Of a DNA stretch of 64,000 nt, positions 1 to 64,000 are shown piece by piece. The notes under the pieces were generated by a model. That model saw only the letters and a list, made by a program, of their open reading frames with translations. It ran no database searches and was not told the DNA's origin. Origin of the DNA: an uncultured Alphaproteobacteria bacterium (lineage in GTDB: Bacteria; Pseudomonadota; Alphaproteobacteria; RF32; CAG-239); contig CALXZK010000005.1 in NCBI GenBank assembly GCA_944393225.1, positions 2,767 through 66,766 on the forward strand, given 5' to 3'. Position numbers and translations under genes: made by a program. Each line of letters begins with the position of its first letter. Positions within the stretch are counted from its first letter, which is position 1.

Positions 1-58
1 AAACCGCCATTCAGTGCATTCATAAACGCTATGACAATCTGAAAAATAAGGCTGAGTT

Positions 59-559
59 TTAAGCTTTTCTCTGCCTACGAATACCGAGATAATATCCCAG
101 CGCAGCAAAAATCAGCATATAGAGCAAACTACCATAAAGAATGTTTACACCGATTTGTCCGGCAGCCTGAAAAATGCCGTTTGCAAACAGCTCTTTGAGC
201 TCGGCATAAGAAAAAGCCGTTTCATCTTGCCTAAGATAAGCACCGATTAGGTAGTATAGATAAAAAAGCGGCAGATTGGTAAACACGTTGGAAATAAACG
301 TCCAAGCAACAGATATAGCCAAACTGAAACGATATTTTGTGCGTCGCAACAACACCCACAAAGCAAGCACCACCGGCACCTGCCCCGGAAAAGGCGCAAA
401 AGCCAACCCCATACCAATGGCATTAGATCGTGCCAGATAGGAAGGATTTTTATAACTCCGGCTCATCGGTACAATCACTTTCCGCTGCATATAAGCAAAC
501 CAATTTTTCAGTTGTCTAAACATAAACTTAAAACTCAATACATTAATATTTTCTAACAT
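59..559 (-). CDS. Small integral membrane protein, DUF2062-like
   Basis: 166 aa, several hydrophobic helices, basic C-terminus. The motif AIGMGLAFAPFPGQ...LALWVLLRR resembles what I recall of the DUF2062 family. Confidence 0.45.
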   Translation of the reverse strand: MLENINVLSFKFMFRQLKNWFAYMQRKVIVPMSRSYKNPSYLARSNAIGMGLAFAPFPGQVPVVLALWVLLRRTKYRFSLAISVAWTFISNVFTNLPLFYLYYLIGAYLRQDETAFSYAELKELFANGIFQAAGQIGVNILYGSLLYMLIFAALGYYLGIRRQRKA

Positions 560-721
560 TTCATCATCTATTCAATACTAATAAATTAAAAATTTAGCAA
601 GAAAAGTATTTCACTATTACTTTGGGACAAGTGATATATAAAAAAGAAATTGCACCTCGTTTCAACAACTATCCGCTCCGAACCAAATCTTGGTTCTCGT
701 CGGGCTGTGCTTTAGCCATAA

Positions 722-751
722 AAAAACTCCCCTAAAAAGGAGAGTTTTTTT
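722..751 (-). terminator. Hairpin plus T-run downstream of the minus-strand tRNA-Gln
   Basis: aactcccc-taaaaa-ggagagtt imperfect inverted repeat flanked by A/T runs, directly 3' of the tRNA on the minus strand. Confidence 0.4.
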
Positions 752-752
752 A

Positions 753-826
753 TGGCTGCTTCGCCTGGACTCGAACCAAGATTGACGGAGTCAGAATCCG
801 CTGTCCTACCATTAGACGACGAAGCA
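753..826 (-). tRNA. tRNA-Gln (anticodon CTG)
   Basis: The reverse complement folds as a cloverleaf. Acceptor TGCTTCG/CGAAGCA, D-stem GTCT/GGAC, anticodon stem GCGGA/TCCGT with loop TTCTGAC (anticodon CTG), T-arm CTTGG-TTCGAGT-CCAGG, discriminator G plus encoded CCA. Length 74 nt. Confidence 0.8.
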
Positions 827-1116
827 ATAGAACTAATAACGCATTATATCTATGCCTTTTTGTTGCTCTTGTCAAATGGTTTGTTACATACCTTCGCAAA
901 AAAAAATCCCTCTTGCCAAATGTTTTTTTTCGTAGTCTAATAATTATAGAGGAAGAACAATTCTTTCTCAAAAACAAAGGATATCTATTATGAAAAAACG
1001 TTCAAAACATATTTCAAAGAAAGGAACTCAGGCAGATTCCGCCGAGCCTCCGAAACGTAATTTTTGCTTTAACTTTTCTTTCAATGAGGACTGCGTTGCT
1101 CTGAAGGAGGTGTAAG

Positions 1117-1656
1117 ATGCTTACCTTCCGATATACAATTACGTCTGATGACATTGAAAAAGTCAGAGAAATTTCCGCCTCTGCCCCCAACTTTGATGAA
1201 GATTGCGTAGACATCACCGCACAACTTGCCGATGATGCTTTGTATCAAGTCGAGCATCCCGAAGATGGAGATTATCCGCACGATACCAACTTTATCTTTG
1301 CTGAGCTGGATGGTGTGACCTGCGCTTATGCTTGCTATGGCGAGATTGCAGATTCTGATGGAACCTACGAGCTCTATTGGCTGGCAACTCACGCCGCTTA
1401 CCAAGGACGCGGTATTGGTAAACAAATCATCACCAAATTGATTGAACACCTCAAAGCCTTAGGCGGACGCAAACTTTACTTAAAAACCGACAGCAAGCCT
1501 GAATATAAAGCCACCCGAAAATTCTATAATTCATGCGGCTTTACATTAGAGGCAACCTTAAAACAATATTACGACCGTCATGATGACTGCTGTATTTATA
1601 GTATGTGTCTTGATGATTGTGATTTAGAAAATTTGTGTTATAACGCTGCCGAATAA
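1117..1656 (+). CDS. GNAT family N-acetyltransferase
   Basis: 179 aa. Acetyl-CoA-binding motif A is present: YQGRGIGKQIITKLIEHL (Q/R-x-x-G-x-G/A). A GGAGG RBS precedes the start. Confidence 0.75.
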   Translation: MLTFRYTITSDDIEKVREISASAPNFDEDCVDITAQLADDALYQVEHPEDGDYPHDTNFIFAELDGVTCAYACYGEIADSDGTYELYWLATHAAYQGRGIGKQIITKLIEHLKALGGRKLYLKTDSKPEYKATRKFYNSCGFTLEATLKQYYDRHDDCCIYSMCLDDCDLENLCYNAAE

Positions 1657-1666
1657 CCAAAAGAAC

Positions 1667-1708
1667 AAAGCCACACCTTGCATAAGAAGTGTGGCTTTGT
1701 TTTATTTT
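1667..1708. terminator. Bidirectional rho-independent terminator between convergent genes
   Basis: aaagccacac-(12 nt loop)-gtgtggcttt perfect 10-bp stem followed by tgttttattttt. It lies between the 3' ends of the GNAT gene (+) and the 1708..3180 gene (-). Confidence 0.55.
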
Positions 1709-3180
1709 TACTGAGCTTCAATTAATCTTTGTGGATTAATGATAACACCGATATTTTCTCTAAAATCACCGGTTGCAAGAGCTTTTTGCCAAAAATCTTG
1801 CCCTGTTAAATGCGACTGAACACTTTTTGCCAACAGATACAACCCACATTTATAAGCCTCTAAATTAGTTGGATATGGGCTAAAAATATAAGACTTCAAA
1901 GTATCATTTCCGGCAACCGTATGTCTTCCGGCGGGAAAACACAAAGTTTGACGCAGGCGTCTTTCATCCGGTATACGGCGCGGATTTTTGGAATGAAACA
2001 ACTCAAAATCTTCAAAATTTTCAACATCTCCACCGATTTTACACCCAACACCTATAGCCCCATAATTTTGATAATCAAACGACAAGCAAATTCCAAGCTT
2101 TTGTGCTCGTTCTGCCGCTTGTCTGAATTCTGCCGCACCTTCATCATCTTGAAAACAAGGCAACAACAAGCTGCGCAAAAGACAAACGGCATCAATTCCG
2201 TTTTTGCCGTTTTTGATTAATTCTTCATGCAAATCACAAATTTGATTAAGTGCAAGGGCATAATATGTTTGCGCGCGGCCGATAGTCCCGACGGAATAGT
2301 AATAAATATCTGCATCCGGAGCTACACCGCAAGTTTTGCCAACCAGCGCCGAAACCAACTGTCCCCCGCTCCAATCTCCGCCTTCAGGAAGCACATCTAG
2401 TTCTTCATAACCTTTGATATTTTGATAATATTCCAAATGATTGGCAAGCTTGCGCCAATCAATCACCGCTACGGCTCGATTTTGTCCGGTTATACCTTGT
2501 TTATGCAAATTTTTAATTCCGAGACCGAAATTTTTACGTTCTTCCAAAAATTCTTTCGGCTGAAAATGAGATGGAAGTTTGGAGGTATCATTCGTCCAAA
2601 CCGTCAAATCGGAATAAGTCACAAAAGAAACATCCATCTTGGATAAGTCATAAGCCGATAAATCCATATAAGACAAATCCAGCCAAGGCGAAAAATCACC
2701 AAACGGAGTTTGCATTTGAAAATTATCAAAATCTATATGAGAATTTACCGTCATCAACTTTTGTTTGCGTGTTTCAAACATCGCCACACCTTTATCATCG
2801 GCATAAAAGCGCAACGGCTTTTGCATGGAGAGATTTTTACGTTCAATAAGCGCAGTTGCCAGCTGAGCATCATTGGCGCTTTGCAGCTCATTCCAATTGT
2901 CAAAACCATATTCTTTGGCAATCACATGCTGCATGTTCATTAAGGATAAATCTTCTTTTTTACCAAAAACTTTTTGACAACGAAGCTTTGCCTCATTGTT
3001 TTGTGCGCGATATTCTTTTAACAGAGATTTTGCTTGAGATTTAAAAATATCAATATATTCAATCATGACAATTCCTTTCCGCAACTTATCATTAACCTGT
3101 CCGATTGGCTGCAATAAGTTGTTTAGAGAAATTATAAAAAAACAAATAAAAAAGCGGCAATGAAAAACTTTGGCGAACAT
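1708..3180 (-). CDS. Hypothetical protein with an N-terminal pentapeptide-repeat-like stretch
   Basis: 490 aa. The segment DLSYMDLSAYDLSKMDVSFVTYSDLTV looks like A(D/N)LXX pentapeptide repeats. I do not recognise the C-terminal ~300 aa. Confidence 0.45.
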   Translation of the reverse strand: MFAKVFHCRFFICFFIISLNNLLQPIGQVNDKLRKGIVMIEYIDIFKSQAKSLLKEYRAQNNEAKLRCQKVFGKKEDLSLMNMQHVIAKEYGFDNWNELQSANDAQLATALIERKNLSMQKPLRFYADDKGVAMFETRKQKLMTVNSHIDFDNFQMQTPFGDFSPWLDLSYMDLSAYDLSKMDVSFVTYSDLTVWTNDTSKLPSHFQPKEFLEERKNFGLGIKNLHKQGITGQNRAVAVIDWRKLANHLEYYQNIKGYEELDVLPEGGDWSGGQLVSALVGKTCGVAPDADIYYYSVGTIGRAQTYYALALNQICDLHEELIKNGKNGIDAVCLLRSLLLPCFQDDEGAAEFRQAAERAQKLGICLSFDYQNYGAIGVGCKIGGDVENFEDFELFHSKNPRRIPDERRLRQTLCFPAGRHTVAGNDTLKSYIFSPYPTNLEAYKCGLYLLAKSVQSHLTGQDFWQKALATGDFRENIGVIINPQRLIEAQ

Positions 3181-3299
3181 TCCGAGCGCTTGCCCAGCTC
3201 ATAGAAATAAGGATAGCATTATTTCTTTAACTGTCAAGAAAGGTCACAAAAAAAATCCTTCCTAAAGTTACCCCTAGGAAGGATTTTCTTTTTTATCTA

Positions 3300-5072
3300 C
3301 TATTTCTTTTCTTCAACCGGAACAACATTAATATGCAGTTCTTTGAGTTGTTGCTCGGTTACATAGTTTGGAGCTTGCATCATCAAGTCTTGTGCCTTAC
3401 CATTCAACGGGAACAAAATCACGTCACGAATAATCGGCTCATCCAAGAGCAACATAACCAAACGGTCAACACCATAAGCAGAACCGGCGTGCGGAGGAGC
3501 GCCAAACTTAAAGGCACTAATCATACCGCCGAACTTGTTATCAACCACGCTGTTGTCATAACCGGCAATTTCAAAAGCTTTGTACATAATTTGCGGTTCA
3601 TGGTTACGAACTGCACCGGACAAAAGCTCAACACCGTTGCAAACAAAGTCATATTGATAAGCCAAAATATCCAACGGATTTTTGTTTAACAAAGCATCCA
3701 TTCCGCCTTGCGGCATAGAGAACGGGTTGTGAGAAAATTCAACCGCACCGGTTTCTTCATTTTCTTCATAGAACGGGAAGTCAACAATCCAGCACATTTT
3801 GAAAGAGTTTTCATCAACCAAGCCTAACTCTTCGCCAACCTTGTTACGCAAACGACCGCTAAACTTATCAAACTTCATGCCTTTACCAACCATAAAGATA
3901 ACGGCATCACCGTCTTTAACACCATAGTTTGCTTTGAGTTCGTTCAATTTTTCTTCACTCAAAAGTTTGGCAATACCTTTGGCTCCGGCGGCAGCAAAAG
4001 CCACATAAGCAATACCGCCCATACCTTCTTCTTTGGCATAAGCATCGAGCTTATCAAAGAAAGAACGCGGTTTTTCGGCAATACCTTCAACCACCATGGC
4101 TTTAACGGTTTTACCTTCTTTAACCAAACCGTCATAAACACCAAAGCCGCTGTTGCCGAAGAATGAAGTTGCATCTTGCAAGATGAGCGGGTTACGTAAA
4201 TCCGGCTTATCTGAACCATATTTAGCCATAGCTTCACGGAACGGAATATGAATAAACGGAGCTTGGTCAACTTTTTTACCGTTAGCAAATTCATTAAAGA
4301 TAGTACCCAGAGTATGCTCAATAACCTTGAACACATCTTCTTGAGTAGCAAAACTCATTTCCATATCCATTTGGTAGAACTCGCCCGGAGAACGGTCGGC
4401 ACGAGGATCTTCATCACGGAAACACGGTGCAATTTGGAAATATTTATCAAAGCCTGATACCATCAACAATTGTTTGAATTGTTGCGGTGCTTGCGGCAAA
4501 GCATAAAATTTTCCGGGGTTCAAACGAGAAGGAACTAAAAAGTCACGCGCACCTTCCGGAGAAGAAGCCGTCAAAATCGGTGTCTGATACTCAGTAAAGC
4601 CCTGCTCACGCATCAATTCGCGAGAACGTTGAATAACTTTTGAACGAAGCAAAATGTTTTTATGAATACGGTCTTTGCGCAAATCAAGAAAACGATATTT
4701 CAAGCGCAACTCTTCCGGTGCATCATCTTCAATAGCCACTTGGAAAGGCAAAACATCTGCTTGAGAATAGATTTCCAAACCGTTAACGGCAATTTCAATA
4801 TCACCGGTCGGCATATTTTTGTTCACGCTTTCACGCGCAATTACTTTACCGGTAATACCGATAACCGATTCGGGGCGAATGGATTGGATTGTTTCAAACA
4901 AATCGGAATGACTATCAAACACACATTGAGTGATTCCGTAATGATCTCGCAAATCCACAAAGCACAAGTTTCCGAGATTACGTTTGCGGTGAACCCAACC
5001 GGCGAGTTTCACCTCTTTATTAATATCTGCGGCACGAAGTTCGCCACAGGTGTGTGTACGATAGCAATTCAT
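3300..5072 (-). CDS. aspS: Aspartate--tRNA ligase
   Basis: 590 aa. Class II aaRS motifs [23 protein letters not shown] and [13 protein letters not shown], an N-terminal OB anticodon-binding domain, and the bacterial GAD insertion. Confidence 0.95.
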
Positions 5073-5144
5073 ATCAAAACCTCACAAAATATTGTTTATT
5101 ATTTTTGCCCTTATGTTGTAGACTCAAAACAAAAGAAAAGCAAC

Positions 5145-5185
5145 AAAAAAAGAGCTATGACATAAGGTCAAAGCTCTTTTTTCTT
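5145..5185 (-). terminator. Hairpin terminator downstream of the 5197..5724 gene
   Basis: aagagct-(15 nt)-agctctt stem flanked by an A-run on one side and a T-run on the other. Confidence 0.4.
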
Positions 5186-5196
5186 AAATTAAAATC

Positions 5197-5724
5197 TTAT
5201 GCGATTTTTTCGGCACGGAAGAATGTTGGAATAGACTTTGTAAAATGTTTACAAATCTTCCGAATATTTTCAAACCAATATTCATCGGGCATATCGTTAT
5301 GACCTCTGAACTCTACCCAAGAAGCGTCTTCTGTCTTGTGGCAAGAAATCAGCACCGGATAAAACTTATTAGTTTCTTCCCAAGAAGCTGTCTGCCACTT
5401 TTCAGCCCAACATCCGGCATCACGAAAGTTTCCGTAAACAGGCAAGACAAAACTGTTGCATTTTGCCTGAGGCAACGTAATGGCAAAATCCACTCGAGCA
5501 GGAACATTCCAATACTCTTTTTTCTGAATGCCGAACTCTTGCTGTAAAGTTTCCAAAAGAGCAGCATCGGAAAATTCAATAACCTGAATATTGGCATCAT
5601 CAGCCTCAGTTACCACTTTTGCATCGGCTTTTTTCAGCTCTGGATATTTAGCTAACACTTGTTGAATTTGAGTATTATTGGCATCAACCAAAAAATACGA
5701 CTTCATTACATACATAACGTTCAT
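5197..5724 (-). CDS. Hypothetical protein
   Basis: 175-aa ORF with coding-like composition and no recognisable motifs. Confidence 0.5.
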   Translation of the reverse strand: MNVMYVMKSYFLVDANNTQIQQVLAKYPELKKADAKVVTEADDANIQVIEFSDAALLETLQQEFGIQKKEYWNVPARVDFAITLPQAKCNSFVLPVYGNFRDAGCWAEKWQTASWEETNKFYPVLISCHKTEDASWVEFRGHNDMPDEYWFENIRKICKHFTKSIPTFFRAEKIA

Positions 5725-5748
5725 GGTAAAAAAATTTATAAGTTTAAC

Positions 5749-6354
5749 TTAGAAGTTATAAATTATATCACAACTCTCAAAACTAATGTCAGAAGCCACC
5801 CATTCATGCGCATCCGGCTGGATATTATGAGCAAACTTCAACATCAACTGTGTCCATTTATCATCAGGATGAAGCGAATATGACTGGAAACAAACTTGTC
5901 TGTTTTCAATATCTTCATAGATAGCAAAACGTAACATTTTCACTTCGGCATCTGAAAGAGAAGAAACAACTTTGCTGCATTGGCACCAAACGGCGTAAAG
6001 CTGCGGTTCTTCTTCAAATTGCAAAGTAAAACTGCATAGTTTAGATACGCCTTCAACATTTCTGACTGGCAAATAGTATCGAATGGCTGCATCTTTAGGA
6101 TACGGGATCAATACTTGTTGCAGTTTTTCAACCGAAGGAGCTTCCAAAGCCATAGCCTCTTCACGGCATCTGATACCGGAAATCAAAGCAATATGTTTCT
6201 TGAAAATAGATGGTAATTGTTTATCAAAATTACTCACGCGGTTGGTCGGCATCAAAACAAGAGCCGGTAATACATTCTTTTCCATAACTTTAAATTTTTT
6301 TAAATTAGATAATAAAAAATTGATAATCACTATAAAAATAAAATGTGTAGGCAA
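5749..6354 (-). CDS. Hypothetical protein
   Basis: 201-aa ORF, same orientation as its neighbour. No recognisable motifs. Confidence 0.5.
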   Translation of the reverse strand: MPTHFIFIVIINFLLSNLKKFKVMEKNVLPALVLMPTNRVSNFDKQLPSIFKKHIALISGIRCREEAMALEAPSVEKLQQVLIPYPKDAAIRYYLPVRNVEGVSKLCSFTLQFEEEPQLYAVWCQCSKVVSSLSDAEVKMLRFAIYEDIENRQVCFQSYSLHPDDKWTQLMLKFAHNIQPDAHEWVASDISFESCDIIYNF

Positions 6355-6464
6355 AGTTTTAGCACATTTATAGACAAAAGCAAGCTTTTTCTACAAAAAT
6401 AAAAAATATTGAATCCTCTCTTGTTTTGCTTTATAAGAAAAATGAATTTGATTAAGGAAGAAAT

Positions 6465-7643
6465 ATGGTAAATTTGATTGATACGACCGAAAAACTGGAA
6501 CAATTTTGTGCATTGTTGAATGACAAACCCTTCATCACCATAGATTTGGAATTTATGCGTGAGAAAACTTATTATGCCGAACTTTGCCTCATTCAGGTCG
6601 GCGCAGAAGGACAAGCCGCCGTCATTGACCCCATGAGCAAAGATATAAAATTGGAACCGTTTTTCAAATTGTTAGACAATCAAAATATCGTCAAAGTTTT
6701 TCACTCCGGACGCCAAGATATTGAAATTTTATATAACCTGACCGGCAAAATCCCCACCCCGTTGTTTGATACTCAGGTTGCTGCCATGGTTTGTGGCTAT
6801 GGAGAATCCGCCGGTTATGAGAGCTTGGTTAAAGGCATTCTGAAAATAGATTTAGACAAGACCAGCCGTTGTTCCAACTGGGAGCTCCGCCCCTTAGATG
6901 AAAAACAACTGCAATATGCTTTGTCCGATGTCACTCATTTGGTCAACCTATACATCCATTTCAAACAAAAGTTGGCAGAAAACGGAAGAGAAAGCTGGTT
7001 GGAAAGTGAACTTGACATTTTACGCAATCCGCAAACTTACGACGTTGACCCTTACGAAATTTGGCACAAAATCAGACATCGTTCACACAATGCCAAAGTT
7101 CTCACCTATTTGCGCGAGTTAGCCGCATGGCGCGAAAAAAGAGCAAAGAGCAAAAACACACCACGTCAATCCATCATGAAAGATGATATGTTGGCAAACA
7201 TTGCTGCCATTTGCCCCAAGACTATTGAAGAGCTCTTGCAAATCCGCAACATGAGAAAAGACGTAGCTCAAGGCAAACTCGGCACCGAAATTTTGGAAGT
7301 TTTGGCAAAATGTAAAGAAATTCCCGCTTCGGAATATGTTCGCCCCGAAAAAGACAAGCCCATGTCTGCCGGCGCTCAGGCTTTGTATGAACTCTTAAAA
7401 CTGCTTTTAAAAATTCGCTCGGCAGAACAAGGCGTGGTTGCCAAATTAATTGCCACTGATGATGATTTGAAAATGCTTTCCACTTTTCAAGATGAAAATT
7501 GCATGGCACTTTCGGGCTGGAGATATGATATTTTCGGCAAAGAAGCCATAGAGCTCAGAAACGGCAATGTCTGCATCGCTTATGATAAAAACAAACACGG
7601 CATTGTCTTAAAAGAAAACAACCCCGAAAATCAGGGTTGTTAA
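6465..7643 (+). CDS. rnd: Ribonuclease D (DEDDy 3'-5' exonuclease plus HRDC domain)
   Basis: 392 aa. Exo motifs ITIDLEF (Exo I), a QYALSDVTHL-type Exo III with Tyr, and an HRDC-like C-terminal half. Confidence 0.8.
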   Translation: MVNLIDTTEKLEQFCALLNDKPFITIDLEFMREKTYYAELCLIQVGAEGQAAVIDPMSKDIKLEPFFKLLDNQNIVKVFHSGRQDIEILYNLTGKIPTPLFDTQVAAMVCGYGESAGYESLVKGILKIDLDKTSRCSNWELRPLDEKQLQYALSDVTHLVNLYIHFKQKLAENGRESWLESELDILRNPQTYDVDPYEIWHKIRHRSHNAKVLTYLRELAAWREKRAKSKNTPRQSIMKDDMLANIAAICPKTIEELLQIRNMRKDVAQGKLGTEILEVLAKCKEIPASEYVRPEKDKPMSAGAQALYELLKLLLKIRSAEQGVVAKLIATDDDLKMLSTFQDENCMALSGWRYDIFGKEAIELRNGNVCIAYDKNKHGIVLKENNPENQGC

Positions 7644-7680
7644 TTTGAATGAGAGTTTGCATCGGGCATAATATATACTT

Positions 7681-7974
7681 TCAAATACTATAAGGTTGAT
7701 TATAAAGTTTATCCATAAAACGCAAGAGCTTAATCACCTTGTCGTTACGAATGGAATAATAGATTGTTTGGGCCTCTCTCCTTGTTTTCACAATATTTTC
7801 AGCTCGTAAAATTGCCAAATGTTGTGACAAGGCGGATTGGCTTATTCCAACCAATTTTTCTAACTCGCCGACATTAAGCTCTTTGCCGAGAAGAAAGAAC
7901 AAAATCTCAAGTCGCTTTATGTTTCCCAGCGCTCGAAATAATCTGGCGCCATTTTCAATTGCCATGTTTTTCAT
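7681..7974 (-). CDS. ArsR/SmtB family transcriptional regulator
   Basis: 97 aa. Winged-HTH segment LNVGELEKLVGISQSALSQHLAILRAENIV is typical of ArsR. Confidence 0.8.
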   Translation of the reverse strand: MKNMAIENGARLFRALGNIKRLEILFFLLGKELNVGELEKLVGISQSALSQHLAILRAENIVKTRREAQTIYYSIRNDKVIKLLRFMDKLYNQPYSI

Positions 7975-8152
7975 TTACACCTCCTGATGTATATAATTGC
8001 AATTTAATTTAGCATAAATTGAAATACTTGCCCAGTTCTAACCTAACTAATTGTTATATATACTTAAATACATAGCCGATAGTTTTACTTTTAAAATTGC
8101 CAATCAAAAAGAAGTAGATTATGATGAGAGCAAATTAATAAAGGAGAAGATT

Positions 8153-8398
8153 ATGCCTGAAAATGATATTCAAAATTTGAGCTTTGAAGATGCGCTCATT
8201 CAGCTTGAAAACATCGTAAGAGAACTGGAAAGCGGACGCATCAAATTGGACGATGCCGTCAAAGCTTATGAAAAAGCCGTTGCGTTGAAACAACTTTGCG
8301 AAAAGAAACTCAAAGACGCTCAGTTGAAAATTGAAAAAATTGAAATTGCCCCCAACGGCGAAATGACGACCACCCCGTTAGATAAGGTAGAAGAATAA
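8153..8398 (+). CDS. xseB: Exodeoxyribonuclease VII small subunit
   Basis: The ORF track gives 8051..8398. The probable true start is the ATG at 8153, preceded by an AAGGAGA RBS, giving ~81 aa. LSFEDALIQLENIVRELESG is a typical XseB N-terminus. The stop overlaps the ispA start (ATGA). Confidence 0.85.
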   Translation: MPENDIQNLSFEDALIQLENIVRELESGRIKLDDAVKAYEKAVALKQLCEKKLKDAQLKIEKIEIAPNGEMTTTPLDKVEE

Positions 8399-9300
8399 TG
8401 TCTGACATTAAAGAAAAGCTCAAAACCTTCTCCCAAGACTTCAACAACAGATTGGAACAATATTTTCCTCTTCCGAGCGGACCGGAAAAACGCGTGGTTG
8501 AAGCCATGAAATATTCCGTCATGAACGGCGGCAAGCGTTTGCGCCCATTTTTGGTTTGTGAAACCGCTAAGCTGTATGGCGTGCCCACCTACCCAACCGC
8601 CGCACTTGTGTCTGCTTCTTTAGAGATGTTGCACTCCTATTCTCTCATTCATGACGATTTACCCGCCATGGATAACGATGATTTGCGCCGCGGCAAGCCC
8701 ACTTGCCACAAGGCTTTTGATGAAGCAACCGCCATTTTGGCAGGAGATGGTTTGTTGACCCAAGCCTTTGAGCTGTTGAGCCATAAGACTTTGAATATTG
8801 ACGCCAACACCCGTTGTGAGCTGGTCAACTTGCTTGCTAATGCGGCTGGAGCTTATAATGGCATGATAGCCGGACAAATGCTCGATATTTATGCCGAAAC
8901 CGCACCCAAAGAAGAAAATAACGAAAAATTGATCTTGCATATTGAAGAAATGAAAACCGGTCGTTTAATCCGCTATGCTTGCGAAGCCGGTGCCATTTTA
9001 GGCAAAGCCGATATGGATGAAAGATTGGCGATTGTCAATTATGCAAGAAAAATTGGTTTGGCTTTCCAAATTGCCGATGACATTTTGGATGTTGAGGGCA
9101 ATCAGGAATTAATGGGGAAAAAGCTGCAAAAAGATGCCGACCAAGGCAAAGCCACATTTGTTAGCATTTATGGCTTAGATAAAGCCAAAGAAATTGCCAA
9201 AGATTTAATCAAAGAAGCTAAAGAAAGCATCGCCATTTTTGGTGCCAAAGCCCAAACCTTGCAAGACTTAGCCGACTTTATCATCGAAAGACAGAATTAA
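8398..9300 (+). CDS. ispA: Farnesyl-diphosphate synthase / geranyltranstransferase (polyprenyl synthetase)
   Basis: 300 aa. First and second aspartate-rich motifs LIHDDLPAMDNDDLRRG and FQIADDILD. The xseB-ispA pairing is conserved. Confidence 0.9.
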   Translation: MSDIKEKLKTFSQDFNNRLEQYFPLPSGPEKRVVEAMKYSVMNGGKRLRPFLVCETAKLYGVPTYPTAALVSASLEMLHSYSLIHDDLPAMDNDDLRRGKPTCHKAFDEATAILAGDGLLTQAFELLSHKTLNIDANTRCELVNLLANAAGAYNGMIAGQMLDIYAETAPKEENNEKLILHIEEMKTGRLIRYACEAGAILGKADMDERLAIVNYARKIGLAFQIADDILDVEGNQELMGKKLQKDADQGKATFVSIYGLDKAKEIAKDLIKEAKESIAIFGAKAQTLQDLADFIIERQN

Positions 9301-9788
9301 GTAAGAAAGGCAGTCTAACTTTTGCGATCGAACGCGCTGCGTTCGGCCGGCAGCAGCCAAAGCCGAACAAAGTTCAGCATAACGACATACAAACACAAAA
9401 AAGCACCATATCTGACCGAACCGAAAACGGAACGAATCAAGATATGGTGCTATTATCATGCCATACACCTCATAAGGAATAGCAAGATAAAAAAATACAA
9501 CCATGCTAATACTCCGAAGAGTATCCAATATAATAGTTTATTCACTATTACCATTATTGTTTTTTTCATAATTCTTAAATTTTAAAGGAAGCAACCAGAC
9601 TATTGTCCCTCTGATAAAACAAAAAGTTCCATTAATCTGAATTAATCATTTTCCTCTAAAAAGAAAGAAATATGAAAAACTGTCTGACAGAATAATAGAA
9701 CAAAAAAACTTATTTAACATTTTTATAATACCACATTTTTCACCTTCAAACAAGCACAAAAAAAGAGGCTTAAAAGCCTCTTTTTTTG

Positions 9789-11654
9789 CTATACTTCCGG
9801 AATGGAAGAATGTGTACGCTTTTCTTCCGGCACCGGTTCATCTTTAGACTTATCAATCGGCTTTCCGTCCAACAAATCGTTGATTTCTTCACCGGTCAAG
9901 GTTTCATATTCCATCAAAGCCTCAGCCAATTTTTCCCAATCTTCGCGATGTTCGGTCAAAATCTTTTTGGCATTTTCATAACCTTGGTTGACAAAGGCTT
10001 TAATTTCTTCATCGACCAAAGCAGAGGTTTCTTCACTCATATTTTGGTTTTGCGTAACGGATTTACCCAAAAAGACTTCATTGGAGTTTTCCGAATAACG
10101 GATTGGTCCGAGCTTATCGCTCATACCCCATTCCATCACCATCGAACGAGCCAAGTTGGTGGCGGCGGAAATATCTGAAGATGCACCGGATGTTACTGCA
10201 TCATAACCAAATTTCAGCTCTTCAGCCACACGTCCCCCCATCATAATCGTCAGGGTTGAGTGCATTTTAGCCCGAGAATAAGAATATTGGTCTTTTTCCG
10301 GCAATTGTTGTACCATACCCAAAGCACGTCCTCTCGGAATAATCGTTGCTTTGTGAATAGGGTCAGATTCGGGAACATGAAGCGTGCAAATGGCGTGTCC
10401 GGCTTCATGATAAGCAGTGTTGCGCTTTTCTTTCTCATCCATTGCCACAGATTTGCGCTCATTACCCATCAAAACTTTATCTTTGGCTTCATCAAAATCA
10501 GCTGATGTCACTTTGCGCTTGTTTTTACGAGCGGCAATCAATGCTGCCTCATTCACAAGGTTAGCCAGCTCTGCACCTGAGAACCCTGGGGTTCCACGCG
10601 CAACCACGGTCAAATTAACATCTTTAGCCAATGGCACTTTGCGAACGTGAACTTTCAAAATAGCCTCACGACCGCGCACATCAGGATTTGATACCGTTAC
10701 TTGTCTGTCAAAACGTCCCGGACGCAGCAAAGCCGGATCCAAAACATCGGGACGGTTGGTAGCGGCAATCAAAATCACATTCTCGTTCTCATCAAAACCA
10801 TCCATCTCGACCAAGAGTTGGTTCAAGGTTTGCTCACGTTCATCATTTCCACCGCCCAAACCGGCACCACGATGACGACCGACGGCATCAATCTCATCAA
10901 TAAAGAGCAAACAAGGTGCATTTTTCTTAGCTTGCGCAAACATATCGCGTACGCGCGAAGCACCCACACCGACAAACATCTCAACAAAGTCAGAACCCGA
11001 AATGGAAAAGAACGGCACATTTGCCTCACCGGCCACGGCTTTGGCAAGCAAAGTTTTACCTGTTCCCGGAGGACCGACGAGCAAAACGCCCTTCGGAATT
11101 TTGCCGCCCAGACGTTGGAATTTTTCCGGTTCTTTCAAAAATTCAACCACTTCTTCCAATTCTTGCTTAGATTCATCGCAACCGGCAACATCATCAAAAG
11201 TCACCTTTTTGTTGTTTTCAATCAAGCGAGCGCGCGATTTTCCAAAGCTCAAGGCTTTATTATTACCGGAGTTAGCTTGGCGCATAAAATAAATCCATAC
11301 GCCCACCAGCAAAATCATCGGGAACCAAGAAACAAACACGCCCCAGAATGTATCGGAAGAATTATCTTGAGGAGCTGCCGTCACTTTAGCGCCGCTACTG
11401 CGAATAGTTTCCACCATAGTCGGATCATAAGGCGCATAGGTCATCAACTTCTGTCCGTCAACGGTTGTCCCCGTCACATCGGGACCGGCGATTTTGACCT
11501 CAGCCATACGTTTGGCATCTACCTCGTTCATAAAGTCAGAAAAGGCCACTGTCTGGTATCCGGCTTTTTTAGCATTACCGTTAAACATATTCAAAACGGT
11601 AGATAAGGCTATAAAAGCCACAAACCAGATGATTATACTTTTTCCTGTTCTCAT
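9789..11654 (-). CDS. ftsH: ATP-dependent zinc metalloprotease FtsH
   Basis: 621 aa. Two N-terminal TM segments, Walker [12 protein letters not shown] region, and the HEAGH zinc-binding motif. Confidence 0.95.
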
Positions 11655-11680
11655 CTTTTTTCCTTATTTTTTAACACAAC

Positions 11681-12763
11681 TTATTTATATATAGGAACTA
11701 ATTTCAGCAAAGACAATCGCAATTTATAAGGTATCTTCACTTTCTTATATTTCGGGTGCAAATTGCAAAAATCTTCCCAGTCTTTTTTAGAAGGTTTGTT
11801 TTTGATTTTGAGCTCGGGTACAATCCAAATCTGCCCATATTTTTTAATGATTTCGCATCCACCCAAAGTACAAGAAACAAAATCATCTTCATTTAAGCGC
11901 AACATCAATCGATGCAATTCGGAAGCCTCAGGCTTATACTTGGCTTTGCCTTGCTGATAGAGCAAAGTTCCCAAAACGCGGAATAAAAGTTCTTCATGCA
12001 GTTCGCCCAAATTTTTCTCAGAAAAAGAAACTCCCGCTCCGTCCCAAGAACGAACATGATTTTTAATATATTGATTAACCCGATGTTGCACATAATCCAA
12101 AGTCGATTGCAACACTTTCATGGTTTCGACCAAGCGCTGCGGTGTAATGCCTAAATTTTCTTCAATTTGCGGCATAAACTTACGCACGCGAACACGCAAA
12201 AAATCATCACATTGATTAGAAGGATCTTCCACCCATTCAATTTGGCGATTATAGAGATATTTTTTCAAATCTTCAGGTAAAATGGATAAAAGCGGACGAA
12301 TGAGAGTCAAGCCATTGCGTTGCGTTACGGCACGCATACCGCACAAACCATCCAAACCGCTGCCCCTTTGCAAACGCATGAAAAATGTTTCGGCTTGATC
12401 AAGTGCTTGATGGGCAATTGCCACAACTTTAATATCGTGTTCTTGGCACCAGTCTGCAAGCAAATTATAACGCGCTTCTCTGGCAGCTTCTTCAATACCG
12501 TTTTTGGGCTTTTCTTCGTTCCATGTCAAAATATGGTGCTCAATTTGATAAGCCTTCATAATCCGCCCGACATAAAGAGCTTCGTCTGTAGACTCTCCGC
12601 GCAATTTGTGGTCAACCGTCAATGCCACAATTTTTTTACCGAGAGGCGCAAGTTCTTCTTGCATCATCAATACCAAAGCCAAAGAGTCTGCCCCGCCGGA
12701 AACGGCAACGGCAAACTCTTTAACATCGGATAGACCATATTTTTCCAAAAATTCTTTAATCAA
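11681..12763 (-). CDS. tilS: tRNA(Ile)-lysidine synthetase
   Basis: 360 aa. N-terminal PP-loop SGGADS motif (VAVSGGADSLAL). Confidence 0.9.
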   Translation of the reverse strand: MIKEFLEKYGLSDVKEFAVAVSGGADSLALVLMMQEELAPLGKKIVALTVDHKLRGESTDEALYVGRIMKAYQIEHHILTWNEEKPKNGIEEAAREARYNLLADWCQEHDIKVVAIAHQALDQAETFFMRLQRGSGLDGLCGMRAVTQRNGLTLIRPLLSILPEDLKKYLYNRQIEWVEDPSNQCDDFLRVRVRKFMPQIEENLGITPQRLVETMKVLQSTLDYVQHRVNQYIKNHVRSWDGAGVSFSEKNLGELHEELLFRVLGTLLYQQGKAKYKPEASELHRLMLRLNEDDFVSCTLGGCEIIKKYGQIWIVPELKIKNKPSKKDWEDFCNLHPKYKKVKIPYKLRLSLLKLVPIYK

Positions 12764-12778
12764 CGGAAAACTTCTTTA

Positions 12779-13633
12779 CTATTTACAGCCAAGTTTTTTA
12801 GCTTCTTCAGCTGCTTTTTTGGTAATACGTTCTTCAGCTTTCGGAAACTCTTGTTTCATGTTCATAAAAGCTTCGCATGCGGCATCTTTGTTTTTGAGTT
12901 CATTCATGCTCATACCAAGCTTCAACAAACCGTCAGCACCTTTCGGACCATCTTTGTAGTTTTTATAAACTTTACCGAAAGCAACGGCAGCATCTTTATA
13001 TTTTCCTTGAGTGTAATAAACTTCACCGAGCCAAAATTGAGCATTGCCGGCAAGCTTATCTTGCGGAAAACGACGTAAAACTGAGTCAAAAGAACCTTCG
13101 GCTTTGTCATAATTTTTAGCTTTCAAAAATTCTAAACCTTCCTTATAGATTTGTTCGGCATTTTTAGTCGGCATGGAAGGTAAATCTGTTCCTTTATCAA
13201 TTTCGGCACCGAGCAACGATTTTGCCGCACCATCAGCTACTTTGGGAGCAAATTTTTCTTTGGGTTCTTTAACTCCGGCACCATTTGCTTTAATAGGCTT
13301 TCCCTCAATCATGGAGATGCGAACATCAATATCGCGATTAATCATATCAATACGCTCATTCATAGATTTGAGTTTATATTCAATCTCATCCAAACGACCG
13401 TTAATTTTGCGCATATTTTCATCCATCTCACCCACGCGCATAGCCATATCTGAACCGGAAACCGGACCCGAAAAATCATCATTTTGCGCACGATAAGCAT
13501 TTCTTTGCAAAGCACGAACATCTTCTTTCAATGCTTCAATGTCAGCTTCCAAAGCACCAAATTGTTGAGCTTGAGCAACAGAACTCAATAAGCAAGCAGA
13601 AAATGATAAAACTATTAATTTGCTAAATTTCAT
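12779..13633 (-). CDS. cpoB: Cell division coordinator CpoB/YbgF (Tol-Pal associated, coiled coil plus TPR)
   Basis: 284 aa. Signal peptide, coiled-coil middle, C-terminal TPR-like repeats (AQFWLGEVYYTQGKYKDA...). Sits immediately downstream of pal. Confidence 0.8.
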   Translation of the reverse strand: MKFSKLIVLSFSACLLSSVAQAQQFGALEADIEALKEDVRALQRNAYRAQNDDFSGPVSGSDMAMRVGEMDENMRKINGRLDEIEYKLKSMNERIDMINRDIDVRISMIEGKPIKANGAGVKEPKEKFAPKVADGAAKSLLGAEIDKGTDLPSMPTKNAEQIYKEGLEFLKAKNYDKAEGSFDSVLRRFPQDKLAGNAQFWLGEVYYTQGKYKDAAVAFGKVYKNYKDGPKGADGLLKLGMSMNELKNKDAACEAFMNMKQEFPKAEERITKKAAEEAKKLGCK

Positions 13634-13761
13634 AATGACCTCGAATAACTAAAAAACATTATTAGCCATAAGGTTAAATCAAAAAAAACATAATCTCAAG
13701 CAATAAAAAAAACGTATCCCAAATAAGGATACGTTTTTTATCAATCTCTTATAACTGTAAA

Positions 13762-14247
13762 TTAGTTAGCAGAAGTAGCTTTAACAACAGTTACAGCACG
13801 ACGGTTTTGAGCCCAAGCAGCTTCGTTGTTACCCAAAACAGCCGGTCTTTCTTTACCGTAAGAAATTGTAGAAATTCTGTCAGCAGCTACGCCTTGAGAA
13901 ATGAGGTATTGTTTAACAGCGTTGGCGCGGCGTTCACCCAAAGCCAAGTTGTATTCGCGAGTACCTCTGTCATCGCAGTAACCTTGAACGATTACGTTAA
14001 CTTTTTTGTGATCTTTCAACCATTTTGCTTGACCATCCAAAACATCAGCAGCTTCGCTGGAAATAGCAGAACTATCGAAAGCAAAGAAAACTCTGTCTTC
14101 AGCATTAGCCATGAAATCACGAGCTTCTTTAGAGTCGCATTCAGCGCCACCAAACAAACCGCCATCAAAGCCTAAAGAAGAACAACCAGACAATGCAACA
14201 ATTGCAAAGAATAAACTAAACAGTTTTTTCATATTATTAATCTCCAT
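13762..14247 (-). CDS. pal: Peptidoglycan-associated lipoprotein Pal (OmpA-like domain)
   Basis: 161 aa. Lipobox LSGCSS and the OmpA-like peptidoglycan-binding motif GYCDDRGTREYNLALGERRANAV. Confidence 0.9.
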   Translation of the reverse strand: MEINNMKKLFSLFFAIVALSGCSSLGFDGGLFGGAECDSKEARDFMANAEDRVFFAFDSSAISSEAADVLDGQAKWLKDHKKVNVIVQGYCDDRGTREYNLALGERRANAVKQYLISQGVAADRISTISYGKERPAVLGNNEAAWAQNRRAVTVVKATSAN

Positions 14248-14449
14248 ATGGGTTTAATATTTAATTGTTTAACAATTAATACAAAAAATAACTTAAGCAA
14301 TAAAAGTTAATTTTTCAACAACAAATAAAAAAATACGCTATTTTTATACAAAAAAAATAAAAATTATCCCCTGCTAATATACCAATGACTGCTTTTTGAG
14401 CAAAAATTCGTCTTTAGTGTGTTTTGTCAACATCAAAATTCCGATTCGG

Positions 14450-14890
14450 CTACTCGCGATGATATGGATGATGAGAAATAATGGTTTGCATACGATAAAT
14501 TTGCTCAGCCAAGACCGCACGCATAAGCATATGCGGCAATGTAAGTTTGCCGAAAGAAAGCAATAAATCTGCTTTATCGCGGGTAGATTGCAAATGTCCG
14601 TCCGCACCACCGATTAAAAAACAAAGCTCTGAAACCCCATTTAGTTGCCAATTTTCAATTTTAGCGGCAAGCTCTATACTTTTCATATTCTCGCCACGTT
14701 CATCCAAAACTATAACCTTGGCTCCATGCGGAATATTTTCTTGCAAAAACTTGGCTTCATCAGCTTGGTCGGAATTGTCTTTTTCTTTAATAACCACATT
14801 CCAAGAAGAACGTTTTACATATTCGGCAATAATCATGGCTTCAGGTGAGCTTTTCTTACATTTTCCGATAGCTAAAATCGTAACTTTCAT
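14450..14890 (-). CDS. rlmH: 23S rRNA (pseudouridine1915-N3)-methyltransferase RlmH (SPOUT)
   Basis: 146 aa. The MKVTILAIGK start and the C-terminal SPOUT knot region LPHMLMRAVLAEQIYR match the RlmH family. Confidence 0.85.
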   Translation of the reverse strand: MKVTILAIGKCKKSSPEAMIIAEYVKRSSWNVVIKEKDNSDQADEAKFLQENIPHGAKVIVLDERGENMKSIELAAKIENWQLNGVSELCFLIGGADGHLQSTRDKADLLLSFGKLTLPHMLMRAVLAEQIYRMQTIISHHPYHRE

Positions 14891-14977
14891 ATATTTCCTC
14901 TCTTGACATTTTTTCTTAAAAACATAATCATAAATGTAAATTAATACAATTATAAATAATTATTAAAAATAAATATT

Positions 14978-15442
14978 ATGAAAAAAGAAATTTTTGATAC
15001 CATTTCTTCATGGCATCAAGAACAAAAGAAAAAATTAGCCGAAGAAATCCCGATTGTTTCTTCAGTGCTATTATTGGACACACTCTCCTCCACGGTATCC
15101 AGCGTTGAACAAGTTGAACAAGTTCTTTCAGAAAAATTGGGCAACAACATTCAACCATCCATGATTTTTTGGGGAGTTCCCTACAGTTTACATGCCCCCT
15201 GTCCTGACTTAAAAATAAGCTCCGGATATGCTTATTGGATAGCCAATTTAGGTTGGATTCTCATCTGGAAAAATGATAACAAAATCTTCTTTCTTGATAA
15301 GAATTTATTCGGCATGGAAAAGTGCTTCAATTTTCATAGTAAAAAATCGGCATATGCAACGCTCATCCAAGACATAAAAATCCGAGCGTTTATTATTCTG
15401 ATTTTGATGGCTTTGGCGGCACTGTGTATTTTGTTAAATTAA
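14978..15442 (+). CDS. Hypothetical protein with a C-terminal transmembrane helix
   Basis: 154 aa. Hydrophobic C-terminal segment IRAFIILILMALAALCILL. No recognised domain. Confidence 0.4.
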   Translation: MKKEIFDTISSWHQEQKKKLAEEIPIVSSVLLLDTLSSTVSSVEQVEQVLSEKLGNNIQPSMIFWGVPYSLHAPCPDLKISSGYAYWIANLGWILIWKNDNKIFFLDKNLFGMEKCFNFHSKKSAYATLIQDIKIRAFIILILMALAALCILLN

Positions 15443-15483
15443 AAAAAAAGCTGAGTTTTCAAACTCAGCTTTTTTTATTTATT

Positions 15484-15864
15484 CTATTCGCCACCGACTT
15501 TTTTCAAAGTTCCAATAGAAGCCCACATTTTTTCCAAATTATAAAATTCGCGGACTTCCGGCTTAAAAATATGAACAATCACGTCAAAGGCATCAATCAA
15601 AACCCAATCGGCTTTTTCTTCACCTTCTGCCATTGAGAGATATCCGGCAGCTTTAAGCTTTTCTTGTACTTTTTCAGCCAAAGAAGCAACATGGCGTTGT
15701 GATGTACCGCTGGCAATCACCATTTGATTGGCAATAGAAGATTTTCCTTGCAAATCAATAACAACCAAATCTTCAGCCTTACCTTCATCCAAGGTATCGA
15801 CCACGATTTTCAAAATTTCTGCAGCTTCTTGCTCGGAGGTTTGTTTTTTTGCTTTTTTAATCAA
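15484..15864 (-). CDS. rsfS: Ribosomal silencing factor RsfS (Iojap family)
   Basis: 126 aa. The DLVVIDLQGKSSIANQMVIASGTSQRH and DWVLIDAFDVIVHIF segments are characteristic of Iojap/RsfS. Confidence 0.85.
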   Translation of the reverse strand: MIKKAKKQTSEQEAAEILKIVVDTLDEGKAEDLVVIDLQGKSSIANQMVIASGTSQRHVASLAEKVQEKLKAAGYLSMAEGEEKADWVLIDAFDVIVHIFKPEVREFYNLEKMWASIGTLKKVGGE

Positions 15865-15888
15865 ATCTCTGCTCCTTGTTTTGCACCG

Positions 15889-17010
<1,122 letters not shown>

Positions 17011-17017
17011 CTAAAAA

Positions 17018-17272
17018 TTATTCGGTAACAACAGAAACAACTGTTCTATCGCCGGCCTTTTTAGAAAATTCAACTTTACCTTCGGCAACGGCAAAGATTG
17101 TGTGATCTTTACCCATAGCAACATTGTTACCCGGGTGGTAAACAGTACCACGTTGACGAATGATGATATTTCCGGGGATAACGGCTTCACCGCCGAATTT
17201 TTTAACGCCCAAACGACGTCCGATAGAGTCGCGTCCGTTATTGGAACTACCGCCTGACTTCTTATGTGCCAT
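17018..17272 (-). CDS. rpmA: 50S ribosomal protein L27
   Basis: 84 aa. [16 protein letters not shown]...GVKKFGGE is the canonical L27 N-terminus. Confidence 0.95.
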
Positions 17273-17293
17273 AACTCAATACTCCCTTATATC

Positions 17294-17596
17294 TTATTTA
17301 CCACAAACATCGGTAATTTTAACCAATGTAATTTGTTGTCTGTGGCCGTTTTTACGACGATAGTTTTGTCTTCTTTTCTTTTTGAAAACAATAACTTTAG
17401 CGTCTTTAGCTTGTTTCAAAACGGTAGCTTTAACAGAAGCACCTGCAACCAACGGAGTACCAATGGTTTCACCGCAAGCCAAAACTTCGTTAAATACAAC
17501 TTCGCTACCTTCATTACCGGCGATTTTCTCAATTTTAATAACATCACCAGATGCTACTTTATATTGTTTTCCGCCTGTTCTAATTACTGCGTACAT
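17294..17596 (-). CDS. rplU: 50S ribosomal protein L21
   Basis: 100 aa. [14 protein letters not shown] start. The rplU-rpmA-obg order is conserved. Confidence 0.95.
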
Positions 17597-17721
17597 TTTT
17601 ATTCACCTAATTTTACAATTTTAAACATAAAACGTTGCTTTGCAATATACATAAGTTTTTCGCTGTGTCAAGTAAGAATCTCTATAAAAATTAATAAAAC
17701 ATCAATAAAAGGTATTTTTTC

Positions 17722-18186
17722 TTATTTTTTATTCAAGATTCTGTAGAGTTCAGGTTTAAGGAAACGCCCTTGCCAAATGCCTTTTTTCTTCTTTTGAGCT
17801 TGTTTCTCAACATCATTATATTCTTGCGTATATCTTTTGTAAGCCACAGCCCATCCTTCTTCAACCATTTTCTCATTTATGTTGATTCCGCGGCTATAAC
17901 AAACCGAAACATAGCGCTTATATTTATCTTTGACGATAAATTCACATTGAGTATCCGGTCCTGCCAATTTTTGCAAAGCCTGCTTTGCCAGCTTTCCGCA
18001 AGGATATTCTTTGTTTTTGGCATTATAACAAGTTTGCTTATATTCGGGAGCATCGATTCCTGATAATCTGATTTCTCGGTTATCAACAAACAAGCTATCC
18101 CCATCAACGACTTTGACTTTTGCCTCTGCCGAGACGGGATATGCCAAAAACATCAAACTAAAAAAACAAAAATAAAACTTAAGCAT
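17722..18186 (-). CDS. Secreted thermonuclease (SNase-like) family protein
   Basis: 154 aa. Signal peptide followed by VVDGDSL...IRLSGIDAPE, which is SNase catalytic-core-like. Confidence 0.8.
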   Translation of the reverse strand: MLKFYFCFFSLMFLAYPVSAEAKVKVVDGDSLFVDNREIRLSGIDAPEYKQTCYNAKNKEYPCGKLAKQALQKLAGPDTQCEFIVKDKYKRYVSVCYSRGININEKMVEEGWAVAYKRYTQEYNDVEKQAQKKKKGIWQGRFLKPELYRILNKK

Positions 18187-18258
18187 ATTATTTCTTTACA
18201 AAACAAACAACAATCGTTATTTTTGCCATTAATTTAACTGATATAAAAAGGATTATCA

Positions 18259-18864
18259 ATGGTAAAAATATCAACATTGCTGGATGGCTATCAAAATTTT
18301 TACAAAAAATATTTTATTGAGAACCCCGAATTTTACCAAAAACTTGTTAAAGAAGGTCAAAATCCGAGAACATTGGTAATTGCCTGTAGCGATTCTCGAG
18401 TTGATCCATCCATTTTGCTCAACACCAAACCGGGAGATATTTTTGTCATTCGCAATGTAGCCAGTTTAGTTCCGCCTTATGAAAATGATGACAGCAGTTG
18501 TCACGGAACATCTGCCGCCATTGAATATGCCGTCAAGCACCTCAATGTAGAAAACATTGTTGTAATCGGGCATTCCGATTGCGGCGGTATAAAATCTTTA
18601 ATGAAAGAAAACCAAGAACCGCATAGCTTTATCAATCATTGGCTGTCTATTGCTGATGAAGCCAAACAAAATACTCTTTCTCATAAAGAAATTCCTTCTC
18701 ACCATTGTGAATTATGCGAAAAAGAAGCTATTCGTTGCTCGGTTCGCAATTTGCAAACTTTTCCTTTTATCAAAGAAAAATTGGCACAAGGGCTTATCTC
18801 TCTGCATGGGTGGTATTTCAACATGAACACCGGCTCAATCGAAATTATTGCTTCTTCAGACTAA
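18259..18864 (+). CDS. Beta-class carbonic anhydrase
   Basis: 201 aa. Zinc ligands in CSDSRV and HSDCGG contexts (C-x-D-x-R ... H-x-x-C). Confidence 0.85.
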   Translation: MVKISTLLDGYQNFYKKYFIENPEFYQKLVKEGQNPRTLVIACSDSRVDPSILLNTKPGDIFVIRNVASLVPPYENDDSSCHGTSAAIEYAVKHLNVENIVVIGHSDCGGIKSLMKENQEPHSFINHWLSIADEAKQNTLSHKEIPSHHCELCEKEAIRCSVRNLQTFPFIKEKLAQGLISLHGWYFNMNTGSIEIIASSD

Positions 18865-18962
18865 AAAACTGTTTAATAACGCAAAAAATCCTTTGTTGTT
18901 TATATTCTTTGGCTTTAATATTCAAGCATTAAAAACGTTTTTAAAATAGGGAAGATAGATTC

Positions 18963-19844
18963 GTGTTTAACAAATATGTAAAGACAAGCCTTTTTATCGG
19001 CTTATTAACTTTGTGTGGTTGCAATCTACGCTATGTTTCGTTTAATGACATTGCCAATCAAAAGTTTACACTTACGGAAAATGTAGAAAACACACCTTTG
19101 AGAGAAGTTGGCTCAATTGTTGTTTGTCGCAGCAAGCAATGCGCTCCGGCAAAACTCTCCATGTCCAGCCAATATATTTATAATAGCTTGCTCCATCTTT
19201 TTGAAAACAACAATCACAAAAAAATGTTAGTTTGCCAAGCCAATCCATCTTCTCGTACATGCTTAGAAAACTACATCACTTTGCCCATAAAAGTTGGTAT
19301 CACACCGGCTTATATGTATATTGATTCGGTCAAAATTACCGATATCATCATCAACAAAGGCAGCAACACCTTAAATCTTGTCTTAAATTATAATGTAACC
19401 TACAACGGACAAACACCGGATTGCACGCCGGCACAATCAATTTTATATGTCCGCAACATCAACCACATTTTGCTGGAAGATCCAGGTTATAATTGCAAAA
19501 TGACAACCGTAGGTACCACCAACATCAAAACCATTTTTGTCATTGATTATATCGACTTAGATTATGGCTTTATCGGCGGTTACTATTCTTTAGGTCTGTC
19601 TGGTCCGGCTTATGGCGGCGGCACCGGTTATATGCTTTTGCGTTTACCAAAAAATGCTTATCCGCTTGACCCGAGCTTAACGGCCCCGAAATCCAAAAAG
19701 AAAAGACAAATTTCAACCGATGCCGTTAGCCCTAAAACTTCTTCCGATGAAGGAATGGAAATGACCATGGAAGTTCAAGCTGATACGGCGCAGGGCTTAG
19801 AAGAAGAAACGGTTAAGGTATTTCCTTTACCTGCCAAACAATAA
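18963..19844 (+). CDS. Hypothetical lipoprotein
   Basis: 293 aa. Lipobox LLTLCGC, Gly/Tyr-rich segment, Ser/Thr/Lys-rich C-terminus. Confidence 0.5.
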   Translation: MFNKYVKTSLFIGLLTLCGCNLRYVSFNDIANQKFTLTENVENTPLREVGSIVVCRSKQCAPAKLSMSSQYIYNSLLHLFENNNHKKMLVCQANPSSRTCLENYITLPIKVGITPAYMYIDSVKITDIIINKGSNTLNLVLNYNVTYNGQTPDCTPAQSILYVRNINHILLEDPGYNCKMTTVGTTNIKTIFVIDYIDLDYGFIGGYYSLGLSGPAYGGGTGYMLLRLPKNAYPLDPSLTAPKSKKKRQISTDAVSPKTSSDEGMEMTMEVQADTAQGLEEETVKVFPLPAKQ

Positions 19845-19892
19845 AAAAAAAGAAGGTCTAAAAAAGACCTTCTTTTTTTTATGCATTTTCTC

Positions 19893-22418
19893 TTAATTAT
19901 AAAAGAAATATTGCGCTGCTTCATAAACAACAATTCTTTCAACATTTTGGAACTTCAGTGTTTTCTGTCCGTATGAAATTGTTCCGTTTGCCGAAGGAAT
20001 TTTACCGAAACGCGTTTGATATTCTCGCAAATCACGCAAATTCATAGAAAGCCCGTCATCAAAAGTAACATTCCAACCATAAGAACTATTGTTAACATTC
20101 ACATGAATAGAATTCATTTCTTCGTTTCCAATAAATTCAGAGCTTTCAGATTGTGCTGAAAATTCAAAATATTTATCATTTAAAGTTCCGCTATACCATT
20201 TGGAAATTTTATACTGCAGCTTTTGCGCATCAACCTCTGCAACCTCAGTATTCGGAACCCATAAATTTCTTACTCCGAAAAAGAACAAAACACATCCGTT
20301 TGGTCCAGTCAACAAACCTGATGCCGGCGTCTTAAATGATATTTTTTTCCCCTCAAAATCGGCAAGAGAAATGGGCATAAAATCATTAACAATAACACCC
20401 GAATTTGCCTCAAAATCACCGCAAATAAAGCGTCCTTGCACGGCAACACAAGCATGGCTTGCATTAATGATTTTCAAATTTTCTTCATTACAAAGATCAA
20501 ATTTTTTGTTACCGCCCTGTACCACACTCACATATCGATGAACATTTGGTTTCTGCGGCAAAGACAATTCTGCGACCTTTTGCTCCAAAGGAATAATATT
20601 TTGTTGATACAAAATCAAATTCCAAGCATTAAGTTCATGTTGAGAAAAATCGACCTCGGTAAGTAAAATATCACTCACTTCATCATCTGCCTTAAATGAC
20701 TGTACGCCGTTTTGTTTAGATACAATGCGCGCATGAAGCTCTGCTTGAGCAATATCTTCTTGAGTATAATCAGCAACATCAAACATAACCGGCTGCGGAT
20801 TTATCTGTTCAACCTCATCTTCAGAACCCACAAAAACAGGTTGTTCTTTCGGCTCGGCAATATTTTCAGCAATGTTCGAATGAGAGGCATCTTGTTCCAC
20901 AATATTCTCACTTGCTTCAGCTACCGCAGCAAATGCCGACGCTGTTTCGGCAACATTAGCTGATGTTTCTTCCGTAAAACCTTGCTCTGTGTTTTCTTCT
21001 GAATGTAAATCGAGTTCTGTTTCCGGCTCATTTTCAAATTCGTTATTTTCAGCATAAACAGGAACTGTTTCTGCAACATTTTCATCTGCAATTGAAGGTG
21101 CTTCCTCCAGAAAATCAGAGGCTTCATCTACCGGTTGAATTTCTGTTTGCGCAAAATCATCTTGAACATCTTGCGTTTCCTCCGGCTGTAGGAAATTTGA
21201 ACTATCATCTTCTGTGGATGGAACAACTTCTTCAACCGGAACTTCAACAATTTCTTCTACCGGAGCCTCACTAATTTCTTCTGTCGCAACATTTTCTTGA
21301 GGAACGTCATATTCAACGCTTTCTGTTTCCGGTTCTGGTATCAGGGATACTTCATCTACTGTTTGCAAATATTCAACATCTTGGCTTTCTTCCGTATCAT
21401 TCTGAAAAGCATCTACATCTGTTTGCTCAGCGGGAATAGTTTGCTCTTGAGCAATATTTTCTGATAAATCATCAAAACTAATTTCATTTGAAACATTGTC
21501 TGAACTATTATCTTCTTGCAACAATTCATCTAAAGAAAATTCTTTTTCATCAGTTGCTAAAATATCAAGAGGCTCTTCTTCGACGGGGGCTGTTTCAACG
21601 GAAATATTTTCTACCGGCGCGGCTTCAACATTTTCTGCAATTGTTTGCGGTTCTGAAACATTTTCGGCAACATCTTGAACTGTCATGCGAGCTTTGGGTC
21701 TGGGCTCATAATCGGGCATTTCGGTTACGGCGACATCCGTAGCTTTATACGTTGCTTCAGGTTCAATATAATCATTCACATTGATGCTGGAGATTTCATT
21801 TTTTTGAAATTGAAGCCCTTCGTCGTCAAAATTTATATCTTCTAAATTATAAGAAGCTCTGGTATCTTCTTGCCAATTCTGATTATCTTCGGGCATATTC
21901 AAGAAATGAATATTTTCCGAAGAAGCTTCGTTTACGGGATTAACACTTCCGGATTGAGCTTGCCATTCACCACTTTGATTTACATTTTGCGTAATCAATT
22001 CATCTTGATTAGATACCTCAACATCGGCAACATTAACCATAGGTTCTTCATGCTCAGGAGTAATCTGTTCATTAATGTTTTGTTCTTCCGCCACATCAGA
22101 AACATTTATTTGTCCGTCATCATAACCGGCTTGCAAAAAAGAAGGAAATGGAGCCTCATTACGCATTTCTTCTTGTTGAGAAGCACGCAACGTTGCACTA
22201 ATCTCTGAAACAGATGCCATATCATCTTCATCGTCGATATCAGAAAAAGCATGCGGACGGTTAACAACATCCATTTCCGAAACATCATCAGAGGGAACTT
22301 CAATATACTCGTATTCATAACCTTTCGGTAATTTTTGACCATCATCCAGCTCAATATACTCAAATTCTTGCTCAGAATTTGTATTTTCATTTTGTCCGGT
22401 CATTTGTGTTTCATCCAT
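19893..22418 (-). CDS. Large hyper-acidic low-complexity protein with a structured C-terminal domain
   Basis: 841 aa. The N-terminal ~590 aa are extremely rich in E/D/Q/N/V with no signal peptide. The C-terminal ~250 aa are of ordinary composition. Confidence 0.6.
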   Translation of the reverse strand: MDETQMTGQNENTNSEQEFEYIELDDGQKLPKGYEYEYIEVPSDDVSEMDVVNRPHAFSDIDDEDDMASVSEISATLRASQQEEMRNEAPFPSFLQAGYDDGQINVSDVAEEQNINEQITPEHEEPMVNVADVEVSNQDELITQNVNQSGEWQAQSGSVNPVNEASSENIHFLNMPEDNQNWQEDTRASYNLEDINFDDEGLQFQKNEISSINVNDYIEPEATYKATDVAVTEMPDYEPRPKARMTVQDVAENVSEPQTIAENVEAAPVENISVETAPVEEEPLDILATDEKEFSLDELLQEDNSSDNVSNEISFDDLSENIAQEQTIPAEQTDVDAFQNDTEESQDVEYLQTVDEVSLIPEPETESVEYDVPQENVATEEISEAPVEEIVEVPVEEVVPSTEDDSSNFLQPEETQDVQDDFAQTEIQPVDEASDFLEEAPSIADENVAETVPVYAENNEFENEPETELDLHSEENTEQGFTEETSANVAETASAFAAVAEASENIVEQDASHSNIAENIAEPKEQPVFVGSEDEVEQINPQPVMFDVADYTQEDIAQAELHARIVSKQNGVQSFKADDEVSDILLTEVDFSQHELNAWNLILYQQNIIPLEQKVAELSLPQKPNVHRYVSVVQGGNKKFDLCNEENLKIINASHACVAVQGRFICGDFEANSGVIVNDFMPISLADFEGKKISFKTPASGLLTGPNGCVLFFFGVRNLWVPNTEVAEVDAQKLQYKISKWYSGTLNDKYFEFSAQSESSEFIGNEEMNSIHVNVNNSSYGWNVTFDDGLSMNLRDLREYQTRFGKIPSANGTISYGQKTLKFQNVERIVVYEAAQYFFYN

Positions 22419-22624
22419 TGCTTTATCCTTATGATTCGCATTTAACTTAATATCAATATAAGCAAAAGAGTCTTAAAATCATTTTAACAAAAAACGGTTT
22501 TGAGAATGAACTCAAAACCGTTTTGCTTTTAGAAATACAGCCACCTAAACAAAATTCAGATTAATTTACCTGATTCTGAAATTTTTAAGATAGATAAAAT
22601 CCCAGAAACTTTCGTAAAGGTGTC

Positions 22625-23989
22625 TTATAAGGGAATAGATACCAGAACTCTCAATCCGCCCAAAGGACTATCCAAGAGTTCAATTCTACCACCATGAGAA
22701 GTAATCACATCTTTGGCAATAGACAAACCAAGACCAACTCCTCCCGTTTCTTTATTGCGAGATTCATCCAAACGATAGAATGCTTTGAATACATCTTCGC
22801 GTTTGTCGACCGGAATTCCCGGACCATCATCATCAATGGTCACTTCCAATTTGTTATTATTACTTTCCAATTTAACGGCAATTGTTTTACCATAGCGGAA
22901 AGCATTGGAAATAATGTTGGTCAGAGCACGTTTCAAAGCCTGTTCGCGACCTTGAATAGCACTGACTTGATCATTGGTAGAATAACGTATCATGGCTTGA
23001 GTATTACGGAATTTATTAATAATACTCAAAATCATTTCGTTCATATCAACAAAGGTTGCTTTTTCACTACCCTCACCGCTGACAAAAGCCAAGTAACCGT
23101 CGAGCATTTTTTCCATTTCATCAATATCAGCCAAGAAATCTGTTTTATCTTGACCGGCAGGCATCATTGTACTTTGCAGCTTCATACGGGTCAAAGGTGT
23201 ACGCAAGTCGTGAGAAACTCCGGCCAGCATTTGTGTACGCTCGCTGATTTGACGATTAATACGCTCTTTCATCTTAATAAAAGCAATGGCAGCTTTTCTC
23301 ACTTCGGAAGAACCGTATGGTTTGAAATCTTTATTATCAATACCTTTACCAAAATCTTCTGCTACTTGTGCCAATTCGGCAATCGAACGAACCTGAATGC
23401 GCAAGAACAAAACGGCAACCAAGAAAAGCAAAGCCGAAGTTCCGATCATCCAAAGAACAAAACCAAAAATAGAACTACTGAAAATATTTTTAGAAGATGT
23501 CTTGAACTGATACAATCCATTGGGTTTATCAATCAAAACCATCATGTCTTTCTCACCTTTGCTCATATAAATATTAGTAATGGCATCAGGAAAAGTTGAG
23601 CGTAATGAATCTTCCAAAAAGCCGGTAATCAAACGGTTGTTACGGCTGGCTTTGTTGATAACATTGTGCTTTTGTTTGTTATTATAAAAACTATATTCAA
23701 AATCAAAATTTTTCAAAGCCAAAGCTTGAATATCTTTCAATTTATTAGGAGTTTTTTCCGTCAATTCAATAATAAAAGACATATCTGAAGTCAAGTTCGT
23801 TGACAAGCGTTTACCGACACGTCCCCAGCTTCCGTCAAAAAATGCAATAATAGAAACCACTTGCACCACGATTAACGGAATAAAAATAAGCAACATTGTT
23901 CTGAAAAACAATGTCTTTGGCATAAATTTAAGCTTCAAATATCTCAAAACATTATCCACTTTTTCGGGAAATTTAATACGCATGGACAT
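22625..23989 (-). CDS. Sensor histidine kinase (EnvZ-like: 2 TM, HAMP, HisKA, HATPase_c)
   Basis: 454 aa. H-box GVSHDLRTPLTRM, N-box SNAFRYG, G-boxes DDGPGIP and GGVGLGLSI. Confidence 0.85.
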   Translation of the reverse strand: MSMRIKFPEKVDNVLRYLKLKFMPKTLFFRTMLLIFIPLIVVQVVSIIAFFDGSWGRVGKRLSTNLTSDMSFIIELTEKTPNKLKDIQALALKNFDFEYSFYNNKQKHNVINKASRNNRLITGFLEDSLRSTFPDAITNIYMSKGEKDMMVLIDKPNGLYQFKTSSKNIFSSSIFGFVLWMIGTSALLFLVAVLFLRIQVRSIAELAQVAEDFGKGIDNKDFKPYGSSEVRKAAIAFIKMKERINRQISERTQMLAGVSHDLRTPLTRMKLQSTMMPAGQDKTDFLADIDEMEKMLDGYLAFVSGEGSEKATFVDMNEMILSIINKFRNTQAMIRYSTNDQVSAIQGREQALKRALTNIISNAFRYGKTIAVKLESNNNKLEVTIDDDGPGIPVDKREDVFKAFYRLDESRNKETGGVGLGLSIAKDVITSHGGRIELLDSPLGGLRVLVSIPL

Positions 23990-24016
23990 CTCCTTACAAT
24001 AAAGTAAAACACCTCT

Positions 24017-24706
24017 TTATTGAGGCAACAACATATATCCTTTACCACGCACGGTTTGTAAAAAGCGCGGATTTTTTGAATCTGTTTCAATTTTTTTACG
24101 CAAACGAGTTATCTGTACATCGATGGAACGGGGATTTTGACCAGCACCTAAAATCTCCGCCAGCCTTTCTCGAGAAAAGACTTGTCCGGACTTTTGCCCC
24201 AAGACATTAAGCAAAGCTTGTTCCACGGGGGTTATATGAATAAGCTGCCCATTTTTGGAAAACAGCTCTTTCTTTTGCAAATCATACAAGCAAAGTCCCA
24301 AGTCCAAAACTTGTTTCTCATTTTCTTTAACGACGGGAGTACGGCGCAAAATATTTTTGATTCTGAGAACCAATTCTTTAGGCTCGAAAGGCTTTGGCAA
24401 ATAGTCATCTGCACCGGTTTCCAACCCAACGATACGATCTTCGGTTTCCCCCATAGCCGTGAGTAAAATAACCGGAATATTGCTTTCTTCACGCAATTTG
24501 TGCAAAAATTGCAAACCGGTTTCTTCCGGCATCATAATATCGACAATCAGCAAATCAAACAAATAATTTTGCAATTGCTGACGTGCATTAGAAGCATTTT
24601 TTGCAACAGATACATAAAAGCCGTTCTCTCTTAAGAAACGCTGTAAGAGAGAACGTAATCTGGTGTCATCATCCACCACCAAAATATGAGCTTTTATGTT
24701 TTCCAT
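24017..24706 (-). CDS. OmpR-family response regulator
   Basis: 229 aa. Receiver domain (ILVVDDD ... DLLIVDIMMP ... conserved K) plus a winged-helix C-terminus (RGKGYML). A 4-bp overlap with the kinase gene suggests an operon. Confidence 0.9.
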   Translation of the reverse strand: MENIKAHILVVDDDTRLRSLLQRFLRENGFYVSVAKNASNARQQLQNYLFDLLIVDIMMPEETGLQFLHKLREESNIPVILLTAMGETEDRIVGLETGADDYLPKPFEPKELVLRIKNILRRTPVVKENEKQVLDLGLCLYDLQKKELFSKNGQLIHITPVEQALLNVLGQKSGQVFSRERLAEILGAGQNPRSIDVQITRLRKKIETDSKNPRFLQTVRGKGYMLLPQ

Positions 24707-24716
24707 TCAAAATGCC

Positions 24717-25439
24717 CTATTCGGGTTTAGCAGCTTTTTTAGCTCGACCTGCTTTGTGAGCAACTTTCTTTTTAGCAGCTGTTTTTTTAGCTTTAGGAGC
24801 TGTTTTTTTGCTTTCGGCAACCGCTTTGGGAGCTTCAATAACGGCTGGAGCAGAAGTTTTTTTACCTTCCAAATTTTTAACATAATCCAAACCGCGTTTG
24901 AAGTAGTCATAACCGGTAATAAAGGTCAAAACACCGGCAATCCACAACAAAATCTCACCCAAAACAGCCATCAAAGATACGAACATATTATTTGGATAAG
25001 CATAAGAAACGGCGCTTAACAAAATCATTGCCAAAGCAGTCATTTGTGCGGCAGTTTTCCATTTGGCCAAACGAGTAACCGGCATACCGACTTTAACTTC
25101 AGCCAAAAATTCACGCAAACCGGAAACCAAAATTTCGCGGCACATAATGATGCAAACCGGAATGTAGCTGATTTCGCTAACCAAGTGATTTGCCACAATG
25201 ATAAGCAAAGCAGAAACAACCAAAAGCTTATCGGCAATTGGGTCAAGCAAACGACCAAAAGCTGAAGTCTCATTACGAGAACGAGCTAAATAGCCATCCA
25301 AATAGTCTGTTACGGCAGCCACAATAAACAAGACTGCTGCCAAAATTGACCACCAAGCTGTGTGAATATAAATAGCCAGAAAGATAACCGGAATGACGAT
25401 TATTCTGGAAATTGTTAAGATATTAGGCAAGTTATACAC
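24717..25439 (-). CDS. CDP-alcohol phosphatidyltransferase (PgsA-like) with a C-terminal lysine/alanine-rich tail
   Basis: 240 aa. CDP-OH transferase motif DYLDGYLAR...GRLLDPIADK. The C-terminal ~50 aa (KKTSAPAVIEAPKAVAESKKTAPKAKKTAAKKKVAHKAGRAKKAAKPE) look like a histone H1-type tail. Confidence 0.8.
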   Translation of the reverse strand: MYNLPNILTISRIIVIPVIFLAIYIHTAWWSILAAVLFIVAAVTDYLDGYLARSRNETSAFGRLLDPIADKLLVVSALLIIVANHLVSEISYIPVCIIMCREILVSGLREFLAEVKVGMPVTRLAKWKTAAQMTALAMILLSAVSYAYPNNMFVSLMAVLGEILLWIAGVLTFITGYDYFKRGLDYVKNLEGKKTSAPAVIEAPKAVAESKKTAPKAKKTAAKKKVAHKAGRAKKAAKPE

Positions 25440-25493
25440 GTTATGTTCCCCTAAAATATGAATTTATTTTGTTGTTATACTAAAATATTCTAT

Positions 25494-27749
25494 TCAAAAA
25501 TGGAAGTAATTATAAATTTTTTCCGCTGTTTTTTTACTGATGCCGGCAACTTTTTGCAAATCTTTAACGCTGGATTGCGAAATTTCCTCTACCGAGCCGA
25601 AATAATTCAATAAATCGCGCTTTCTTCTTGCTCCGATTCCTTCAATTTCATCCAATTTTGATTTTGAAATTGATTTTGCACGACGCGCGCGGTGCGTTCC
25701 GATGGCAAAACGGTGTGCTTCATCACGCAGATTTTGCAGATAAAAAGCTATTGGCGATTGGAATGGCAACGAGAAACTTTCTTTACCGAGCTGATGATAA
25801 AATTCTTTACCGGCATTTCTGTCCGGACCTTTGGAAATGGCAATAATAGCGATTCCGGACAAGTCAAAATCTTTGAGTGCTTCATGCACGGCATGAAGTT
25901 GCCCGAGACCACCATCAAGCAAAATAACATCTGGTTTATTTTCCGGTGTCATCCGCGCAAAACGGCGCAACAACACTTCTTTCATCATCAAAAAGTCATC
26001 TTGGTTAATGATTTTTTGCGGTTGAGTTGCGGAATTTTTAGCACCGACTGATACCTCTGGCTGACGCTCTTCTACGTTTTCGGAAAACGATTTTAAGCTA
26101 TCAGATAGTGGTGGCTCACGGAGCGCTGAAACTTGAGTGTACGTTGAGGTACATGAGTTTCGAGCACCGGCTGACGCCTCTAGCTGATGCTCTTTTACGT
26201 TTTCGGAAAACGATTTTAAGCTATCAGATAGTGGTGGCTCACGGAGCGCAGAAACTTGAGTGTACGTTGGGGTACATGAGTTTCGAGCACCGGCTGACGC
26301 CTCTGGCTGATGCTCTTCTACGTTTTCGGAAAACGATTTTAAGCTATCAGATAGTGGTGGCTCACGGAGCGCAGAAACTTGAGTGTACGTTGGGGTACAT
26401 GAGTTTCGAGCACCGGCTGACGCCTCTAGCTGATGCTTAAAATCGTTTTCTCTGATGTTAAATTGGCGATAAGACTTCTTATCAAACCCATCGGGCGTGG
26501 CAACAACCATGGCGCCAATGGCAAAAGTGCCTTGGTTGTGCGAGTTATCATAAATTTCAATGCGCTGCGGAATGCGAGGCAAATCAAACCATTTGACCAT
26601 TTCTTCCAAATTGCTTTTAACCGAAGCTTGCTCGGCAATTTTACGATCAATCGACGCTTCGGCATTGGCTTTGACCATATTGATGATATGCGCTTTGTTG
26701 CCTTTTTGATAGGTGTTGATTCGAGTTGAAAGCGCCTCTTCCAAAAACTCTTTATTCTCAATTTCTTGTGAGAGAACAATCTCTTTCGGCGGAATGTGCG
26801 ATGAATAGAAACTGCTCAAAAAAGCTTCCAAAATCTCGTTGTCATCGGCATCTTCAATCTGCTTGGGAAAATATGGCGCATTACCACAGTTTTGACCGGA
26901 ACGAATAAAAAAGACCTGAATGCAAACCAGATTATTTTTACGCACGAGAGCAATCATATCCACGGACTTAATATCGGCATATTCCACATTGTTGCCACGC
27001 TGAACCGAAGCCAGAGCTTTAATACGGTCACGCAACACCAACGCAGTTTCATAATCCAAACGCTCACTCGCCTCGTTCATCTGTTGAGAGAGTTCTTCTT
27101 GCAGTTTGGTATTTTTGCCTTCCAGAAAATCTATGGCTTCTTGCACCAATTGTTTATAATCTTCTTCCGAAATTCTACCCACGCAAGGTGCTGAACAACG
27201 CTTGATTTGATACATCAAACAAGGACGCTGCCGATTGTTAAATACCCCGTCGCGACAAGAGCGCAGAAGGAAAGCTTTTTGCACAATGTCCAACACGCTG
27301 TTAACGGCAGTCACACTGGCAAAAGGACCGAAATATTTGTTTTTGTCTTGACGTTTGCCGCGATATTTGCGCAAGCTCGGAAACTTTGAGGTCACGTCAA
27401 TCACAAGGTGCGGAAAAGTTTTATCATCTTTGAGCAAGATGTTATATTTCGGCTCCAGCTCTTTAATCAGCTCATTTTCCATGAGCAAAGCTTTAGCCTC
27501 ATTTTCCACGATGATAAATTCCATCCGTTTGATTTGCGAAACCATGCGCTGCAAACGAATAGGCAGTTTGTCAAAGTGAGAATAAGCTACGATTCTTTTT
27601 TTGATGTTTTTGGCTTTGCCCACATAAAGCACCTCATCATTTTCGCCGAGCATGCGGTACACACCGGGGGCTTCAGGCGCAATTTTAATGTGTCGCTTTA
27701 AATTTTCCAAACCTTGTTGAATATTTCCCATGGGCAGCCTCAGAATCAA
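25494..27749 (-). CDS. uvrC: Excinuclease ABC subunit C, carrying a 3 x 41-aa tandem-repeat insertion
   Basis: 751 aa. GIY-YIG N-terminus (VYRMLGENDEVLYVGKAKNIKKR), Cys-rich and UvrB-interacting regions, C-terminal endonuclease and HhH. The (ASAGARNSCTPTYTQVSALREPPLSDSLKSFSENVEEHQPE) x3 insert accounts for the extra ~120 aa over a typical UvrC. Confidence 0.9.
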   Translation of the reverse strand: MILRLPMGNIQQGLENLKRHIKIAPEAPGVYRMLGENDEVLYVGKAKNIKKRIVAYSHFDKLPIRLQRMVSQIKRMEFIIVENEAKALLMENELIKELEPKYNILLKDDKTFPHLVIDVTSKFPSLRKYRGKRQDKNKYFGPFASVTAVNSVLDIVQKAFLLRSCRDGVFNNRQRPCLMYQIKRCSAPCVGRISEEDYKQLVQEAIDFLEGKNTKLQEELSQQMNEASERLDYETALVLRDRIKALASVQRGNNVEYADIKSVDMIALVRKNNLVCIQVFFIRSGQNCGNAPYFPKQIEDADDNEILEAFLSSFYSSHIPPKEIVLSQEIENKEFLEEALSTRINTYQKGNKAHIINMVKANAEASIDRKIAEQASVKSNLEEMVKWFDLPRIPQRIEIYDNSHNQGTFAIGAMVVATPDGFDKKSYRQFNIRENDFKHQLEASAGARNSCTPTYTQVSALREPPLSDSLKSFSENVEEHQPEASAGARNSCTPTYTQVSALREPPLSDSLKSFSENVKEHQLEASAGARNSCTSTYTQVSALREPPLSDSLKSFSENVEERQPEVSVGAKNSATQPQKIINQDDFLMMKEVLLRRFARMTPENKPDVILLDGGLGQLHAVHEALKDFDLSGIAIIAISKGPDRNAGKEFYHQLGKESFSLPFQSPIAFYLQNLRDEAHRFAIGTHRARRAKSISKSKLDEIEGIGARRKRDLLNYFGSVEEISQSSVKDLQKVAGISKKTAEKIYNYFHF
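26040..26437. repeat. In-frame 123-bp tandem repeat (~3.3 copies) inside uvrC
   Basis: The unit cggaaaacgattttaagctatcagatagtggtggctcacggagcgc... recurs at 26081, 26204 and 26327 with only a few SNPs. Period 123 = 41 codons. A short inverted copy of the unit start (cttaaaatcgttttc) sits at 26437..26451. Confidence 0.9.
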
Positions 27750-27795
27750 AAAAATCCCTCACCCGAGAAGAGCAAGGGATTTTTTCTTAACAAAC

Positions 27796-29160
27796 TTAGT
27801 TATTGAAATATTCGCGGAGATAAGCCGGCAAATCGGCAATATTTACACGATGTTGTTCCATCGTATCTCTATCACGAATGGTAACCGATTCGGGTTGTTG
27901 TTCGATGGTTTCAAAGTCAACCGTAATGCAGAGCGGCGTACCAACCTCATCATGACGACGATAAGCTTTACCGATGTTTCCGGTATTTTCCAAAGCCACA
28001 CGACCGATACCGAGTTTAAGCAAATTCTTTTTAATCTCATGGCATTTTGCCATAATTTGCTCATTGTTTTTCTTCAACGGAATAACCGCAACTTTAATCG
28101 GAGCGAGGTGTTTTTTGAGCTTCAAAACAATACGGCTGTTACCGTTGCCCAAATCTTCTTCGGTATAAGCTTCGGTCAACAAAGCCAAAACCGCACGGTC
28201 AACACCCATGGAAGGCTCAATTACGAACGGAACAACCGGTTTGTTGTTGTCATCCAAAATGCAGAGTTTTTGTGTTGAATCAGCGTTTTTATGGCAATGA
28301 GCTGTCAAGTTCAATTCATCTTGACCTTTAGTGTGGTTACCCAAGTCATAATCGGTACGGTTGGCAATACCTTCCAACTCTTCCATACCATGCGGGAACT
28401 GATATTCAATATCATAGCAAGCTTTGGCATAGTGAGCCAAATCATCTTTCGGAGTGGTATAGATGTTCATATGTTCACGCGGCAAACCTTGCTCTTCCCA
28501 CCATTGAATGCGGGCTTCTTTCCACATCTCATGCCATTTTTCATCTTCACCCGGCATTACAAAATATTCAAGCTCAGCTTGTTCAAATTCACGCACGCGG
28601 AAAATAAAGTTTCTCGGGGTAATTTCATTACGGAAAGATTTACCGATTTGTGCAATACCGAACGGCAATTTGCGAGAAGTTGAGTCAACCACGTTGCGGA
28701 ATTGCGTAAAAATGGCTTGCGCAGTTTCCGGACGCAAATAAGCAATATTATCAGCATTTTCAACCGGTCCGACTGTTGTTTTAAACATCAGGTTAAAAGG
28801 ACGAGGTTCGGTCAAATCGGTTGAACCGCAGTTCGGGCATTTACCGTCTTTAATATGGTCGGCACGAAAACGACCTTTACATTTGCGGCAGTCTGTCATC
28901 GGGTCAGAGAAAGTATCTTCATGACCGGAATAATGCAAAACCTTGCGGTTGGTTAAAATGGCAGCATCCAAACCTTCAATATCGTCGCGCTCATAAACCA
29001 TTGCACGCCACCAAGCGGCTTTCACATTGATTTTGAGTTCAACGCCCAACGGACCATAATCGTACAAACCTTGCATACCACCGTAAATATCGGCATTCTG
29101 AAAGATGAAACCACGACGTTTGCACAAAGAGACCAACTGGTCCATAGTTGTTGCTGGCAT
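27796..29160 (-). CDS. glyQS: Glycine--tRNA ligase, dimeric alpha2 type
   Basis: 454 aa in a single chain. Motif-1/2/3 class II core, the Zn-like C-x2-C...C-x2-C insertion (CRKCKGRF...CPNCGS), and a C-terminal anticodon-binding domain. Confidence 0.9.
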
Positions 29161-29258
29161 TTTCTTAATCCTTTACATTAAAAAAGTTTTTATCAAAAAA
29201 TTAACTTGTTATTTTTATAATGAATATTCGCAAAAAGCAAGTAGGAGATTACAAAAAA

Positions 29259-30116
29259 ATGGCAAAAAGAACAAAAGTTGCATTGATTTATGACTTTGAT
29301 GGCACATTAAGCACCACCGATATGCAAAATTATGCCCTGATTCCCGAATTTGGCATGGAACCGGATGACTTCTGGTATGAAGCCAACAAATGGGGACGCG
29401 ATCACTTTGCCGACCAAGTTACCGGCTCAATGTACTACTTTGTAAAAAAAGCCGAAGAACTCAATATAAAACTTACACGTGAAAACATGGCAGAAGCCGG
29501 CAGAAAAATCAAATATTTTCCGGGTGTGGAAGGTTGGTTTGACCGCATTAATGAATATGGCAAAAAACTTGACTTGGATATTGAGCATTATATCATCTCC
29601 GCCGGCTATGAAGAAATTTTATATGGTTGCAAAATCAAAAAATATTTTAAGGACATTTTCGGCTGCAGTTTTGCTTTTAATGAAGAAGGCAAACCGGTTT
29701 GGCCTGCCCGCGTAATCAACTACTCAACAAAGACACAATACTTATCCAAAATCAACAAAGGTTTAGGCAAATTGGAAGACCGCGCCGTTAATGAGTTTAT
29801 GCCCGATGACAAACGCCGCATTCCGTTCACGAGAATGATATATTTTGGCGACGGAAGCACCGATATTCCGTCCATGAAACTCACCAAAGAGCGCAAAGGT
29901 AATGCAATAGCCGTATATAACCCCAACGGCAGCAATAAAGCCACTGCTTTGAAACTCTTGCGTGACGGTCGCGTTAATTTTGCTCTGCCGGCAGATTATC
30001 GTGAAGACAAACAAATTGATAAGGTTGTCAAAACCATTTTGGACAAGCTTGCCAAAGAACGAGACTTGGATATTTTGAAAGCTAAAGAAGAAAAGAAAAA
30101 GCTTCTCGCAGAATAA
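29259..30116 (+). CDS. HAD-superfamily hydrolase
   Basis: The ORF track gives 29220. The ATG at 29259 sits 11 nt downstream of a GTAGGAG RBS. HAD motif I VALIYDFDGTL, and IYFGDGSTD resembles motif III/IV. Confidence 0.7.
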   Translation: MAKRTKVALIYDFDGTLSTTDMQNYALIPEFGMEPDDFWYEANKWGRDHFADQVTGSMYYFVKKAEELNIKLTRENMAEAGRKIKYFPGVEGWFDRINEYGKKLDLDIEHYIISAGYEEILYGCKIKKYFKDIFGCSFAFNEEGKPVWPARVINYSTKTQYLSKINKGLGKLEDRAVNEFMPDDKRRIPFTRMIYFGDGSTDIPSMKLTKERKGNAIAVYNPNGSNKATALKLLRDGRVNFALPADYREDKQIDKVVKTILDKLAKERDLDILKAKEEKKKLLAE

Positions 30117-30145
30117 TAAAAAAGCCCTGAAATTCAGGGCTTTTT

Positions 30146-30910
30146 TTAGACTTCAAAACTCATACCATCATAAGCGAGTTCAAAATCTTCGGGCAATGCC
30201 GCATGGGTTTCTTCATAATCCACACGCGCGGAAAGATGCGTCAAAATCACACGCTCAGGCTTAATGAGCTCTACAATTTTTTTCACATTTTCCAAATCAC
30301 TATGCCCGTTCTTTTCCGGATAAAGACCATTGTTGCATTCAATCAACAAAGTTTTCACACCTTGTAAAACGGATAATCCTTCCTCAGGAATTTCTTCCCA
30401 ATCGGTCACATACGCAAAATCTTTATGACGAAAAGCAGAACAATGCCAACGATGATGCGGCACTTGAAAAGTTTGAAACTTCACACCACAGGCTTCAAAT
30501 TCGCCGACATTCGGACAAACGCGCCAATGTAAACCAGCGCCCTCTTGCTCTTCTCCGTTAAATAAAAACGGATATTCTTGTTTCAAATCTTTTTGTGTTT
30601 CAGCACTTGACCAAACTTCAATGGGGTGATTGAGGACTGAACAAGCACGAGAAAGCTCCGGTACACTGGCAATATGATCATAGTGAGAATGTGTGATAAA
30701 TACGGCATCTAAATCGGTGATGTCATTCTCATTAATTTGCAACCGAAATTCCGGTCCGCAATCAACAGCAAACTTTTTTCCCTCTATTTCCATATATATA
30801 GCAGCGCGATTACGAATATTTTTGGGATGATTGGGAGTAAGTTTACGCCAACTATTAAAAATCATCGGACAACCATAAGCCGAACCGGAACCAAGAACAA
30901 TCACTTTCAT
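30146..30910 (-). CDS. MBL-fold metallo-hydrolase
   Basis: 254 aa. Metallo-beta-lactamase motif ITHSHYDHI (HxHxDH) plus downstream His/Asp ligands. Confidence 0.8.
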   Translation of the reverse strand: MKVIVLGSGSAYGCPMIFNSWRKLTPNHPKNIRNRAAIYMEIEGKKFAVDCGPEFRLQINENDITDLDAVFITHSHYDHIASVPELSRACSVLNHPIEVWSSAETQKDLKQEYPFLFNGEEQEGAGLHWRVCPNVGEFEACGVKFQTFQVPHHRWHCSAFRHKDFAYVTDWEEIPEEGLSVLQGVKTLLIECNNGLYPEKNGHSDLENVKKIVELIKPERVILTHLSARVDYEETHAALPEDFELAYDGMSFEV

Positions 30911-30913
30911 TTT

Positions 30914-31897
30914 TTATTTTGCCTTTCCTTTATTCGCCAAAATATATTGAAATACAGGGTTAAGAACAGATTTCGTCAATCTTTGAGAAGACGTTTTTTC
31001 AGAAGAAATGTTTTCAACAAACTCTCTAACACCTTTATCTTGTCTGGCTTTTTCACGACGAGACAAAAGCATCAGACAATCAACCATAGCATCTCTGTCC
31101 TTAAAATCTACATTAGCAAGCATCAACTCTAACAATTCTTTCTGAGAAGATGCTGTCTTCAACTTTTCACAATTCTGAAATAAGGGATTGTTAAATAATT
31201 TATGCAAATCAGGAAACGCATGTTGAAACATCTTTTGCTCCCCAATATTTTGCACAAAAGTCTTTCTGTCGGAAGAACGCTTTAAGCTTGCTGTAACGCG
31301 AGACAAACAGCGCACTTTATCTTGCGGAATGTAATGGTATCCGGCAGCGAATAACTTGTTAATTTGCGCAATTGTATGTTGATTACGTCCGTTTTTACTA
31401 ATATCCAAACCATATTTACCAACATTAGCCAAGAAGCGGCGTAAAAGATTATAAGCACCTTCTTTTTCCTGATTACAAGAGATTCTAATCTCACCGCGCT
31501 TAATACCATCAATCGCACCATACTTATCAATAATTTTTGCTTCAACTTGTCCGTTTTTGCGTTTGAACTGAGCATAAATTTTTTCAATATTGAAAATTCC
31601 GTTATCTTCCGGATCCATACAAGAAAAATCAATTTGTCCAAGTTTGGGATGGTGGATAACCGTGTAGATATTATGAGTACGCATCACTTCAGAAATTTCA
31701 ACGCCTTTTTGCTCCAATGTTTGCAAAGTTGCGTAAAATTCATCTTGATTTTTTACACATAAATCATAATCGTTAATTTTCGGATTTTCTTGTGTCAAGA
31801 CGTCCAAAACGGCACCGCCAAACATATATACTTCACTGAGATCGGACTCTTGCATAAATTGATTGATATCCGAAACAATTTTTTTTGAATATTCCAT
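30914..31897 (-). CDS. Putative nucleotidyltransferase (Pol-beta-like NTase fold)
   Basis: 327 aa. N-terminal hG[GS]...DhDh signature: YMFGGAVLDVL ... NDYDLCV. The helical C-terminal domain is unknown. Confidence 0.45.
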   Translation of the reverse strand: MEYSKKIVSDINQFMQESDLSEVYMFGGAVLDVLTQENPKINDYDLCVKNQDEFYATLQTLEQKGVEISEVMRTHNIYTVIHHPKLGQIDFSCMDPEDNGIFNIEKIYAQFKRKNGQVEAKIIDKYGAIDGIKRGEIRISCNQEKEGAYNLLRRFLANVGKYGLDISKNGRNQHTIAQINKLFAAGYHYIPQDKVRCLSRVTASLKRSSDRKTFVQNIGEQKMFQHAFPDLHKLFNNPLFQNCEKLKTASSQKELLELMLANVDFKDRDAMVDCLMLLSRREKARQDKGVREFVENISSEKTSSQRLTKSVLNPVFQYILANKGKAK

Positions 31898-32070
31898 AGC
31901 GATTTTCCTAAGAAAAGTTTTTCAGATATCAGCTTTTCATACAATGATATTTTATTTTTGTCTAGAAAAAATCATAAAAAAATAACATGCGATATTTTTT
32001 TTGAAAAAAATATAAAAAAGAACTTGCCAAATAAAAAAAACTAGAATATATATAGCTTCGTTATCGAGAT

Positions 32071-32145
32071 TGGGGTGTCGCCAAGTGGTAAGGCAACGGT
32101 TTTTGGTATCGTCATTCGTTGGTTCGAATCCAGCCACCCCAGCCA
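32071..32145 (+). tRNA. tRNA-Gln (anticodon TTG); integration target of the downstream island
   Basis: Cloverleaf: acceptor TGGGGTG/CACCCCA, D-arm GCCA-AGTGGTAA-GGCA, anticodon stem ACGGT/ATCGT with loop TTTTGGT (anticodon TTG), T-arm GTTGG-TTCGAAT-CCAGC, discriminator G plus CCA. Its last 18 nt recur at 45095..45112. Confidence 0.85.
32128..32145 (+). repeat. attL core: 18-bp direct repeat (atccagccaccccagcca), 3' end of tRNA-Gln
   Basis: Identical 18-mer at 45095..45112 (attR). The left copy is the tRNA T-arm/acceptor 3' end. Confidence 0.75.
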
Positions 32146-32156
32146 ATTTTGAACTA

Positions 32157-32190
32157 AAGCCTTGTTTTCACAAGGTTTTTTGTTTTTTAA
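32157..32190 (+). terminator. Hairpin plus T-run just 3' of tRNA-Gln(TTG)
   Basis: gccttg-ttttca-caaggt followed by tttttgtttttt. Confidence 0.5.
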
Positions 32191-32208
32191 ATCTAAAAAA
32201 AATCAAAA

Positions 32209-32232
32209 CTGCTAATAACTTCTGCTAATAAC
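32209..32232 (+). promoter_or_regulatory. Two direct copies of ctgctaataac (putative integrase arm-type sites, attL side)
   Basis: ctgctaataac at 32209..32219 and 32222..32232. The same 11-mer or its reverse complement recurs at 44910..44920, 44981..44990 and 45003..45013 next to attR. Confidence 0.45.
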
Positions 32233-32265
32233 CTCACTGTCATTAGGCTAACTTATGAGGTAAAA

Positions 32266-33996
32266 ATGACAATATTCGACCGAGGTTATTCATTCTACGT
32301 TGTGGTAAATATCCCCCGCCCACTGATTCCCATTTTTAAAAGAAAACAGATTTGGAAATCTTTACATACAAGAGATAAAAAAGTTGCAAATATCAGAAGC
32401 TTGTCTACAATAGCTAGAATAAATGCAATGTTTGTAAGGGAAATGCAAATGAAACACATAAAAGGCTTCGGTGATGAATATGATAAAGATTTTGATATCG
32501 AATTTGACCGTATTTTTTCCAGTGTAAAAAGAATTCAAGAGCCTTACGAATATAGTGATGGAGCTATTGAAGATATTGCACTCGATTTTTGTATAGAACA
32601 AATATCTGAAGATAAAGGAAAGGTTATAAAAAGTGTTGATACTCTCAATTATTATAATCTACTCCTCAAAGAATATATTGAGGAATACCATTTAGGGCAC
32701 TTCGCTGCAATTGAAAGCTCCCTTGAAAGATACCTATACTATAAAAAAATGCAAAAGCCGACTGAATCATGTAAAGAAAATATGCTTCGCGCATTTCTGC
32801 TTGCTTTTATTCAATACTTAGAATTTATCATCGAATACATAAAAGGAGCCGAAATTAGAAATTATCCAATAAAGCTCATATCCTCTCCTCCATTGATTGA
32901 ACAACTACAAAAAACAAACCTTGACCCGATTACTTATAAAAAGCCAAATTTAACTTTAAGCGAGCTTGCAGAAACTTATAATAATGAACTCTCCAGAAAT
33001 AATGTATCTCAAGCCCAAAAAAATAAAATCAATCAAAGAATGCGAGTAATAAGCGAATTGTTAAACAATAAAAAGATTCGCGATATAGAACCTGAAGATC
33101 TACAAGAATTAGTCTTAACTTTGCAATTTTTACCATTAAGACTGAAATCAGAACAGATTGCTCATCTTGATAAAATTATTAATGAAAACAAAAAACACCC
33201 TGAAAAATGCATTTCAGACAAAACTCGCGCTGATTACGTTCAATCTTTAAAATCCATCTTTACATGGGCTTTAAAGCGTAAATATATCAGAGAAAATGTT
33301 ATGGATGAAATAGATATACCGTCTCCCGAAAAAACAAAAGAGATTACAAAATACCAGCCGTTCACCGTGCAGCAATTACAAAAAATATTCCACAGTGACT
33401 TTTATTCCAAACATTGGGATAATAACCGACAACGACGTTCTTTCTTTTGGATTGGGCTACTGGGCTTATATACAGGTGCCAGACTTAATGAAATTTGTCA
33501 GCTCCAATTTGATGATATTCAAGAAGAAGACGGTATTAAATTTATCAGCATAAATGAAAATGACGGCAAGCACGTCAAGACTAAGGCTGGTATACGTAAG
33601 ATTCCGATTCATCAAGAGCTTATCAAATTAGGATTTTTGGAATTTGTAAATTTCATGAAAAAACAAAGTCCTACTAAAAACAAACGCATTTTTATGGATT
33701 TAGAGCCAAACACACGCGGAGAGTTGTCTGCTCAACCGTCTAAATGGTTTGGGAAGCTCCTTGATTCTCTCGGTTTGAAGGACAAAGGACTTGTTTTTCA
33801 CTCGTTCCGCCATACTGTTCGAACGGTTCTACGCAATAACAACTGTCCGATTGACCGCGTACAAAGACTTTGTGGCTGGGAGGGTTCTAATTCCCTCTCC
33901 GAACACTATGGAACAATCAGTATCAAAGTCTTAGCGGACACGTTAAACGAGCAATTAGTATTTGAAGGGTTAAATTTGAGCCATTTATACATTTAA
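32266..33996 (+). CDS. int: Tyrosine-type site-specific integrase
   Basis: C-terminal catalytic signature: R in LYTGARLNEI, HSFRHT (H-x-x-R), GWEGSNSLSEHYG (Tyr nucleophile). It sits adjacent to the tRNA. The ORF is long at 576 aa, so the true start may be downstream. Confidence 0.85.
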   Translation: MTIFDRGYSFYVVVNIPRPLIPIFKRKQIWKSLHTRDKKVANIRSLSTIARINAMFVREMQMKHIKGFGDEYDKDFDIEFDRIFSSVKRIQEPYEYSDGAIEDIALDFCIEQISEDKGKVIKSVDTLNYYNLLLKEYIEEYHLGHFAAIESSLERYLYYKKMQKPTESCKENMLRAFLLAFIQYLEFIIEYIKGAEIRNYPIKLISSPPLIEQLQKTNLDPITYKKPNLTLSELAETYNNELSRNNVSQAQKNKINQRMRVISELLNNKKIRDIEPEDLQELVLTLQFLPLRLKSEQIAHLDKIINENKKHPEKCISDKTRADYVQSLKSIFTWALKRKYIRENVMDEIDIPSPEKTKEITKYQPFTVQQLQKIFHSDFYSKHWDNNRQRRSFFWIGLLGLYTGARLNEICQLQFDDIQEEDGIKFISINENDGKHVKTKAGIRKIPIHQELIKLGFLEFVNFMKKQSPTKNKRIFMDLEPNTRGELSAQPSKWFGKLLDSLGLKDKGLVFHSFRHTVRTVLRNNNCPIDRVQRLCGWEGSNSLSEHYGTISIKVLADTLNEQLVFEGLNLSHLYI

Positions 33997-34289
33997 CCAA
34001 TTGATTTTATGTAAAAAAAATAAAAACACCATTTTTCTTCAAAAGGACTTGACTCGTAACGTTTAATGTTTTATAAGCAAGTTACTCTTTACAAGGAGAG
34101 TATCGTTATACATCATCGTGAATAAGTTGTTATTTGTTAGTACCGTATAGTAATATAGTGGCGAAAATGTCGTTAGTCTTTAATAGTTTTTGCTTAGGGA
34201 AAACATCTTACCAAAAGACACTTTTGATACAAGTTATCAAAGGTTTGCTGGTAAGTAGAATAGCAATTTATTTACAGTAAATTTAGACA

Positions 34290-34318
34290 ACTTGGATTTA
34301 TCCAAGTTTTTTTTATTT
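34290..34318 (+). terminator. Rho-independent terminator
   Basis: acttgga-ttta-tccaagt 7-bp stem followed by ttttttttatttt. Confidence 0.5.
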
Positions 34319-34358
34319 TAAATCACCATCTTTACTTCCACCTTTATCTTTGATCGCT

Positions 34359-34411
34359 TGTCAATAATTTGACATTAGTCGATAACATCTTCCGCTGCGT
34401 CTGATTGTCAA
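34359..34411. promoter_or_regulatory. Palindrome tgtcaataatttgaca plus a third ttgtcaa half-site upstream of the rep-like gene
   Basis: Inverted repeat TGTCAA-TAAT-TTGACA at 34359..34374 and a further ttgtcaa at 34405..34411, 10-60 bp upstream of the 34418 start. Candidate operator or origin. Confidence 0.35.
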
Positions 34412-34417
34412 ATTTTT

Positions 34418-35287
34418 TTGATTAGATTAGCGGGAGATGAAAGTAAGCATATGAATTCATATCGCTATAAAATGCGATACGACCTCTTAAAGCTCAAAAA
34501 ATTTGAAACCGATGCAGAATGCTCTGAACGCAACCAAAAAATAATTCGAGCCCTTGAAAAAGAGCACAAGTTATCAAAGGTTGTAGGTCAATGCATAAAA
34601 GGGTGTGAACCGTTCAGTAGGTGTCAACATATCCTATGTAGTCATTGCAAACGAGAATTCAGGCTTCAATACGTGTCAAAAATTTGCGAATTTCTTGCAC
34701 GACAAAAAAGTGAAAGCTGTATTTATGCCGTAACTTTATTGGAGCCTCTCGATGCAAGCTCTACCAAGGTTATTGATATTGCTAAACTAAAAAACACCCT
34801 TTACCAGAGGCTTAAGCGTCTGTTTGGAAACGAAGTCATTGTTATTGGTGGTTTTGATATATCCTTAAATACTGACGCTAAAAACAGTTGGAAGCCGTTC
34901 TTTCACCCACATTGGCATCTTATTTTTATAACAAAGTTAGACGCCCAATATGTACGTGAAAGACTGAAACATTATTACCATCAAACGGATATAATAAAAC
35001 GGCCTGTTCGCGTGGTTAAAGTTAATAGCTATAAACGAGCGGTTTCTTATATGTTTTCTCCTTATTTTTCAAAGCGTGTTCGATTTCTTAACACGAAACG
35101 GAAAGGAAGGAATCCGTTCTATGATGGAAAGGAGTATAAGCTGAACAGTATTGAAATATGTAAATTGGCTAAAAAGCTTATGCATAACAAAGTCCAAGAC
35201 ATGCTGTTCTTATATGGTGGTCGAAAATATCGTTCATCATCTAAGGAAAAGTCTGTCAATGACTTTGAATTTAAAATCACTCAATAA
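34418..35287 (+). CDS. HUH-motif replication initiator-like protein (rolling-circle Rep family)
   Basis: 289 aa. Motif-1-like IYAVTLLEP, HUH motif FFHPHWHLIFI, and downstream Tyr-containing segments (YKRAVSYMFSPYF). Confidence 0.55.
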   Translation: MIRLAGDESKHMNSYRYKMRYDLLKLKKFETDAECSERNQKIIRALEKEHKLSKVVGQCIKGCEPFSRCQHILCSHCKREFRLQYVSKICEFLARQKSESCIYAVTLLEPLDASSTKVIDIAKLKNTLYQRLKRLFGNEVIVIGGFDISLNTDAKNSWKPFFHPHWHLIFITKLDAQYVRERLKHYYHQTDIIKRPVRVVKVNSYKRAVSYMFSPYFSKRVRFLNTKRKGRNPFYDGKEYKLNSIEICKLAKKLMHNKVQDMLFLYGGRKYRSSSKEKSVNDFEFKITQ

Positions 35288-35484
35288 ATAGGTCTAAACA
35301 CCTATTTCATTCAAACTTTTATTAGTTGTTTGAAAATTGAGTATAACACAGCACCTAGTTGCTGTTTGATTAACCTGTACGGTGAACGAAAGTAATAAAG
35401 TGAGTAAAGAAGAATTTACTCATTATGCTCGACTTTACTCAATTATCAACCGTTCACCGTACTCATACCATATGGAGAAAAAAT

Positions 35485-37188
35485 ATGGCAAATTTAAAAT
35501 TAAAAAAGAAATCATTGACTTACTTAGGTCAACCGATTTGTAATAACCTCTGCATTTCCTGCGGAGAAAATATTGAAAATAATGACATATTAATGATTTA
35601 CGAATATGAAAATATCCGAGGAAGTACTGTCAATGTAGCTGTTCCTTTGTCAAAAGTACGTACTAAAAAACTCTTAAGTCAAATCTTGCTAGATAAAGGC
35701 TTTCCTTTTGATTGGAAAAACAAAGAAATGACTGATGAGATTTGCGAATTTTTGAGCGATTATACTCCTTCATCGGTTATTCTGTTATCACCTCAAACTG
35801 GTTGGTATCAATCTGATGAAGGAAAATATTGCTACATTATGCCTCAAAAAAGTTTTGGCTTTAAATATTTTCGCGTCAAATTTGTCGGTAACAATATCGA
35901 CACAAAATATATAAACCAAGTAGGCAACCTTGAAAATTACCAAAAAGCACTCGAATTATGTCAATACAGTCCTGCAACCATATTAGCTGTTGGGGCTGCC
36001 TTAGCTGCTTTTTGCATTGCTCCGTTTGACTTTGAGACTTTTGGTTTGCATTTTTACGGAAAATCTAGTACCGGAAAATCGACTTTATCTAAAGTTGCTG
36101 CTGCAGTATTATATAACCCTGGGAAATTTATCACTTGGAAAACCACAGAAGCTGGTGTTGAAGAGGCTTGTTACAATCACAATGGTCGTTGCGTTGTTTT
36201 TGATGAAGCAAAGTTAATCTCTAAAGACAAGACTAAAATTGCTTCAATCATTAGTGATTTGAGCTATTTTATTTGTAGTGGCCAGACTAAAAAAAGGAGC
36301 TTAGCATACAGTGTTGGTACAGGAACAAGTGTAGGAGCTTGGAAATTAGTCTTCATAAGCACGGGAGAATTTGGCATCATAGAAAATGCTCTCAGCGTTA
36401 ACCACGAAAAAGACGATGGCGAGAAGCTTCGTTTCATCGATGTCCCTGCTGTAGTATCAGAAGAATATGGGGTATTTCGAAAGTTACCAGAAGGCTACAC
36501 TTCATCAAAAGAGTTAGTCTTTGATATTTTGAATTTGGTTAAAAAAAATTATGGGTGGTTAGGCTATAATTTCCTAAAGAAAATGGCTAGTGAACTAAAT
36601 TCAGACCAGCAAGTGCAATTCAGAGAAAACTTTAAGCAACACATTAAATTCTTTGAAAGTGAGTGCTCTGATGGTAAACACGTTGGATATACGGAACGTT
36701 TTTTATCTCGCTTTGCCATCATTTATGCCAGTTTAATGCAAGCTATGGAATGGCAGCTCATTCCTTGGAGTAAAAAGTGCATTTTTAAGGCCGTAAAAGA
36801 GATGTACTATACCTCTTTAAATTGCATTAAAGATGACCAAGACATTCTGCAAGATGGGTTAAATCGACTTGAAAAAATGTTAAACGTCAAAAACGAACAT
36901 TATCATAACCTAGCGACCTTTTCTTCACAAGAAGACATTCTTAGAGCTTGGGGAAAGCCTAATTTCTTTGGCAAACAAAATGGTAAATACTTTGATTGGA
37001 TTATCCCTTCAAAAACTTTCGTATCATGCTTTACCTCCACCAAGCAAAAGGAATTAGTAGAAGAGTTCCTTGAAGACCTCATTGAAAAAAACGATGATGG
37101 CTATGGTTTATGCAGTTTAGGACACAATGTGCGTAAAAGAGCAATTGTCTTAGACAAAGACAAGCTCAAAAAATTATTATCGAAATAA
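35485..37188 (+). CDS. P-loop NTPase, primase/replicative-helicase-like (phage/plasmid P4-alpha/D5-like)
   Basis: The ORF track gives 35425. The ATG at 35485 follows a GGAGA RBS. N-terminal Cys cluster CNNLCISCGE, Walker A GKSSTGKST and Walker B VVFDEA. Confidence 0.55.
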   Translation: MANLKLKKKSLTYLGQPICNNLCISCGENIENNDILMIYEYENIRGSTVNVAVPLSKVRTKKLLSQILLDKGFPFDWKNKEMTDEICEFLSDYTPSSVILLSPQTGWYQSDEGKYCYIMPQKSFGFKYFRVKFVGNNIDTKYINQVGNLENYQKALELCQYSPATILAVGAALAAFCIAPFDFETFGLHFYGKSSTGKSTLSKVAAAVLYNPGKFITWKTTEAGVEEACYNHNGRCVVFDEAKLISKDKTKIASIISDLSYFICSGQTKKRSLAYSVGTGTSVGAWKLVFISTGEFGIIENALSVNHEKDDGEKLRFIDVPAVVSEEYGVFRKLPEGYTSSKELVFDILNLVKKNYGWLGYNFLKKMASELNSDQQVQFRENFKQHIKFFESECSDGKHVGYTERFLSRFAIIYASLMQAMEWQLIPWSKKCIFKAVKEMYYTSLNCIKDDQDILQDGLNRLEKMLNVKNEHYHNLATFSSQEDILRAWGKPNFFGKQNGKYFDWIIPSKTFVSCFTSTKQKELVEEFLEDLIEKNDDGYGLCSLGHNVRKRAIVLDKDKLKKLLSK

Positions 37189-37226
37189 AAATCAAGGCGG
37201 TTGGTTTTCGGACTAGCCGCCTTTTT

Positions 37227-37799
37227 TTATAGGTAATTATATATGGTACGCCTAGATACGCCATATTTTTGAGCTATTGCTGTAATCGGGACGCGTTGAT
37301 TAATAAGCTCCTTTATCTCTGCAACTTGCTCTGCACTAAGCTTCGGTTGGCCTCCTTTATATTTACCTTTAAGCCTACCGAGATTTATGCCTTCTCTCTG
37401 CCTTTCTAATATAAGGTTGCGCTCAAGCTCTGCAACAGCCCCTAACATCGTCATCATCATTTTTTGGTATGGGTCTTGTTTGTCGGGAGCAAAAGTCAAG
37501 TTTTCTTTATGAAAAATAATCTTAGCTCCTTTGTGGGTTATTTCTTCAACCAGATTTAACAAATCTTTTGTATTGCGGGCAAGTCTGTCCATTGAGTGAC
37601 AGTTAACCACATCTCCAGCACGAAGATTCAGCAACATGGCTTGAAGTTCAGGACGGTTGGTATCTTTACCACTGATTTTTTCAACATACTCTCGGTCGCA
37701 AGAAATATCTAAAAGCTGTCGTTCTGTATTTTGGTCGATGGTGGAAACGCGTTTATAATTGAAAATCATATTTTTTACTCCTTTATGTGAAATTGACAT
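37227..37799 (-). CDS. Serine recombinase (resolvase/invertase family)
   Basis: 190 aa. Catalytic Ser in YKRVSTIDQNTERQ, plus a C-terminal HTH (KYGVSRRTIYNYL). Confidence 0.85.
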   Translation of the reverse strand: MSISHKGVKNMIFNYKRVSTIDQNTERQLLDISCDREYVEKISGKDTNRPELQAMLLNLRAGDVVNCHSMDRLARNTKDLLNLVEEITHKGAKIIFHKENLTFAPDKQDPYQKMMMTMLGAVAELERNLILERQREGINLGRLKGKYKGGQPKLSAEQVAEIKELINQRVPITAIAQKYGVSRRTIYNYL

Positions 37800-37888
37800 T
37801 TATAACCCCATTGCGCAGGTGTGCAATAAATGCGGTTTTTGATTTTGTTTTCACAGTTTTTCGCCTGTGAATATAGGGTATACTTTGT

Positions 37889-38416
37889 TTACACAGCCTC
37901 CAGAGAGAGGAAATATACCTGACGAAGACATATTTGATACTTCTTGAAATCAGCGGTATCTATGCTCTTGAGAAGGATATCTTCTAAGTCGGAGCTATCA
38001 TAAAATTGTATTTGGCTTTTGGTTATCCTTCTTATAACGGTGTAGTGGTCGATTTTCTCGCTTCTAATACGAATGTGAGTAACCCTACCCTCTGCGGATT
38101 GTTGTTTTACATAATCGATAAATTCGGTTAAAGTAAGACGCTTATTCCAAAATGGACGATAATACACAAACTTTTTATTGCAGTTAGTTGTCAGCCACTC
38201 ATTTGCATATTTGAAAACAACTTCTAAAAGTCGGTAGTCTGCTCCATTAGCATTTAAATCAAACAAAACATCTAAACAACTAATCCCAAATATCAGATGG
38301 TCATAAAGCTCCTGCCATTCGTTATATTTGAGCTTTAAGCCAAGAGCCTGTAGCGCGTTGAGTGTTGAGTAAACCGAACAATACCTTGAAAAATATCCTT
38401 GGTTAAAAGCTTTCAT
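37889..38416 (-). CDS. Hypothetical protein (last gene of a small three-gene operon)
   Basis: 175 aa. Its start overlaps the upstream gene's stop (ATGA). Has a conserved-looking Cys (SRYCSVYSTLNALQ) and a later His (DHYTVI), but I assign no family. Confidence 0.5.
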   Translation of the reverse strand: MKAFNQGYFSRYCSVYSTLNALQALGLKLKYNEWQELYDHLIFGISCLDVLFDLNANGADYRLLEVVFKYANEWLTTNCNKKFVYYRPFWNKRLTLTEFIDYVKQQSAEGRVTHIRIRSEKIDHYTVIRRITKSQIQFYDSSDLEDILLKSIDTADFKKYQICLRQVYFLSLEAV

Positions 38417-38751
38417 CAGTATTCATCCGCAAACATAATGGTTAAGACACGGTTGGTTTGTGTCTCATCGTCAGGCTGTGGAGAATAAAACTCATAATTC
38501 AAGTCATACATATCAATTTTCCAGAAGATTTGTTGTCCACGATATTCAAAACAGCCAAAGTCGTGTTCACCATACGGATCGTTATCTTCCGTAAAATTAT
38601 TGAAGGTTCTGACTTTTTGCATAATCTCTTGTTGTTGCATCAGTGGTAAAGCTGATACACCGCAAGTCAACAGCACCTTGCCACCTTCAAAAGTCTTACG
38701 GAACTTGTCGTTTTGTTCTGCATTTTTTTTCAAATCAATTTTATTTTCCAT
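38416..38751 (-). CDS. Hypothetical protein, possibly DUF3768-like
   Basis: 111 aa. The motif NDPYGEHDFGCFEY...IFWKIDMYD resembles what I recall of the DUF3768 family. Uncertain. Confidence 0.5.
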   Translation of the reverse strand: MENKIDLKKNAEQNDKFRKTFEGGKVLLTCGVSALPLMQQQEIMQKVRTFNNFTEDNDPYGEHDFGCFEYRGQQIFWKIDMYDLNYEFYSPQPDDETQTNRVLTIMFADEY

Positions 38752-38765
38752 ATCGCACCTCCTTT

Positions 38766-38969
38766 TTACTCAACATCAAACCAAGCCATCGTTGTGGCTA
38801 ATAAATTATTGTAGTCACCGGACATAGCTTCTTTCATAAATTGGTCGATTTCTTCTTGTGGGAGGTGTGCTCGTTGCATAGCTCTCTTACATAAGCCTAA
38901 AATCATAAATGCATTACCGTCTTGTCCCGAAAGCTGAACGGTAATTTCCGGATGTTTGATTTTTGTCAT
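38766..38969 (-). CDS. Small hypothetical protein (first gene of the operon)
   Basis: 67 aa, 14 bp upstream of the next ORF on the same strand. Confidence 0.4.
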   Translation of the reverse strand: MTKIKHPEITVQLSGQDGNAFMILGLCKRAMQRAHLPQEEIDQFMKEAMSGDYNNLLATTMAWFDVE

Positions 38970-39335
38970 TGTTTTACTCCTTTAAAATAAAAAAAGAGCC
39001 TCAACACAAGGTTGAAGCTCAAAACGTTACAATTTAGGTGGACGATATGCCCGATAACAAACTTATTTCTGAATTTGTAGGTTATTGGTGACATATCGTC
39101 CTCCTTTCACACCAAAACAAAACCTTATCCGCTCTGATGAAAAAGCGAACTATAGAGGCCTAAATTTTGGTGATTTATATTTGAAGTCAAAACGAATCGA
39201 CTCAACTTCAAATATAATATATTATAACATATTCTAACATAAATTGCAAGTTTAAAATCAACAAAAATCAAGGAAAATCAATAAATTAAATAATAATTTT
39301 GACATATAAACCAAGTTTATTTTAGGAGTAAAAAA

Positions 39336-39506
39336 ATGAATGAATTAACGACAATTCGAAAAATATTGGAGCGTCTTACAAAATACATCACAAAAAAGAA
39401 GGGATACATTTGTCAATATTGTGGGCATAGAAGCCTTCAACCATATGGGGGTAAATGCACACAATCTAAATCCGGCCACCACCACTACATCGCTGCGGAA
39501 CATTAG
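39336..39506 (+). CDS. Small Cys-containing ORF (56 aa), not in the supplied track
   Basis: A strong SD (TAGGAGT) sits 6 nt before the ATG. Translation: MNELTTIRKILERLTKYITKKKGYICQYCGHRSLQPYGGKCTQSKSGHHHYIAAEH, with C-x2-C...C and an HHH run. Confidence 0.3.
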   Translation: MNELTTIRKILERLTKYITKKKGYICQYCGHRSLQPYGGKCTQSKSGHHHYIAAEH

Positions 39507-39689
39507 AAAGGATAACTTTTAAGACAAAAGTTCTAACAAGAAAAGATTATGCGCACTAACTAAAAACTATCCAGATACTTTTTTCCATATTTTCCTTCAT
39601 TCCTGAAGTCATCGCATTAATTTTGCGACGCGTTGTATATAAATTGCGATTTGTGCATTGATTGGTCAGAAAAACGCGGGGAAAATGCA

Positions 39690-40451
39690 TTATTTTTCAA
39701 ACCATACTTTTGGATAAATCTCTTCCCAACCGGAATTGTGGCTTGCGTTTTTAACCTTAATTATCAAATCTTCATTTCCGACAAACTGTTCCACCAGCAC
39801 CGGAGGGATTACTATGTCTTTTGTTCCGACATAGTGGATTTGCGGAAGCTCTGCAAATTGATGACGATAATCAGCCAAGTTCATTGATTCATTAAGTGGG
39901 GGTAAGTTATGATATTGTGTCCACGCTAAATGGTCGAGATTTCCTGCAATGGTGATGATTTTTTTGATATTCAAACCATTTTTAGCCGAAGCCACTAAGC
40001 CTGCGATTTGCGCACCACCTGAAAACCCGATTAAAATCACCGAATGCACCCCCGCAATTTGTTTGATAGCCTCATATTCTGCATTAACGACCTCATGCGC
40101 AAATCGAGCCGTTGTCCAATGTCTTTGAGAACAAATCGGGCTTTTGACATACTGACAAGGTCTTGCAAGATAAATAACATTCGGGCTATTGTCTCCAAAA
40201 GCCAACTCACGAACCAACACTCCTTTGGGTGTCGGGTCTTGTGTGGGGCGTCCGTGTGCATTAAATGCATAACCGTCCCCTTCTATGTATATTTTATATA
40301 CCCCATTAGGCTCCGTGATTTTTTGCCAACTTGCAATTGTGAAATCTCTCGTTGCAATTTCTTTATATTCATATGACGGAGGAACGGAAACACTTTGGCA
40401 TCCGCTCAATAAAAAAATCGCAACTAAAATTTTATAAAAGCCATTTCTCAT
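39690..40451 (-). CDS. Lipoprotein alpha/beta-hydrolase (esterase/lipase, GxSxG)
   Basis: 253 aa. Lipobox LLSGCQS and the nucleophile elbow ILIGFSGGAQIAG. Confidence 0.7.
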   Translation of the reverse strand: MRNGFYKILVAIFLLSGCQSVSVPPSYEYKEIATRDFTIASWQKITEPNGVYKIYIEGDGYAFNAHGRPTQDPTPKGVLVRELAFGDNSPNVIYLARPCQYVKSPICSQRHWTTARFAHEVVNAEYEAIKQIAGVHSVILIGFSGGAQIAGLVASAKNGLNIKKIITIAGNLDHLAWTQYHNLPPLNESMNLADYRHQFAELPQIHYVGTKDIVIPPVLVEQFVGNEDLIIKVKNASHNSGWEEIYPKVWFEK

Positions 40452-40539
40452 AGTTCATTATTTGCACAAGATTGTTAAAAAAAAAGAAAATACCTTGCAA
40501 CCAAACAGTTACAAGGTATTTCATGCTGCAGATTAAGCC

Positions 40540-43242
40540 TTAAAATTTATATTTTAAGTTAACCAAACCGGTGTGGTCTTGGTAATCTTCACGGAATTTA
40601 CCTTCATAACCTAATGCAAATTCAACATTATCGTTGACTTCTGCGGTTACCCCAGCGCCAAATTCCATACCGAAACGGTCTAATGCATCACCTTCAACCA
40701 TATAAGCCGAACCGTTAGCCAAAGTTACAACTGAATTAACGTCATCGTTCATCAAGTCATAAGTGGCTGCAATTCTGGCTTCCGGCTTAATGTTCATACC
40801 GTTTTCAAGTGTCCAAGTCTTGCTGACTTTAGCCCCGATAACACCTGTTAGGATATCGGAATCATTACCGGAGACTTTTTGGTCGGCTGAATCTGTATAG
40901 CCGTCTTGGCTGATGTGAACATAACGTAAACCAACCTCAGGAGTTAAACCAAAGCCTTTAACTTGCATATCATAACCTGTCATGGCTTGCAAACCAAAGG
41001 TTTCAACATCATAATCAGCTTTAACACCAATTCCTGAAATGGTTTTGTCTTCGGAATAATCAGACCAACCATAAGATGCGATACCGTTCACATACCAGTT
41101 GCTGGGTTTATATTCGCCATAAACAAAAGCTGTATGAGTGTCAACATCGGTACTTCTCATAAAGCCGTCAATGTCGGTATTGGTATAAGCATAACCCAAA
41201 CCGATTTTGGTGTCTTCGGTAACATATTTTTCAGCACCCATTGCAACACCTGAACTATCAGCATCAAAACCATAAGATTTTGATGTGTCATCAAGTTTAG
41301 ATTTATTAAACAAGCCTTGAACCCACATAGCTGCACGTTCAAAAATATTATCACCGGAAGACATACCTTCACCACCGGTTGAAACGGAACCACCGGTTAA
41401 ACGTGTACTGACAGCTCCAAACACTTGGTTAGCTGTTTCGGTTTGTGTCTTTTGAACCATCGGTGCAACTTCCGGCGCAACCGCGGTCAATGCATCAACA
41501 TAAGCTTTCTTGTCATTTTGAGACAAATTATTTAATTTTGAGGCAATAGATTGAGCCGTAGCACTGACTGACGTATTGTCTTTCATACCGTCCCATGCTT
41601 CAGCCGTAGAAGCATTACTTGATGTACCTCCTGCATCGTTAACTACATCAGAAGCTGAGTTTTCATATTTAATATTATAAGTTCCACCATCTATTGAGGT
41701 AATTTTATAACGATTGTTAGAAATCTCATTAGTGAAGTTGTTATCAAACTTTCCGGTTGTTTCAAACAAAGTGATGTTATCACTATCCCCGATTTCCATA
41801 GTTTTACTAATTGTCAAAGCCAGTTTAGAGCCTTCATCCGCATGAATATTGCGAGCTGACAGTAAACCGTTTCCTTCATCAGTAACAGACATATTCAAAG
41901 TTGAACCAGCATCAAAAGTGATGTCACCACCGATTGTGGCCTTATTCAAGCCCACATTCATCACACCACCGTTAGAGATTTCAACACTTCCTGCAATTTT
42001 AGAATTGCTGTTTTGAATATTGATTGTTCCTGGGCTTTCAATATTTGCATTTAATGTTCCGGCCAAATTTAATATGGCACCAGATCTTAAATCAATATCA
42101 CTGTCTTCATCAACACTAGCCCAGCCCAGACTTGAATTTTCAGCAATATTAACCGTACCTCCGGAAATATCAACGGGATTTTGAGTTTCAAAAGTGGTTG
42201 AATCTTTGATATTTAATGTACCACCCGACATTGCAATATTGGTGCCCCAAATGCGGTTGCCATTACCAGACATATTAACTGTACCACCTTTGACGTTCAG
42301 CTTATCGTGTGCATACAGGCCATCACCACCTTCAATAACATTCACCGAACCGTTAGAAATGGTAATATTTCCTTGTTCAGCTCCGATATCGGTTGCCGTA
42401 ACTTCACCACCGCTGATATTGACATCACCTTTACCGTAGTTGCCGATTTCCGTACCGTTAATAGTGCCGCCGGAGATATTCAAATCACCGGTATTTTTTT
42501 TGGTCAAAGAAATACGGGCACCGTCTTTTAAGTTGATTTCACCGCCGGTAATGTTAATGTTGCCGGTTGAAACATGGTAATTATCCTTATCGGCACCTTC
42601 CGGAGCTGTACCTTGACCATCGTTTTCACCCAAGGTTTCACCGGTTTCCGAATTATAATACCAATCGCCATCATAACCGCCACGTTCAATTTTAGCAACT
42701 TCTCCGGTTAAATTAATTTTACCACCGGAAATATTAATATCACCGCTTTGACCTTCATGCAGGATACCACCATTATGCAAATCATCTCCTGCAACTTCCG
42801 AAGAATAATCCATCGTGATATTTGCATTTCCGCCTATATTTAAATTTCCCTTACCAACAAGTGTAATTTCACCACCATCTTTTATGTTAAAATTACCACC
42901 TGTGACATCTATATCTGCGGCTGTTGTATTATATTGGCCTTGATTTCCTTCGGCATAAATACCTGCACCAGCCGAAAAATCAAATGTTCCGCCACTTATT
43001 TCAAATTTGTTTTTTGTTGCACCATCATTAAGTTGTGCTAAGCCACTATCACCGGTTGCCGTAATTGTTCCTCCGGAAACATTAATATTTCCGGTTGTTG
43101 CATAGTTCTTTGCATTTTCTTCCGTAATGGTTGTATCAGAATTAATAGAAATATCTTCTGTGATATGTTCATCTTCCGCATAAACATTAGTTGCACTGAG
43201 GACGACGACTAATGCTGTTGAAAATAAAAGTCTATTTTTCAT
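40540..43242 (-). CDS. Autotransporter (type Va): repetitive Gly/Thr/Asn-rich beta-helix passenger plus C-terminal beta-barrel
   Basis: 900 aa. Signal peptide. Passenger has degenerate GGT(I/V)N... repeats. C-terminal ~280 aa have alternating hydrophobic beta-strands and end in ...NLKYKF (terminal aromatic). Confidence 0.85.
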   Translation of the reverse strand: MKNRLLFSTALVVVLSATNVYAEDEHITEDISINSDTTITEENAKNYATTGNINVSGGTITATGDSGLAQLNDGATKNKFEISGGTFDFSAGAGIYAEGNQGQYNTTAADIDVTGGNFNIKDGGEITLVGKGNLNIGGNANITMDYSSEVAGDDLHNGGILHEGQSGDINISGGKINLTGEVAKIERGGYDGDWYYNSETGETLGENDGQGTAPEGADKDNYHVSTGNINITGGEINLKDGARISLTKKNTGDLNISGGTINGTEIGNYGKGDVNISGGEVTATDIGAEQGNITISNGSVNVIEGGDGLYAHDKLNVKGGTVNMSGNGNRIWGTNIAMSGGTLNIKDSTTFETQNPVDISGGTVNIAENSSLGWASVDEDSDIDLRSGAILNLAGTLNANIESPGTINIQNSNSKIAGSVEISNGGVMNVGLNKATIGGDITFDAGSTLNMSVTDEGNGLLSARNIHADEGSKLALTISKTMEIGDSDNITLFETTGKFDNNFTNEISNNRYKITSIDGGTYNIKYENSASDVVNDAGGTSSNASTAEAWDGMKDNTSVSATAQSIASKLNNLSQNDKKAYVDALTAVAPEVAPMVQKTQTETANQVFGAVSTRLTGGSVSTGGEGMSSGDNIFERAAMWVQGLFNKSKLDDTSKSYGFDADSSGVAMGAEKYVTEDTKIGLGYAYTNTDIDGFMRSTDVDTHTAFVYGEYKPSNWYVNGIASYGWSDYSEDKTISGIGVKADYDVETFGLQAMTGYDMQVKGFGLTPEVGLRYVHISQDGYTDSADQKVSGNDSDILTGVIGAKVSKTWTLENGMNIKPEARIAATYDLMNDDVNSVVTLANGSAYMVEGDALDRFGMEFGAGVTAEVNDNVEFALGYEGKFREDYQDHTGLVNLKYKF

Positions 43243-43263
43243 ATGATTAAACTTCCTTCTTCT

Positions 43264-43277
43264 TTAATTGCAATTAA
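43264..43277. promoter_or_regulatory. Perfect 14-bp palindrome TTAATTGCAATTAA in the autotransporter 5' region
   Basis: Self-complementary 14-mer ~22 nt upstream of the autotransporter ATG, next to its AGGAAG RBS. A near-identical TTAATTTGCAATTAA lies at 43567..43581. Confidence 0.45.
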
Positions 43278-43566
43278 AAGAAAACCACCTATTTAAGGTG
43301 GTCGGAGAGTTCATCAATCATATTGCGTTAAATGATTCTCTTAGCCTTTAAAGTCAAAAAACTTCTGAACATACGCCAAAAGCTCCCCGACCATATTTCT
43401 ATGTATCGGGGATATATTTACCGTCAGCTATGATGAGTAGCCAACAATATAACGATGTTATATCCTAACACCGAACGCAATAGAGCCGATGAAAGCCCCG
43501 TACCACTAAAGGTACTGATTATGGAGCATTTCCCCATAACTGAGTTTATATTATAAACCAAGGTCT

Positions 43567-43581
43567 TAATTTGCAATTAAA
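43567..43581. promoter_or_regulatory. Second copy of the TTAATT(T)GCAATTAA palindrome
   Basis: One-base variant of the 43264 palindrome, ~300 bp away within the same intergenic region. Confidence 0.4.
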
Positions 43582-43725
43582 ATTATGGAGCTGTGCGAAA
43601 AATATTTTGTTTTGCGCGTTTTCCTTGTCAGCCAATGCATATACGGTTGTTTTATGATAAATTTATCGTCAAAACTCAATTCCTACACTCAAAACGCAGG
43701 AAAACGACGGGGAACAGTATATTTA

Positions 43726-44796
43726 CTAAAAAATCATTTCATATTTTTCAGCTAATTGATAAGTTCTAGCCTTTTTTGACTCATTAGCATATTGCAAAAA
43801 ACCTTCCGCTACCCACTGGCGCAATAAAAATCGGGCCGATGCTGCTGAAAGCTCTAAAATTTCCGCAATTTGCGTGCTGTTGACTTCCTTATACTCTGCA
43901 AACAACTCTAAAACTTTGCGTTGCTTAATATCTAATTCACGCAATATCGGGCTTTTATCTGTCGTGTAGCCTTTGGTTTGTTCATTTGCCGCATGTTGAT
44001 TAACTTTATCAAAAGCATCTGCCACACCGGCCACAAAATATTCCAACCATGAAGTTATGTCTGCTTCATTCCTGCCGTAATAATAATTATGATGCGGATG
44101 CGTTTGTAATGCATCATAATAACGGATTAAATCTTTTGCATAATATTCTTCCAAAGAATAAATTCCCTTTAGACCATAACCGCCTTTACGCATAACAAAA
44201 CTTGTCAATAATCGTGCGGTTCGGCCATTTCCGTCATAATAAGGGTGTATGGTTACAAACTGATAATGCACTATTCCTGCCACCAATGGAACCGGTAAAT
44301 TAGTTGCATTTTGCACCCATTGGCAAAAATCTCGCATCATCTCCGGCACATCTTTGGCTTCCGGCGGCAAATAAATTTTGGCTCCGGTTTCGCTATCATA
44401 AATGGCATTTTGATTATCTCGGTATGGTATTATACTTTGGCTAGCCTCAACCAAACTATGAATATGTGCAATCAGCTCTTCATCAAAAGAATGATTAGCC
44501 ACAACAGCTTCTTCCATTGCATTCCAAGCCTTATAGTAAGCCTTAACTTCCTGCTCGTCTTTTTCTCTTTGAGGAAGTTTTCGACCATTTAGAGCTTCTG
44601 CAACCTCTTTTCCGCTCAGACGATTACCTTCAATTTGCGTTGAATAGTGAATTGTGGCCACTTTTGCACTTTCTCGCAATGATAACAAAAGTTGTGGTGA
44701 TATGGGTTGATTTTCAAACTGCTGCTTTATAACTTCTATTTTTGAAAGATTTGCAAGCATCTGAGCTGTTACTGTATATTTCGGACGAAAAGCCAT
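43726..44796 (-). CDS. Fic family protein (class II, N-terminal inhibitory helix), putative AMP-transferase
   Basis: 356 aa. Fic motif HPYYDGNGRTARLL. An upstream STQIEGN matches the (S/T)xxxE(G/N) inhibitory motif. The C-terminal region is wHTH-like. Confidence 0.9.
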   Translation of the reverse strand: MAFRPKYTVTAQMLANLSKIEVIKQQFENQPISPQLLLSLRESAKVATIHYSTQIEGNRLSGKEVAEALNGRKLPQREKDEQEVKAYYKAWNAMEEAVVANHSFDEELIAHIHSLVEASQSIIPYRDNQNAIYDSETGAKIYLPPEAKDVPEMMRDFCQWVQNATNLPVPLVAGIVHYQFVTIHPYYDGNGRTARLLTSFVMRKGGYGLKGIYSLEEYYAKDLIRYYDALQTHPHHNYYYGRNEADITSWLEYFVAGVADAFDKVNQHAANEQTKGYTTDKSPILRELDIKQRKVLELFAEYKEVNSTQIAEILELSAASARFLLRQWVAEGFLQYANESKKARTYQLAEKYEMIF

Positions 44797-45094
44797 GACA
44801 ATTCCTTTAATGTTATTTTTACATTAAAATAGCATTATTTTTACATTAAATCAACATTAAAATAATTTATTTCGTTTGTTTAAGAAACACACTTTACACG
44901 CCCTTAAAAGTTATTAGCAGTGAAAATTTGCTCACAAGCCTTGATATGCCTGATTGACAGCGAATTTGTGCTAATATATTTTATTAGCAGTGCTAATGAA
45001 AACTGCTAATAACTTTGAGGTTTACACCCCAGACGATATTTTGGTAAGCTATTGATTTTACGCAAAACTAGGTTTTATGGGTTGGTATTGACGC

Positions 45095-45112
45095 ATCCAG
45101 CCACCCCAGCCA
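45095..45112 (+). repeat. attR core: duplicated 3' end of tRNA-Gln
   Basis: atccagccaccccagcca is identical to 32128..32145. It is not part of a complete tRNA here. Confidence 0.75.
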
Positions 45113-45500
45113 CAGAATACAAACCGTCAGAAATGACGGTTTTTTCTTTATATATCAAGCATTTATACTGGTTCGGATGTTTAAAAGTCAAAATAGGCTT
45201 TTTTTGAGCAACATCCGAACTTTTGTATTACCAATCTTTGTATTTCAATAGCTTACGGGATTTTAATCGATTTCGTATCTCACCTGAAAGATATTATACC
45301 TCTCCAGACTCGATATTGTTTTTGCAACTTATCGCCATCAATGACTTGAGGTTGTCATAAAAATTACATACATATTGAATTTTACCACTCCTTTTTGATA
45401 AACAGCAATATTGATAATAATAAGTATAAATTTATAATTGAATTAACTTCTATTTTAAATTACATTGTATAAAAACAACATTTACAACTAAAGGATTAAA

Positions 45501-46034
45501 ATGACAAATATAATATTTTTAGGCGGAATTCATGGCTCAGGAAAAAATTTTATATTACAACACGCAAATTTTCAAAATAACATAACTCCCCTAACTGCAA
45601 GTGAGGTTTTAAAGTGGAAAGATTTTAGCGAAAATCCTAACGACAAGAAAGTTAGTTCCATTTCTGACACACAAAATTTATTAATTTCCAATCTAAAAAA
45701 AATAATAACAAACGACGGATTTTATATACTCGATGGACATTTTGTTCTCTTAAACAAAGACGGTCAAATAGAACGCATACCTGAAACTACTTTTTCTGAA
45801 ATTAACCCCAAAGCTTTGATTATTAAAACAGCTTCTCCAAATTCAATACTTGAAAGATTAAAACAGAGAGATAATTGTACTTGGAGCACATCTCTAATTT
45901 CAGACATGCAAAAAGAAGAAATTCAATATGCCAAAGAAATTTCATTAAAACTAAATATAAAATTATATCATATTGAAGATAATCAAGAATCTTTACTGAG
46001 CCAAATAATTAATTCGGAGTTTAATAATGGTTAA
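45501..46034 (+). CDS. Small P-loop kinase-like ATPase (AAA_33 / nucleotide-kinase-like)
   Basis: 177 aa. Walker A IIFLGGIHGSGKNF and a Walker-B-like FYILDGHF. The stop overlaps the next gene's start (ATGGTTAA). Confidence 0.6.
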   Translation: MTNIIFLGGIHGSGKNFILQHANFQNNITPLTASEVLKWKDFSENPNDKKVSSISDTQNLLISNLKKIITNDGFYILDGHFVLLNKDGQIERIPETTFSEINPKALIIKTASPNSILERLKQRDNCTWSTSLISDMQKEEIQYAKEISLKLNIKLYHIEDNQESLLSQIINSEFNNG

Positions 46035-47541
46035 AGTGCTTTTAGATACAAATGTAATCATTTATAGAGAAACAGATAGAATTTTAAATGAAAATACTCC
46101 TGATTTATTCAAATGGTTGGATAAATTACATTACGATAAATTTATTCATCCTCTTACAATCGATGAAATTTCCAAATATGAAAATACTACCTTAAGAGAT
46201 GTTATATTATCTAAACTCTCTTCCTATAATTGTTTATCTTCATTAGCTCCTTTAAATCCGAAAATAGAAGAGATACTATCACTCGATAAAGATGAAAATT
46301 CTGAAAATGATACAAAAATATTAAATGAAGTTGTATCTGGTCGTGTTGATTTTCTTATAACACAAGATAAAGGAATTTACAAAAAAGCAACTTATCTAGG
46401 TATCAGTAATAAAGTCTACTCTATTGAAGCTTTTTCCGCCTATATGTTATCAGAAAATCCTGATTTAATAGATTATTCCATATTATCAGTTAGAAAGAAA
46501 AAAATTGGTTCTCTAGATTTTAAAAGTAAATTTTTTGATAGTCTAAGAGAAAGTTATAAAGGTTTTGACAATTGGCTCAATAAAAAATCGGAAGAGGATG
46601 CCTACGTATGTTTCCTTCAAGATGAATTACAAGCATTTTTGTATTTAAAAAAAGAAGGTCCTGATGAAGTTTATTCAGATATCACCCCTCCTTTTTTACC
46701 TAAACAAAGATTAAAAATAGGAACATTTAAAGTTAGCATGAATGGCTTTAAATTAGGCGAAAGATTTTTAAAAATTGCGTTAGAAAATGCGATAAAATTT
46801 CATGTCGAAGAAGTTTATCTAACAATATTCGACAATAACCCTAATGATATTCCGAAGCAATCTCTTGTCGCTCAACTAAAATCTTTTGGTTTTGAAAAAT
46901 GGGGAACAAAAGCAACTGGCGAAAGTGTTTATGTAAAAAATATGATTCCTCATTTCAATCAAGACAACCCTAAATTATCCTTTCCTTTTTATAATAGAAA
47001 CTCCGACACATATTTGTGCCCTATTCGGCCTGACTATCATACTTCTCTTCTACCAGATTCAATTCTAAATAATGAAAGTCCTGAAGACTTTTCTGAAAAT
47101 AAACCGTTTAGAAATGCAATTTCAAAAGTTTACATATCAAGATCACTTTTTCGAAATTTAAAATGTGGTGATAATATTCTTTTCTATAGAACCGGCGGAC
47201 TATATGTCAGTGTAATTACAACAATTGGCATTGTATATAAAATATATCACCCTAATACGTTCGAAGAATTAAAAGATATATGCCGCCGTAAAAGTATTTT
47301 TTCAGACAAAGAATTAGAAGATTTATGGTATCAAAAATCACAAAATGGCAAGTGGTACAAACCTTTTGTTGTAGAATTTTTATACGTTCATCATCTTCCT
47401 ACACCAAAAATTAACCTCTTTACCCTTATAAAGGAAAAAATAGTAGATAAAGCTCCTAGAGGATTTGAAAAGATATCCGTTGAACACATGAATAAAATTA
47501 TAAAGCTATCGAGGGCTAATGAAAGTTTTATTGTCAATTAA
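46027..47541 (+). CDS. Multidomain protein: N-terminal PIN nuclease, central GNAT-like region, C-terminal PUA-like (EVE/ASCH-like) region
   Basis: 504 aa. PIN acidic residues in VLLDTNVIIY, TIDEIS and VDFLITQD. Central KLGERFLKIALENAIKFHVEEVYLTIFDNN...LKSFGFEKWG looks like a GNAT beta4-alpha3 core. The C-terminal LKCGDNILFYRTGGLYVSVITTIGIVYKIY resembles the EVE/ASCH beta-barrel signature. Domain calls are by eye only. Confidence 0.5.
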   Translation: MVKVLLDTNVIIYRETDRILNENTPDLFKWLDKLHYDKFIHPLTIDEISKYENTTLRDVILSKLSSYNCLSSLAPLNPKIEEILSLDKDENSENDTKILNEVVSGRVDFLITQDKGIYKKATYLGISNKVYSIEAFSAYMLSENPDLIDYSILSVRKKKIGSLDFKSKFFDSLRESYKGFDNWLNKKSEEDAYVCFLQDELQAFLYLKKEGPDEVYSDITPPFLPKQRLKIGTFKVSMNGFKLGERFLKIALENAIKFHVEEVYLTIFDNNPNDIPKQSLVAQLKSFGFEKWGTKATGESVYVKNMIPHFNQDNPKLSFPFYNRNSDTYLCPIRPDYHTSLLPDSILNNESPEDFSENKPFRNAISKVYISRSLFRNLKCGDNILFYRTGGLYVSVITTIGIVYKIYHPNTFEELKDICRRKSIFSDKELEDLWYQKSQNGKWYKPFVVEFLYVHHLPTPKINLFTLIKEKIVDKAPRGFEKISVEHMNKIIKLSRANESFIVN

Positions 47542-47896
47542 ACCTGAGTTCGTAGAAAAAATATTTTCAGGAGAAAAGCGTTTTGAATATAGAAAAAATA
47601 TATTCAAAAATATTGCTATTGAATCTATCGTTATCTATTCGACAATGCCCGTTGGCAAGATTGTTGGTGAATTCAAGTTCAAGACTATTCATAAAAATAC
47701 CCCAAAAATAATTTGGAAAGAGACAAAAAAGTATTCTGGGATTTCAGAAGATTTCTTTTTTAACTATTTTGAAAATAAAAAAGAAGCTTGTGCTATAGAG
47801 ATTAGTGAAGTTCATAAATATAAAACACCTATAGATCCACATAGTTTGTTACCTAACTTTGTAGCCCCTCAATCATTTTGTTATTTAGACTTATAG
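47519..47896 (+). CDS. ASCH-domain protein
   Basis: 125 aa. N-terminal LLSIKPEFVEKIFSGEKRFEYRK is the classic ASCH signature. Overlaps the preceding gene by 23 nt. Confidence 0.7.
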   Translation: MKVLLSIKPEFVEKIFSGEKRFEYRKNIFKNIAIESIVIYSTMPVGKIVGEFKFKTIHKNTPKIIWKETKKYSGISEDFFFNYFENKKEACAIEISEVHKYKTPIDPHSLLPNFVAPQSFCYLDL

Positions 47897-47922
47897 AAGT
47901 ATAAAAAATATCTAATATATCC

Positions 47923-49221
47923 CTACTTCTGCTCCAATTCGGCAAATTTTTGAGCCATGGTCGGGTTATTGCGGGTTAAACGTTTAACCGTCAAATCTTG
48001 AGCTTTATTATTCGCCAAACGCAAGTTATTCTCAGAAGAAAGCAAGGCATCTTTTGTCTTTTGCAAATGGTCGATTGTCTTATCAATTTCTTCAATCGCT
48101 TTGCGGAACTTATCACTAGCCAACTGATAATTGCGTCCGAATTTCTCCTTAAAATCATTCATTTCCGCTTCAAAATTGGAAATATCTATATTTTGGTTCT
48201 TATATTCCGCCAATTGTTTACGATATTGAACCGAATTCAAAGCTGCATTTCTAAGCAATGTAATCATTGAGATAAAGAACTGCGGACGAATAACATACAT
48301 TTTGGGATAACGATGCGAAACATCAACAATTCCGGTATTATAGAGTTCATTATCAGATTCAAGCAAAGATACCAAAACTGCATATTCGCAATTTTTCTCG
48401 TTACGGTCTTTATCCAGTTCCTTAAAGAAATCCTCATTTTTATGTTTGGTTGCCGTGGTATCCATCTCATTTTTCATCTCAAACATAATGGATATAAATT
48501 CAATACCCTCGGGCGTACTCTCTCTGAAGATATAATCGCCTTTACTTCCGGTTTTGGCATCATTATCTTTTTCAAAGTAAGCATTTTGAAAAGCTGTGGC
48601 TCGCAAACGATTAAACTCAATCTCACAATGTTGTTCCAGAGTTTCCCCCACCATTTTGGTTGATTGACGAGTTTTCAAATCTTTATAAAAAGCGATTTCC
48701 GTATCTTTCGCCTTGAGTTGAACCGCAAAATTGTCTTTTAGGGATTGTTCTTGAAGTTGCTTATCTTTTTCAGCTTCTTTGAGTTGGCTTTCAAGTTGCA
48801 TAATTTTCTTGTCTTTTTCAACCAATTCATCTTTTTTCTCACTTACAGCCGAAGCAACGGCCAAAGTTTTGGCTTGTTCATTAGATTGAACTTGAGCCTT
48901 GAGGCGTTCGATTTCCTGATTAAGACTATTCAAGGAGCGTTCTTTTTCAATATCTTTATCTTTAGCAACCGTTGTAATTTCTGCTTTCAAACGTTCAATT
49001 TCTTGTTTGAGGGCTGCCGTAGATTGCTCTTGCTCCATTTTAGCCTGAGTTTTGATAAGAGAAAGCTCACTCTCCTTCTCTTTGGCAAGCTGAGCTTCAC
49101 GTTCATGCAGTTCCTTATGAAATTCGGCATTACGAACTTGGCCGATAATCGCTGCATAACCGGACTCATCAACCGTAAAAACTTCTCCACACTTCGGACA
49201 TTTTATCTCAGGCATCATCAT
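47923..49221 (-). CDS. Zinc-ribbon plus long coiled-coil protein with a C-terminal PD-(D/E)xK-like region (DUF2130/RmuC-like architecture)
   Basis: 432 aa. N-terminal CPKCGEVF zinc ribbon, then ~250 aa of E/K/Q-rich heptad-like sequence. C-terminal KGDYIF...[11 protein letters not shown] contains a D...E-x-K arrangement. Family assignment is from memory and tentative. Confidence 0.5.
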
Positions 49222-49601
49222 TCTCCTAAAAAACCTTAGCCCAGATTAAAACATCTAGGGCTAAAGTCAAATGAAAGATTGAATATATATTTTAACTTTA
49301 TGTCATTGGCGACAATATGTTAAAAACTTACGCACAAGCCTAATTTTTACCGCTCCAATTTAATAAACAACACGACAATATACCTTTGGAGTTCGAAAAC
49401 TGCATAGAACAGACACACAAAGAGGCAAGGATGTCAAAGTCCTTGTCTCTTTTTTAACATAATGTCACTTAGGGCAAAATGTTTAAATAGCATGAGATTT
49501 ATAAAATCTGCAAATAAGGTATTAACTTCCTTGATTGTTGAAAATATCCTGATAATATATCTCATAAGTTTAATTTAACTAAATTTCATACAGAGGTTGT
49601 A

Positions 49602-51110
49602 ATGGCGGGTAAAAATAACGCAAACATTGGTTTTGAAAAGCAAATTTGGGATGCAGCCTGCGAGCTTTGGGGACATATTCCGGCGGCAGATTACCGTAAA
49701 GTAATCGTCGGGCTGATTTTTTTGCGCTATATTTCTTTTGCTTTTGAAAAGCGTTATCAAGAACTGGTAGCTGAAGGCGATGGTTTTGAAGATGATAAAG
49801 ATGCCTACACCGAAGAAAATATATTCTTTGTACCGGAAAAAGCTCGTTGGGGTACGATTGCCGCAGCTGCACACACACCGGAAATCGGGATTGTAATTGA
49901 TGAAGCAATGCGTGCCATTGAAGATGAAAATAAAGTTTTGAAAAATGTTTTACCCAAGAATTATGCCAATCAAGATTTAGATAAACGCGTTTTGGGCAAT
50001 GTAGTGGATTTGTTCACAAATAATATAGATATGTCTGACACGGATGAAGACAAAGACTTGCTCGGTCGCACTTATGAATATTGCATTGCTCAGTTTGCCG
50101 CTTATGAAGGAACCAAGGGTGGTGAATTTTACACACCGTCAAGTATTGTTAAAACGATTGTTGAAGTCTTAAAACCTTTTGATAACTGCCGTGTTTATGA
50201 TCCTTGCTGTGGTTCGGGCGGAATGTTTGTTCAATCAGTTAAATTTTTGCAAGCTCACAGTGGCAATCGCAATCATATTTCCGTATATGGACAAGAATCA
50301 AATGCCGATACTTGGAAAATGGCTAAAATGAATATGGCTATACGCGGGATTGATGCCGATTTTGGTCCTTATCAAGCCGATACATTTTTTAATGACTTGC
50401 ACCCAACTTTGAAAGCCGATTTTATTATGGCTAATCCGCCGTTTAACCTTTCCAACTGGGGACAAGACAAATTGCTTGATGATGTGCGATGGAAATATGG
50501 TATTCCGCCGGCAGGAAATGCCAACTATGCGTGGATTCAACATATGATTTATCACCTTGCACCTAAAGGAAAAATCGGTTTGGTTTTGGCAAACGGTGCT
50601 TTATCTACTCAAACCAGCGGCGAAGGAGAAATCAGAAAACGCATTATTGAAGCAGATTTGGTAGAAGGTATTGTCGCTTTGCCACCGCAATTGTTTTATA
50701 GCGTTACAATTCCGGTTACTTTATGGTTTATCAGCCGCAATAAAGCACAAAAAGGCAAAACTTTGTTTATTGATGCGCGCAAAATGGGCTATATGGCCGA
50801 CCGCAAACACCGTGATTTCACGGATGAAGACATCAAAAAAATTGCCGATACCTTTACCGCTTTTCAAGAAGGAAAATTGGAAGATGTTAAAGGCTTTTGT
50901 GCCGTAGCCAGCACGGAAGATATTGCCAAACAAGATTATATCTTAACCCCCGGACGCTATGTGGGGATTGAGGAGCAAGCCGACGATGGCGAACCTTTTG
51001 AAGATAAGATGAAACGCCTGACAACAGAGCTAAAAGATATGTTTGAGCAGTCCGACCACTTGCAAAATGAAATCAAAGAAAAACTCAAAGCAATCGGCTG
51101 GGAGATGTAG
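49602..51110 (+). CDS. hsdM: Type I restriction-modification system, N6-adenine DNA methyltransferase subunit
   Basis: 502 aa. Motif I DPCCGSGGM and motif IV IMANPPFN, plus an HsdM N-terminal domain. Confidence 0.95.
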   Translation: MAGKNNANIGFEKQIWDAACELWGHIPAADYRKVIVGLIFLRYISFAFEKRYQELVAEGDGFEDDKDAYTEENIFFVPEKARWGTIAAAAHTPEIGIVIDEAMRAIEDENKVLKNVLPKNYANQDLDKRVLGNVVDLFTNNIDMSDTDEDKDLLGRTYEYCIAQFAAYEGTKGGEFYTPSSIVKTIVEVLKPFDNCRVYDPCCGSGGMFVQSVKFLQAHSGNRNHISVYGQESNADTWKMAKMNMAIRGIDADFGPYQADTFFNDLHPTLKADFIMANPPFNLSNWGQDKLLDDVRWKYGIPPAGNANYAWIQHMIYHLAPKGKIGLVLANGALSTQTSGEGEIRKRIIEADLVEGIVALPPQLFYSVTIPVTLWFISRNKAQKGKTLFIDARKMGYMADRKHRDFTDEDIKKIADTFTAFQEGKLEDVKGFCAVASTEDIAKQDYILTPGRYVGIEEQADDGEPFEDKMKRLTTELKDMFEQSDHLQNEIKEKLKAIGWEM

Positions 51111-51111
51111 G

Positions 51112-51978
51112 ATGAATAATTCTGATTTAAATAATAAATACTTCATAGATGATAAGGCTTTTAATTGTCCATTTTGTGGTTTGAGAAATGCAACATATAC
51201 AATATTGGCAATTCTTGAGCATGATATATCAACTACAAAGAAGGGAAAAATTATTTTTGTAAAATGCAATAGATGCAAAAAAATTTCAGTTCACTTCGCG
51301 CCTTATGATGTTTTAACTTCTGAGTGGAAAACTGGAAAAATTGGAATTTATATGACAGAATTGGGGTGGGGAGTACTAGATGCTTCATATGACATTTCTT
51401 TTCACAATTCAAAGAATGAAGTTTCTCCTTTTGATGTTGATTTAGATAGTAAAATTTATCATAGTATTCCAAGCTCTTTTTTTACAATGGATGATAGAAT
51501 TCCTAAAAAAATGAGACAACTCGTTGATGAAGCTCAGGAGTGCAAAAAAGCTAATCTAAAAACAGGTGCTTCTGCTTGTTTAAGAAAATTGATATATACC
51601 TTATTGTCAGACCAGCTAAATAAAAAAGCCGGAAAAGAAAATGTTAGTTTAAAGGACTTAGGTTATGAACACTATTCTGATTGCATAAAAGCTTTTAAGG
51701 AATATTGTCCTGATTTAACAGTGTTTATAGAACCTTTAGAAGATATTACAGGTATCACTAGTGACCAAGTTCATGAAAATTCTTGGGATGAAATATCCTC
51801 TAAAGATATTGAAATTTGCTTAGTTTCCATCAAGGATTTATTAGATGAGCTCTATGTTCAACCAGCCCTTTTAAAAGAAAGACGTGAAGCAATATTAAAA
51901 TTGAAGGAAGAAGCTCTACATAAACAGAAGGCTTCGACTAAACAAGGGCAAAATCACACGATAGAAAAAAAAGGATAA
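51112..51978 (+). CDS. Hypothetical protein embedded in the RM operon: N-terminal zinc ribbon, C-terminal DUF4145-like region
   Basis: The ORF track begins at 51043. The in-frame ATG at 51112 follows the hsdM stop and a GGAG RBS. N-terminal C-x2-C...C-x2-C (CPFCG...CNRCKK). C-terminal ASACLRKLIYTLLSDQL...ITGITSDQVHEN resembles what I recall of DUF4145, a domain common in RM neighbourhoods. Tentative. Confidence 0.5.
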   Translation: MNNSDLNNKYFIDDKAFNCPFCGLRNATYTILAILEHDISTTKKGKIIFVKCNRCKKISVHFAPYDVLTSEWKTGKIGIYMTELGWGVLDASYDISFHNSKNEVSPFDVDLDSKIYHSIPSSFFTMDDRIPKKMRQLVDEAQECKKANLKTGASACLRKLIYTLLSDQLNKKAGKENVSLKDLGYEHYSDCIKAFKEYCPDLTVFIEPLEDITGITSDQVHENSWDEISSKDIEICLVSIKDLLDELYVQPALLKERREAILKLKEEALHKQKASTKQGQNHTIEKKG

Positions 51979-51982
51979 AAAC

Positions 51983-52255
51983 ATGTATCCTTGGCAAAGT
52001 TTCGTAATTGGAATTTTAGAGTTTGCGGCGTGGCCTATTGTTGCTATTTGCTGTGCTTTGATATTTAAAAAAGATATTAGTAATTTGCTTTCCAGAATTA
52101 AAACTTTACCCGGAGGAACAGAATTAAACCCTCAAGTTGTTGAAAATCAGGCTGAAAGCAAAAAAGATTTTGATGAATTATACATAAAGACACAAGAAAA
52201 ACAAAATAGAGAAATTGAAAAAACAGCTTCTGCAAAGAATAAGGAGGCACAATAA
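51983..52255 (+). CDS. Small membrane protein
   Basis: 90 aa. N-terminal TM helix FVIGILEFAAWPIVAICCALIF and a charged C-terminal half. 4 nt after the previous stop. Confidence 0.4.
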   Translation: MYPWQSFVIGILEFAAWPIVAICCALIFKKDISNLLSRIKTLPGGTELNPQVVENQAESKKDFDELYIKTQEKQNREIEKTASAKNKEAQ

Positions 52256-52663
52256 ATGCTTAATTATAATAAACAAAAAGCCTTAGGCGAACTTTTAGAT
52301 GTTATTAATAAAGGTATTAGTTTATTGGCTAATGACTATTTAGGCAAAGATTTGTGTCAAGCTTATGAAAAATATGTTTTTTCAACAATGCAATTAGTTG
52401 ATGCTGCTTTTACGACAAACTATTCTTTAGAATTTTCTAAAAATTATTCACCATTTAGACAATCATCACCTGTGTATGGTAATGACTATTGGTTAAAATC
52501 TATAACTTCAATACATCAGCCTAATAGCGCCAAAAATATTACCGCAACATTTGATGTATCTAGCGAGAGAAGACATAAAGAAGAATTACAAAAACTCTTA
52601 CAAAGATTGGTCGATATAACGAAAATTTTAATTTCGAGATATAATCAACAAAGCTTGTTTTGA
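52256..52663 (+). CDS. Hypothetical protein
   Basis: 135 aa. Start abuts the previous stop and the stop overlaps the hsdS start. No recognisable motifs. Confidence 0.45.
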   Translation: MLNYNKQKALGELLDVINKGISLLANDYLGKDLCQAYEKYVFSTMQLVDAAFTTNYSLEFSKNYSPFRQSSPVYGNDYWLKSITSIHQPNSAKNITATFDVSSERRHKEELQKLLQRLVDITKILISRYNQQSLF

Positions 52664-53953
52664 TATGCTACTTATATAAAAAGAAAAGAATAAGGATAAG
52701 AAGAATGGCTAAAAACCAAGAGAAGAAATGGCAAGAGGTTAAGTTGGGGGATGTGTGCGATGTTTTAAATGGTCGTGCATATAAACAAAGCGAATTACTT
52801 AATACTGGAAAATATCCAGTATTAAGAGTAGGAAACTTTTTTTCTCGAGATAAGTGGTATTATTCAAATTTAGAGTTAGAAGAAAGTAAATATTGTAACA
52901 ACGGCGATTTGCTATATGCTTGGTCTGCATCTTTTGGCCCCAAAATCTGGAACAATGGCAAAGTAATTTATCATTATCACATATGGAAACTGCAACCTAA
53001 CTTGGCCATTCTTGATAAACTTTATTTATTTTATTGGCTAAAAGAATCAACATCATTACTTACACAAGGAATACATGGTAGTGTTATGGCTCATTTAACC
53101 AAATCAGATATGGAGAAAATGCTAATATCTCTCCCACCGCTTGAGGTACAAAAGAAGATTGCGGGGTTGTTGGGAGCTTTGGATGATAAAATTGAGCTGA
53201 ACAACAAAATTAATCAAAACCTAGAAGCCCAAGCCCAAGCCTTATTCAAATCTTGGTTTATCGACTTTGAACCTTTCGGCGGTAAAATGCCCGATGATTG
53301 GAAGGAAATAAACCTATCTGATATTGCTGAATTTATAGGAGGATATTCTTACAAAAGTAGTGAATTACAATCTTCATCTACAGTGATGGCAACAATTAAA
53401 AACTTTGATAGACAAGGCGGATTTAAACTTGATGGATTTAAAGAAATTTCTCCATCAGAAAAATTAAAGGAAAATCAAAAAATTTCTTTATTTGATACCT
53501 TAGTAGCTCATACGGATTTAACTCAAAATGCAGATGTAATAGGAAATGCAGAAATGTTGTTGAGCACTGCTGGGTACTCAAATGTTATTATCTCGATGGA
53601 TGTTGTAAAAGTTATACCTAAAAAAGGTATTTCTAAATTTTTACTGGCCACCTTGTTAAAAGATAACAGATTTAAGCAGCATTGTTTAGGCTATATAAAT
53701 GGAACTTACCGTATTACACCTTAGTAAAAAAGCATTACCTGAATATACATTTGCGTTTCCCAATAATATGACGGATGTGGCTAAATTAACCAATATCTTA
53801 GAATATTTATATAAGAAATTAGCGTATAATATAGAAGAAAATTTAAGATTAGCTGAGTTGAGAGATGCTCTCCTCCCCAAGCTCATGTCTGGCGAAATTA
53901 ATGTAGATGATGTTAAAATCTCAAATAATATGCTATCATCTTCTGAGGAGTAA
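52660..53953 (+). pseudogene. hsdS: Type I RM specificity subunit HsdS, interrupted by a frameshift near 53699..53724
   Basis: Frame 1 (52660..53724) encodes TRD1, the central conserved region (LPPLEVQKKIAGLLGALDDKIELNNKINQNLEAQAQALFKSWF) and TRD2. A +1-frame ORF (53699..53953) encodes the conserved HsdS C-terminus (...RLAELRDALLPKLMSGEI). Either an authentic frameshift or a sequencing error. Confidence 0.75.
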
Positions 53954-53956
53954 AGA

Positions 53957-54817
53957 ATGACCATTGATCAAACTGAATACATTGAATTACTTGCTAGACT
54001 AGATAATATAGCTCAAACGAGTGGATGGGAAATAGCAAATGTAATCGCTACGTTCTGCGCTGTTATTGTCGCTCTTTTTTTTCCTTTAAGAGAATATGTT
54101 AGAACATTTCCTAAATTTGTACTCAAAATAAATATTCCCGAAATACGAGAAGCAAATTTAGATGGGATTGATAAACCTCATGTTGGCATTTCAATCAAAA
54201 ACCTTTCAAAAGAAGTCTTATATTTAAAAGATGCGTTTTTATACTTTGATTTAAAGGATTATCATAATTTCAGAGTATACTTACATTTGGGATTAAACCA
54301 TGAATTTAAAATCTTACCGTATTCTGAGGAATTTGTAGAATATTTTATTTGGCATAAAGATGTTTATAATGGAAGAAAACCAGTAAAAGAATTTTTATCT
54401 ACAAATAAACAAGTAGCAAAACAATATTTAAAAGGTGTGTCTGGATATGAAAAGGTTAAAAATATATCTATAGCTATACATACTAACTTAGGAAGAAGCA
54501 ATAAAAAAATACCTAAATGGGGATGGGAAGAACTCGTAAATCAATTATTAGATATTGTTTTCAGCTTAGATAAAGAACGGCAAACAATTTTAAAAAAACA
54601 TCTTGGCAATAAGCAAGATAAAAACATTAAAGAAACTTTTATAAAATATTTAAAAGATATGGAAACATTAGATAAAAAAAGATATCAAGAATACAAAGAT
54701 AAGTGTTCAAAAGGGATACAGGAAGAAAAAGAACGCAAACGACGAAGAAAAGAAATTACCAGACACAGAAATACCAATATATTAAAAAGGATATTTAATC
54801 ATGACCACATATTTTGA
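53957..54817 (+). CDS. Hypothetical membrane-anchored protein between hsdS and hsdR
   Basis: 286 aa. N-terminal TM helix WEIANVIATFCAVIVALFFPL and a basic C-terminus (KERKRRRKEITRHRN). Overlaps the hsdR start. Confidence 0.5.
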   Translation: MTIDQTEYIELLARLDNIAQTSGWEIANVIATFCAVIVALFFPLREYVRTFPKFVLKINIPEIREANLDGIDKPHVGISIKNLSKEVLYLKDAFLYFDLKDYHNFRVYLHLGLNHEFKILPYSEEFVEYFIWHKDVYNGRKPVKEFLSTNKQVAKQYLKGVSGYEKVKNISIAIHTNLGRSNKKIPKWGWEELVNQLLDIVFSLDKERQTILKKHLGNKQDKNIKETFIKYLKDMETLDKKRYQEYKDKCSKGIQEEKERKRRRKEITRHRNTNILKRIFNHDHIF

Positions 54818-57800
54818 AAATTCTGTCAATGAAAATGCTTATGAAGCCTCGATTATTGAGCTGTTTCAAAATATGGGGTATGTTCATGTTTATGGGCCGG
54901 ATATTGAAAATCGCGACTTCACCTCTCCTTTATATGATGATGTTTTAGAAGAAGCATTGGTTCGGCTCAACCCAAAGCTTCCGCAAGCTGCTATTAATGA
55001 GGCTTTGTTCAAGCTCCGAAATTTTGAAAACGCAGAACTGGTACAAAAAAATGCCATTTTTATGGATTATCTGCAAAATGGAATTACCGTCCGCTATACA
55101 GAAAAAGGCGAACCTAAAGATACGATTGTTTATCTTATCGATTATGATAAACCAGCCAACAACTCTTTTATTATTGCAAATCAATGGACTTTTGTTGAAA
55201 ATAGTGAAAAACGCCCTGATATTTTGCTGTTCATCAATGGTTTGCCCTTGGTTTTGATGGAGCTCAAATCTCCATCTCGTGAAGAAACCGATGTTTCTGC
55301 CGCTTATCGCCAAATTCAAAACTATAAATATGAAATTCCTTCTATGTTTATTTATAATGCCATTTGTGTAATGAGCGACTTGTTGACGTCAAAGGCAGGA
55401 ACTCTCACTTCCGGTGAAGACCGCTACATGGAATGGAAAACTATTGATGGTTCTTATGAAAATACGCAACATGCGCAATTCGATACTTTCTTTATGGGAA
55501 TCTTTGCCAAAGAGCGTCTATTGGATATTTTGAAAAACTTTATCTGTTTTTCTAATGAAAATAGAGGGCTTGTTAAAATTATGGCGGCTTATCACCAATA
55601 TTTTGCCGTTAAAAAAGCCATTACCTCAACCAAAAACGCCACAGAAACTGACGGTAAAGGCGGTGTTTTTTGGCATACGCAAGGAAGTGGAAAATCTTTA
55701 TCTATGGTCTTTTATGCTCATCTGTTGCAAAAAGCCTTAAACAGCCCAACAATCGTGGTGATTACTGACCGCAACGACTTAGACGACCAGCTTTATAGCC
55801 AATTTGCCAAGTGTAAAGACTTTTTACGTCAAGAGCCTGTTCAAGCCGAAAGTCGAGCTCACCTAAAAAAACTCTTAGGCGGCATTAAAGCCAACGGAAT
55901 TTTCTGTACAACAATGCAGAAATTTGAGGAATCAGATGAACCCTTATCTGAAAGACGTAATATTATCGTGATGGCTGATGAAGCGCACCGCGGACAATAT
56001 GGGCTGACCGAAAAAATAGATGAAAAAACCGGAAAAATTAAAATCGGAGCAGCACGTGTTATTCGTGATTCCTTACCCAATGCCACATATATCGGCTTTA
56101 CCGGTACGCCGATTTCCACCAAAGACCGCAGCACACGTGAGGTTTTCGGAAATTATATTGATGTTTATGATATGACACAAGCAGTGGAAGATGGTGCAAC
56201 ACGTCCGGTTTATTATGAAAGCCGTGTGATTAAACTTCATCTGAAACCGGAAGTTTTGCGTTTGATTGATGCAGAATATGACCTTATGGCTCATAATGCT
56301 GATCCTGAAGTGATTGAAAAGAGCAAAAAGCAACTCGGACAAATGGAAACTATTTTGGGCGATGACAGCACAATCAATTCTCTGGTTACCGATATTTTAG
56401 ACCATTATGAAAATAACCGTGCCAACCTCTTAACCGGAAAAGCTATGATTGTGGCTTATTCTCGCCCGATTGCGATGAAAATATATCGCAAAATCTTAGA
56501 ACTTCATCCTGATTGGCAAGAAAAAGTCGCCGTGGTTATGACTTCTGATAACAATGATCCCGAAGATTGGCACAATATTGTTGGGAATAAAGCCTATAAA
56601 GAAGAATTAGCTCGCAAGTTCAAAGATAATTCTGATCCGCTCAAAATTGCCATTGTTGTTGATATGTGGCTGACCGGATTTGATGTGCCTTCCCTTGCAA
56701 CAATGTATGTTTATAAGCCGATGAGCGGACACAACCTGATGCAAGCAATCGCTCGTGTTAACCGCGTTTTCCAAGACAAAGAAGGTGGTTTGGTAGTTGA
56801 TTATGTCGGAATTGCCAGCGCTTTGAAGCAAGCTATGAATGATTATACTATCCGCGACCGCAAAAATTATGGTGATACGGATATTTCAACCGTAGCTAAA
56901 CCGAAATTTATTGAAAAATTGGAAGTTTGCCGCGGTTTGTTACATGGATTTGATTATTCCGACTTTGCAAAAGGAAGCAATTTACAACGAGCAAAACTTA
57001 TCAGTGGTGCCGTAAACTTTATTATTGCCCGTGAAAAAGAAAAACAAAAAGAAGATTTTGTTAAAGAGGCTTTGCTCCTAAAACAAGCTCTTTCTTTGTG
57101 CTCATCTTTAATTGAAGAAAAATTGCGTATTGAAGCCGCCTTTATGGAAGCTGTGCGTGTTTTGGTTGTTCGTTTAACTTGTTCAGGCAATAGCGGCAAG
57201 AAAATCTCTCTACCGGAGATGAACGAGAGAATAAATGAACTTCTGAAACAAAGTATTAGAAGCGACGGTGTTATCAATCTGTTTTCTGACATCAAAGAAG
57301 AATTTTCTTTGTTTGATCCTAAGTTTTTGGAAGAAATATCTAAAATGAAGGAGAAAAACTTGGCGGTTGAATTGCTCAAAAAATTAATAGCCGAGCAAAT
57401 CAGTGTTTATCGCCGTACAAACGTTGTTAAATCAGAAAAATTCAGCGAGATAATCCAAGAAGCAATGAACCGTTATCTGAACGGTATGCTCACCAATGAA
57501 CAAGTTATTGAAGAACTCTTAAACTTGGCTAAACAAATTGCCTCTGCTCAAAAAGAAGGTGATGATTTAGGCTTAACCCCAGATGAATTAGCTTTTTATG
57601 ATGCTCTGACCAAGCCTCAAGCCGTTAAAGATTTTTATGAAAACGATGAACTTGTCGCCATTATCAAAGAACTGACTGAGGCTTTGCGTAAAAATAAAAC
57701 TATCGACTGGCAAAAAAGAGAAAATGCTCGAGCAAAAATGCGCATGATGATTAAAAAGCTCCTTAAAAAGCATAAATATCCGCCGGAAGGCATGGAAGAT

Positions 57801-57860
57801 GCCGTCCAAACTGTTATGACTCAATGTGAGCTTTGGACTGATAATGTTATGGAAGCGTAA
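54801..57860 (+). CDS. hsdR: Type I restriction enzyme R subunit (SF2 helicase/endonuclease)
   Basis: 1019 aa. N-terminal nuclease region, Walker A, and the DEAH box IIVMADEAHRGQYG, followed by further helicase motifs. Confidence 0.95.
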   Translation: MTTYFENSVNENAYEASIIELFQNMGYVHVYGPDIENRDFTSPLYDDVLEEALVRLNPKLPQAAINEALFKLRNFENAELVQKNAIFMDYLQNGITVRYTEKGEPKDTIVYLIDYDKPANNSFIIANQWTFVENSEKRPDILLFINGLPLVLMELKSPSREETDVSAAYRQIQNYKYEIPSMFIYNAICVMSDLLTSKAGTLTSGEDRYMEWKTIDGSYENTQHAQFDTFFMGIFAKERLLDILKNFICFSNENRGLVKIMAAYHQYFAVKKAITSTKNATETDGKGGVFWHTQGSGKSLSMVFYAHLLQKALNSPTIVVITDRNDLDDQLYSQFAKCKDFLRQEPVQAESRAHLKKLLGGIKANGIFCTTMQKFEESDEPLSERRNIIVMADEAHRGQYGLTEKIDEKTGKIKIGAARVIRDSLPNATYIGFTGTPISTKDRSTREVFGNYIDVYDMTQAVEDGATRPVYYESRVIKLHLKPEVLRLIDAEYDLMAHNADPEVIEKSKKQLGQMETILGDDSTINSLVTDILDHYENNRANLLTGKAMIVAYSRPIAMKIYRKILELHPDWQEKVAVVMTSDNNDPEDWHNIVGNKAYKEELARKFKDNSDPLKIAIVVDMWLTGFDVPSLATMYVYKPMSGHNLMQAIARVNRVFQDKEGGLVVDYVGIASALKQAMNDYTIRDRKNYGDTDISTVAKPKFIEKLEVCRGLLHGFDYSDFAKGSNLQRAKLISGAVNFIIAREKEKQKEDFVKEALLLKQALSLCSSLIEEKLRIEAAFMEAVRVLVVRLTCSGNSGKKISLPEMNERINELLKQSIRSDGVINLFSDIKEEFSLFDPKFLEEISKMKEKNLAVELLKKLIAEQISVYRRTNVVKSEKFSEIIQEAMNRYLNGMLTNEQVIEELLNLAKQIASAQKEGDDLGLTPDELAFYDALTKPQAVKDFYENDELVAIIKELTEALRKNKTIDWQKRENARAKMRMMIKKLLKKHKYPPEGMEDAVQTVMTQCELWTDNVMEA

Positions 57861-57911
57861 CTTTGGCACCTTAATAGCACAAAGTTTTAAGCTTCCTATA
57901 CATTAACTTAA

Positions 57912-58352
57912 TTAATAGCTAATCTCTGTAATTTTATGAGGAGCAAAATTAGTTTTATCTGGAGCTGTATTTATTAATGTGTGTGGATCTAACCTTATAT
58001 CTAAAAGTTCATAATCTGGCGATTTAAGAGAGATATTTTCTGATTTAAACGTATTTTTGGGAATATTAAGTAAATATAACTTTCTATTTTTTATATCATT
58101 TAAAATTAAACTCCAATCAAGATGAAGAAATTTTGGATTAGGATTTGCCCAATAGACTCCGTTTCTTCTATTAGAGCTTGAAAATGTAACTTTCTCATTT
58201 AGATCAAACTTTTTCTGCAATAATAAAGCCACAGCCTTTTTCTTATTCATTTTATTTTTGTCGGAATCTATTTTAATATTATCACCCATAGAAAACTCCT
58301 TTACTATACTTATAGTGGAAAATATAGTAATTTTTAGCTTAAATAAATTCAA
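57912..58352 (-). CDS. Hypothetical protein
   Basis: 146 aa, AT-rich ORF. The true start may be the internal Met (MGDNIK...). No family assigned. Confidence 0.4.
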   Translation of the reverse strand: MNLFKLKITIFSTISIVKEFSMGDNIKIDSDKNKMNKKKAVALLLQKKFDLNEKVTFSSSNRRNGVYWANPNPKFLHLDWSLILNDIKNRKLYLLNIPKNTFKSENISLKSPDYELLDIRLDPHTLINTAPDKTNFAPHKITEISY

Positions 58353-59095
58353 GTTTCAAGTTAAATCATAACAAGCATTAATACAAATAGATGTATTTAT
58401 TACCCACCCCAGATGGTATGGAGGGCGGGAAGATGGCATACTGAATATGGCACATCAGAGCCAAGCCTCCCCTATCCCCTCCTTATACCCACCATAGCCG
58501 GCACCTTAATATGGTAAAAAATATAACTAAAAATAAAACAGGCCTTTACGTGCGAAAAGAAAAAATTTTTGCTTAAATTCCAATAAAAAAAACATTAAAA
58601 TACAAAAAGATAACATTTTAAACTTATAATCGTTAACGACACTATGTAAAATTATGCTTGACTTTTGATTTAGTTTTTTGCTATATACAAATCATAGGTA
58701 TTCAATTAATGAAAAAATATATTTATTTAACTTCATTTTTTGTTCCTGAAAGTTCTAATAACAAAGATTAGATTTTATCTTTAAATTGTTATTATGAAAC
58801 TTATATATACTATGCTCATAGAAATAGTATGCTTTCAATATATATGCTAAAGATATGAGTGATAGAAAATAATCAGAGGGCTAAAATGCCCTTTTTTTAT
58901 TATCTATAACATTTCTTCCAATAATACATTCATCAAAAAAAGAATTATTGTAAATCAATGTTCTCTATACCTTTTATATGTATAGTGGGGGCAAGCTATT
59001 TCTTGCATAGTTTGTTAAAACGTTACAGGTCGTGATTTTCACGGCCTTTTTTTATACCCAAATCAAACATTAACCCCACAAAGGATCACAATATC

Positions 59096-59383
59096 TTGCG
59101 GTCCTTTTTTCGTTTTAAAAAGGAACAAACTATGAATCCAGAGAATTTTAATTTACCAAACAATACTGTCTCCCAATATATTATTTCTCATTTAACCACC
59201 GCAACATTAAAGCGTGGCTGGATGACAACTGATGAATTAGCCTATATTTTAGGTTGTTCAACAAAAACAATCACACGATGGAGAAAAGCCAACAAATTAA
59301 CTCCCAAATGTTTTTGCGTAGGAAAATATTGTTACTTCATTCCTGATGTGTATGAGTTTTTTATCTCTTCTTGCATTAATTAA
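59096..59383 (+). CDS. Small HTH DNA-binding protein (AlpA/excisionase-like)
   Basis: 95 aa. TDELAYILGCSTKTITRWRKANKLTP is a typical AlpA/Xis-type helix-turn-helix. Confidence 0.55.
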   Translation: MRSFFRFKKEQTMNPENFNLPNNTVSQYIISHLTTATLKRGWMTTDELAYILGCSTKTITRWRKANKLTPKCFCVGKYCYFIPDVYEFFISSCIN

Positions 59384-59666
59384 TCTACTTTGTCTATTTT
59401 CCGACAATAATGTCCCTTGAAGTCGTTCCTTGTCATCTCCCCAAAAACTCAAAAATATTGTATATAAAATACTGTAAGCAACAACGAGTATACGGAGCAA
59501 AAAATGACATGAACTTCTTAATATCTCTTACGAATTTTGCTTAGAGCTTTATATAGGCAAATTCAATCTAAAAAAATTTTCACTTAACATTCCCAATTTT
59601 CAGCCGGCAAGACCATGTTTTTCCGGATAGGGAGAAATTTAACCTTAATTTTAGAAAGGAAATAAA

Positions 59667-61450
59667 ATGACTAATACTGTAGCAACTTTAGCACAAACCC
59701 AAACTTTGGCTGATATTGATAATCAAAATCCTGTTTCCGATACAACTAATATCATTGATGCTGAATATACTATTACAAGTGAAGACATTCCGCATGAATT
59801 ATCTGAAGCAAAAGAACTTGTTGCTATTAATGACAATAAGTTCCCTACAATACCTACCGATCCTACTGCATTACCACAATTTATTACGGTAGCCAAAAAA
59901 CGTGTTGAAGCCAAAGCTAAATTGTTAAATGTAATACAATTCACCCCTGAACAATATAAACAAGCCTTTGCTCAAACTCAAAAAGAAGCAACTTCATTAC
60001 TAATTGCGGAGTTAAATCTAAGCGAAGCATTAAAAGCAATTAAGACACAACAAGGATTAAGATCTGACCTCAAAAAGAAAGAGGCATTAACAACCTTTAA
60101 TAAAGAAGTAAAAACAAAAAAAGAAATTATCAAAAAAGTATTTAACTTAACCCCAAGACAAGCCAGAGATATTGAAAAATTGACCAAAGATTGTGTATTA
60201 AGAGCAATAGAATTTGCCAAAGACAATAATATCATTCCAACCAGAGCTCTTGCTTTATCCCAACTGCCAAAAAGGGAAAAAGATGAAACTGGAGACATAA
60301 CCTTCATACCGATTGAAGAAACAGAAGACAAAGTATTTTCATCAGAAGAACCACTTTATTATACTTCTTTGTTTGCTAATGTTGGAATTGGTACTTACTA
60401 TCTTCACAATCAAAATATTAATTGCGCTGTGGCTAATGAATTACTAGATGAAAGAGCAGAATGGCACAATTATATTTATCCTGAGGCCAAAATGGTTCAA
60501 GGCGATATAACTGACCCAGAAGTATATAACGAACTTGTAGAATTGCACAAACAACATGGTTGTAAACTCGTCCTGGCTTCTCCTCCGTGTCAATCTTTCA
60601 GCAAAGCCAATAATTCTAAGGGAAAGGTTTCAGATATTCGCACACCTTTATTCAGAACAAACCTAGAATTTATTCGCGACACAAACCCAGATTATGCTAT
60701 GATTGAAAATGTTCCTGATTTCTTAAATGCGAAACCTAAACAATTAAAAGAACTGTTAGGAGACTTAACAATTGGGGAATATATCAAGCAAGAATTAGAA
60801 AATATGGGATATGTTGTTAATATTGGTGTTTATAGTGCGGCTGATTATGGAACCGCTCAAGATAGACAACGAGCCATTATCCTTGCTGCCAAAAAGGAGT
60901 TAGGTTTATGGAAATTTCCTAAAAAGGATAAATTCAGAAAGCTTTTATTTGAAGCAATCGGGGATTTACCATCTTTGGAACCAGGGCAACAAGACCCAGA
61001 AAGACCAATGCACTATGCTTTGGATTTACCGGCTTGTCAAATTGAGTTCCTCAAACATACCCCTACGGCATCTTCTGCCTGGAAAAATAAAAAGGAATAC
61101 CAACCAGTTAATGTCGATGGTAGTGAAAGCTGTGCTCAATTTAAAGCTAGTTTTTCTAGAAAAGACTGGAATAAACCATCAAATACAGTTTTAACTGGTA
61201 GCGACAGCCTTGGAGGAATGATAAATATACATCCTGCCGTCCGTTATCTGATGGAACATATTCTGATTGCAGACCATTATCTATTCTAGAACTTTTTAGA
61301 ATAACCGGACTTCCTGATGATTATCCTATCCCGGAAAAGTTTATCAAGAATGATAAATTAATCCGAGATGTCATCGGAGAATGCTTTGCTCCACTTCACG
61401 TAGCAAGACTAATGACAACAATGCCTAATAAAAGCAAGGTAAAAGCATAA
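59667..61450 (+). pseudogene. DNA (cytosine-5)-methyltransferase with a ~230-aa N-terminal extension; the C-terminus continues in the +1 frame after a frameshift
   Basis: Frame 1 (59667..61289) has motif IV LASPPCQSFSKAN and motif VI MIENVPDFL. Frame 2 (61202..61450) encodes RPLSILELFRITGLPDDYPIP (motif IX, cf. R.LT.RE.ARLQGFPDDF) and a motif-X-like tail. The frameshift lies between 61202 and 61289. Confidence 0.8.
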
Positions 61451-61798
61451 TTAAACTATCTGTGAGGGAGCTAGCAAGCTCCCTTACTTACTATTGTACC
61501 ATTAAAATTGTCTCTCTTTTTCATATATTTAAATACAAAAAACACAAAAAAAGAAAAAATCACGCAAATTTTATGAAAAAAAACAATTCTATATTATGTG
61601 TCACATACTGGTTTACTATGATCCACCATAATCAAGTATAACTGTTTAAGCAGTCCAGGATACAAGGAAGCTAAAACGCATCCTTTGTTATTACTATACT
61701 TAAAATAAATTATAAATAAATGAATTAAAATAAATAAAAATAATAACTTAAGTAAAATTAAATATAAAAAATAAATGTAAAAAGTAAGAATAAAGAAG

Positions 61799-62827
61799 AT
61801 GAAAATAAGAAAGAATAAACCAAAATATAAACAAGTATCGTTGCAAGAGATGATGGCAGAAATAACAAATAATCCAATGCCAAAGAGTAATGCAACGAGA
61901 AGTATTGAAGATTATATATATGTATTAGGTATTATAAGAAGATATGGATTAAATTATATTCTTGATAAAGTAAAAGATAAATTTGAATTAAGTAATTTTG
62001 TTTTACCTTTATTTGAATATGGTATTTCTTTTAATGATTTTTTAGTTACTTCTTCTATTTTATCTATGAATCCTAATATTAGATATGATGATAATAATTT
62101 TAAAAAGATGTATAGCGGTAAACTTAATGGGAATCAAATAAACCGTATCCAAGAAATAGTTAATAAAATCTCTAGTATTTCCAAATGTCTGAATAATCTA
62201 AAACTTAATCAAAACACTCACATAAACAAGCCTAAATCAACCCCAGAATTACAAAATAGCCTAGATATAATAAAACCTATACCAAATGACATAACTGATT
62301 CCTACGGTCAAAAAATAGATTCTTTTGTAAAATCAATATATTCTGATAAAAAACATTTAACTCCAGATACTATAAGAAAAATATTTAATGAATGGATTAC
62401 TCAAGAATATAATCCAACTCACTTTTTAACTGTACAACTACCAGATAATCAAAAAACTAAAGATTTATATATTTCTATTAATCATTTAAGAAACATAATG
62501 AAAACATTTGAAAAGAGTTTAATGAATAACTGGAATAGACATCACTTACGTTTTATTGCTTTTGCAGAGAATGGAACGAGTAGTGATTGGCATTTTCATA
62601 TATTATTTAATCAAAGAAACTTTACAGAAGAAGAATTACAAAATGCTATTCTAAAGGCAAATATAAGAGAAAAATTACCTTTTTATTGCTTAGAATTAAG
62701 AAAAATTGATACCAATGTAATAAATGTTGATTCTTATTGTACGAAAGAAATTAATATATGTTGGAATGGAAAATTTAACAGTGATGGTATTATTTTTTCA
62801 GAAAACTTATTTAATCTCAATAAATGA
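61799..62827 (+). CDS. Hypothetical protein with HUH-like motifs (Rep-like)
   Basis: 342 aa, extremely AT-rich. HFLTVQLP (motif-1-like) and SDWHFHILF (HUH-like), as in the island Rep at 34418. Confidence 0.4.
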   Translation: MKIRKNKPKYKQVSLQEMMAEITNNPMPKSNATRSIEDYIYVLGIIRRYGLNYILDKVKDKFELSNFVLPLFEYGISFNDFLVTSSILSMNPNIRYDDNNFKKMYSGKLNGNQINRIQEIVNKISSISKCLNNLKLNQNTHINKPKSTPELQNSLDIIKPIPNDITDSYGQKIDSFVKSIYSDKKHLTPDTIRKIFNEWITQEYNPTHFLTVQLPDNQKTKDLYISINHLRNIMKTFEKSLMNNWNRHHLRFIAFAENGTSSDWHFHILFNQRNFTEEELQNAILKANIREKLPFYCLELRKIDTNVINVDSYCTKEINICWNGKFNSDGIIFSENLFNLNK

Positions 62828-63051
62828 TAAAAAAGTAACTTCTAATCCTTAATGTCAGGAAGTTAAATTATAAAACAAACATCATAATGGAAATTTAACC
62901 GTTTACAAATTCCAAAATACATGACAATACACTTATATCAGATTCTTTTATAAAAGTTTTATTGTTTTATCATTGGCATCACAAAATATAAGTTGTATTT
63001 GTAATAGTTTTTTATACAATAAATAAAGATTATTATAATGGGTACAATGAC

Positions 63052-64000
63052 ATGAGTGAACCAAATATTTTTGATTTTGCAACTAAAGAACTTTCTCAAG
63101 ATGCCTTTTTATGTTGGATTTTTTCTTGGGGAAAACAAGAGCATGAAAATGATAATAGTGAATTACATCAATTTGCAAAACAGATGCTTTTTGATATAAC
63201 TAAAAGAAACGATTTAACCTTAGAAGAAATATCTCACCAGGAAAAACACATTGATGTTTTGTTGAAGCTTAAAGATTCTGAAGACCAAAAATATGCAGTA
63301 ATCATTGAAGATAAAATTGGAACACAAGAGCATAATGAACAAATAGACAATTATATAAAAGAAATAGCTCCTTCTTATGAAAAGAATATTTTTATAGTTT
63401 ATTTCAAAACAGGATTTACATCAAACCAAGAAAAGAGATACTTGAAAGAACGCTATCCACAGATTGTTATATATGATTATAATGAAATTTATAACAAATT
63501 TCAAAATTGTCCCAACCACTATATTTCAAATCAATGGTTTCAAAAATTTCAAACTGAGCGGCAAAATATTAACGAATGTTTGGATAATCTAAATTATGAA
63601 GATATATTTTATCAAAAAGATACTTTAAAGATGCAATGTGCTCTTGACCATATTACAGAGAATATTAGAGAGAAAACTAACTACAAATCCAGTTATTGGT
63701 ATATTGTTGACCAAGGGAGAACATCTCACATTTGCATATATGAACACTTTACTACAATTGCAGAGAAATATGAAATTCATAATGCTATTTATGTAATGTT
63801 TAGAAAAAAAGAATATAATTTTGTTGTAAAACAACATATTTATCAAAAAACATCTAATGAAAAAAAATACCGAATATTGATTAAAGATTACAACAAATTA
63901 CCAATGGATGTAATTAATATCAAAGAAAAAATAAAAGATGATATTTGTAATGCTCAAACAGATTGGGAAGTCAAGAGATCAATTGAAAAAGATAATCTAA
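63052..64000 (+). CDS. Partial ORF running off the window end; PD-(D/E)xK-like nuclease motif
   Basis: At least 316 aa from the ATG at 63052, with no stop inside the window. HIDVLLKL...KYAVIIEDKIG gives a D...E-D-K arrangement. Absent from the ORF track because it is unterminated. Confidence 0.45.
   Translation, partial: MSEPNIFDFATKELSQDAFLCWIFSWGKQEHENDNSELHQFAKQMLFDITKRNDLTLEEISHQEKHIDVLLKLKDSEDQKYAVIIEDKIGTQEHNEQIDNYIKEIAPSYEKNIFIVYFKTGFTSNQEKRYLKERYPQIVIYDYNEIYNKFQNCPNHYISNQWFQKFQTERQNINECLDNLNYEDIFYQKDTLKMQCALDHITENIREKTNYKSSYWYIVDQGRTSHICIYEHFTTIAEKYEIHNAIYVMFRKKEYNFVVKQHIYQKTSNEKKYRILIKDYNKLPMDVINIKEKIKDDICNAQTDWEVKRSIEKDNL

Follow-up and report, generated by a model that had tools for sequence, protein, structure and literature searches.

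The question raised by this locus is whether the DNA between a tRNA-Gln(UUG) gene and a second copy of that gene's 3′ end is an inserted element and, if so, how it integrates, replicates and spreads. We analysed it in a window of 64 kb (the whole stretch of 64,000 nucleotides) from an uncultured gut alphaproteobacterium (Table 1). The repeat noted in an earlier, sequence-only reading, an exact reappearance of the last 18 nt of the tRNA, is a unique second copy: ATCCAGCCACCCCAGCCA occurs exactly at attL and attR in the window, a count that is unchanged with up to three mismatches, whereas 100 shuffles yielded no match (chance expectation 0). With one mismatch allowed, the repeat reaches 21 nt. 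In three contigs of related MAGs (L009, L060 and L025), the tRNA 3′ end runs directly into the sequence found from position 45113 onwards of the window, with 96–99% identity over 112–241 bp in base-by-base alignments, and the site is therefore empty there; a search for such an unoccupied locus had been proposed in that reading. The tRNA-Gln of the window is sequence-identical to that of L009. Since exactly positions 32146–45112 (12,967 bp) are missing from all three contigs, the insertion is real and the repeat is not a chance one. The comparison of GC content with the backbone, suggested at the same time, revealed a difference, but only a modest one (36.6% in the island vs 39.4%). We conclude that positions 32146–45112 are probably an integrative mobile element in the 3′ end of tRNA-Gln(UUG). 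The family it belongs to is previously undescribed and otherwise a fairly ordinary type of genomic island.

Table 1 Features of the island and its borders (window coordinates).
Feature	Position	Strand	Evidence
tRNA-Gln(UUG), integration target	32071..32145	+	ARAGORN tRNA-Gln(ttg); Rfam tRNA 56.7 bits
attL core, 3′ 18 nt of tRNA-Gln	32128-32145		
Island-borne terminator hairpin, in place of native tRNA terminator	32156..32179	+	Terminator scan
Two direct CTGCTAATAA copies, candidate arm-type integrase binding sites (P′ arm)	32209..32231	+	
Tyrosine integrase, 576 aa; N-terminal DUF6538, C-terminal catalytic domain	32266..33996	+	
int–rep intergenic region, candidate double-strand origin	33997..34417	.	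Conserved with siblings
Rep-class HUH endonuclease (orf289), N-terminal Cys4 zinc finger	34418..35287	+	
DUF927 P-loop helicase, 587 aa, without primase domain	35425..37188	+	Pfam DUF927 1e-32
Small serine recombinase, resolvase/invertase type, 190 aa	37227..37799	-	
orf175, conserved core protein, predicted papain-fold Cys hydrolase	37889..38416	-	
DUF3768 protein, conserved core gene	38416..38751	-	Pfam DUF3768 1.4e-34
orf67, 67-aa core protein, first gene of minus-strand core operon	38766..38969	-	
Conserved promoter (TTGCAA-17-TATAAT), then ~250-nt structured leader	38974..39249	-	Promoter and terminator scan
Intrinsic terminator closing leader, just upstream of orf67 RBS	39020-38996	-	
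56-aa zinc-ribbon-like ORF (CxxCG...GGKC), core/cargo border	39336..39506	+	No family match
Alpha/beta-hydrolase (esterase) lipoprotein, lipobox LLSGC	39690..40451	-	Weak Abhydrolase_1 and FSH1 matches
Type Va autotransporter, 900 aa	40540..43242	-	Pfam Autotransporter beta-domain 3.9e-54; TIGR01414
Class II Fic protein, C-terminal wHTH, SoFic-like	43726..44796	-	Pfam Fic 8e-17
Three exact CTGCTAATAA copies, candidate arm-type sites (P arm)	44911..45012	two -, one +	
attR core, exact tRNA 3′-end copy	45095..45112	+	
Native tRNA terminator, following attR	45121-45142		Terminator scan; same in empty sites

All genes named in the sequence-only reading were found where it had placed them, including the integrase, which starts 120 bp after the tRNA. 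This protein is intact, with the catalytic R (ARLNE), HxxR (HSFRH) and Tyr (EHY) readable in its sequence, and it matches Pfam DUF6538 (7e-12), Phage_integrase (7e-13) and the PHROG 1 integrases (8e-39). Its candidate arm-type sites are concentrated at the two island ends: 5 of the 5 exact CTGCTAATAA copies in the window, and 7 of its 15 TGCTAAT heptamers, are located 200 bp or less from the att cores. Two siblings whose islands are complete, L098 at 16.0 kb and L099 at 17.0 kb, likewise have arm motifs clustered at both ends, and each has both exact 18-bp att copies. Members of the family occupy tRNA-Gln in every case, some in tandem (L004 is an array with an internal att copy matching at 17 of 18 positions), and the attL-side terminator hairpin is kept in siblings, as their alignment shows. 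The empty sites, the arm repeats at both ends and the siblings with identical att thus bear out the idea of a mobile island that brings genes for its own integration and replication. Furthermore, copies of the island in two lineages are far more alike than the chromosomes that carry them. Its integrase end is 99.5% identical in L012, which belongs to another species, compared to 87.1% for the chromosomal flank, and the rep–helicase segment is 97% identical in L046, compared to 74% for the flank.

The conserved core consists of the DUF6538 integrase, the HUH Rep, the DUF927 helicase, the serine resolvase, the papain-fold protein, the DUF3768 protein and the 67-aa protein. The HUH Rep assignment, made at first from motifs, is substantiated by the retention of motifs I (AVTLLEP), II (HPHWHL) and III (SYxxK-type Tyr), in this order, across 61 distant homologues with 19–47% identity, and by an AF2 model (pTM 0.72, pLDDT 70) for which Foldseek returns RepB of pMV158 and Microviridae Reps, with low TM-scores of 0.3–0.5. 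The conserved residues are C63/C69/C74/C77, H165 and Y211, and the true start is likely the ATG at 34451 or 34472. The family is without a Pfam model, and orf289 itself has no match in Pfam, NCBIfam or PHROG. Family members match Rep_1 and G2P weakly, and these are the sole replication-protein Pfam families found, besides one DUF3653 match; 2.9 million IMG/VR viral contigs contain no relative. The protein could work as a relaxase instead of a replication initiator. The spacer upstream of it contains short hairpins and, with a fold z-score of only −1.7 to −2.0, is not unusually structured; the analysis located neither an origin nor a nick site.

The protein that follows Rep had been called primase/helicase-like. 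The helicase part of this description holds, as the protein matches DUF927 and has the Walker motifs A (GKSSTGKST) and B (VVFDE), but the primase part does not, as the 587 residues include no primase domain. Its matches in the PDB are SCCmec Cch (5dgk, 2.7e-7) and a SaPI protein (8tch, 1.6e-5). It scores 55 bits against the NCBIfam Cch1 model, far under the equivalog cut-off of 700 bits, and its primase-fused relatives, which are ~900 aa long and carry Toprim and a zinc ribbon, are only 22–24% identical. Azospirillum argentinense p1 retains the Rep–helicase gene pair at 24% identity; in Salmonella pIndS104-CTX, IS2 and not the helicase follows the orf289 homologue. The serine resolvase was correctly named (Pfam Resolvase 3.5e-35 plus HTH_7; PHROG 125, 3.5e-61), and a 192-aa tyrosine recombinase takes its position in L002 and L003.

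The minus-strand core operon is preceded by a leader whose fold has z-scores of −5.4 and −6.0. A covariance model built on it located a copy in 13 sibling loci, with compensatory changes in 31 of the 65 pairs and 89.7% of cells paired, compared to 37–47% when partners were slid; the leader has no match in Rfam. Within the operon, orf67 is kept in siblings and matches PHROG 1933 (function unknown) at 1e-24, and the DUF3768 gene is found in every sibling island. The residues Q6, C13, H124 and D140 of orf175 are invariant, and its AF2 model (pLDDT 85) matches a Parachlamydia deubiquitinase, PeiR, C39 peptidase domains and SpeB in Foldseek. A 69-aa homologue of the zinc-ribbon-like ORF occupies the same spot in L002.

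The three large cargo genes had been put forward as host-interaction candidates. The genes are as described. Homologues of the esterase lipoprotein (69–72% identity; L008, L041, L073, L076) and of the autotransporter (32–50%; L030, L041, L073) lie at the tRNA-Gln hotspot. These homologues adjoin tRNA-Gln in other species outside the island family; both genes are part of the hotspot's flexible gene pool and no exotic import. The class II assignment of the Fic protein agrees with its Pfam match and with its STQIEG and HPYYDGNGRTAR motifs; it also matches the phage protein family PHROG 5978. It aligns over its full length with the PADLOC SoFic anti-phage model (1.7e-50); against the solved SoFic it reaches only 7e-8. 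The same slot in siblings holds DRT2, AbiP2, Gabija-like gene pairs, Lamassu-type domains, GmrSD, HipA and restriction–modification genes, and RhuM/PDC-S05 in one island. Considering (i) the full-length SoFic match and (ii) the defence genes of siblings, host interaction is no likelier a role for Fic than anti-phage defence.

Based on these observations, we propose the following life cycle. The integrase would bind the CTGCTAATAA arm sites via its DUF6538 N-domain and recombine the 18-bp core, and because of this recombination the tRNA would be restored and supplied with a new terminator. The excised circle would be copied by the rolling-circle mode, with Rep nicking an origin that is probably in the int–rep spacer. 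The nick would supply a 3′-OH primer, which would explain why the adjacent helicase carries no primase domain. The small serine resolvase, or the small tyrosine recombinase in some siblings, would resolve multimers, and the segment from the core to the right arm would serve as a cargo slot for the esterase lipoprotein, the autotransporter and the SoFic-like Fic or, in siblings, anti-phage systems. Among all island ORFs of at least 50 aa, searches of Pfam, NCBIfam and PHROG found no conjugation gene and no PHROG structural or packaging family; the island therefore probably depends on a conjugative element or a phage as helper to move from cell to cell. Against the proposed cycle, no excisionase gene (Xis/AlpA-type) was recognised in the island.

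If the helper is conjugative, the island could be an integrative mobilizable element, a possible though rather unlikely reading in which the HUH protein would be a Rep-type relaxase nicking an oriT, a co-resident conjugative plasmid or ICE would transfer the single strand, and the helicase and resolvase would aid establishment in the recipient. Many IMEs and ICEs use Rep-related HUH proteins as relaxases (MOBT-type), small resolvases are typical plasmid genes, and a strand-specific structured element precedes the core operon. The Vibrio mobilizable islands MGIVchHai6 and MGIVflInd1 have a conserved DUF927 gene and RhuM or restriction–modification cargo (PMC7449626), and a sibling island likewise carries RhuM/PDC-S05; the DUF927 gene of MGIVchHai6 is, however, dispensable for mobilisation (PMC7449626). 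Moreover, the island has no canonical relaxase, coupling protein, MobI-like factor or recognisable oriT, and the window shows no conjugative element.

We regard as unlikely that the island is a PICI- or P4-like phage satellite, whose excision a helper phage would induce, whose DNA the Rep–helicase pair would amplify and which helper capsids would package; its defence cargo would then serve host and satellite alike. PICI primases include DUF927 proteins (PMC10111431), and the size range of 13–17 kb, the gene order, in which a terminal integrase precedes a replication module whose helicase is akin to SaPI 8tch, the adjoining defence-gene hotspot and the phage-family matches of orf67 and Fic would fit. 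PHROGs and Pfam, however, recognise no AlpA- or Stl-type regulator, small terminase, capsid-remodelling or packaging gene, and the Rep family is absent from the IMG/VR contigs. The use of an HUH Rep is also not known from PICIs.

That the locus is an immobile remnant, an old insertion whose genes have been domesticated by the host, is very unlikely. Some siblings do have a broken integrase (L002/L003, L005–L007), the island GC is near that of the host, and a scan for attP or the excised circle, made in a single collection that is itself without the island, observed none. This is countered by the exact direct repeats, the intact integrase with its catalytic residues, the differing presence among close relatives and the nearly identical copy in a lineage with an 87% identical chromosome. 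Least credible, to the point of being hardly tenable, is that orf289 is an IS91/ISCR-type transposase and that the helicase alone replicates the island. Its N-terminal zinc finger, the HUH motif after it and a close pair of tyrosines, Y211 and Y216, do recall Y2 transposases, but the wider family retains Y211 alone. Moreover, no Y2_Tnp or Zn_Tnp_IS91 model matches orf289 even at E = 10, its top fold matches are Reps of plasmids and phages, and the helicase gene, where present, directly follows orf289 both in integrase-bounded islands of gut MAGs and in the Azospirillum pair.

Returning to the integrative element that we favour, its closest parallels each share a part of its design. Like SaPIs and other PICIs, it is site-specific, with an integrase at one end, a following module with a DUF927-type self-loading helicase, accessory or defence cargo, a size in the order of ~13–15 kb and probable helper dependence. 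It differs from them in having no master repressor, AlpA, packaging-interference or terS genes, in its additional HUH Rep and serine resolvase, in its alphaproteobacterial host and in its absence from IMG/VR. The MGIVchHai6-like and MGIVflInd1 islands of Vibrio resemble it in their tyrosine integrase, conserved DUF927 gene and inability to transfer themselves, and they are mobilised by IncC plasmids or SXT/R391 ICEs and carry RhuM, restriction–modification or resistance genes (PMC7449626). In contrast to the island, they integrate at trmE or yicC and not at a tRNA, depend on AcaCD/SetCD boxes, Xis/RdfM and oriT, and are devoid of HUH Rep, resolvase, DUF3768 and papain-fold genes. SCCmec and other staphylococcal SCC elements are likewise chromosomal cassettes with a replicative DUF927 helicase (Cch) and a partner gene before it, but they use large serine recombinases (Ccr) at rlmH, whereas in the island a tyrosine integrase acts at a tRNA, and the sole serine recombinase is the 190-aa resolvase. 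P4-like satellites combine an integrase adjoining a tRNA, a primase–helicase replication gene and a variable slot for anti-phage systems, among them AbiP2-, retron- or Gabija-type genes; the island is without homologues of psu, delta, sid, epsilon and alpA and has an HUH Rep in place of a primase domain in its helicase. Finally, the integrative elements of actinomycetes of the pSAM2 type (AICEs) belong to another host phylum, have another Rep family and, unlike the island, contain Xis and an FtsK-like gene for transfer but no DUF927 helicase. They nevertheless follow the route that we propose here: insertion at a tRNA by a tyrosine integrase and, after excision, rolling-circle replication by an HUH Rep.

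The island that runs from the end of the tRNA-Gln(UUG) gene, its attL, to a second copy of the att core, attR, was inserted at a specific site, is precisely absent from relatives, has spread recently between lineages, and combines a conserved core with a variable cargo slot. The last 18 nucleotides of the tRNA, ATCCAGCCACCCCAGCCA, are found at exactly two places in the 64-kb window, the two ends of the island, and still at just two with up to 3 mismatches permitted; 0 chance matches are expected, and 0 of 100 dinucleotide-preserving shuffles produced one. The repeat reaches 21 nucleotides if one mismatch is allowed, and no degenerate copies with up to 4–5 mismatches were found elsewhere in the window. 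The 576-residue integrase reading frame opens 120 bp past the tRNA. This spacing and the exact repeat of the tRNA end, both described in an earlier sequence-only reading, were recovered by ARAGORN and a repeat search.

The window is part of an 82-kb ENA metagenome scaffold (ERZ28614407, scaffold_188; sample SAMEA6814495), and an exact-protein look-up with a left-flank gene returned no match beyond this source scaffold. Using the aminoacyl-tRNA synthetase (aaRS) gene of the left flank, we obtained the syntenic loci of 80 genomes at species level. Every one is a MAG of uncultured gut Alphaproteobacteria, from human, mouse, rabbit or ruminant hosts, and part of them are labelled ‘Azospirillum sp. 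51_20’-like. The gene order aaRS, HAD, (MBL), tRNA-Gln(ttg) is kept in most of them. In three of the related loci (L009, L060 and L025), the tRNA 3′ end is joined without a gap to what in the window lies behind attR (45113 onwards), with 96–99% identity across 112–241 bp; the aaRS protein of L009 is 100% identical to that of the window and its flanking DNA 93–97% identical. In a four-way alignment, joining the left half of attL to the right half of attR gives the empty site, base for base, and segment 32146–45112 (12,967 bp) is thus a discrete insertion. The sequence-only reading, which proved essentially right overall, had placed the island in tRNA-Gln and proposed a search for an unoccupied locus in relatives, and these empty sites provide it. 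It had also proposed comparing base composition with the backbone; the GC content of the island (36.6%) lies between those of the left (39.4%) and right (32.4%) flanks, a difference that is not diagnostic.

Features of the island and its flanks (window coordinates)
Feature	Position	Strand	Description
aaRS gene	27796-29160		used to fetch the syntenic locus
Metallo-beta-lactamase-fold gene	30146-30910		two genes left of the tRNA
tRNA-Gln(ttg)	32071-32145	+	ARAGORN
18-bp att cores	32128-32145; 45095-45112		ATCCAGCCACCCCAGCCA
Island-supplied hairpin	32156-32179		3′ of attL
CTGCTAATAA copies	32209, 32222; 44911, 44981, 45003	44911 (-), 44981 (-), 45003 (+)	32209 and 32222 form a direct pair
Tyrosine integrase	32266-33996		DUF6538 + Phage_integrase (7e-13); PHROG 1 (8e-39)
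int-rep spacer	33997-34417
orf289	34418-35287		predicted HUH Rep
587-aa protein	35425-37188		DUF927 helicase
orf175	37889-38416		core protein, predicted papain-like fold
orf67	38766-38969		67-aa core protein
Promoter and leader	38974-39249	-	TTGCAA-17-TATAAT and ~250-nt structured leader; conserved, upstream of orf67
Palindromic repeats	44800-44867		directly upstream of the Fic gene
Post-attR stretch	45113-45353		~240 bp after attR
Native tRNA terminator hairpin	45121-45142		now 3′ of attR
Defence region	45501-57860		AAA_17 kinase-like gene; candidate system PDC-M11A/B (46027-47896); DUF2130
Type I RM system in defence region	hsdM 49602, hsdS 52660, hsdR 54801		broken up by unknown genes
Methylase and Rep genes	59667-62827		probably part of a second mobile element

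The junction of the circular form (attP) would read ...TTGACGC + ATCCAGCCACCCCAGCCA + ATTTTGAAC... and that of the empty site (attB) tRNA + CAGAATACAAACC. With insertion, the native terminator hairpin of the tRNA has come to lie behind attR, and the island supplies a hairpin of its own behind attL. Searches of JGI metagenome contigs with the attP junction, and then with the pattern common to attL and attP, gave 0 matches each, and attL itself is also absent there; as even the common pattern finds nothing, that collection does not contain the island. Many MAG contigs (L010, L025, L026, L039, L040, L045, L049, L059, L066, L077 and L088) end within ~200 bp of the tRNA-Gln 3′ end. Such breaks are expected where strains differ in what comes next, and the pattern fits strain-variable insertions.

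The integrase retains an intact catalytic domain in which the R, HxxR and Y residues are all readable. The 10-mer CTGCTAATAA has 5 exact copies in the window, 5/5 of them less than 200 bp from the att cores, and 7 of the window's 15 TGCTAAT heptamers fall inside the 330 bp around these cores. The same clustering is present at both island ends in two related loci, L098 and L099. We infer that the 10-mers are candidate arm-type integrase sites and that the DUF6538 N-domain is a putative arm-binding domain; a full-text literature search for DUF6538 returned nothing.

Sibling islands, retrieved from other MAGs through their Rep and orf175 proteins, lie at tRNA-Gln(ttg) in every case where the contig includes the tRNA. 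Those in L098 and L099 are complete: the distance between their exact 18-bp repeats is 16.0 kb in the first and 17.0 kb in the second. L004 is a tandem array with an internal att copy of 17/18. L012, from another species-level lineage, shares an island end with the window at 99.5% nucleotide identity across 1.8 kb, next to 5.6 kb of chromosome that is 87.1% identical to the window. Relative to the window, L046 is 97% identical in the rep-helicase segment, 80% in the integrase region and 74% in the flank, which shows that the islands are also mosaic. Most of the sibling loci that cover the core keep these genes and their order, the exceptions being L002 and L003, without the serine resolvase and orf67, and L051, without Rep and helicase.

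The Rep candidate of the core, orf289, has no match in Pfam, NCBIfam or PHROG and just 18 close homologues, all metagenomic, which share four invariant cysteines followed by AVTLLEP, HPHWHLIF and SYMFSPYFSK. A profile search of 1.84 billion cluster representatives found 771 relatives, 61 of which (19–47% identity) were aligned; C63, C69 and C77 are invariant in this alignment, and conservation is at least 90% at C74, at H165 (consensus PHxHL) and at Y211 (consensus SYxxK). Motifs I (uTLu; AVTLLEP, ~104–110), II (HUH; HPHWHL, 163–168) and III (Yxx[K]; SYMFS, 210–214) follow one another with the tyrosine C-terminal to HUH, the order of the Rep class. The AlphaFold (AF2) model (pLDDT 70, pTM 0.72) has a beta-alpha-beta-beta-alpha-beta-alpha core and agrees with the HUH fold, in which the tyrosine lies on a helix after a five-stranded sheet. 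Its best PDB fold match is RepB of pMV158 (E 2.6e-3, prob 1.0). In BFVD it has 27 matches at E <= 1e-3, and those with names are all Reps, from Microviridae or other viruses. The TM-scores of the fold matches are only 0.3–0.5. Rep_1 and REP_ORF2-G2P are the sole replication Pfam families among the 61 relatives, both weakly matched (Rep_1 by 3/61, at 3e-4, under the gathering score), and one relative matches the phage family DUF3653. The protein falls outside the curated Rep families (Rep_1, Rep_trans, G2P etc.). The family profile found nothing relevant among PDB sequences and no relative among IMG/VR contigs, the latter being weak negative evidence on satellite status. The sequence-only reading had called orf289 an HUH Rep, a call borne out by the motif order, the 61-member conservation and the RepB and Microviridae Rep fold matches, and we accept it as a predicted HUH Rep of an unclassified family. 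As the int-rep spacer contains no significant structure, we propose no origin with confidence.

The adjacent 587-residue protein matches DUF927 (1e-32, 114 bits against a Pfam cut-off of 22.6 bits) and has readable Walker A (GKSSTGKST) and Walker B (VVFDE) motifs; its PDB matches are the SCCmec Cch helicase (5dgk) and a SaPI protein (8tch). Against the NCBIfam equivalog for SCCmec Cch1, it scores 55 bits where 700 are required, short of orthology. It has no primase domain, and its ~900-residue relatives with a zinc ribbon and Toprim are just 22–24% identical to it. Thus, of its earlier description as a P-loop primase/helicase-like protein, the helicase part stands on DUF927 and the Walker motifs, and the primase part does not. 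Plasmid p1 of Azospirillum argentinense also has adjacent Rep and helicase genes, at ~24% identity. Separately, in the Salmonella plasmid pIndS104-CTX (L089, record 156127–172642), an integrase gene, a hypothetical gene, AlpA and a Rep-like gene (24% identity) follow in this order, and the Rep-like module adjoins IS2 and a YobI-like NTPase; this gene order places the Rep family in enterobacterial integrative modules as well.

The leader upstream of orf67 ends at its 3′ side in an intrinsic terminator directly before the orf67 ribosome-binding site, and its fold is far more stable than those of shuffled sequences (z −5.4 and −6.0). A covariance model found one full-length copy at the same position in 13 sibling loci. 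Among 9 distinct copies, 89.7% of cells pair against 37–47% with the partners slid, 31/65 pairs have compensatory changes against 4–8, and 0/500 shuffles reached the observed values, numbers that lean towards structure because the alignment was fitted to the model. From a plain MAFFT alignment of the 9 copies, RNAalifold retained the first hairpin and the terminator alone; the fuller structure depends on the model-fitted alignment. G-U pairs are frequent, which makes the leader strand-specific and favors an RNA leader over a double-strand site. Rfam, searched at E <= 1 over the island, gave the tRNA and chance-level matches alone, and no leader family. Possible identities of the leader are an attenuator or riboswitch-like element, an sRNA and a single-strand origin; it could be tested as a regulatory RNA.

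The core operon is completed by a DUF3768 protein, a subject on which a full-text literature search returned nothing, and the 67-residue protein (PHROG 1933). Within the core, orf175 has invariant Q6, C13, H124 and D140 and no family assignment; its confident model (pLDDT 85) matches a Parachlamydia deubiquitinase, PeiR, C39 peptidase domains and SpeB, and predicts a papain-like fold of deubiquitinase, C39 or transglutaminase likeness. The serine resolvase of the sequence-only reading was identified as a 190-residue recombinase of the resolvase/invertase type, with 61 bits against the 900-bit cut-off of the CcrB model. In L002 and L003, a 192-residue tyrosine recombinase fills its slot, which suggests a generic job such as multimer resolution. 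A role as invertase of a defined segment was also considered; the search found no convincing long inverted repeats, which favors multimer resolution.

The slot to the right of the core differs between siblings: it holds DRT2 and a type I RM system in L005; AbiP2, RhuM/PDC-S05 and a type I RM system in L002; a methylase, Abi_alpha and ResIII set in L091–L096; GmrSD and HipA in L097; a Gabija-like OLD-type ATPase and UvrD helicase in L098 and L101; and LmuB-type Lamassu-like genes in L099 and L102. In the window, it contains the three genes that the sequence-only reading named as host-interaction candidates, all of them present as described. The esterase is an alpha/beta-hydrolase lipoprotein with the lipobox LLSGC. 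The 900-residue autotransporter starts with MKNRLLFSTALVVVLSATNVYA and has the N-terminal signal peptide and C-terminal 12-strand beta-barrel domain of type Va (PF03797 beta-domain, 3.9e-54, residues 639–880). The Fic protein (Fic_N and Fic Pfam matches) is class II, with STQIEG (~52–57) upstream of HPYYDGNGRTAR (~184–195), i.e. [ST]xxxE[GN] N-terminal to HxFx[DE]GNGRxxR in one chain. The PADLOC SoFic model covers it from end to end (1.7e-50); we call it just ‘SoFic-like’ because its match to the solved SoFic is weak (phmmer, 7e-8) and it scores 56.7 bits, far under the 550-bit cut-off of the NCBIfam SoFic equivalog. Overlapping palindromic repeats precede the Fic gene, with TTTTTACATTAAA twice in a 32-nt inverted repeat, and look like a candidate operator for the C-terminal wHTH of Fic.

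Homologues of the esterase (69–72% amino acid identity) and the autotransporter (32–50%) adjoin tRNA-Gln in other species in varied contexts: in L041 (1–9000), both have large serine recombinases and a G2P-like Rep as neighbours; in L073 (1–8500), both adjoin an OLD-family ATPase; and in L008 (4880–5630), the esterase is on the opposite side of the tRNA. As a pair, they recur at the hotspot of other species without the core of the island, and are part of the hotspot's flexible gene pool.

Several features of the flanks were observed alongside. The defence region right of attR has a low GC content (~30%), and its hsdM shares 95% nucleotide identity with cargo that a sibling element carries in L051, a similarity suggestive of decayed tandem elements; because no degenerate att copies were found, there is no basis for treating the region as an older island with defined ends. 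The stretch directly behind attR, which contains an 11-bp-stem hairpin (GTTCGGATGTT...AACATCCGAAC) as well as the terminator native to the tRNA, is 96–99% identical in L025 and L060, whose flanking genes are just 75–77% identical, and is thus younger than, or exchanged independently of, the chromosome. Farther right, very-low-GC DNA holds a C5 cytosine DNA methylase gene (540 aa) followed by that of a G2P/ORF2-type HUH Rep (342 aa). Homologues lie downstream of tRNA-Gln in two loci, L033 and L082, and in L002 they are found upstream of its sibling island; the two genes are probably part of a second, unrelated mobile element. To the left, the metallo-beta-lactamase-fold gene has a precomputed Pfam match to Anti-Pycsar_Apyc1; many of the relatives have this gene and others lack it, and its neighbour of 327 residues likewise varies in presence.

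We propose the following model for the cycle of the island. The integrase would recombine the 18-bp core with the aid of the arm sites, and the excised circle would replicate by rolling circle, the Rep nick giving the primer and the DUF927 helicase unwinding the DNA; a nick as primer source would explain the missing primase. The small recombinase may resolve multimers. Transfer would depend on a helper, because searches of the island ORFs against Pfam, NCBIfam and PHROG gave neither mating-pore or conjugation genes (T4SS, T4CP) nor packaging genes. The helper may be a conjugative element, as for an IME: the island has an integrase, which would provide integration and excision functions of its own, and no mating-pore genes, and DUF927 genes are conserved in Vibrio islands that IncC or SXT elements mobilise (PMC7449626); the Rep-class HUH protein is the sole oriT/relaxase candidate, and no oriT was recognised. 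Alternatively, it may be a phage, as for satellites, since DUF927 genes are also conserved in PICI-type satellites (PMC10111431), although the island ORFs include no packaging, capsid-hijack or AlpA-type gene in PHROG or Pfam. 

On its own, the island is a further tRNA-borne genomic island that a specialist would find unsurprising. Its interest lies in (i) an element family defined with exact boundaries and empty sites in uncultured gut Alphaproteobacteria, (ii) a clean example, in a bacterial island, of an HUH nickase whose partner is a stand-alone SF3-type helicase, (iii) functional context for three functionally uncharacterised families, namely a Rep-class HUH family (~770 cluster representatives), DUF3768 and the papain-fold protein, and (iv) the repeated ferrying of surface proteins and anti-phage systems (DRT2, AbiP2, Gabija-like, Lamassu-like, restriction-modification, SoFic-like Fic) through one hotspot in these common bacteria. 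Tentatively, and with more doubt than confidence, these elements can be read jointly as a family not yet described, made up of replicative integrative elements that carry defence genes in uncultured gut Alphaproteobacteria, with a new HUH Rep family and a separate primase-less DUF927 helicase, in which a new ~250-nt leader RNA with a terminator gates the core operon (orf67, DUF3768, papain-fold protein, resolvase) and could be a switch that senses a helper or signal.

Among known systems, PICI and P4 elements differ from the island in their packaging and AlpA genes, of which it has none. SCCmec is set apart by its Ccr recombinases (CcrAB/CcrC), absent here, and by its site, which is rlmH and not a tRNA, and Vibrio MGIs by another integration site and the lack of an HUH Rep. 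The island works like helper-dependent replicative islands without belonging to PICI/P4, SCCmec or Vibrio MGIs.

Follow-up and report, generated by a model that had tools for sequence, protein, structure and literature searches.

Background

PrrC/EcoprrI and RloC are anticodon nucleases embedded in type I restriction-modification (RM) operons, and the hsd loci of C. jejuni likewise harbour embedded genes, the rlo genes. Further defence candidates embedded in type I RM operons have already been published, and for several cargoes embedded in RM, BREX or DISARM loci, autonomous defence activity has been demonstrated (Payne et al. 2024, bioRxiv 10.1101/2024.01.29.577857; TgvAB in the V. cholerae T1RM, PMC11411939). 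RAZR (formerly PD-T7-4), the ring-activated zinc-finger RNase of E. coli, is an experimentally demonstrated abortive-infection RNase in which the zinc-finger domain sets the specificity, R146 is essential for defence, and H154 is the catalytic histidine (PMC13017515). HEPN domains of the DUF4145 type have been described in fusion with zinc ribbons and transmembrane segments and in operons with R-M genes; the membrane form carries a single N-terminal transmembrane helix with a conserved WP signature (Anantharaman et al. 2013, PMC3710099).

Operon structure and gene identities

The region 49602-57860 of the window (the whole stretch of DNA that was analysed, 64,000 nt) was identified as a single type I RM operon of a human-gut alphaproteobacterial MAG. 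Seven closely spaced reading frames were confirmed on the + strand in the order hsdM, ORF2, ORF3, ORF4, hsdS, ORF7, hsdR. The operon lies in a defence island that also contains SoFic and PDC-M11.

The methyltransferase subunit is encoded by hsdM (49602..51110, 502 aa), with the N6-adenine methyltransferase domain (Pfam N6_Mtase, 4e-110; PADLOC MTase_I, 4e-196) and the HsdM N-terminal domain (HsdM_N, 8.5e-24) required of a type I system; its cluster at 90% identity has 362 members. The restriction subunit is encoded by hsdR (54801..57860, 1019 aa; PADLOC REase_I, E = 0) and comprises the N-terminal nuclease (HSDR_N, 2.6e-39), the SF2 translocase (SWI2_SNF2, 2e-76, with ResIII) and the C-terminal assembly domain (T1RH-like_C, 5.7e-98), together with the Pfam domain T1R_D3-like.

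Intergenic distances along the operon were 1, 4, 0, 41, 3 and -17 nt, and a Shine-Dalgarno-like motif precedes every start; for ORF2, the first cargo gene, a GGGAG is provided by the last codons of hsdM (GGC TGG GAG ATG TAG). Matches to internal promoters or terminators within the operon were in no excess over the shuffled expectation. Together, these features make co-transcription plausible. The frames, the Pfam and PADLOC identities and the spacing agree with the original prediction that the four reading frames lie inside a type I RM operon and are closely coupled to it. Comparison with homologues gave dN/dS values of 0.11-0.35 for ORF2, ORF3, ORF4 and ORF7 and of 0.03-0.06 for hsdM and hsdR, which indicates that all four ORFs are real genes under purifying selection.

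In the specificity gene, a frameshift of 1 nt had been overlooked. Its N-terminal 340 codons, at 52705..53724 (+ strand; Methylase_S, 2e-39; PADLOC Specificity_I), cover the two target-recognition domains and the conserved central region. An extra T at 53706/53707 ('aat gga acT Tac c') leads this frame to a stop at 53724, so that the C-terminal conserved helix, required for an intact HsdS, is separated from the rest and lies in another frame, in an ORF of 84 codons at 53699..53953 (+ strand; PADLOC Specificity_I, 1.2e-14, model positions 373-439 of 446). Within this part, positions 53827-53919 match the 3' ends of hsdS in the related loci L097 and L098 with 89-95% nucleotide identity. Owing to the frameshift, this strain may lack a working RM system. 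The sequence is on record only once more, as L093, which is 100% identical, has the same frameshift and is not an independent observation. The start of hsdS is probably the ATG at 52705 in place of an overlapping TTG at 52660, since the former agrees with homologues and with the gene call in L093; it leaves a spacer of 41 nt. Of the junctions originally described as abutting or overlapping, the 1-nt gap between hsdM and ORF2 and the 54817/54801 overlap stand; the 52663/52660 overlap depends on the TTG start.

Cargo slots in related loci

The junctions hsdM-hsdS (slot 1) and hsdS-hsdR (slot 2, the prrC position) were compared in 80 of more than 594 matching loci, using crude longest-ORF gene calls. 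HsdM identity of at least 82% and the same HsdR family were found in 55 of the surveyed loci, and slot counts are given over 53. Slot 1 was filled in 21 of these, empty in 29, and reduced to a short gap of 207-433 nt in three; slot 2 was filled in 51, with about 20 unrelated families, FRG, TIR and AAA ATPase among them, and two loci had no slot-2 cargo. Fillers of the two slots included FRG, a CAP12/Pycsar-type TIR, PIN_12, a weak VRR-NUC match, a HAD-like protein, RhuM/Fic, a 675-aa protein with a faint HATPase_c_3 match, AAA_15/21 ATPases and a HEPN(NTase_sub_bind)-MNT pair. The view of the RM operon as a landing pad is strongly borne out by these loci.

Loci L097 and L098 share 95-96% (hsdM) and 93-94% (hsdR) nucleotide identity with the operon, and the hsdM stop and the hsdR start are the exact points at which homology is lost. 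ORF2 is precisely what L097 lacks. The four ORFs, for which comparison with other loci had been proposed to see whether they are conserved as a block, are three independent cargo modules (ORF2; ORF3+ORF4; ORF7) in two slots, which also occur in other combinations. As in published cases of 'guilt by embedding', unrelated genes on the same strand lie between the genes of a defence operon, differ from one homologous operon to the next, where other unrelated genes take their place, and often have nuclease or effector domains. The cargo described here is a set of candidates, and ORF3, ORF4 and ORF7 fall outside the PADLOC models.

ORF2, a RAZR-like protein

ORF2 (51112..51978, + strand, 288 aa) consists of a Cys4 zinc ribbon (residues ~13-64, nt 51148-51303), a hypervariable beta segment (residues 65-110, nt 51304-51441) and a conserved linker followed by a predicted HEPN-fold helical domain (residues 111-278, nt 51442-51945). 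The cysteines C19, C22, C52 and C55 were invariant in alignments of 27 and 61 sequences. Identity in residues 65-110 was just 48-59% where the remainder was 92-97% identical. Pfam DUF4145 gave no match to ORF2 and matched 3 of 61 family members; in fold and remote homology, the protein is zinc-ribbon/DUF4145-like, as had been proposed.

The initial statement that none of the four ORFs could be matched to a described system holds for ORF3, ORF4 and ORF7, but ORF2 is distantly tied to RAZR. The link is weak in sequence: the PADLOC model PD-T7-4 matched ORF2 with E = 1.4e-4 (model positions 10-108 of 211) and 42 of 61 relatives (best 4e-7), and the ORF2 family profile matched PDB 9y9c (RAZR) with E = 0.07; the hhalign probability was 70%. 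Both proteins have the same order of an N-terminal Cys4 zinc ribbon, a conserved proline-bounded linker and a C-terminal DUF4145/HEPN-fold domain, the last being putative in ORF2. The ribbon of ORF2 aligns to RAZR residues 10-55, the invariant H221 to the catalytic H154, and the helix-2 motif 'GA(S/A)A.LR' is shared, with R158 of ORF2 opposite R105. The variable region likewise lies on the sensor side, and the gene is a single-gene unit in most genomes.

The two proteins differ at the essential R146, which has no counterpart in ORF2. The aligned column holds G214 in ORF2 and D, Q or G in the family, the adjacent column T, Q, K or H, and no arginine was found at this position in any of the 61 family members. 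Of the canonical HEPN RNase motif Rx4-6H, only the histidine is present, within T-S-D-x-V-H-E; the missing arginine and the DUF4145 model that misses ORF2 also set it apart from the DUF4145-like HEPN proteins described earlier (PMC3710099). Since this arginine is absent while S217, H221, E222, R158 and K159 are invariant in the family, the chemistry of ORF2 would have to differ from that of RAZR. ORF2 also has a 45-residue hypervariable insert between ribbon and linker, is longer (288 aa versus 219 aa in PDB chain 9y9c; PADLOC model length 211) and is embedded in an RM operon. RAZR assembles into higher-order oligomers around ring-shaped phage proteins and cleaves ssRNA; a corresponding oligomerisation, trigger and RNase activity of ORF2 are hypothetical.

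Among the species-representative genomes scanned, at least 98, from many phyla, carry a member of the ORF2 clade, which has no Pfam annotation. Close relatives (at least 44% identity) occur in eight architectures in slot 1 of type I RM operons, and in a ninth the gene adjoins an Mrr-type restriction enzyme. In the broad family (30-38% identity), neighbours are mostly housekeeping genes, mostly outside RM or defence contexts. The possibility that such ORFs are common outside these contexts, which would have refuted the original prediction, thus applies in part, and to ORF2 only. The broad family has no conserved neighbour gene, which agrees with a single-gene system.

ORF3, ORF4 and ORF7

The first gene of the ORF3+ORF4 pair (ORF3, 51983..52255, + strand, 90 aa) encodes a small single-pass membrane protein according to hydropathy, with one strong hydrophobic helix (residues 5-29, KD19 2.26) and conserved AWP and LPGG motifs in the alignment. 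ORF4 (52256..52663, + strand, 135 aa) follows the ORF3 stop with a gap of 0 nt; its product is soluble and probably helical. Only six homologues of ORF4 were found in 5.8 billion clusters, and no match in Pfam, NCBIfam, PHROG, PADLOC or PDB; its dN/dS was 0.19-0.32. ORF3 was always paired with ORF4, directly behind hsdM or behind another slot-1 cargo gene, and the pair was seen only in slot 1 of the operon's own RM lineage. The AWP of the transmembrane helix is reminiscent, as a motif, of the WP signature of the published helix (PMC3710099). Locus L180 encodes a fusion of the ORF3 transmembrane module with another domain (hmmsearch, 1.2e-18), which bears an RNxxxH motif, as would fit the DUF4145-like HEPN proteins; this domain gave no match in Pfam, hhalign and PDB searches, and the HEPN call is one of motif only.

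ORF7 (53957..54817, + strand, 286 aa) is the slot-2 cargo and overlaps the hsdR start by 17 nt. It consists of an N-terminal helix, one strong hydrophobic transmembrane helix (residues 22-48, KD19 2.42), a predicted beta-sandwich (residues 56-184), further helices and a long basic C-terminal helix. The earlier descriptions of ORF3 as a membrane protein and of ORF7 as a transmembrane protein with a basic tail are thus confirmed. The ORF7 family is very rare, and relatives in L010 and L011 lie away from hsd genes. Among the four ORFs, only ORF7 occupies the exact prrC position between hsdS and hsdR. In its general logic it may follow PrrC/EcoprrI and RloC, where a suicide effector is expressed in latent form alongside type I RM genes. 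However, none of the four ORFs resembles these proteins in sequence or fold: no P-loop, ABC or Walker A match was found in Pfam, NCBIfam and PADLOC, and an anticodon-nuclease domain is likewise absent, which bears out the view that they are neither PrrC nor RloC.

The proposed Pfam and profile comparison of the four proteins led from ORF2 remotely to RAZR (PDB 9y9c) and gave no homology or informative fold for ORF3, ORF4 and ORF7; these three also matched no PADLOC v2.0.0 model, PDC candidate models included. They belong to tiny or very rare families, and it is their position in the operon that suggests a defence role.

Proposed function and alternative explanations

The operon is probably best read as belonging to an RM lineage with two exchangeable cargo slots that carry three independent passengers with an anti-phage role. 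Recombination in the conserved flanking genes, hsdM and hsdR, would exchange the cargo. The cargo appears to be translationally coupled to the hsd genes and would thus be produced whenever the RM system is produced. ORF2 would be a stand-alone sensor-effector of RAZR-like build, in which the zinc ribbon, together with the hypervariable segment next to it, may recognise a phage protein, upon which the HEPN-fold domain would bind or cleave RNA and abort the infection. ORF3+ORF4 would form a membrane-associated two-gene module, and ORF7 would be anchored in the membrane, with a beta-sandwich and a basic tail that lies in the cytoplasm; both may act as second-line effectors of the abortive-infection type when restriction fails.

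The embedded proteins could instead belong to the RM enzyme as accessory or regulatory components, with ORF2 as a Lar-like zinc ribbon in restriction alleviation or control and ORF7 and ORF3 as membrane tethers of the Hsd complex. Tight translational coupling, including the 17-nt ORF7/hsdR overlap, a slot 2 that is almost never empty, and the restriction of ORF3/ORF4 to this RM lineage fit such a role, as do weak Lar matches (TIGR03655, E = 0.068 for ORF2; Pfam Lar_restr_allev in 11 of 61 family members, best 8e-4). These matches are, however, under any curated cut-off and probably reflect generic zinc-ribbon similarity. We regard this explanation as quite unlikely: the same slots house many unrelated alternatives with typical effector domains (TIR, FRG, PIN, HEPN, AAA ATPases), cargo is missing from slot 2 in two loci and from slot 1 in 29, ORF2 relatives stand alone in more than 80 species, without RM genes in the neighbourhood, and the ORF7 relatives mentioned above are apart from hsd genes.

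Selfish addiction modules of the toxin-antitoxin (TA) type, or neutral hitch-hikers that spread by means of RM operon expression and conserved flanks, would explain the passengers without a dedicated anti-phage role. ORF3 and ORF4, small, abutting and with one product inserting into the membrane, could then be a toxin/antitoxin pair; a bona fide TA-type HEPN-MNT pair occupies the same slot in related loci, cargo turns over fast between near-identical hsd flanks, and the dN/dS of the cargo is above that of the hsd genes. Yet ORF3/ORF4 resembled no toxin or antitoxin in the Pfam, NCBIfam, PHROG, PADLOC and PDB searches, the closest characterised relative of ORF2 is a proven defence protein, and defence-type domains dominate among the slot fillers. 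TA and abortive-infection roles can also coexist, and this explanation, selfish or neutral, seems rather unlikely. Decay of the locus, in which the frameshifted hsdS, repeated in L093, has left the RM system dead and the embedded ORFs as relics heading for loss, is very improbable. Every other gene of the operon is intact, and the four ORFs are under purifying selection against their homologues; a single-base frameshift may be of recent origin or an artefact of assembly, L093 adds no independent record, and the 84-codon C-terminal piece retains its own ATG at 53699 and might still be made separately.

An extension of the preferred reading, an operon with exchangeable anti-phage cargo, is quite unlikely. 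ORF2 would define a widespread RAZR-like zinc-ribbon/HEPN clade lacking the catalytic arginine, using different chemistry or acting as a non-catalytic sensor, and in this gut lineage it would work with small membrane partners. Wired to the Hsd complex, ORF3+ORF4 and ORF7 would then act at the membrane as new effectors of abortive infection, kept silent by the intact RM enzyme like PrrC and released once a phage disables RM. The arrangement of the operon is of a known kind; what it contributes, in its four ORFs, is a fresh set of candidate defence genes.

Structure of the operon

All seven reading frames of the original prediction were present on one strand between positions 49602 and 57860 of the window, in the order hsdM, ORF2 (288 aa), ORF3 (90 aa), ORF4 (135 aa), hsdS, ORF7 (286 aa) and hsdR. 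The type I restriction-modification (RM) genes were recognized by matches to N6_Mtase (4e-110), HsdM_N (8.5e-24) and PADLOC MTase_I (4e-196) for hsdM, to Methylase_S (2e-39) for hsdS, and to HSDR_N, SWI2_SNF2, T1R_D3-like, T1RH-like_C and PADLOC REase_I (E=0) for hsdR. The predicted operon was retained with two corrections, a frameshift in hsdS and a different start of this gene, and its interpretation was supported in part. The predicted tight spacing was found (1, 4, 0, 41, 3 and -17 nt along the operon), except for a 4-nt overlap of ORF4 and hsdS, which depends on a TTG start. The start at ATG 52705, which leaves 41 nt, agrees with homologues and is the gene call in L093, the sole other record of this sequence. 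A Shine-Dalgarno-like sequence preceded every start. Within the operon, promoter- and terminator-like matches showed no excess over shuffled controls, and repeats did not exceed chance. Co-transcription of the genes is plausible.

The four ORFs are genes, because dN/dS against homologues was 0.11-0.18 for ORF2, 0.26-0.35 for ORF3, 0.19-0.32 for ORF4 and 0.16-0.25 for ORF7; values for hsdM and hsdR were 0.03-0.06. The divergent intergenic region between hsdM and a DUF2130 gene contained an imperfect inverted repeat of 39 nt (49288-49326 / 49451-49489; 77% complementary, arms 124 nt apart), which may be an operator or the remnant of a small element.

Cargo slots and probable cassette exchange

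Scanning of metagenomes with HsdM resulted in more than 594 matches, 80 of which were kept, and slot counts were taken from 55 loci carrying both hsdM and hsdR. Among the matches listed, the hsdM-hsdS junction (slot 1) was empty with overlapping genes in 29 of 53 loci and filled in 21, and the hsdS-hsdR junction (slot 2, the prrC position) contained cargo in 51 of 53. Genes directly upstream of hsdR belonged to about 20 unrelated clusters. Slot fillers with recognizable domains included FRG, PIN_12, CAP12/Pycsar-type TIR, HAD-like, RhuM/Fic, AAA_15/21 ATPase and HEPN-MNT proteins, along with weak matches to VRR-NUC and, very faintly in a protein of 675 aa, to HATPase_c_3; several others were transmembrane proteins of unknown family. 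The two related loci L097 and L098 shared 95-96% (hsdM) and 93-94% (hsdR) nucleotide identity with the window. Because their homology to the window ends precisely where hsdM stops and where hsdR begins, and because L097 is missing exactly ORF2, the sequences point to an exchange of cargo as cassettes by recombination in the conserved flanks. In the comparison with other loci the four ORFs did not behave as one block; they make up three passengers, independent of one another, in the two cargo slots of a type I RM operon.

Many loci of the lineage carried an integrase and inverted half-hsdS genes in a phase-variable shufflon layout, which the window copy lacks. In most relatives (L104-L177), a 329-aa tyrosine recombinase (Phage_integrase 2e-31) had a full hsdS and inverted half-hsdS genes at its flanks, as in L110 (5584-9899).

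ORF2

Conservation in ORF2 was read from two alignments, one with 27 relatives and one with 61. Invariant residues were C19, C22, C52, C55 and H61 in the zinc ribbon and R135, N148, G152, S154, R158, K159, Y162, S217, H221, E222 and P251 in the helical domain; D112, P120 and P131 were conserved in the linker. ORF2 itself had no match in Pfam, and DUF4145 was matched by 3 of the 61 relatives. The PADLOC model PD-T7-4 matched ORF2 at E=1.4e-4 and 42 of the 61 relatives (best 4e-7). Foldseek comparison of the ORF2 model with the PDB gave nothing significant (best E=0.21), the top-ranked entries being HEPN proteins.

PD-T7-4, now named RAZR, combines a zinc-finger domain, which sets its specificity, with a DUF4145/HEPN RNase, assembles around rings of phage portal or Gp77, and requires R146 and H154 (PMC13017515). 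The RAZR sequence was taken from PDB 9y9c, reached through a haloarchaeal homologue, and was aligned to the ORF2 family by hhalign with a probability of 70% (E=4e-5). H221 and R158 of ORF2 paired with H154 and R105 of RAZR, whereas R146 was aligned to G214, in a column of D/Q/G next to one of Q/K/T/H; none of the 61 family sequences has arginine at these columns. Since a counterpart of R146 is missing, ORF2 appears to be RAZR-like rather than RAZR, with the architecture and probable fold of RAZR but without one defining catalytic feature. The original statement that the four ORFs match no described system was thus revised for ORF2, given this remote likeness, and upheld for ORF3, ORF4 and ORF7, for which scans of Pfam, NCBIfam, PHROGs and PADLOC gave nothing above noise. 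Since ORF2 is related to RAZR, a defence function is a reasonable suggestion. Residues 65-110, between ribbon and linker, were only 48-59% identical in homologues otherwise 92-97% identical, which would fit a recognition surface under diversification.

At 30-38% identity, the ORF2 family extended to many bacterial phyla and one archaeon; of the species-representative genomes scanned, at least 98 carried a member. Flanking genes of this broad family were mainly housekeeping genes, with a few SIR2, TIR, AbiEi or restriction-enzyme genes, and no conserved partner was detected (largest neighbour cluster, 8 of 84 loci). tblastn against phage genomes gave no match, and IMG/VR contained a single ORF2-like locus. 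Lacking a conserved neighbour and being nearly absent from phage collections, the family fits a solitary single-gene unit. The expectation that such genes keep to RM or defence surroundings failed for the broad family and held for the close relatives: those at 44% identity or more all came from alphaproteobacterial MAGs of gut or rumen origin and were located beside restriction genes. The window, L001/2, L012, L178, L179, L180 and L181 had them in slot 1 of the type I operon; in L003 the type I genes were of another family, and in L013 the relative directly followed an Mrr-type endonuclease.

In this gut clade the ORF2-like gene usually adjoins a 90-175-aa protein with an N-terminal hydrophobic helix (L001 7473-7988; L003 7477-7992; L180 5457-5981; L178 8877-9170; window 51983-52255). 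These small proteins are not all mutually homologous; their position hints at a membrane partner of the zinc-ribbon/HEPN protein.

ORF3, ORF4 and ORF7

ORF3 has conserved AWP and LPGG motifs and a single transmembrane helix (KD19 2.26). ORF4 is soluble, with just 6 related proteins among 5.8 billion clusters. The two were always paired, and every occurrence detected was in slot 1 of this RM lineage (window, L005, L094/95, L096, L097, L100 and L178/179), in two architectures with ORF2 and five without it. In L180 an ORF3-type transmembrane module (hmmsearch 1.2e-18) is joined to a C-terminal domain bearing RYRNFLVH, resembling published HEPN proteins that are anchored in the membrane by a WP helix (PMC3710099). 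An RNxxxH motif hints at HEPN identity for this 174-aa protein, the 436-aa protein of L005 and the 294-aa protein of L001; Pfam, hhalign and PDB comparisons gave no support. ORF4 was rejected both as a degenerate HEPN protein and as a C-terminal domain separated from the L180 fusion (hhalign probability <1% in each case).

The ORF7 family is very rare: a word-index search gave 20 homologues, and 1.84 billion proteins included 10 representative clusters. Its members were located in slot 2 of L005-L009 and outside hsd operons in L010/L011; IMG/VR contained no relatives. Profiles of ORF4 and ORF7 matched no sequence in the PDB. The 294-aa slot-2 protein of L001 was not supported as an ORF7 relative (hmmsearch 0.005, 6 bits, in a 14-sequence database). 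In L010, where an island carries an integrase but no hsd genes, a relative of ORF7 (47% identity) and one from the ORF2 family (E=4.6e-26) were located about 5 kb apart (2233-3099 and 7853-8614 (-)); two such genes may have come together by chance in a defence island.

Surrounding region

Just upstream of the RM operon, a three-gene operon on the plus strand (45501-47896) is a candidate defence system. It encodes an AAA_17 kinase-like protein of 177 aa and two proteins with matches to PADLOC candidate models, one of 504 aa (PDC-M11A, 5e-183) and an ASCH protein (PDC-M11B, 1.5e-50). A Fic-domain protein (43726-44796, minus strand; SoFic defence model 1.7e-50) and the DUF2130 protein (47923-49221, minus strand; 3e-90) flank this region and, together with the RM operon, make it a defence island. 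Downstream, the region 59096-62827 has a very low GC content (0.23-0.26) and encodes an HTH_17 protein, a C5-cytosine methyltransferase of 540 aa with an N-terminal extension of about 230 aa, and a Rep (ORF2/G2P-type) replication initiator; it may represent a small replicon or an ssDNA element that became integrated.

Interpretation

Besides independent cargo, the passengers could be accessory subunits of the RM system or selfish modules of the toxin-antitoxin type, and the locus could be decaying. In sister operons (L094 8500-10389; L096 3758-5641; L097 3371-5275) the N-terminus of HsdS is extended in-frame by a minimal nucleotidyltransferase domain (GSRVKG...SDLD), and a gene of the HEPN toxin type (NTase_sub_bind, RNDTSH motif) precedes this fusion; a HEPN-MNT toxin-antitoxin pair is there physically coupled to the RM specificity subunit. 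In the window, hsdS is frameshifted by +1: an additional T at 53706/53707 stops the frame at 53724 and moves the conserved C-terminal helix to an 84-codon ORF in another frame (53699-53953; PADLOC Specificity_I 1e-14). The extra T lies outside any homopolymer tract and is therefore no obvious phase-variation switch. L093 is 100% identical to the window over 6.4 kb, so it provides no independent confirmation; either an assembly error introduced the base, or this strain may have an inactive RM system.

With its passengers read as independent cargo, the locus belongs to an already described phenomenon, genes embedded in RM operons, with PrrC and the C. jejuni rlo genes as earlier cases. TgvAB is another (PMC11411939), and DUF4145 proteins in RM operons have been described (PMC3710099). 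Current understanding is not overturned; the locus supplies candidates and a clean comparative framework, and its value lies in the two-slot cassette system, a RAZR-like clade without the catalytic arginine and three orphan candidate modules. ORF2 would extend the RAZR architecture to a large, unannotated clade without the essential arginine of RAZR, and bears on the question whether the HEPN/DUF4145 scaffold can function with another active site or as a pure sensor. The orphan families of ORF3+ORF4 and of ORF7 are very rare; position, the sole functional clue, hints at a defence function for them, and they are cheap to test. The RM lineage, common in human-gut metagenomes (>594 matching stretches), acts as a two-slot cassette holder with precisely defined insertion points, and its at least 20 alternative cargo families at the prrC position provide candidate defence effectors in the form of a compact, natural library.
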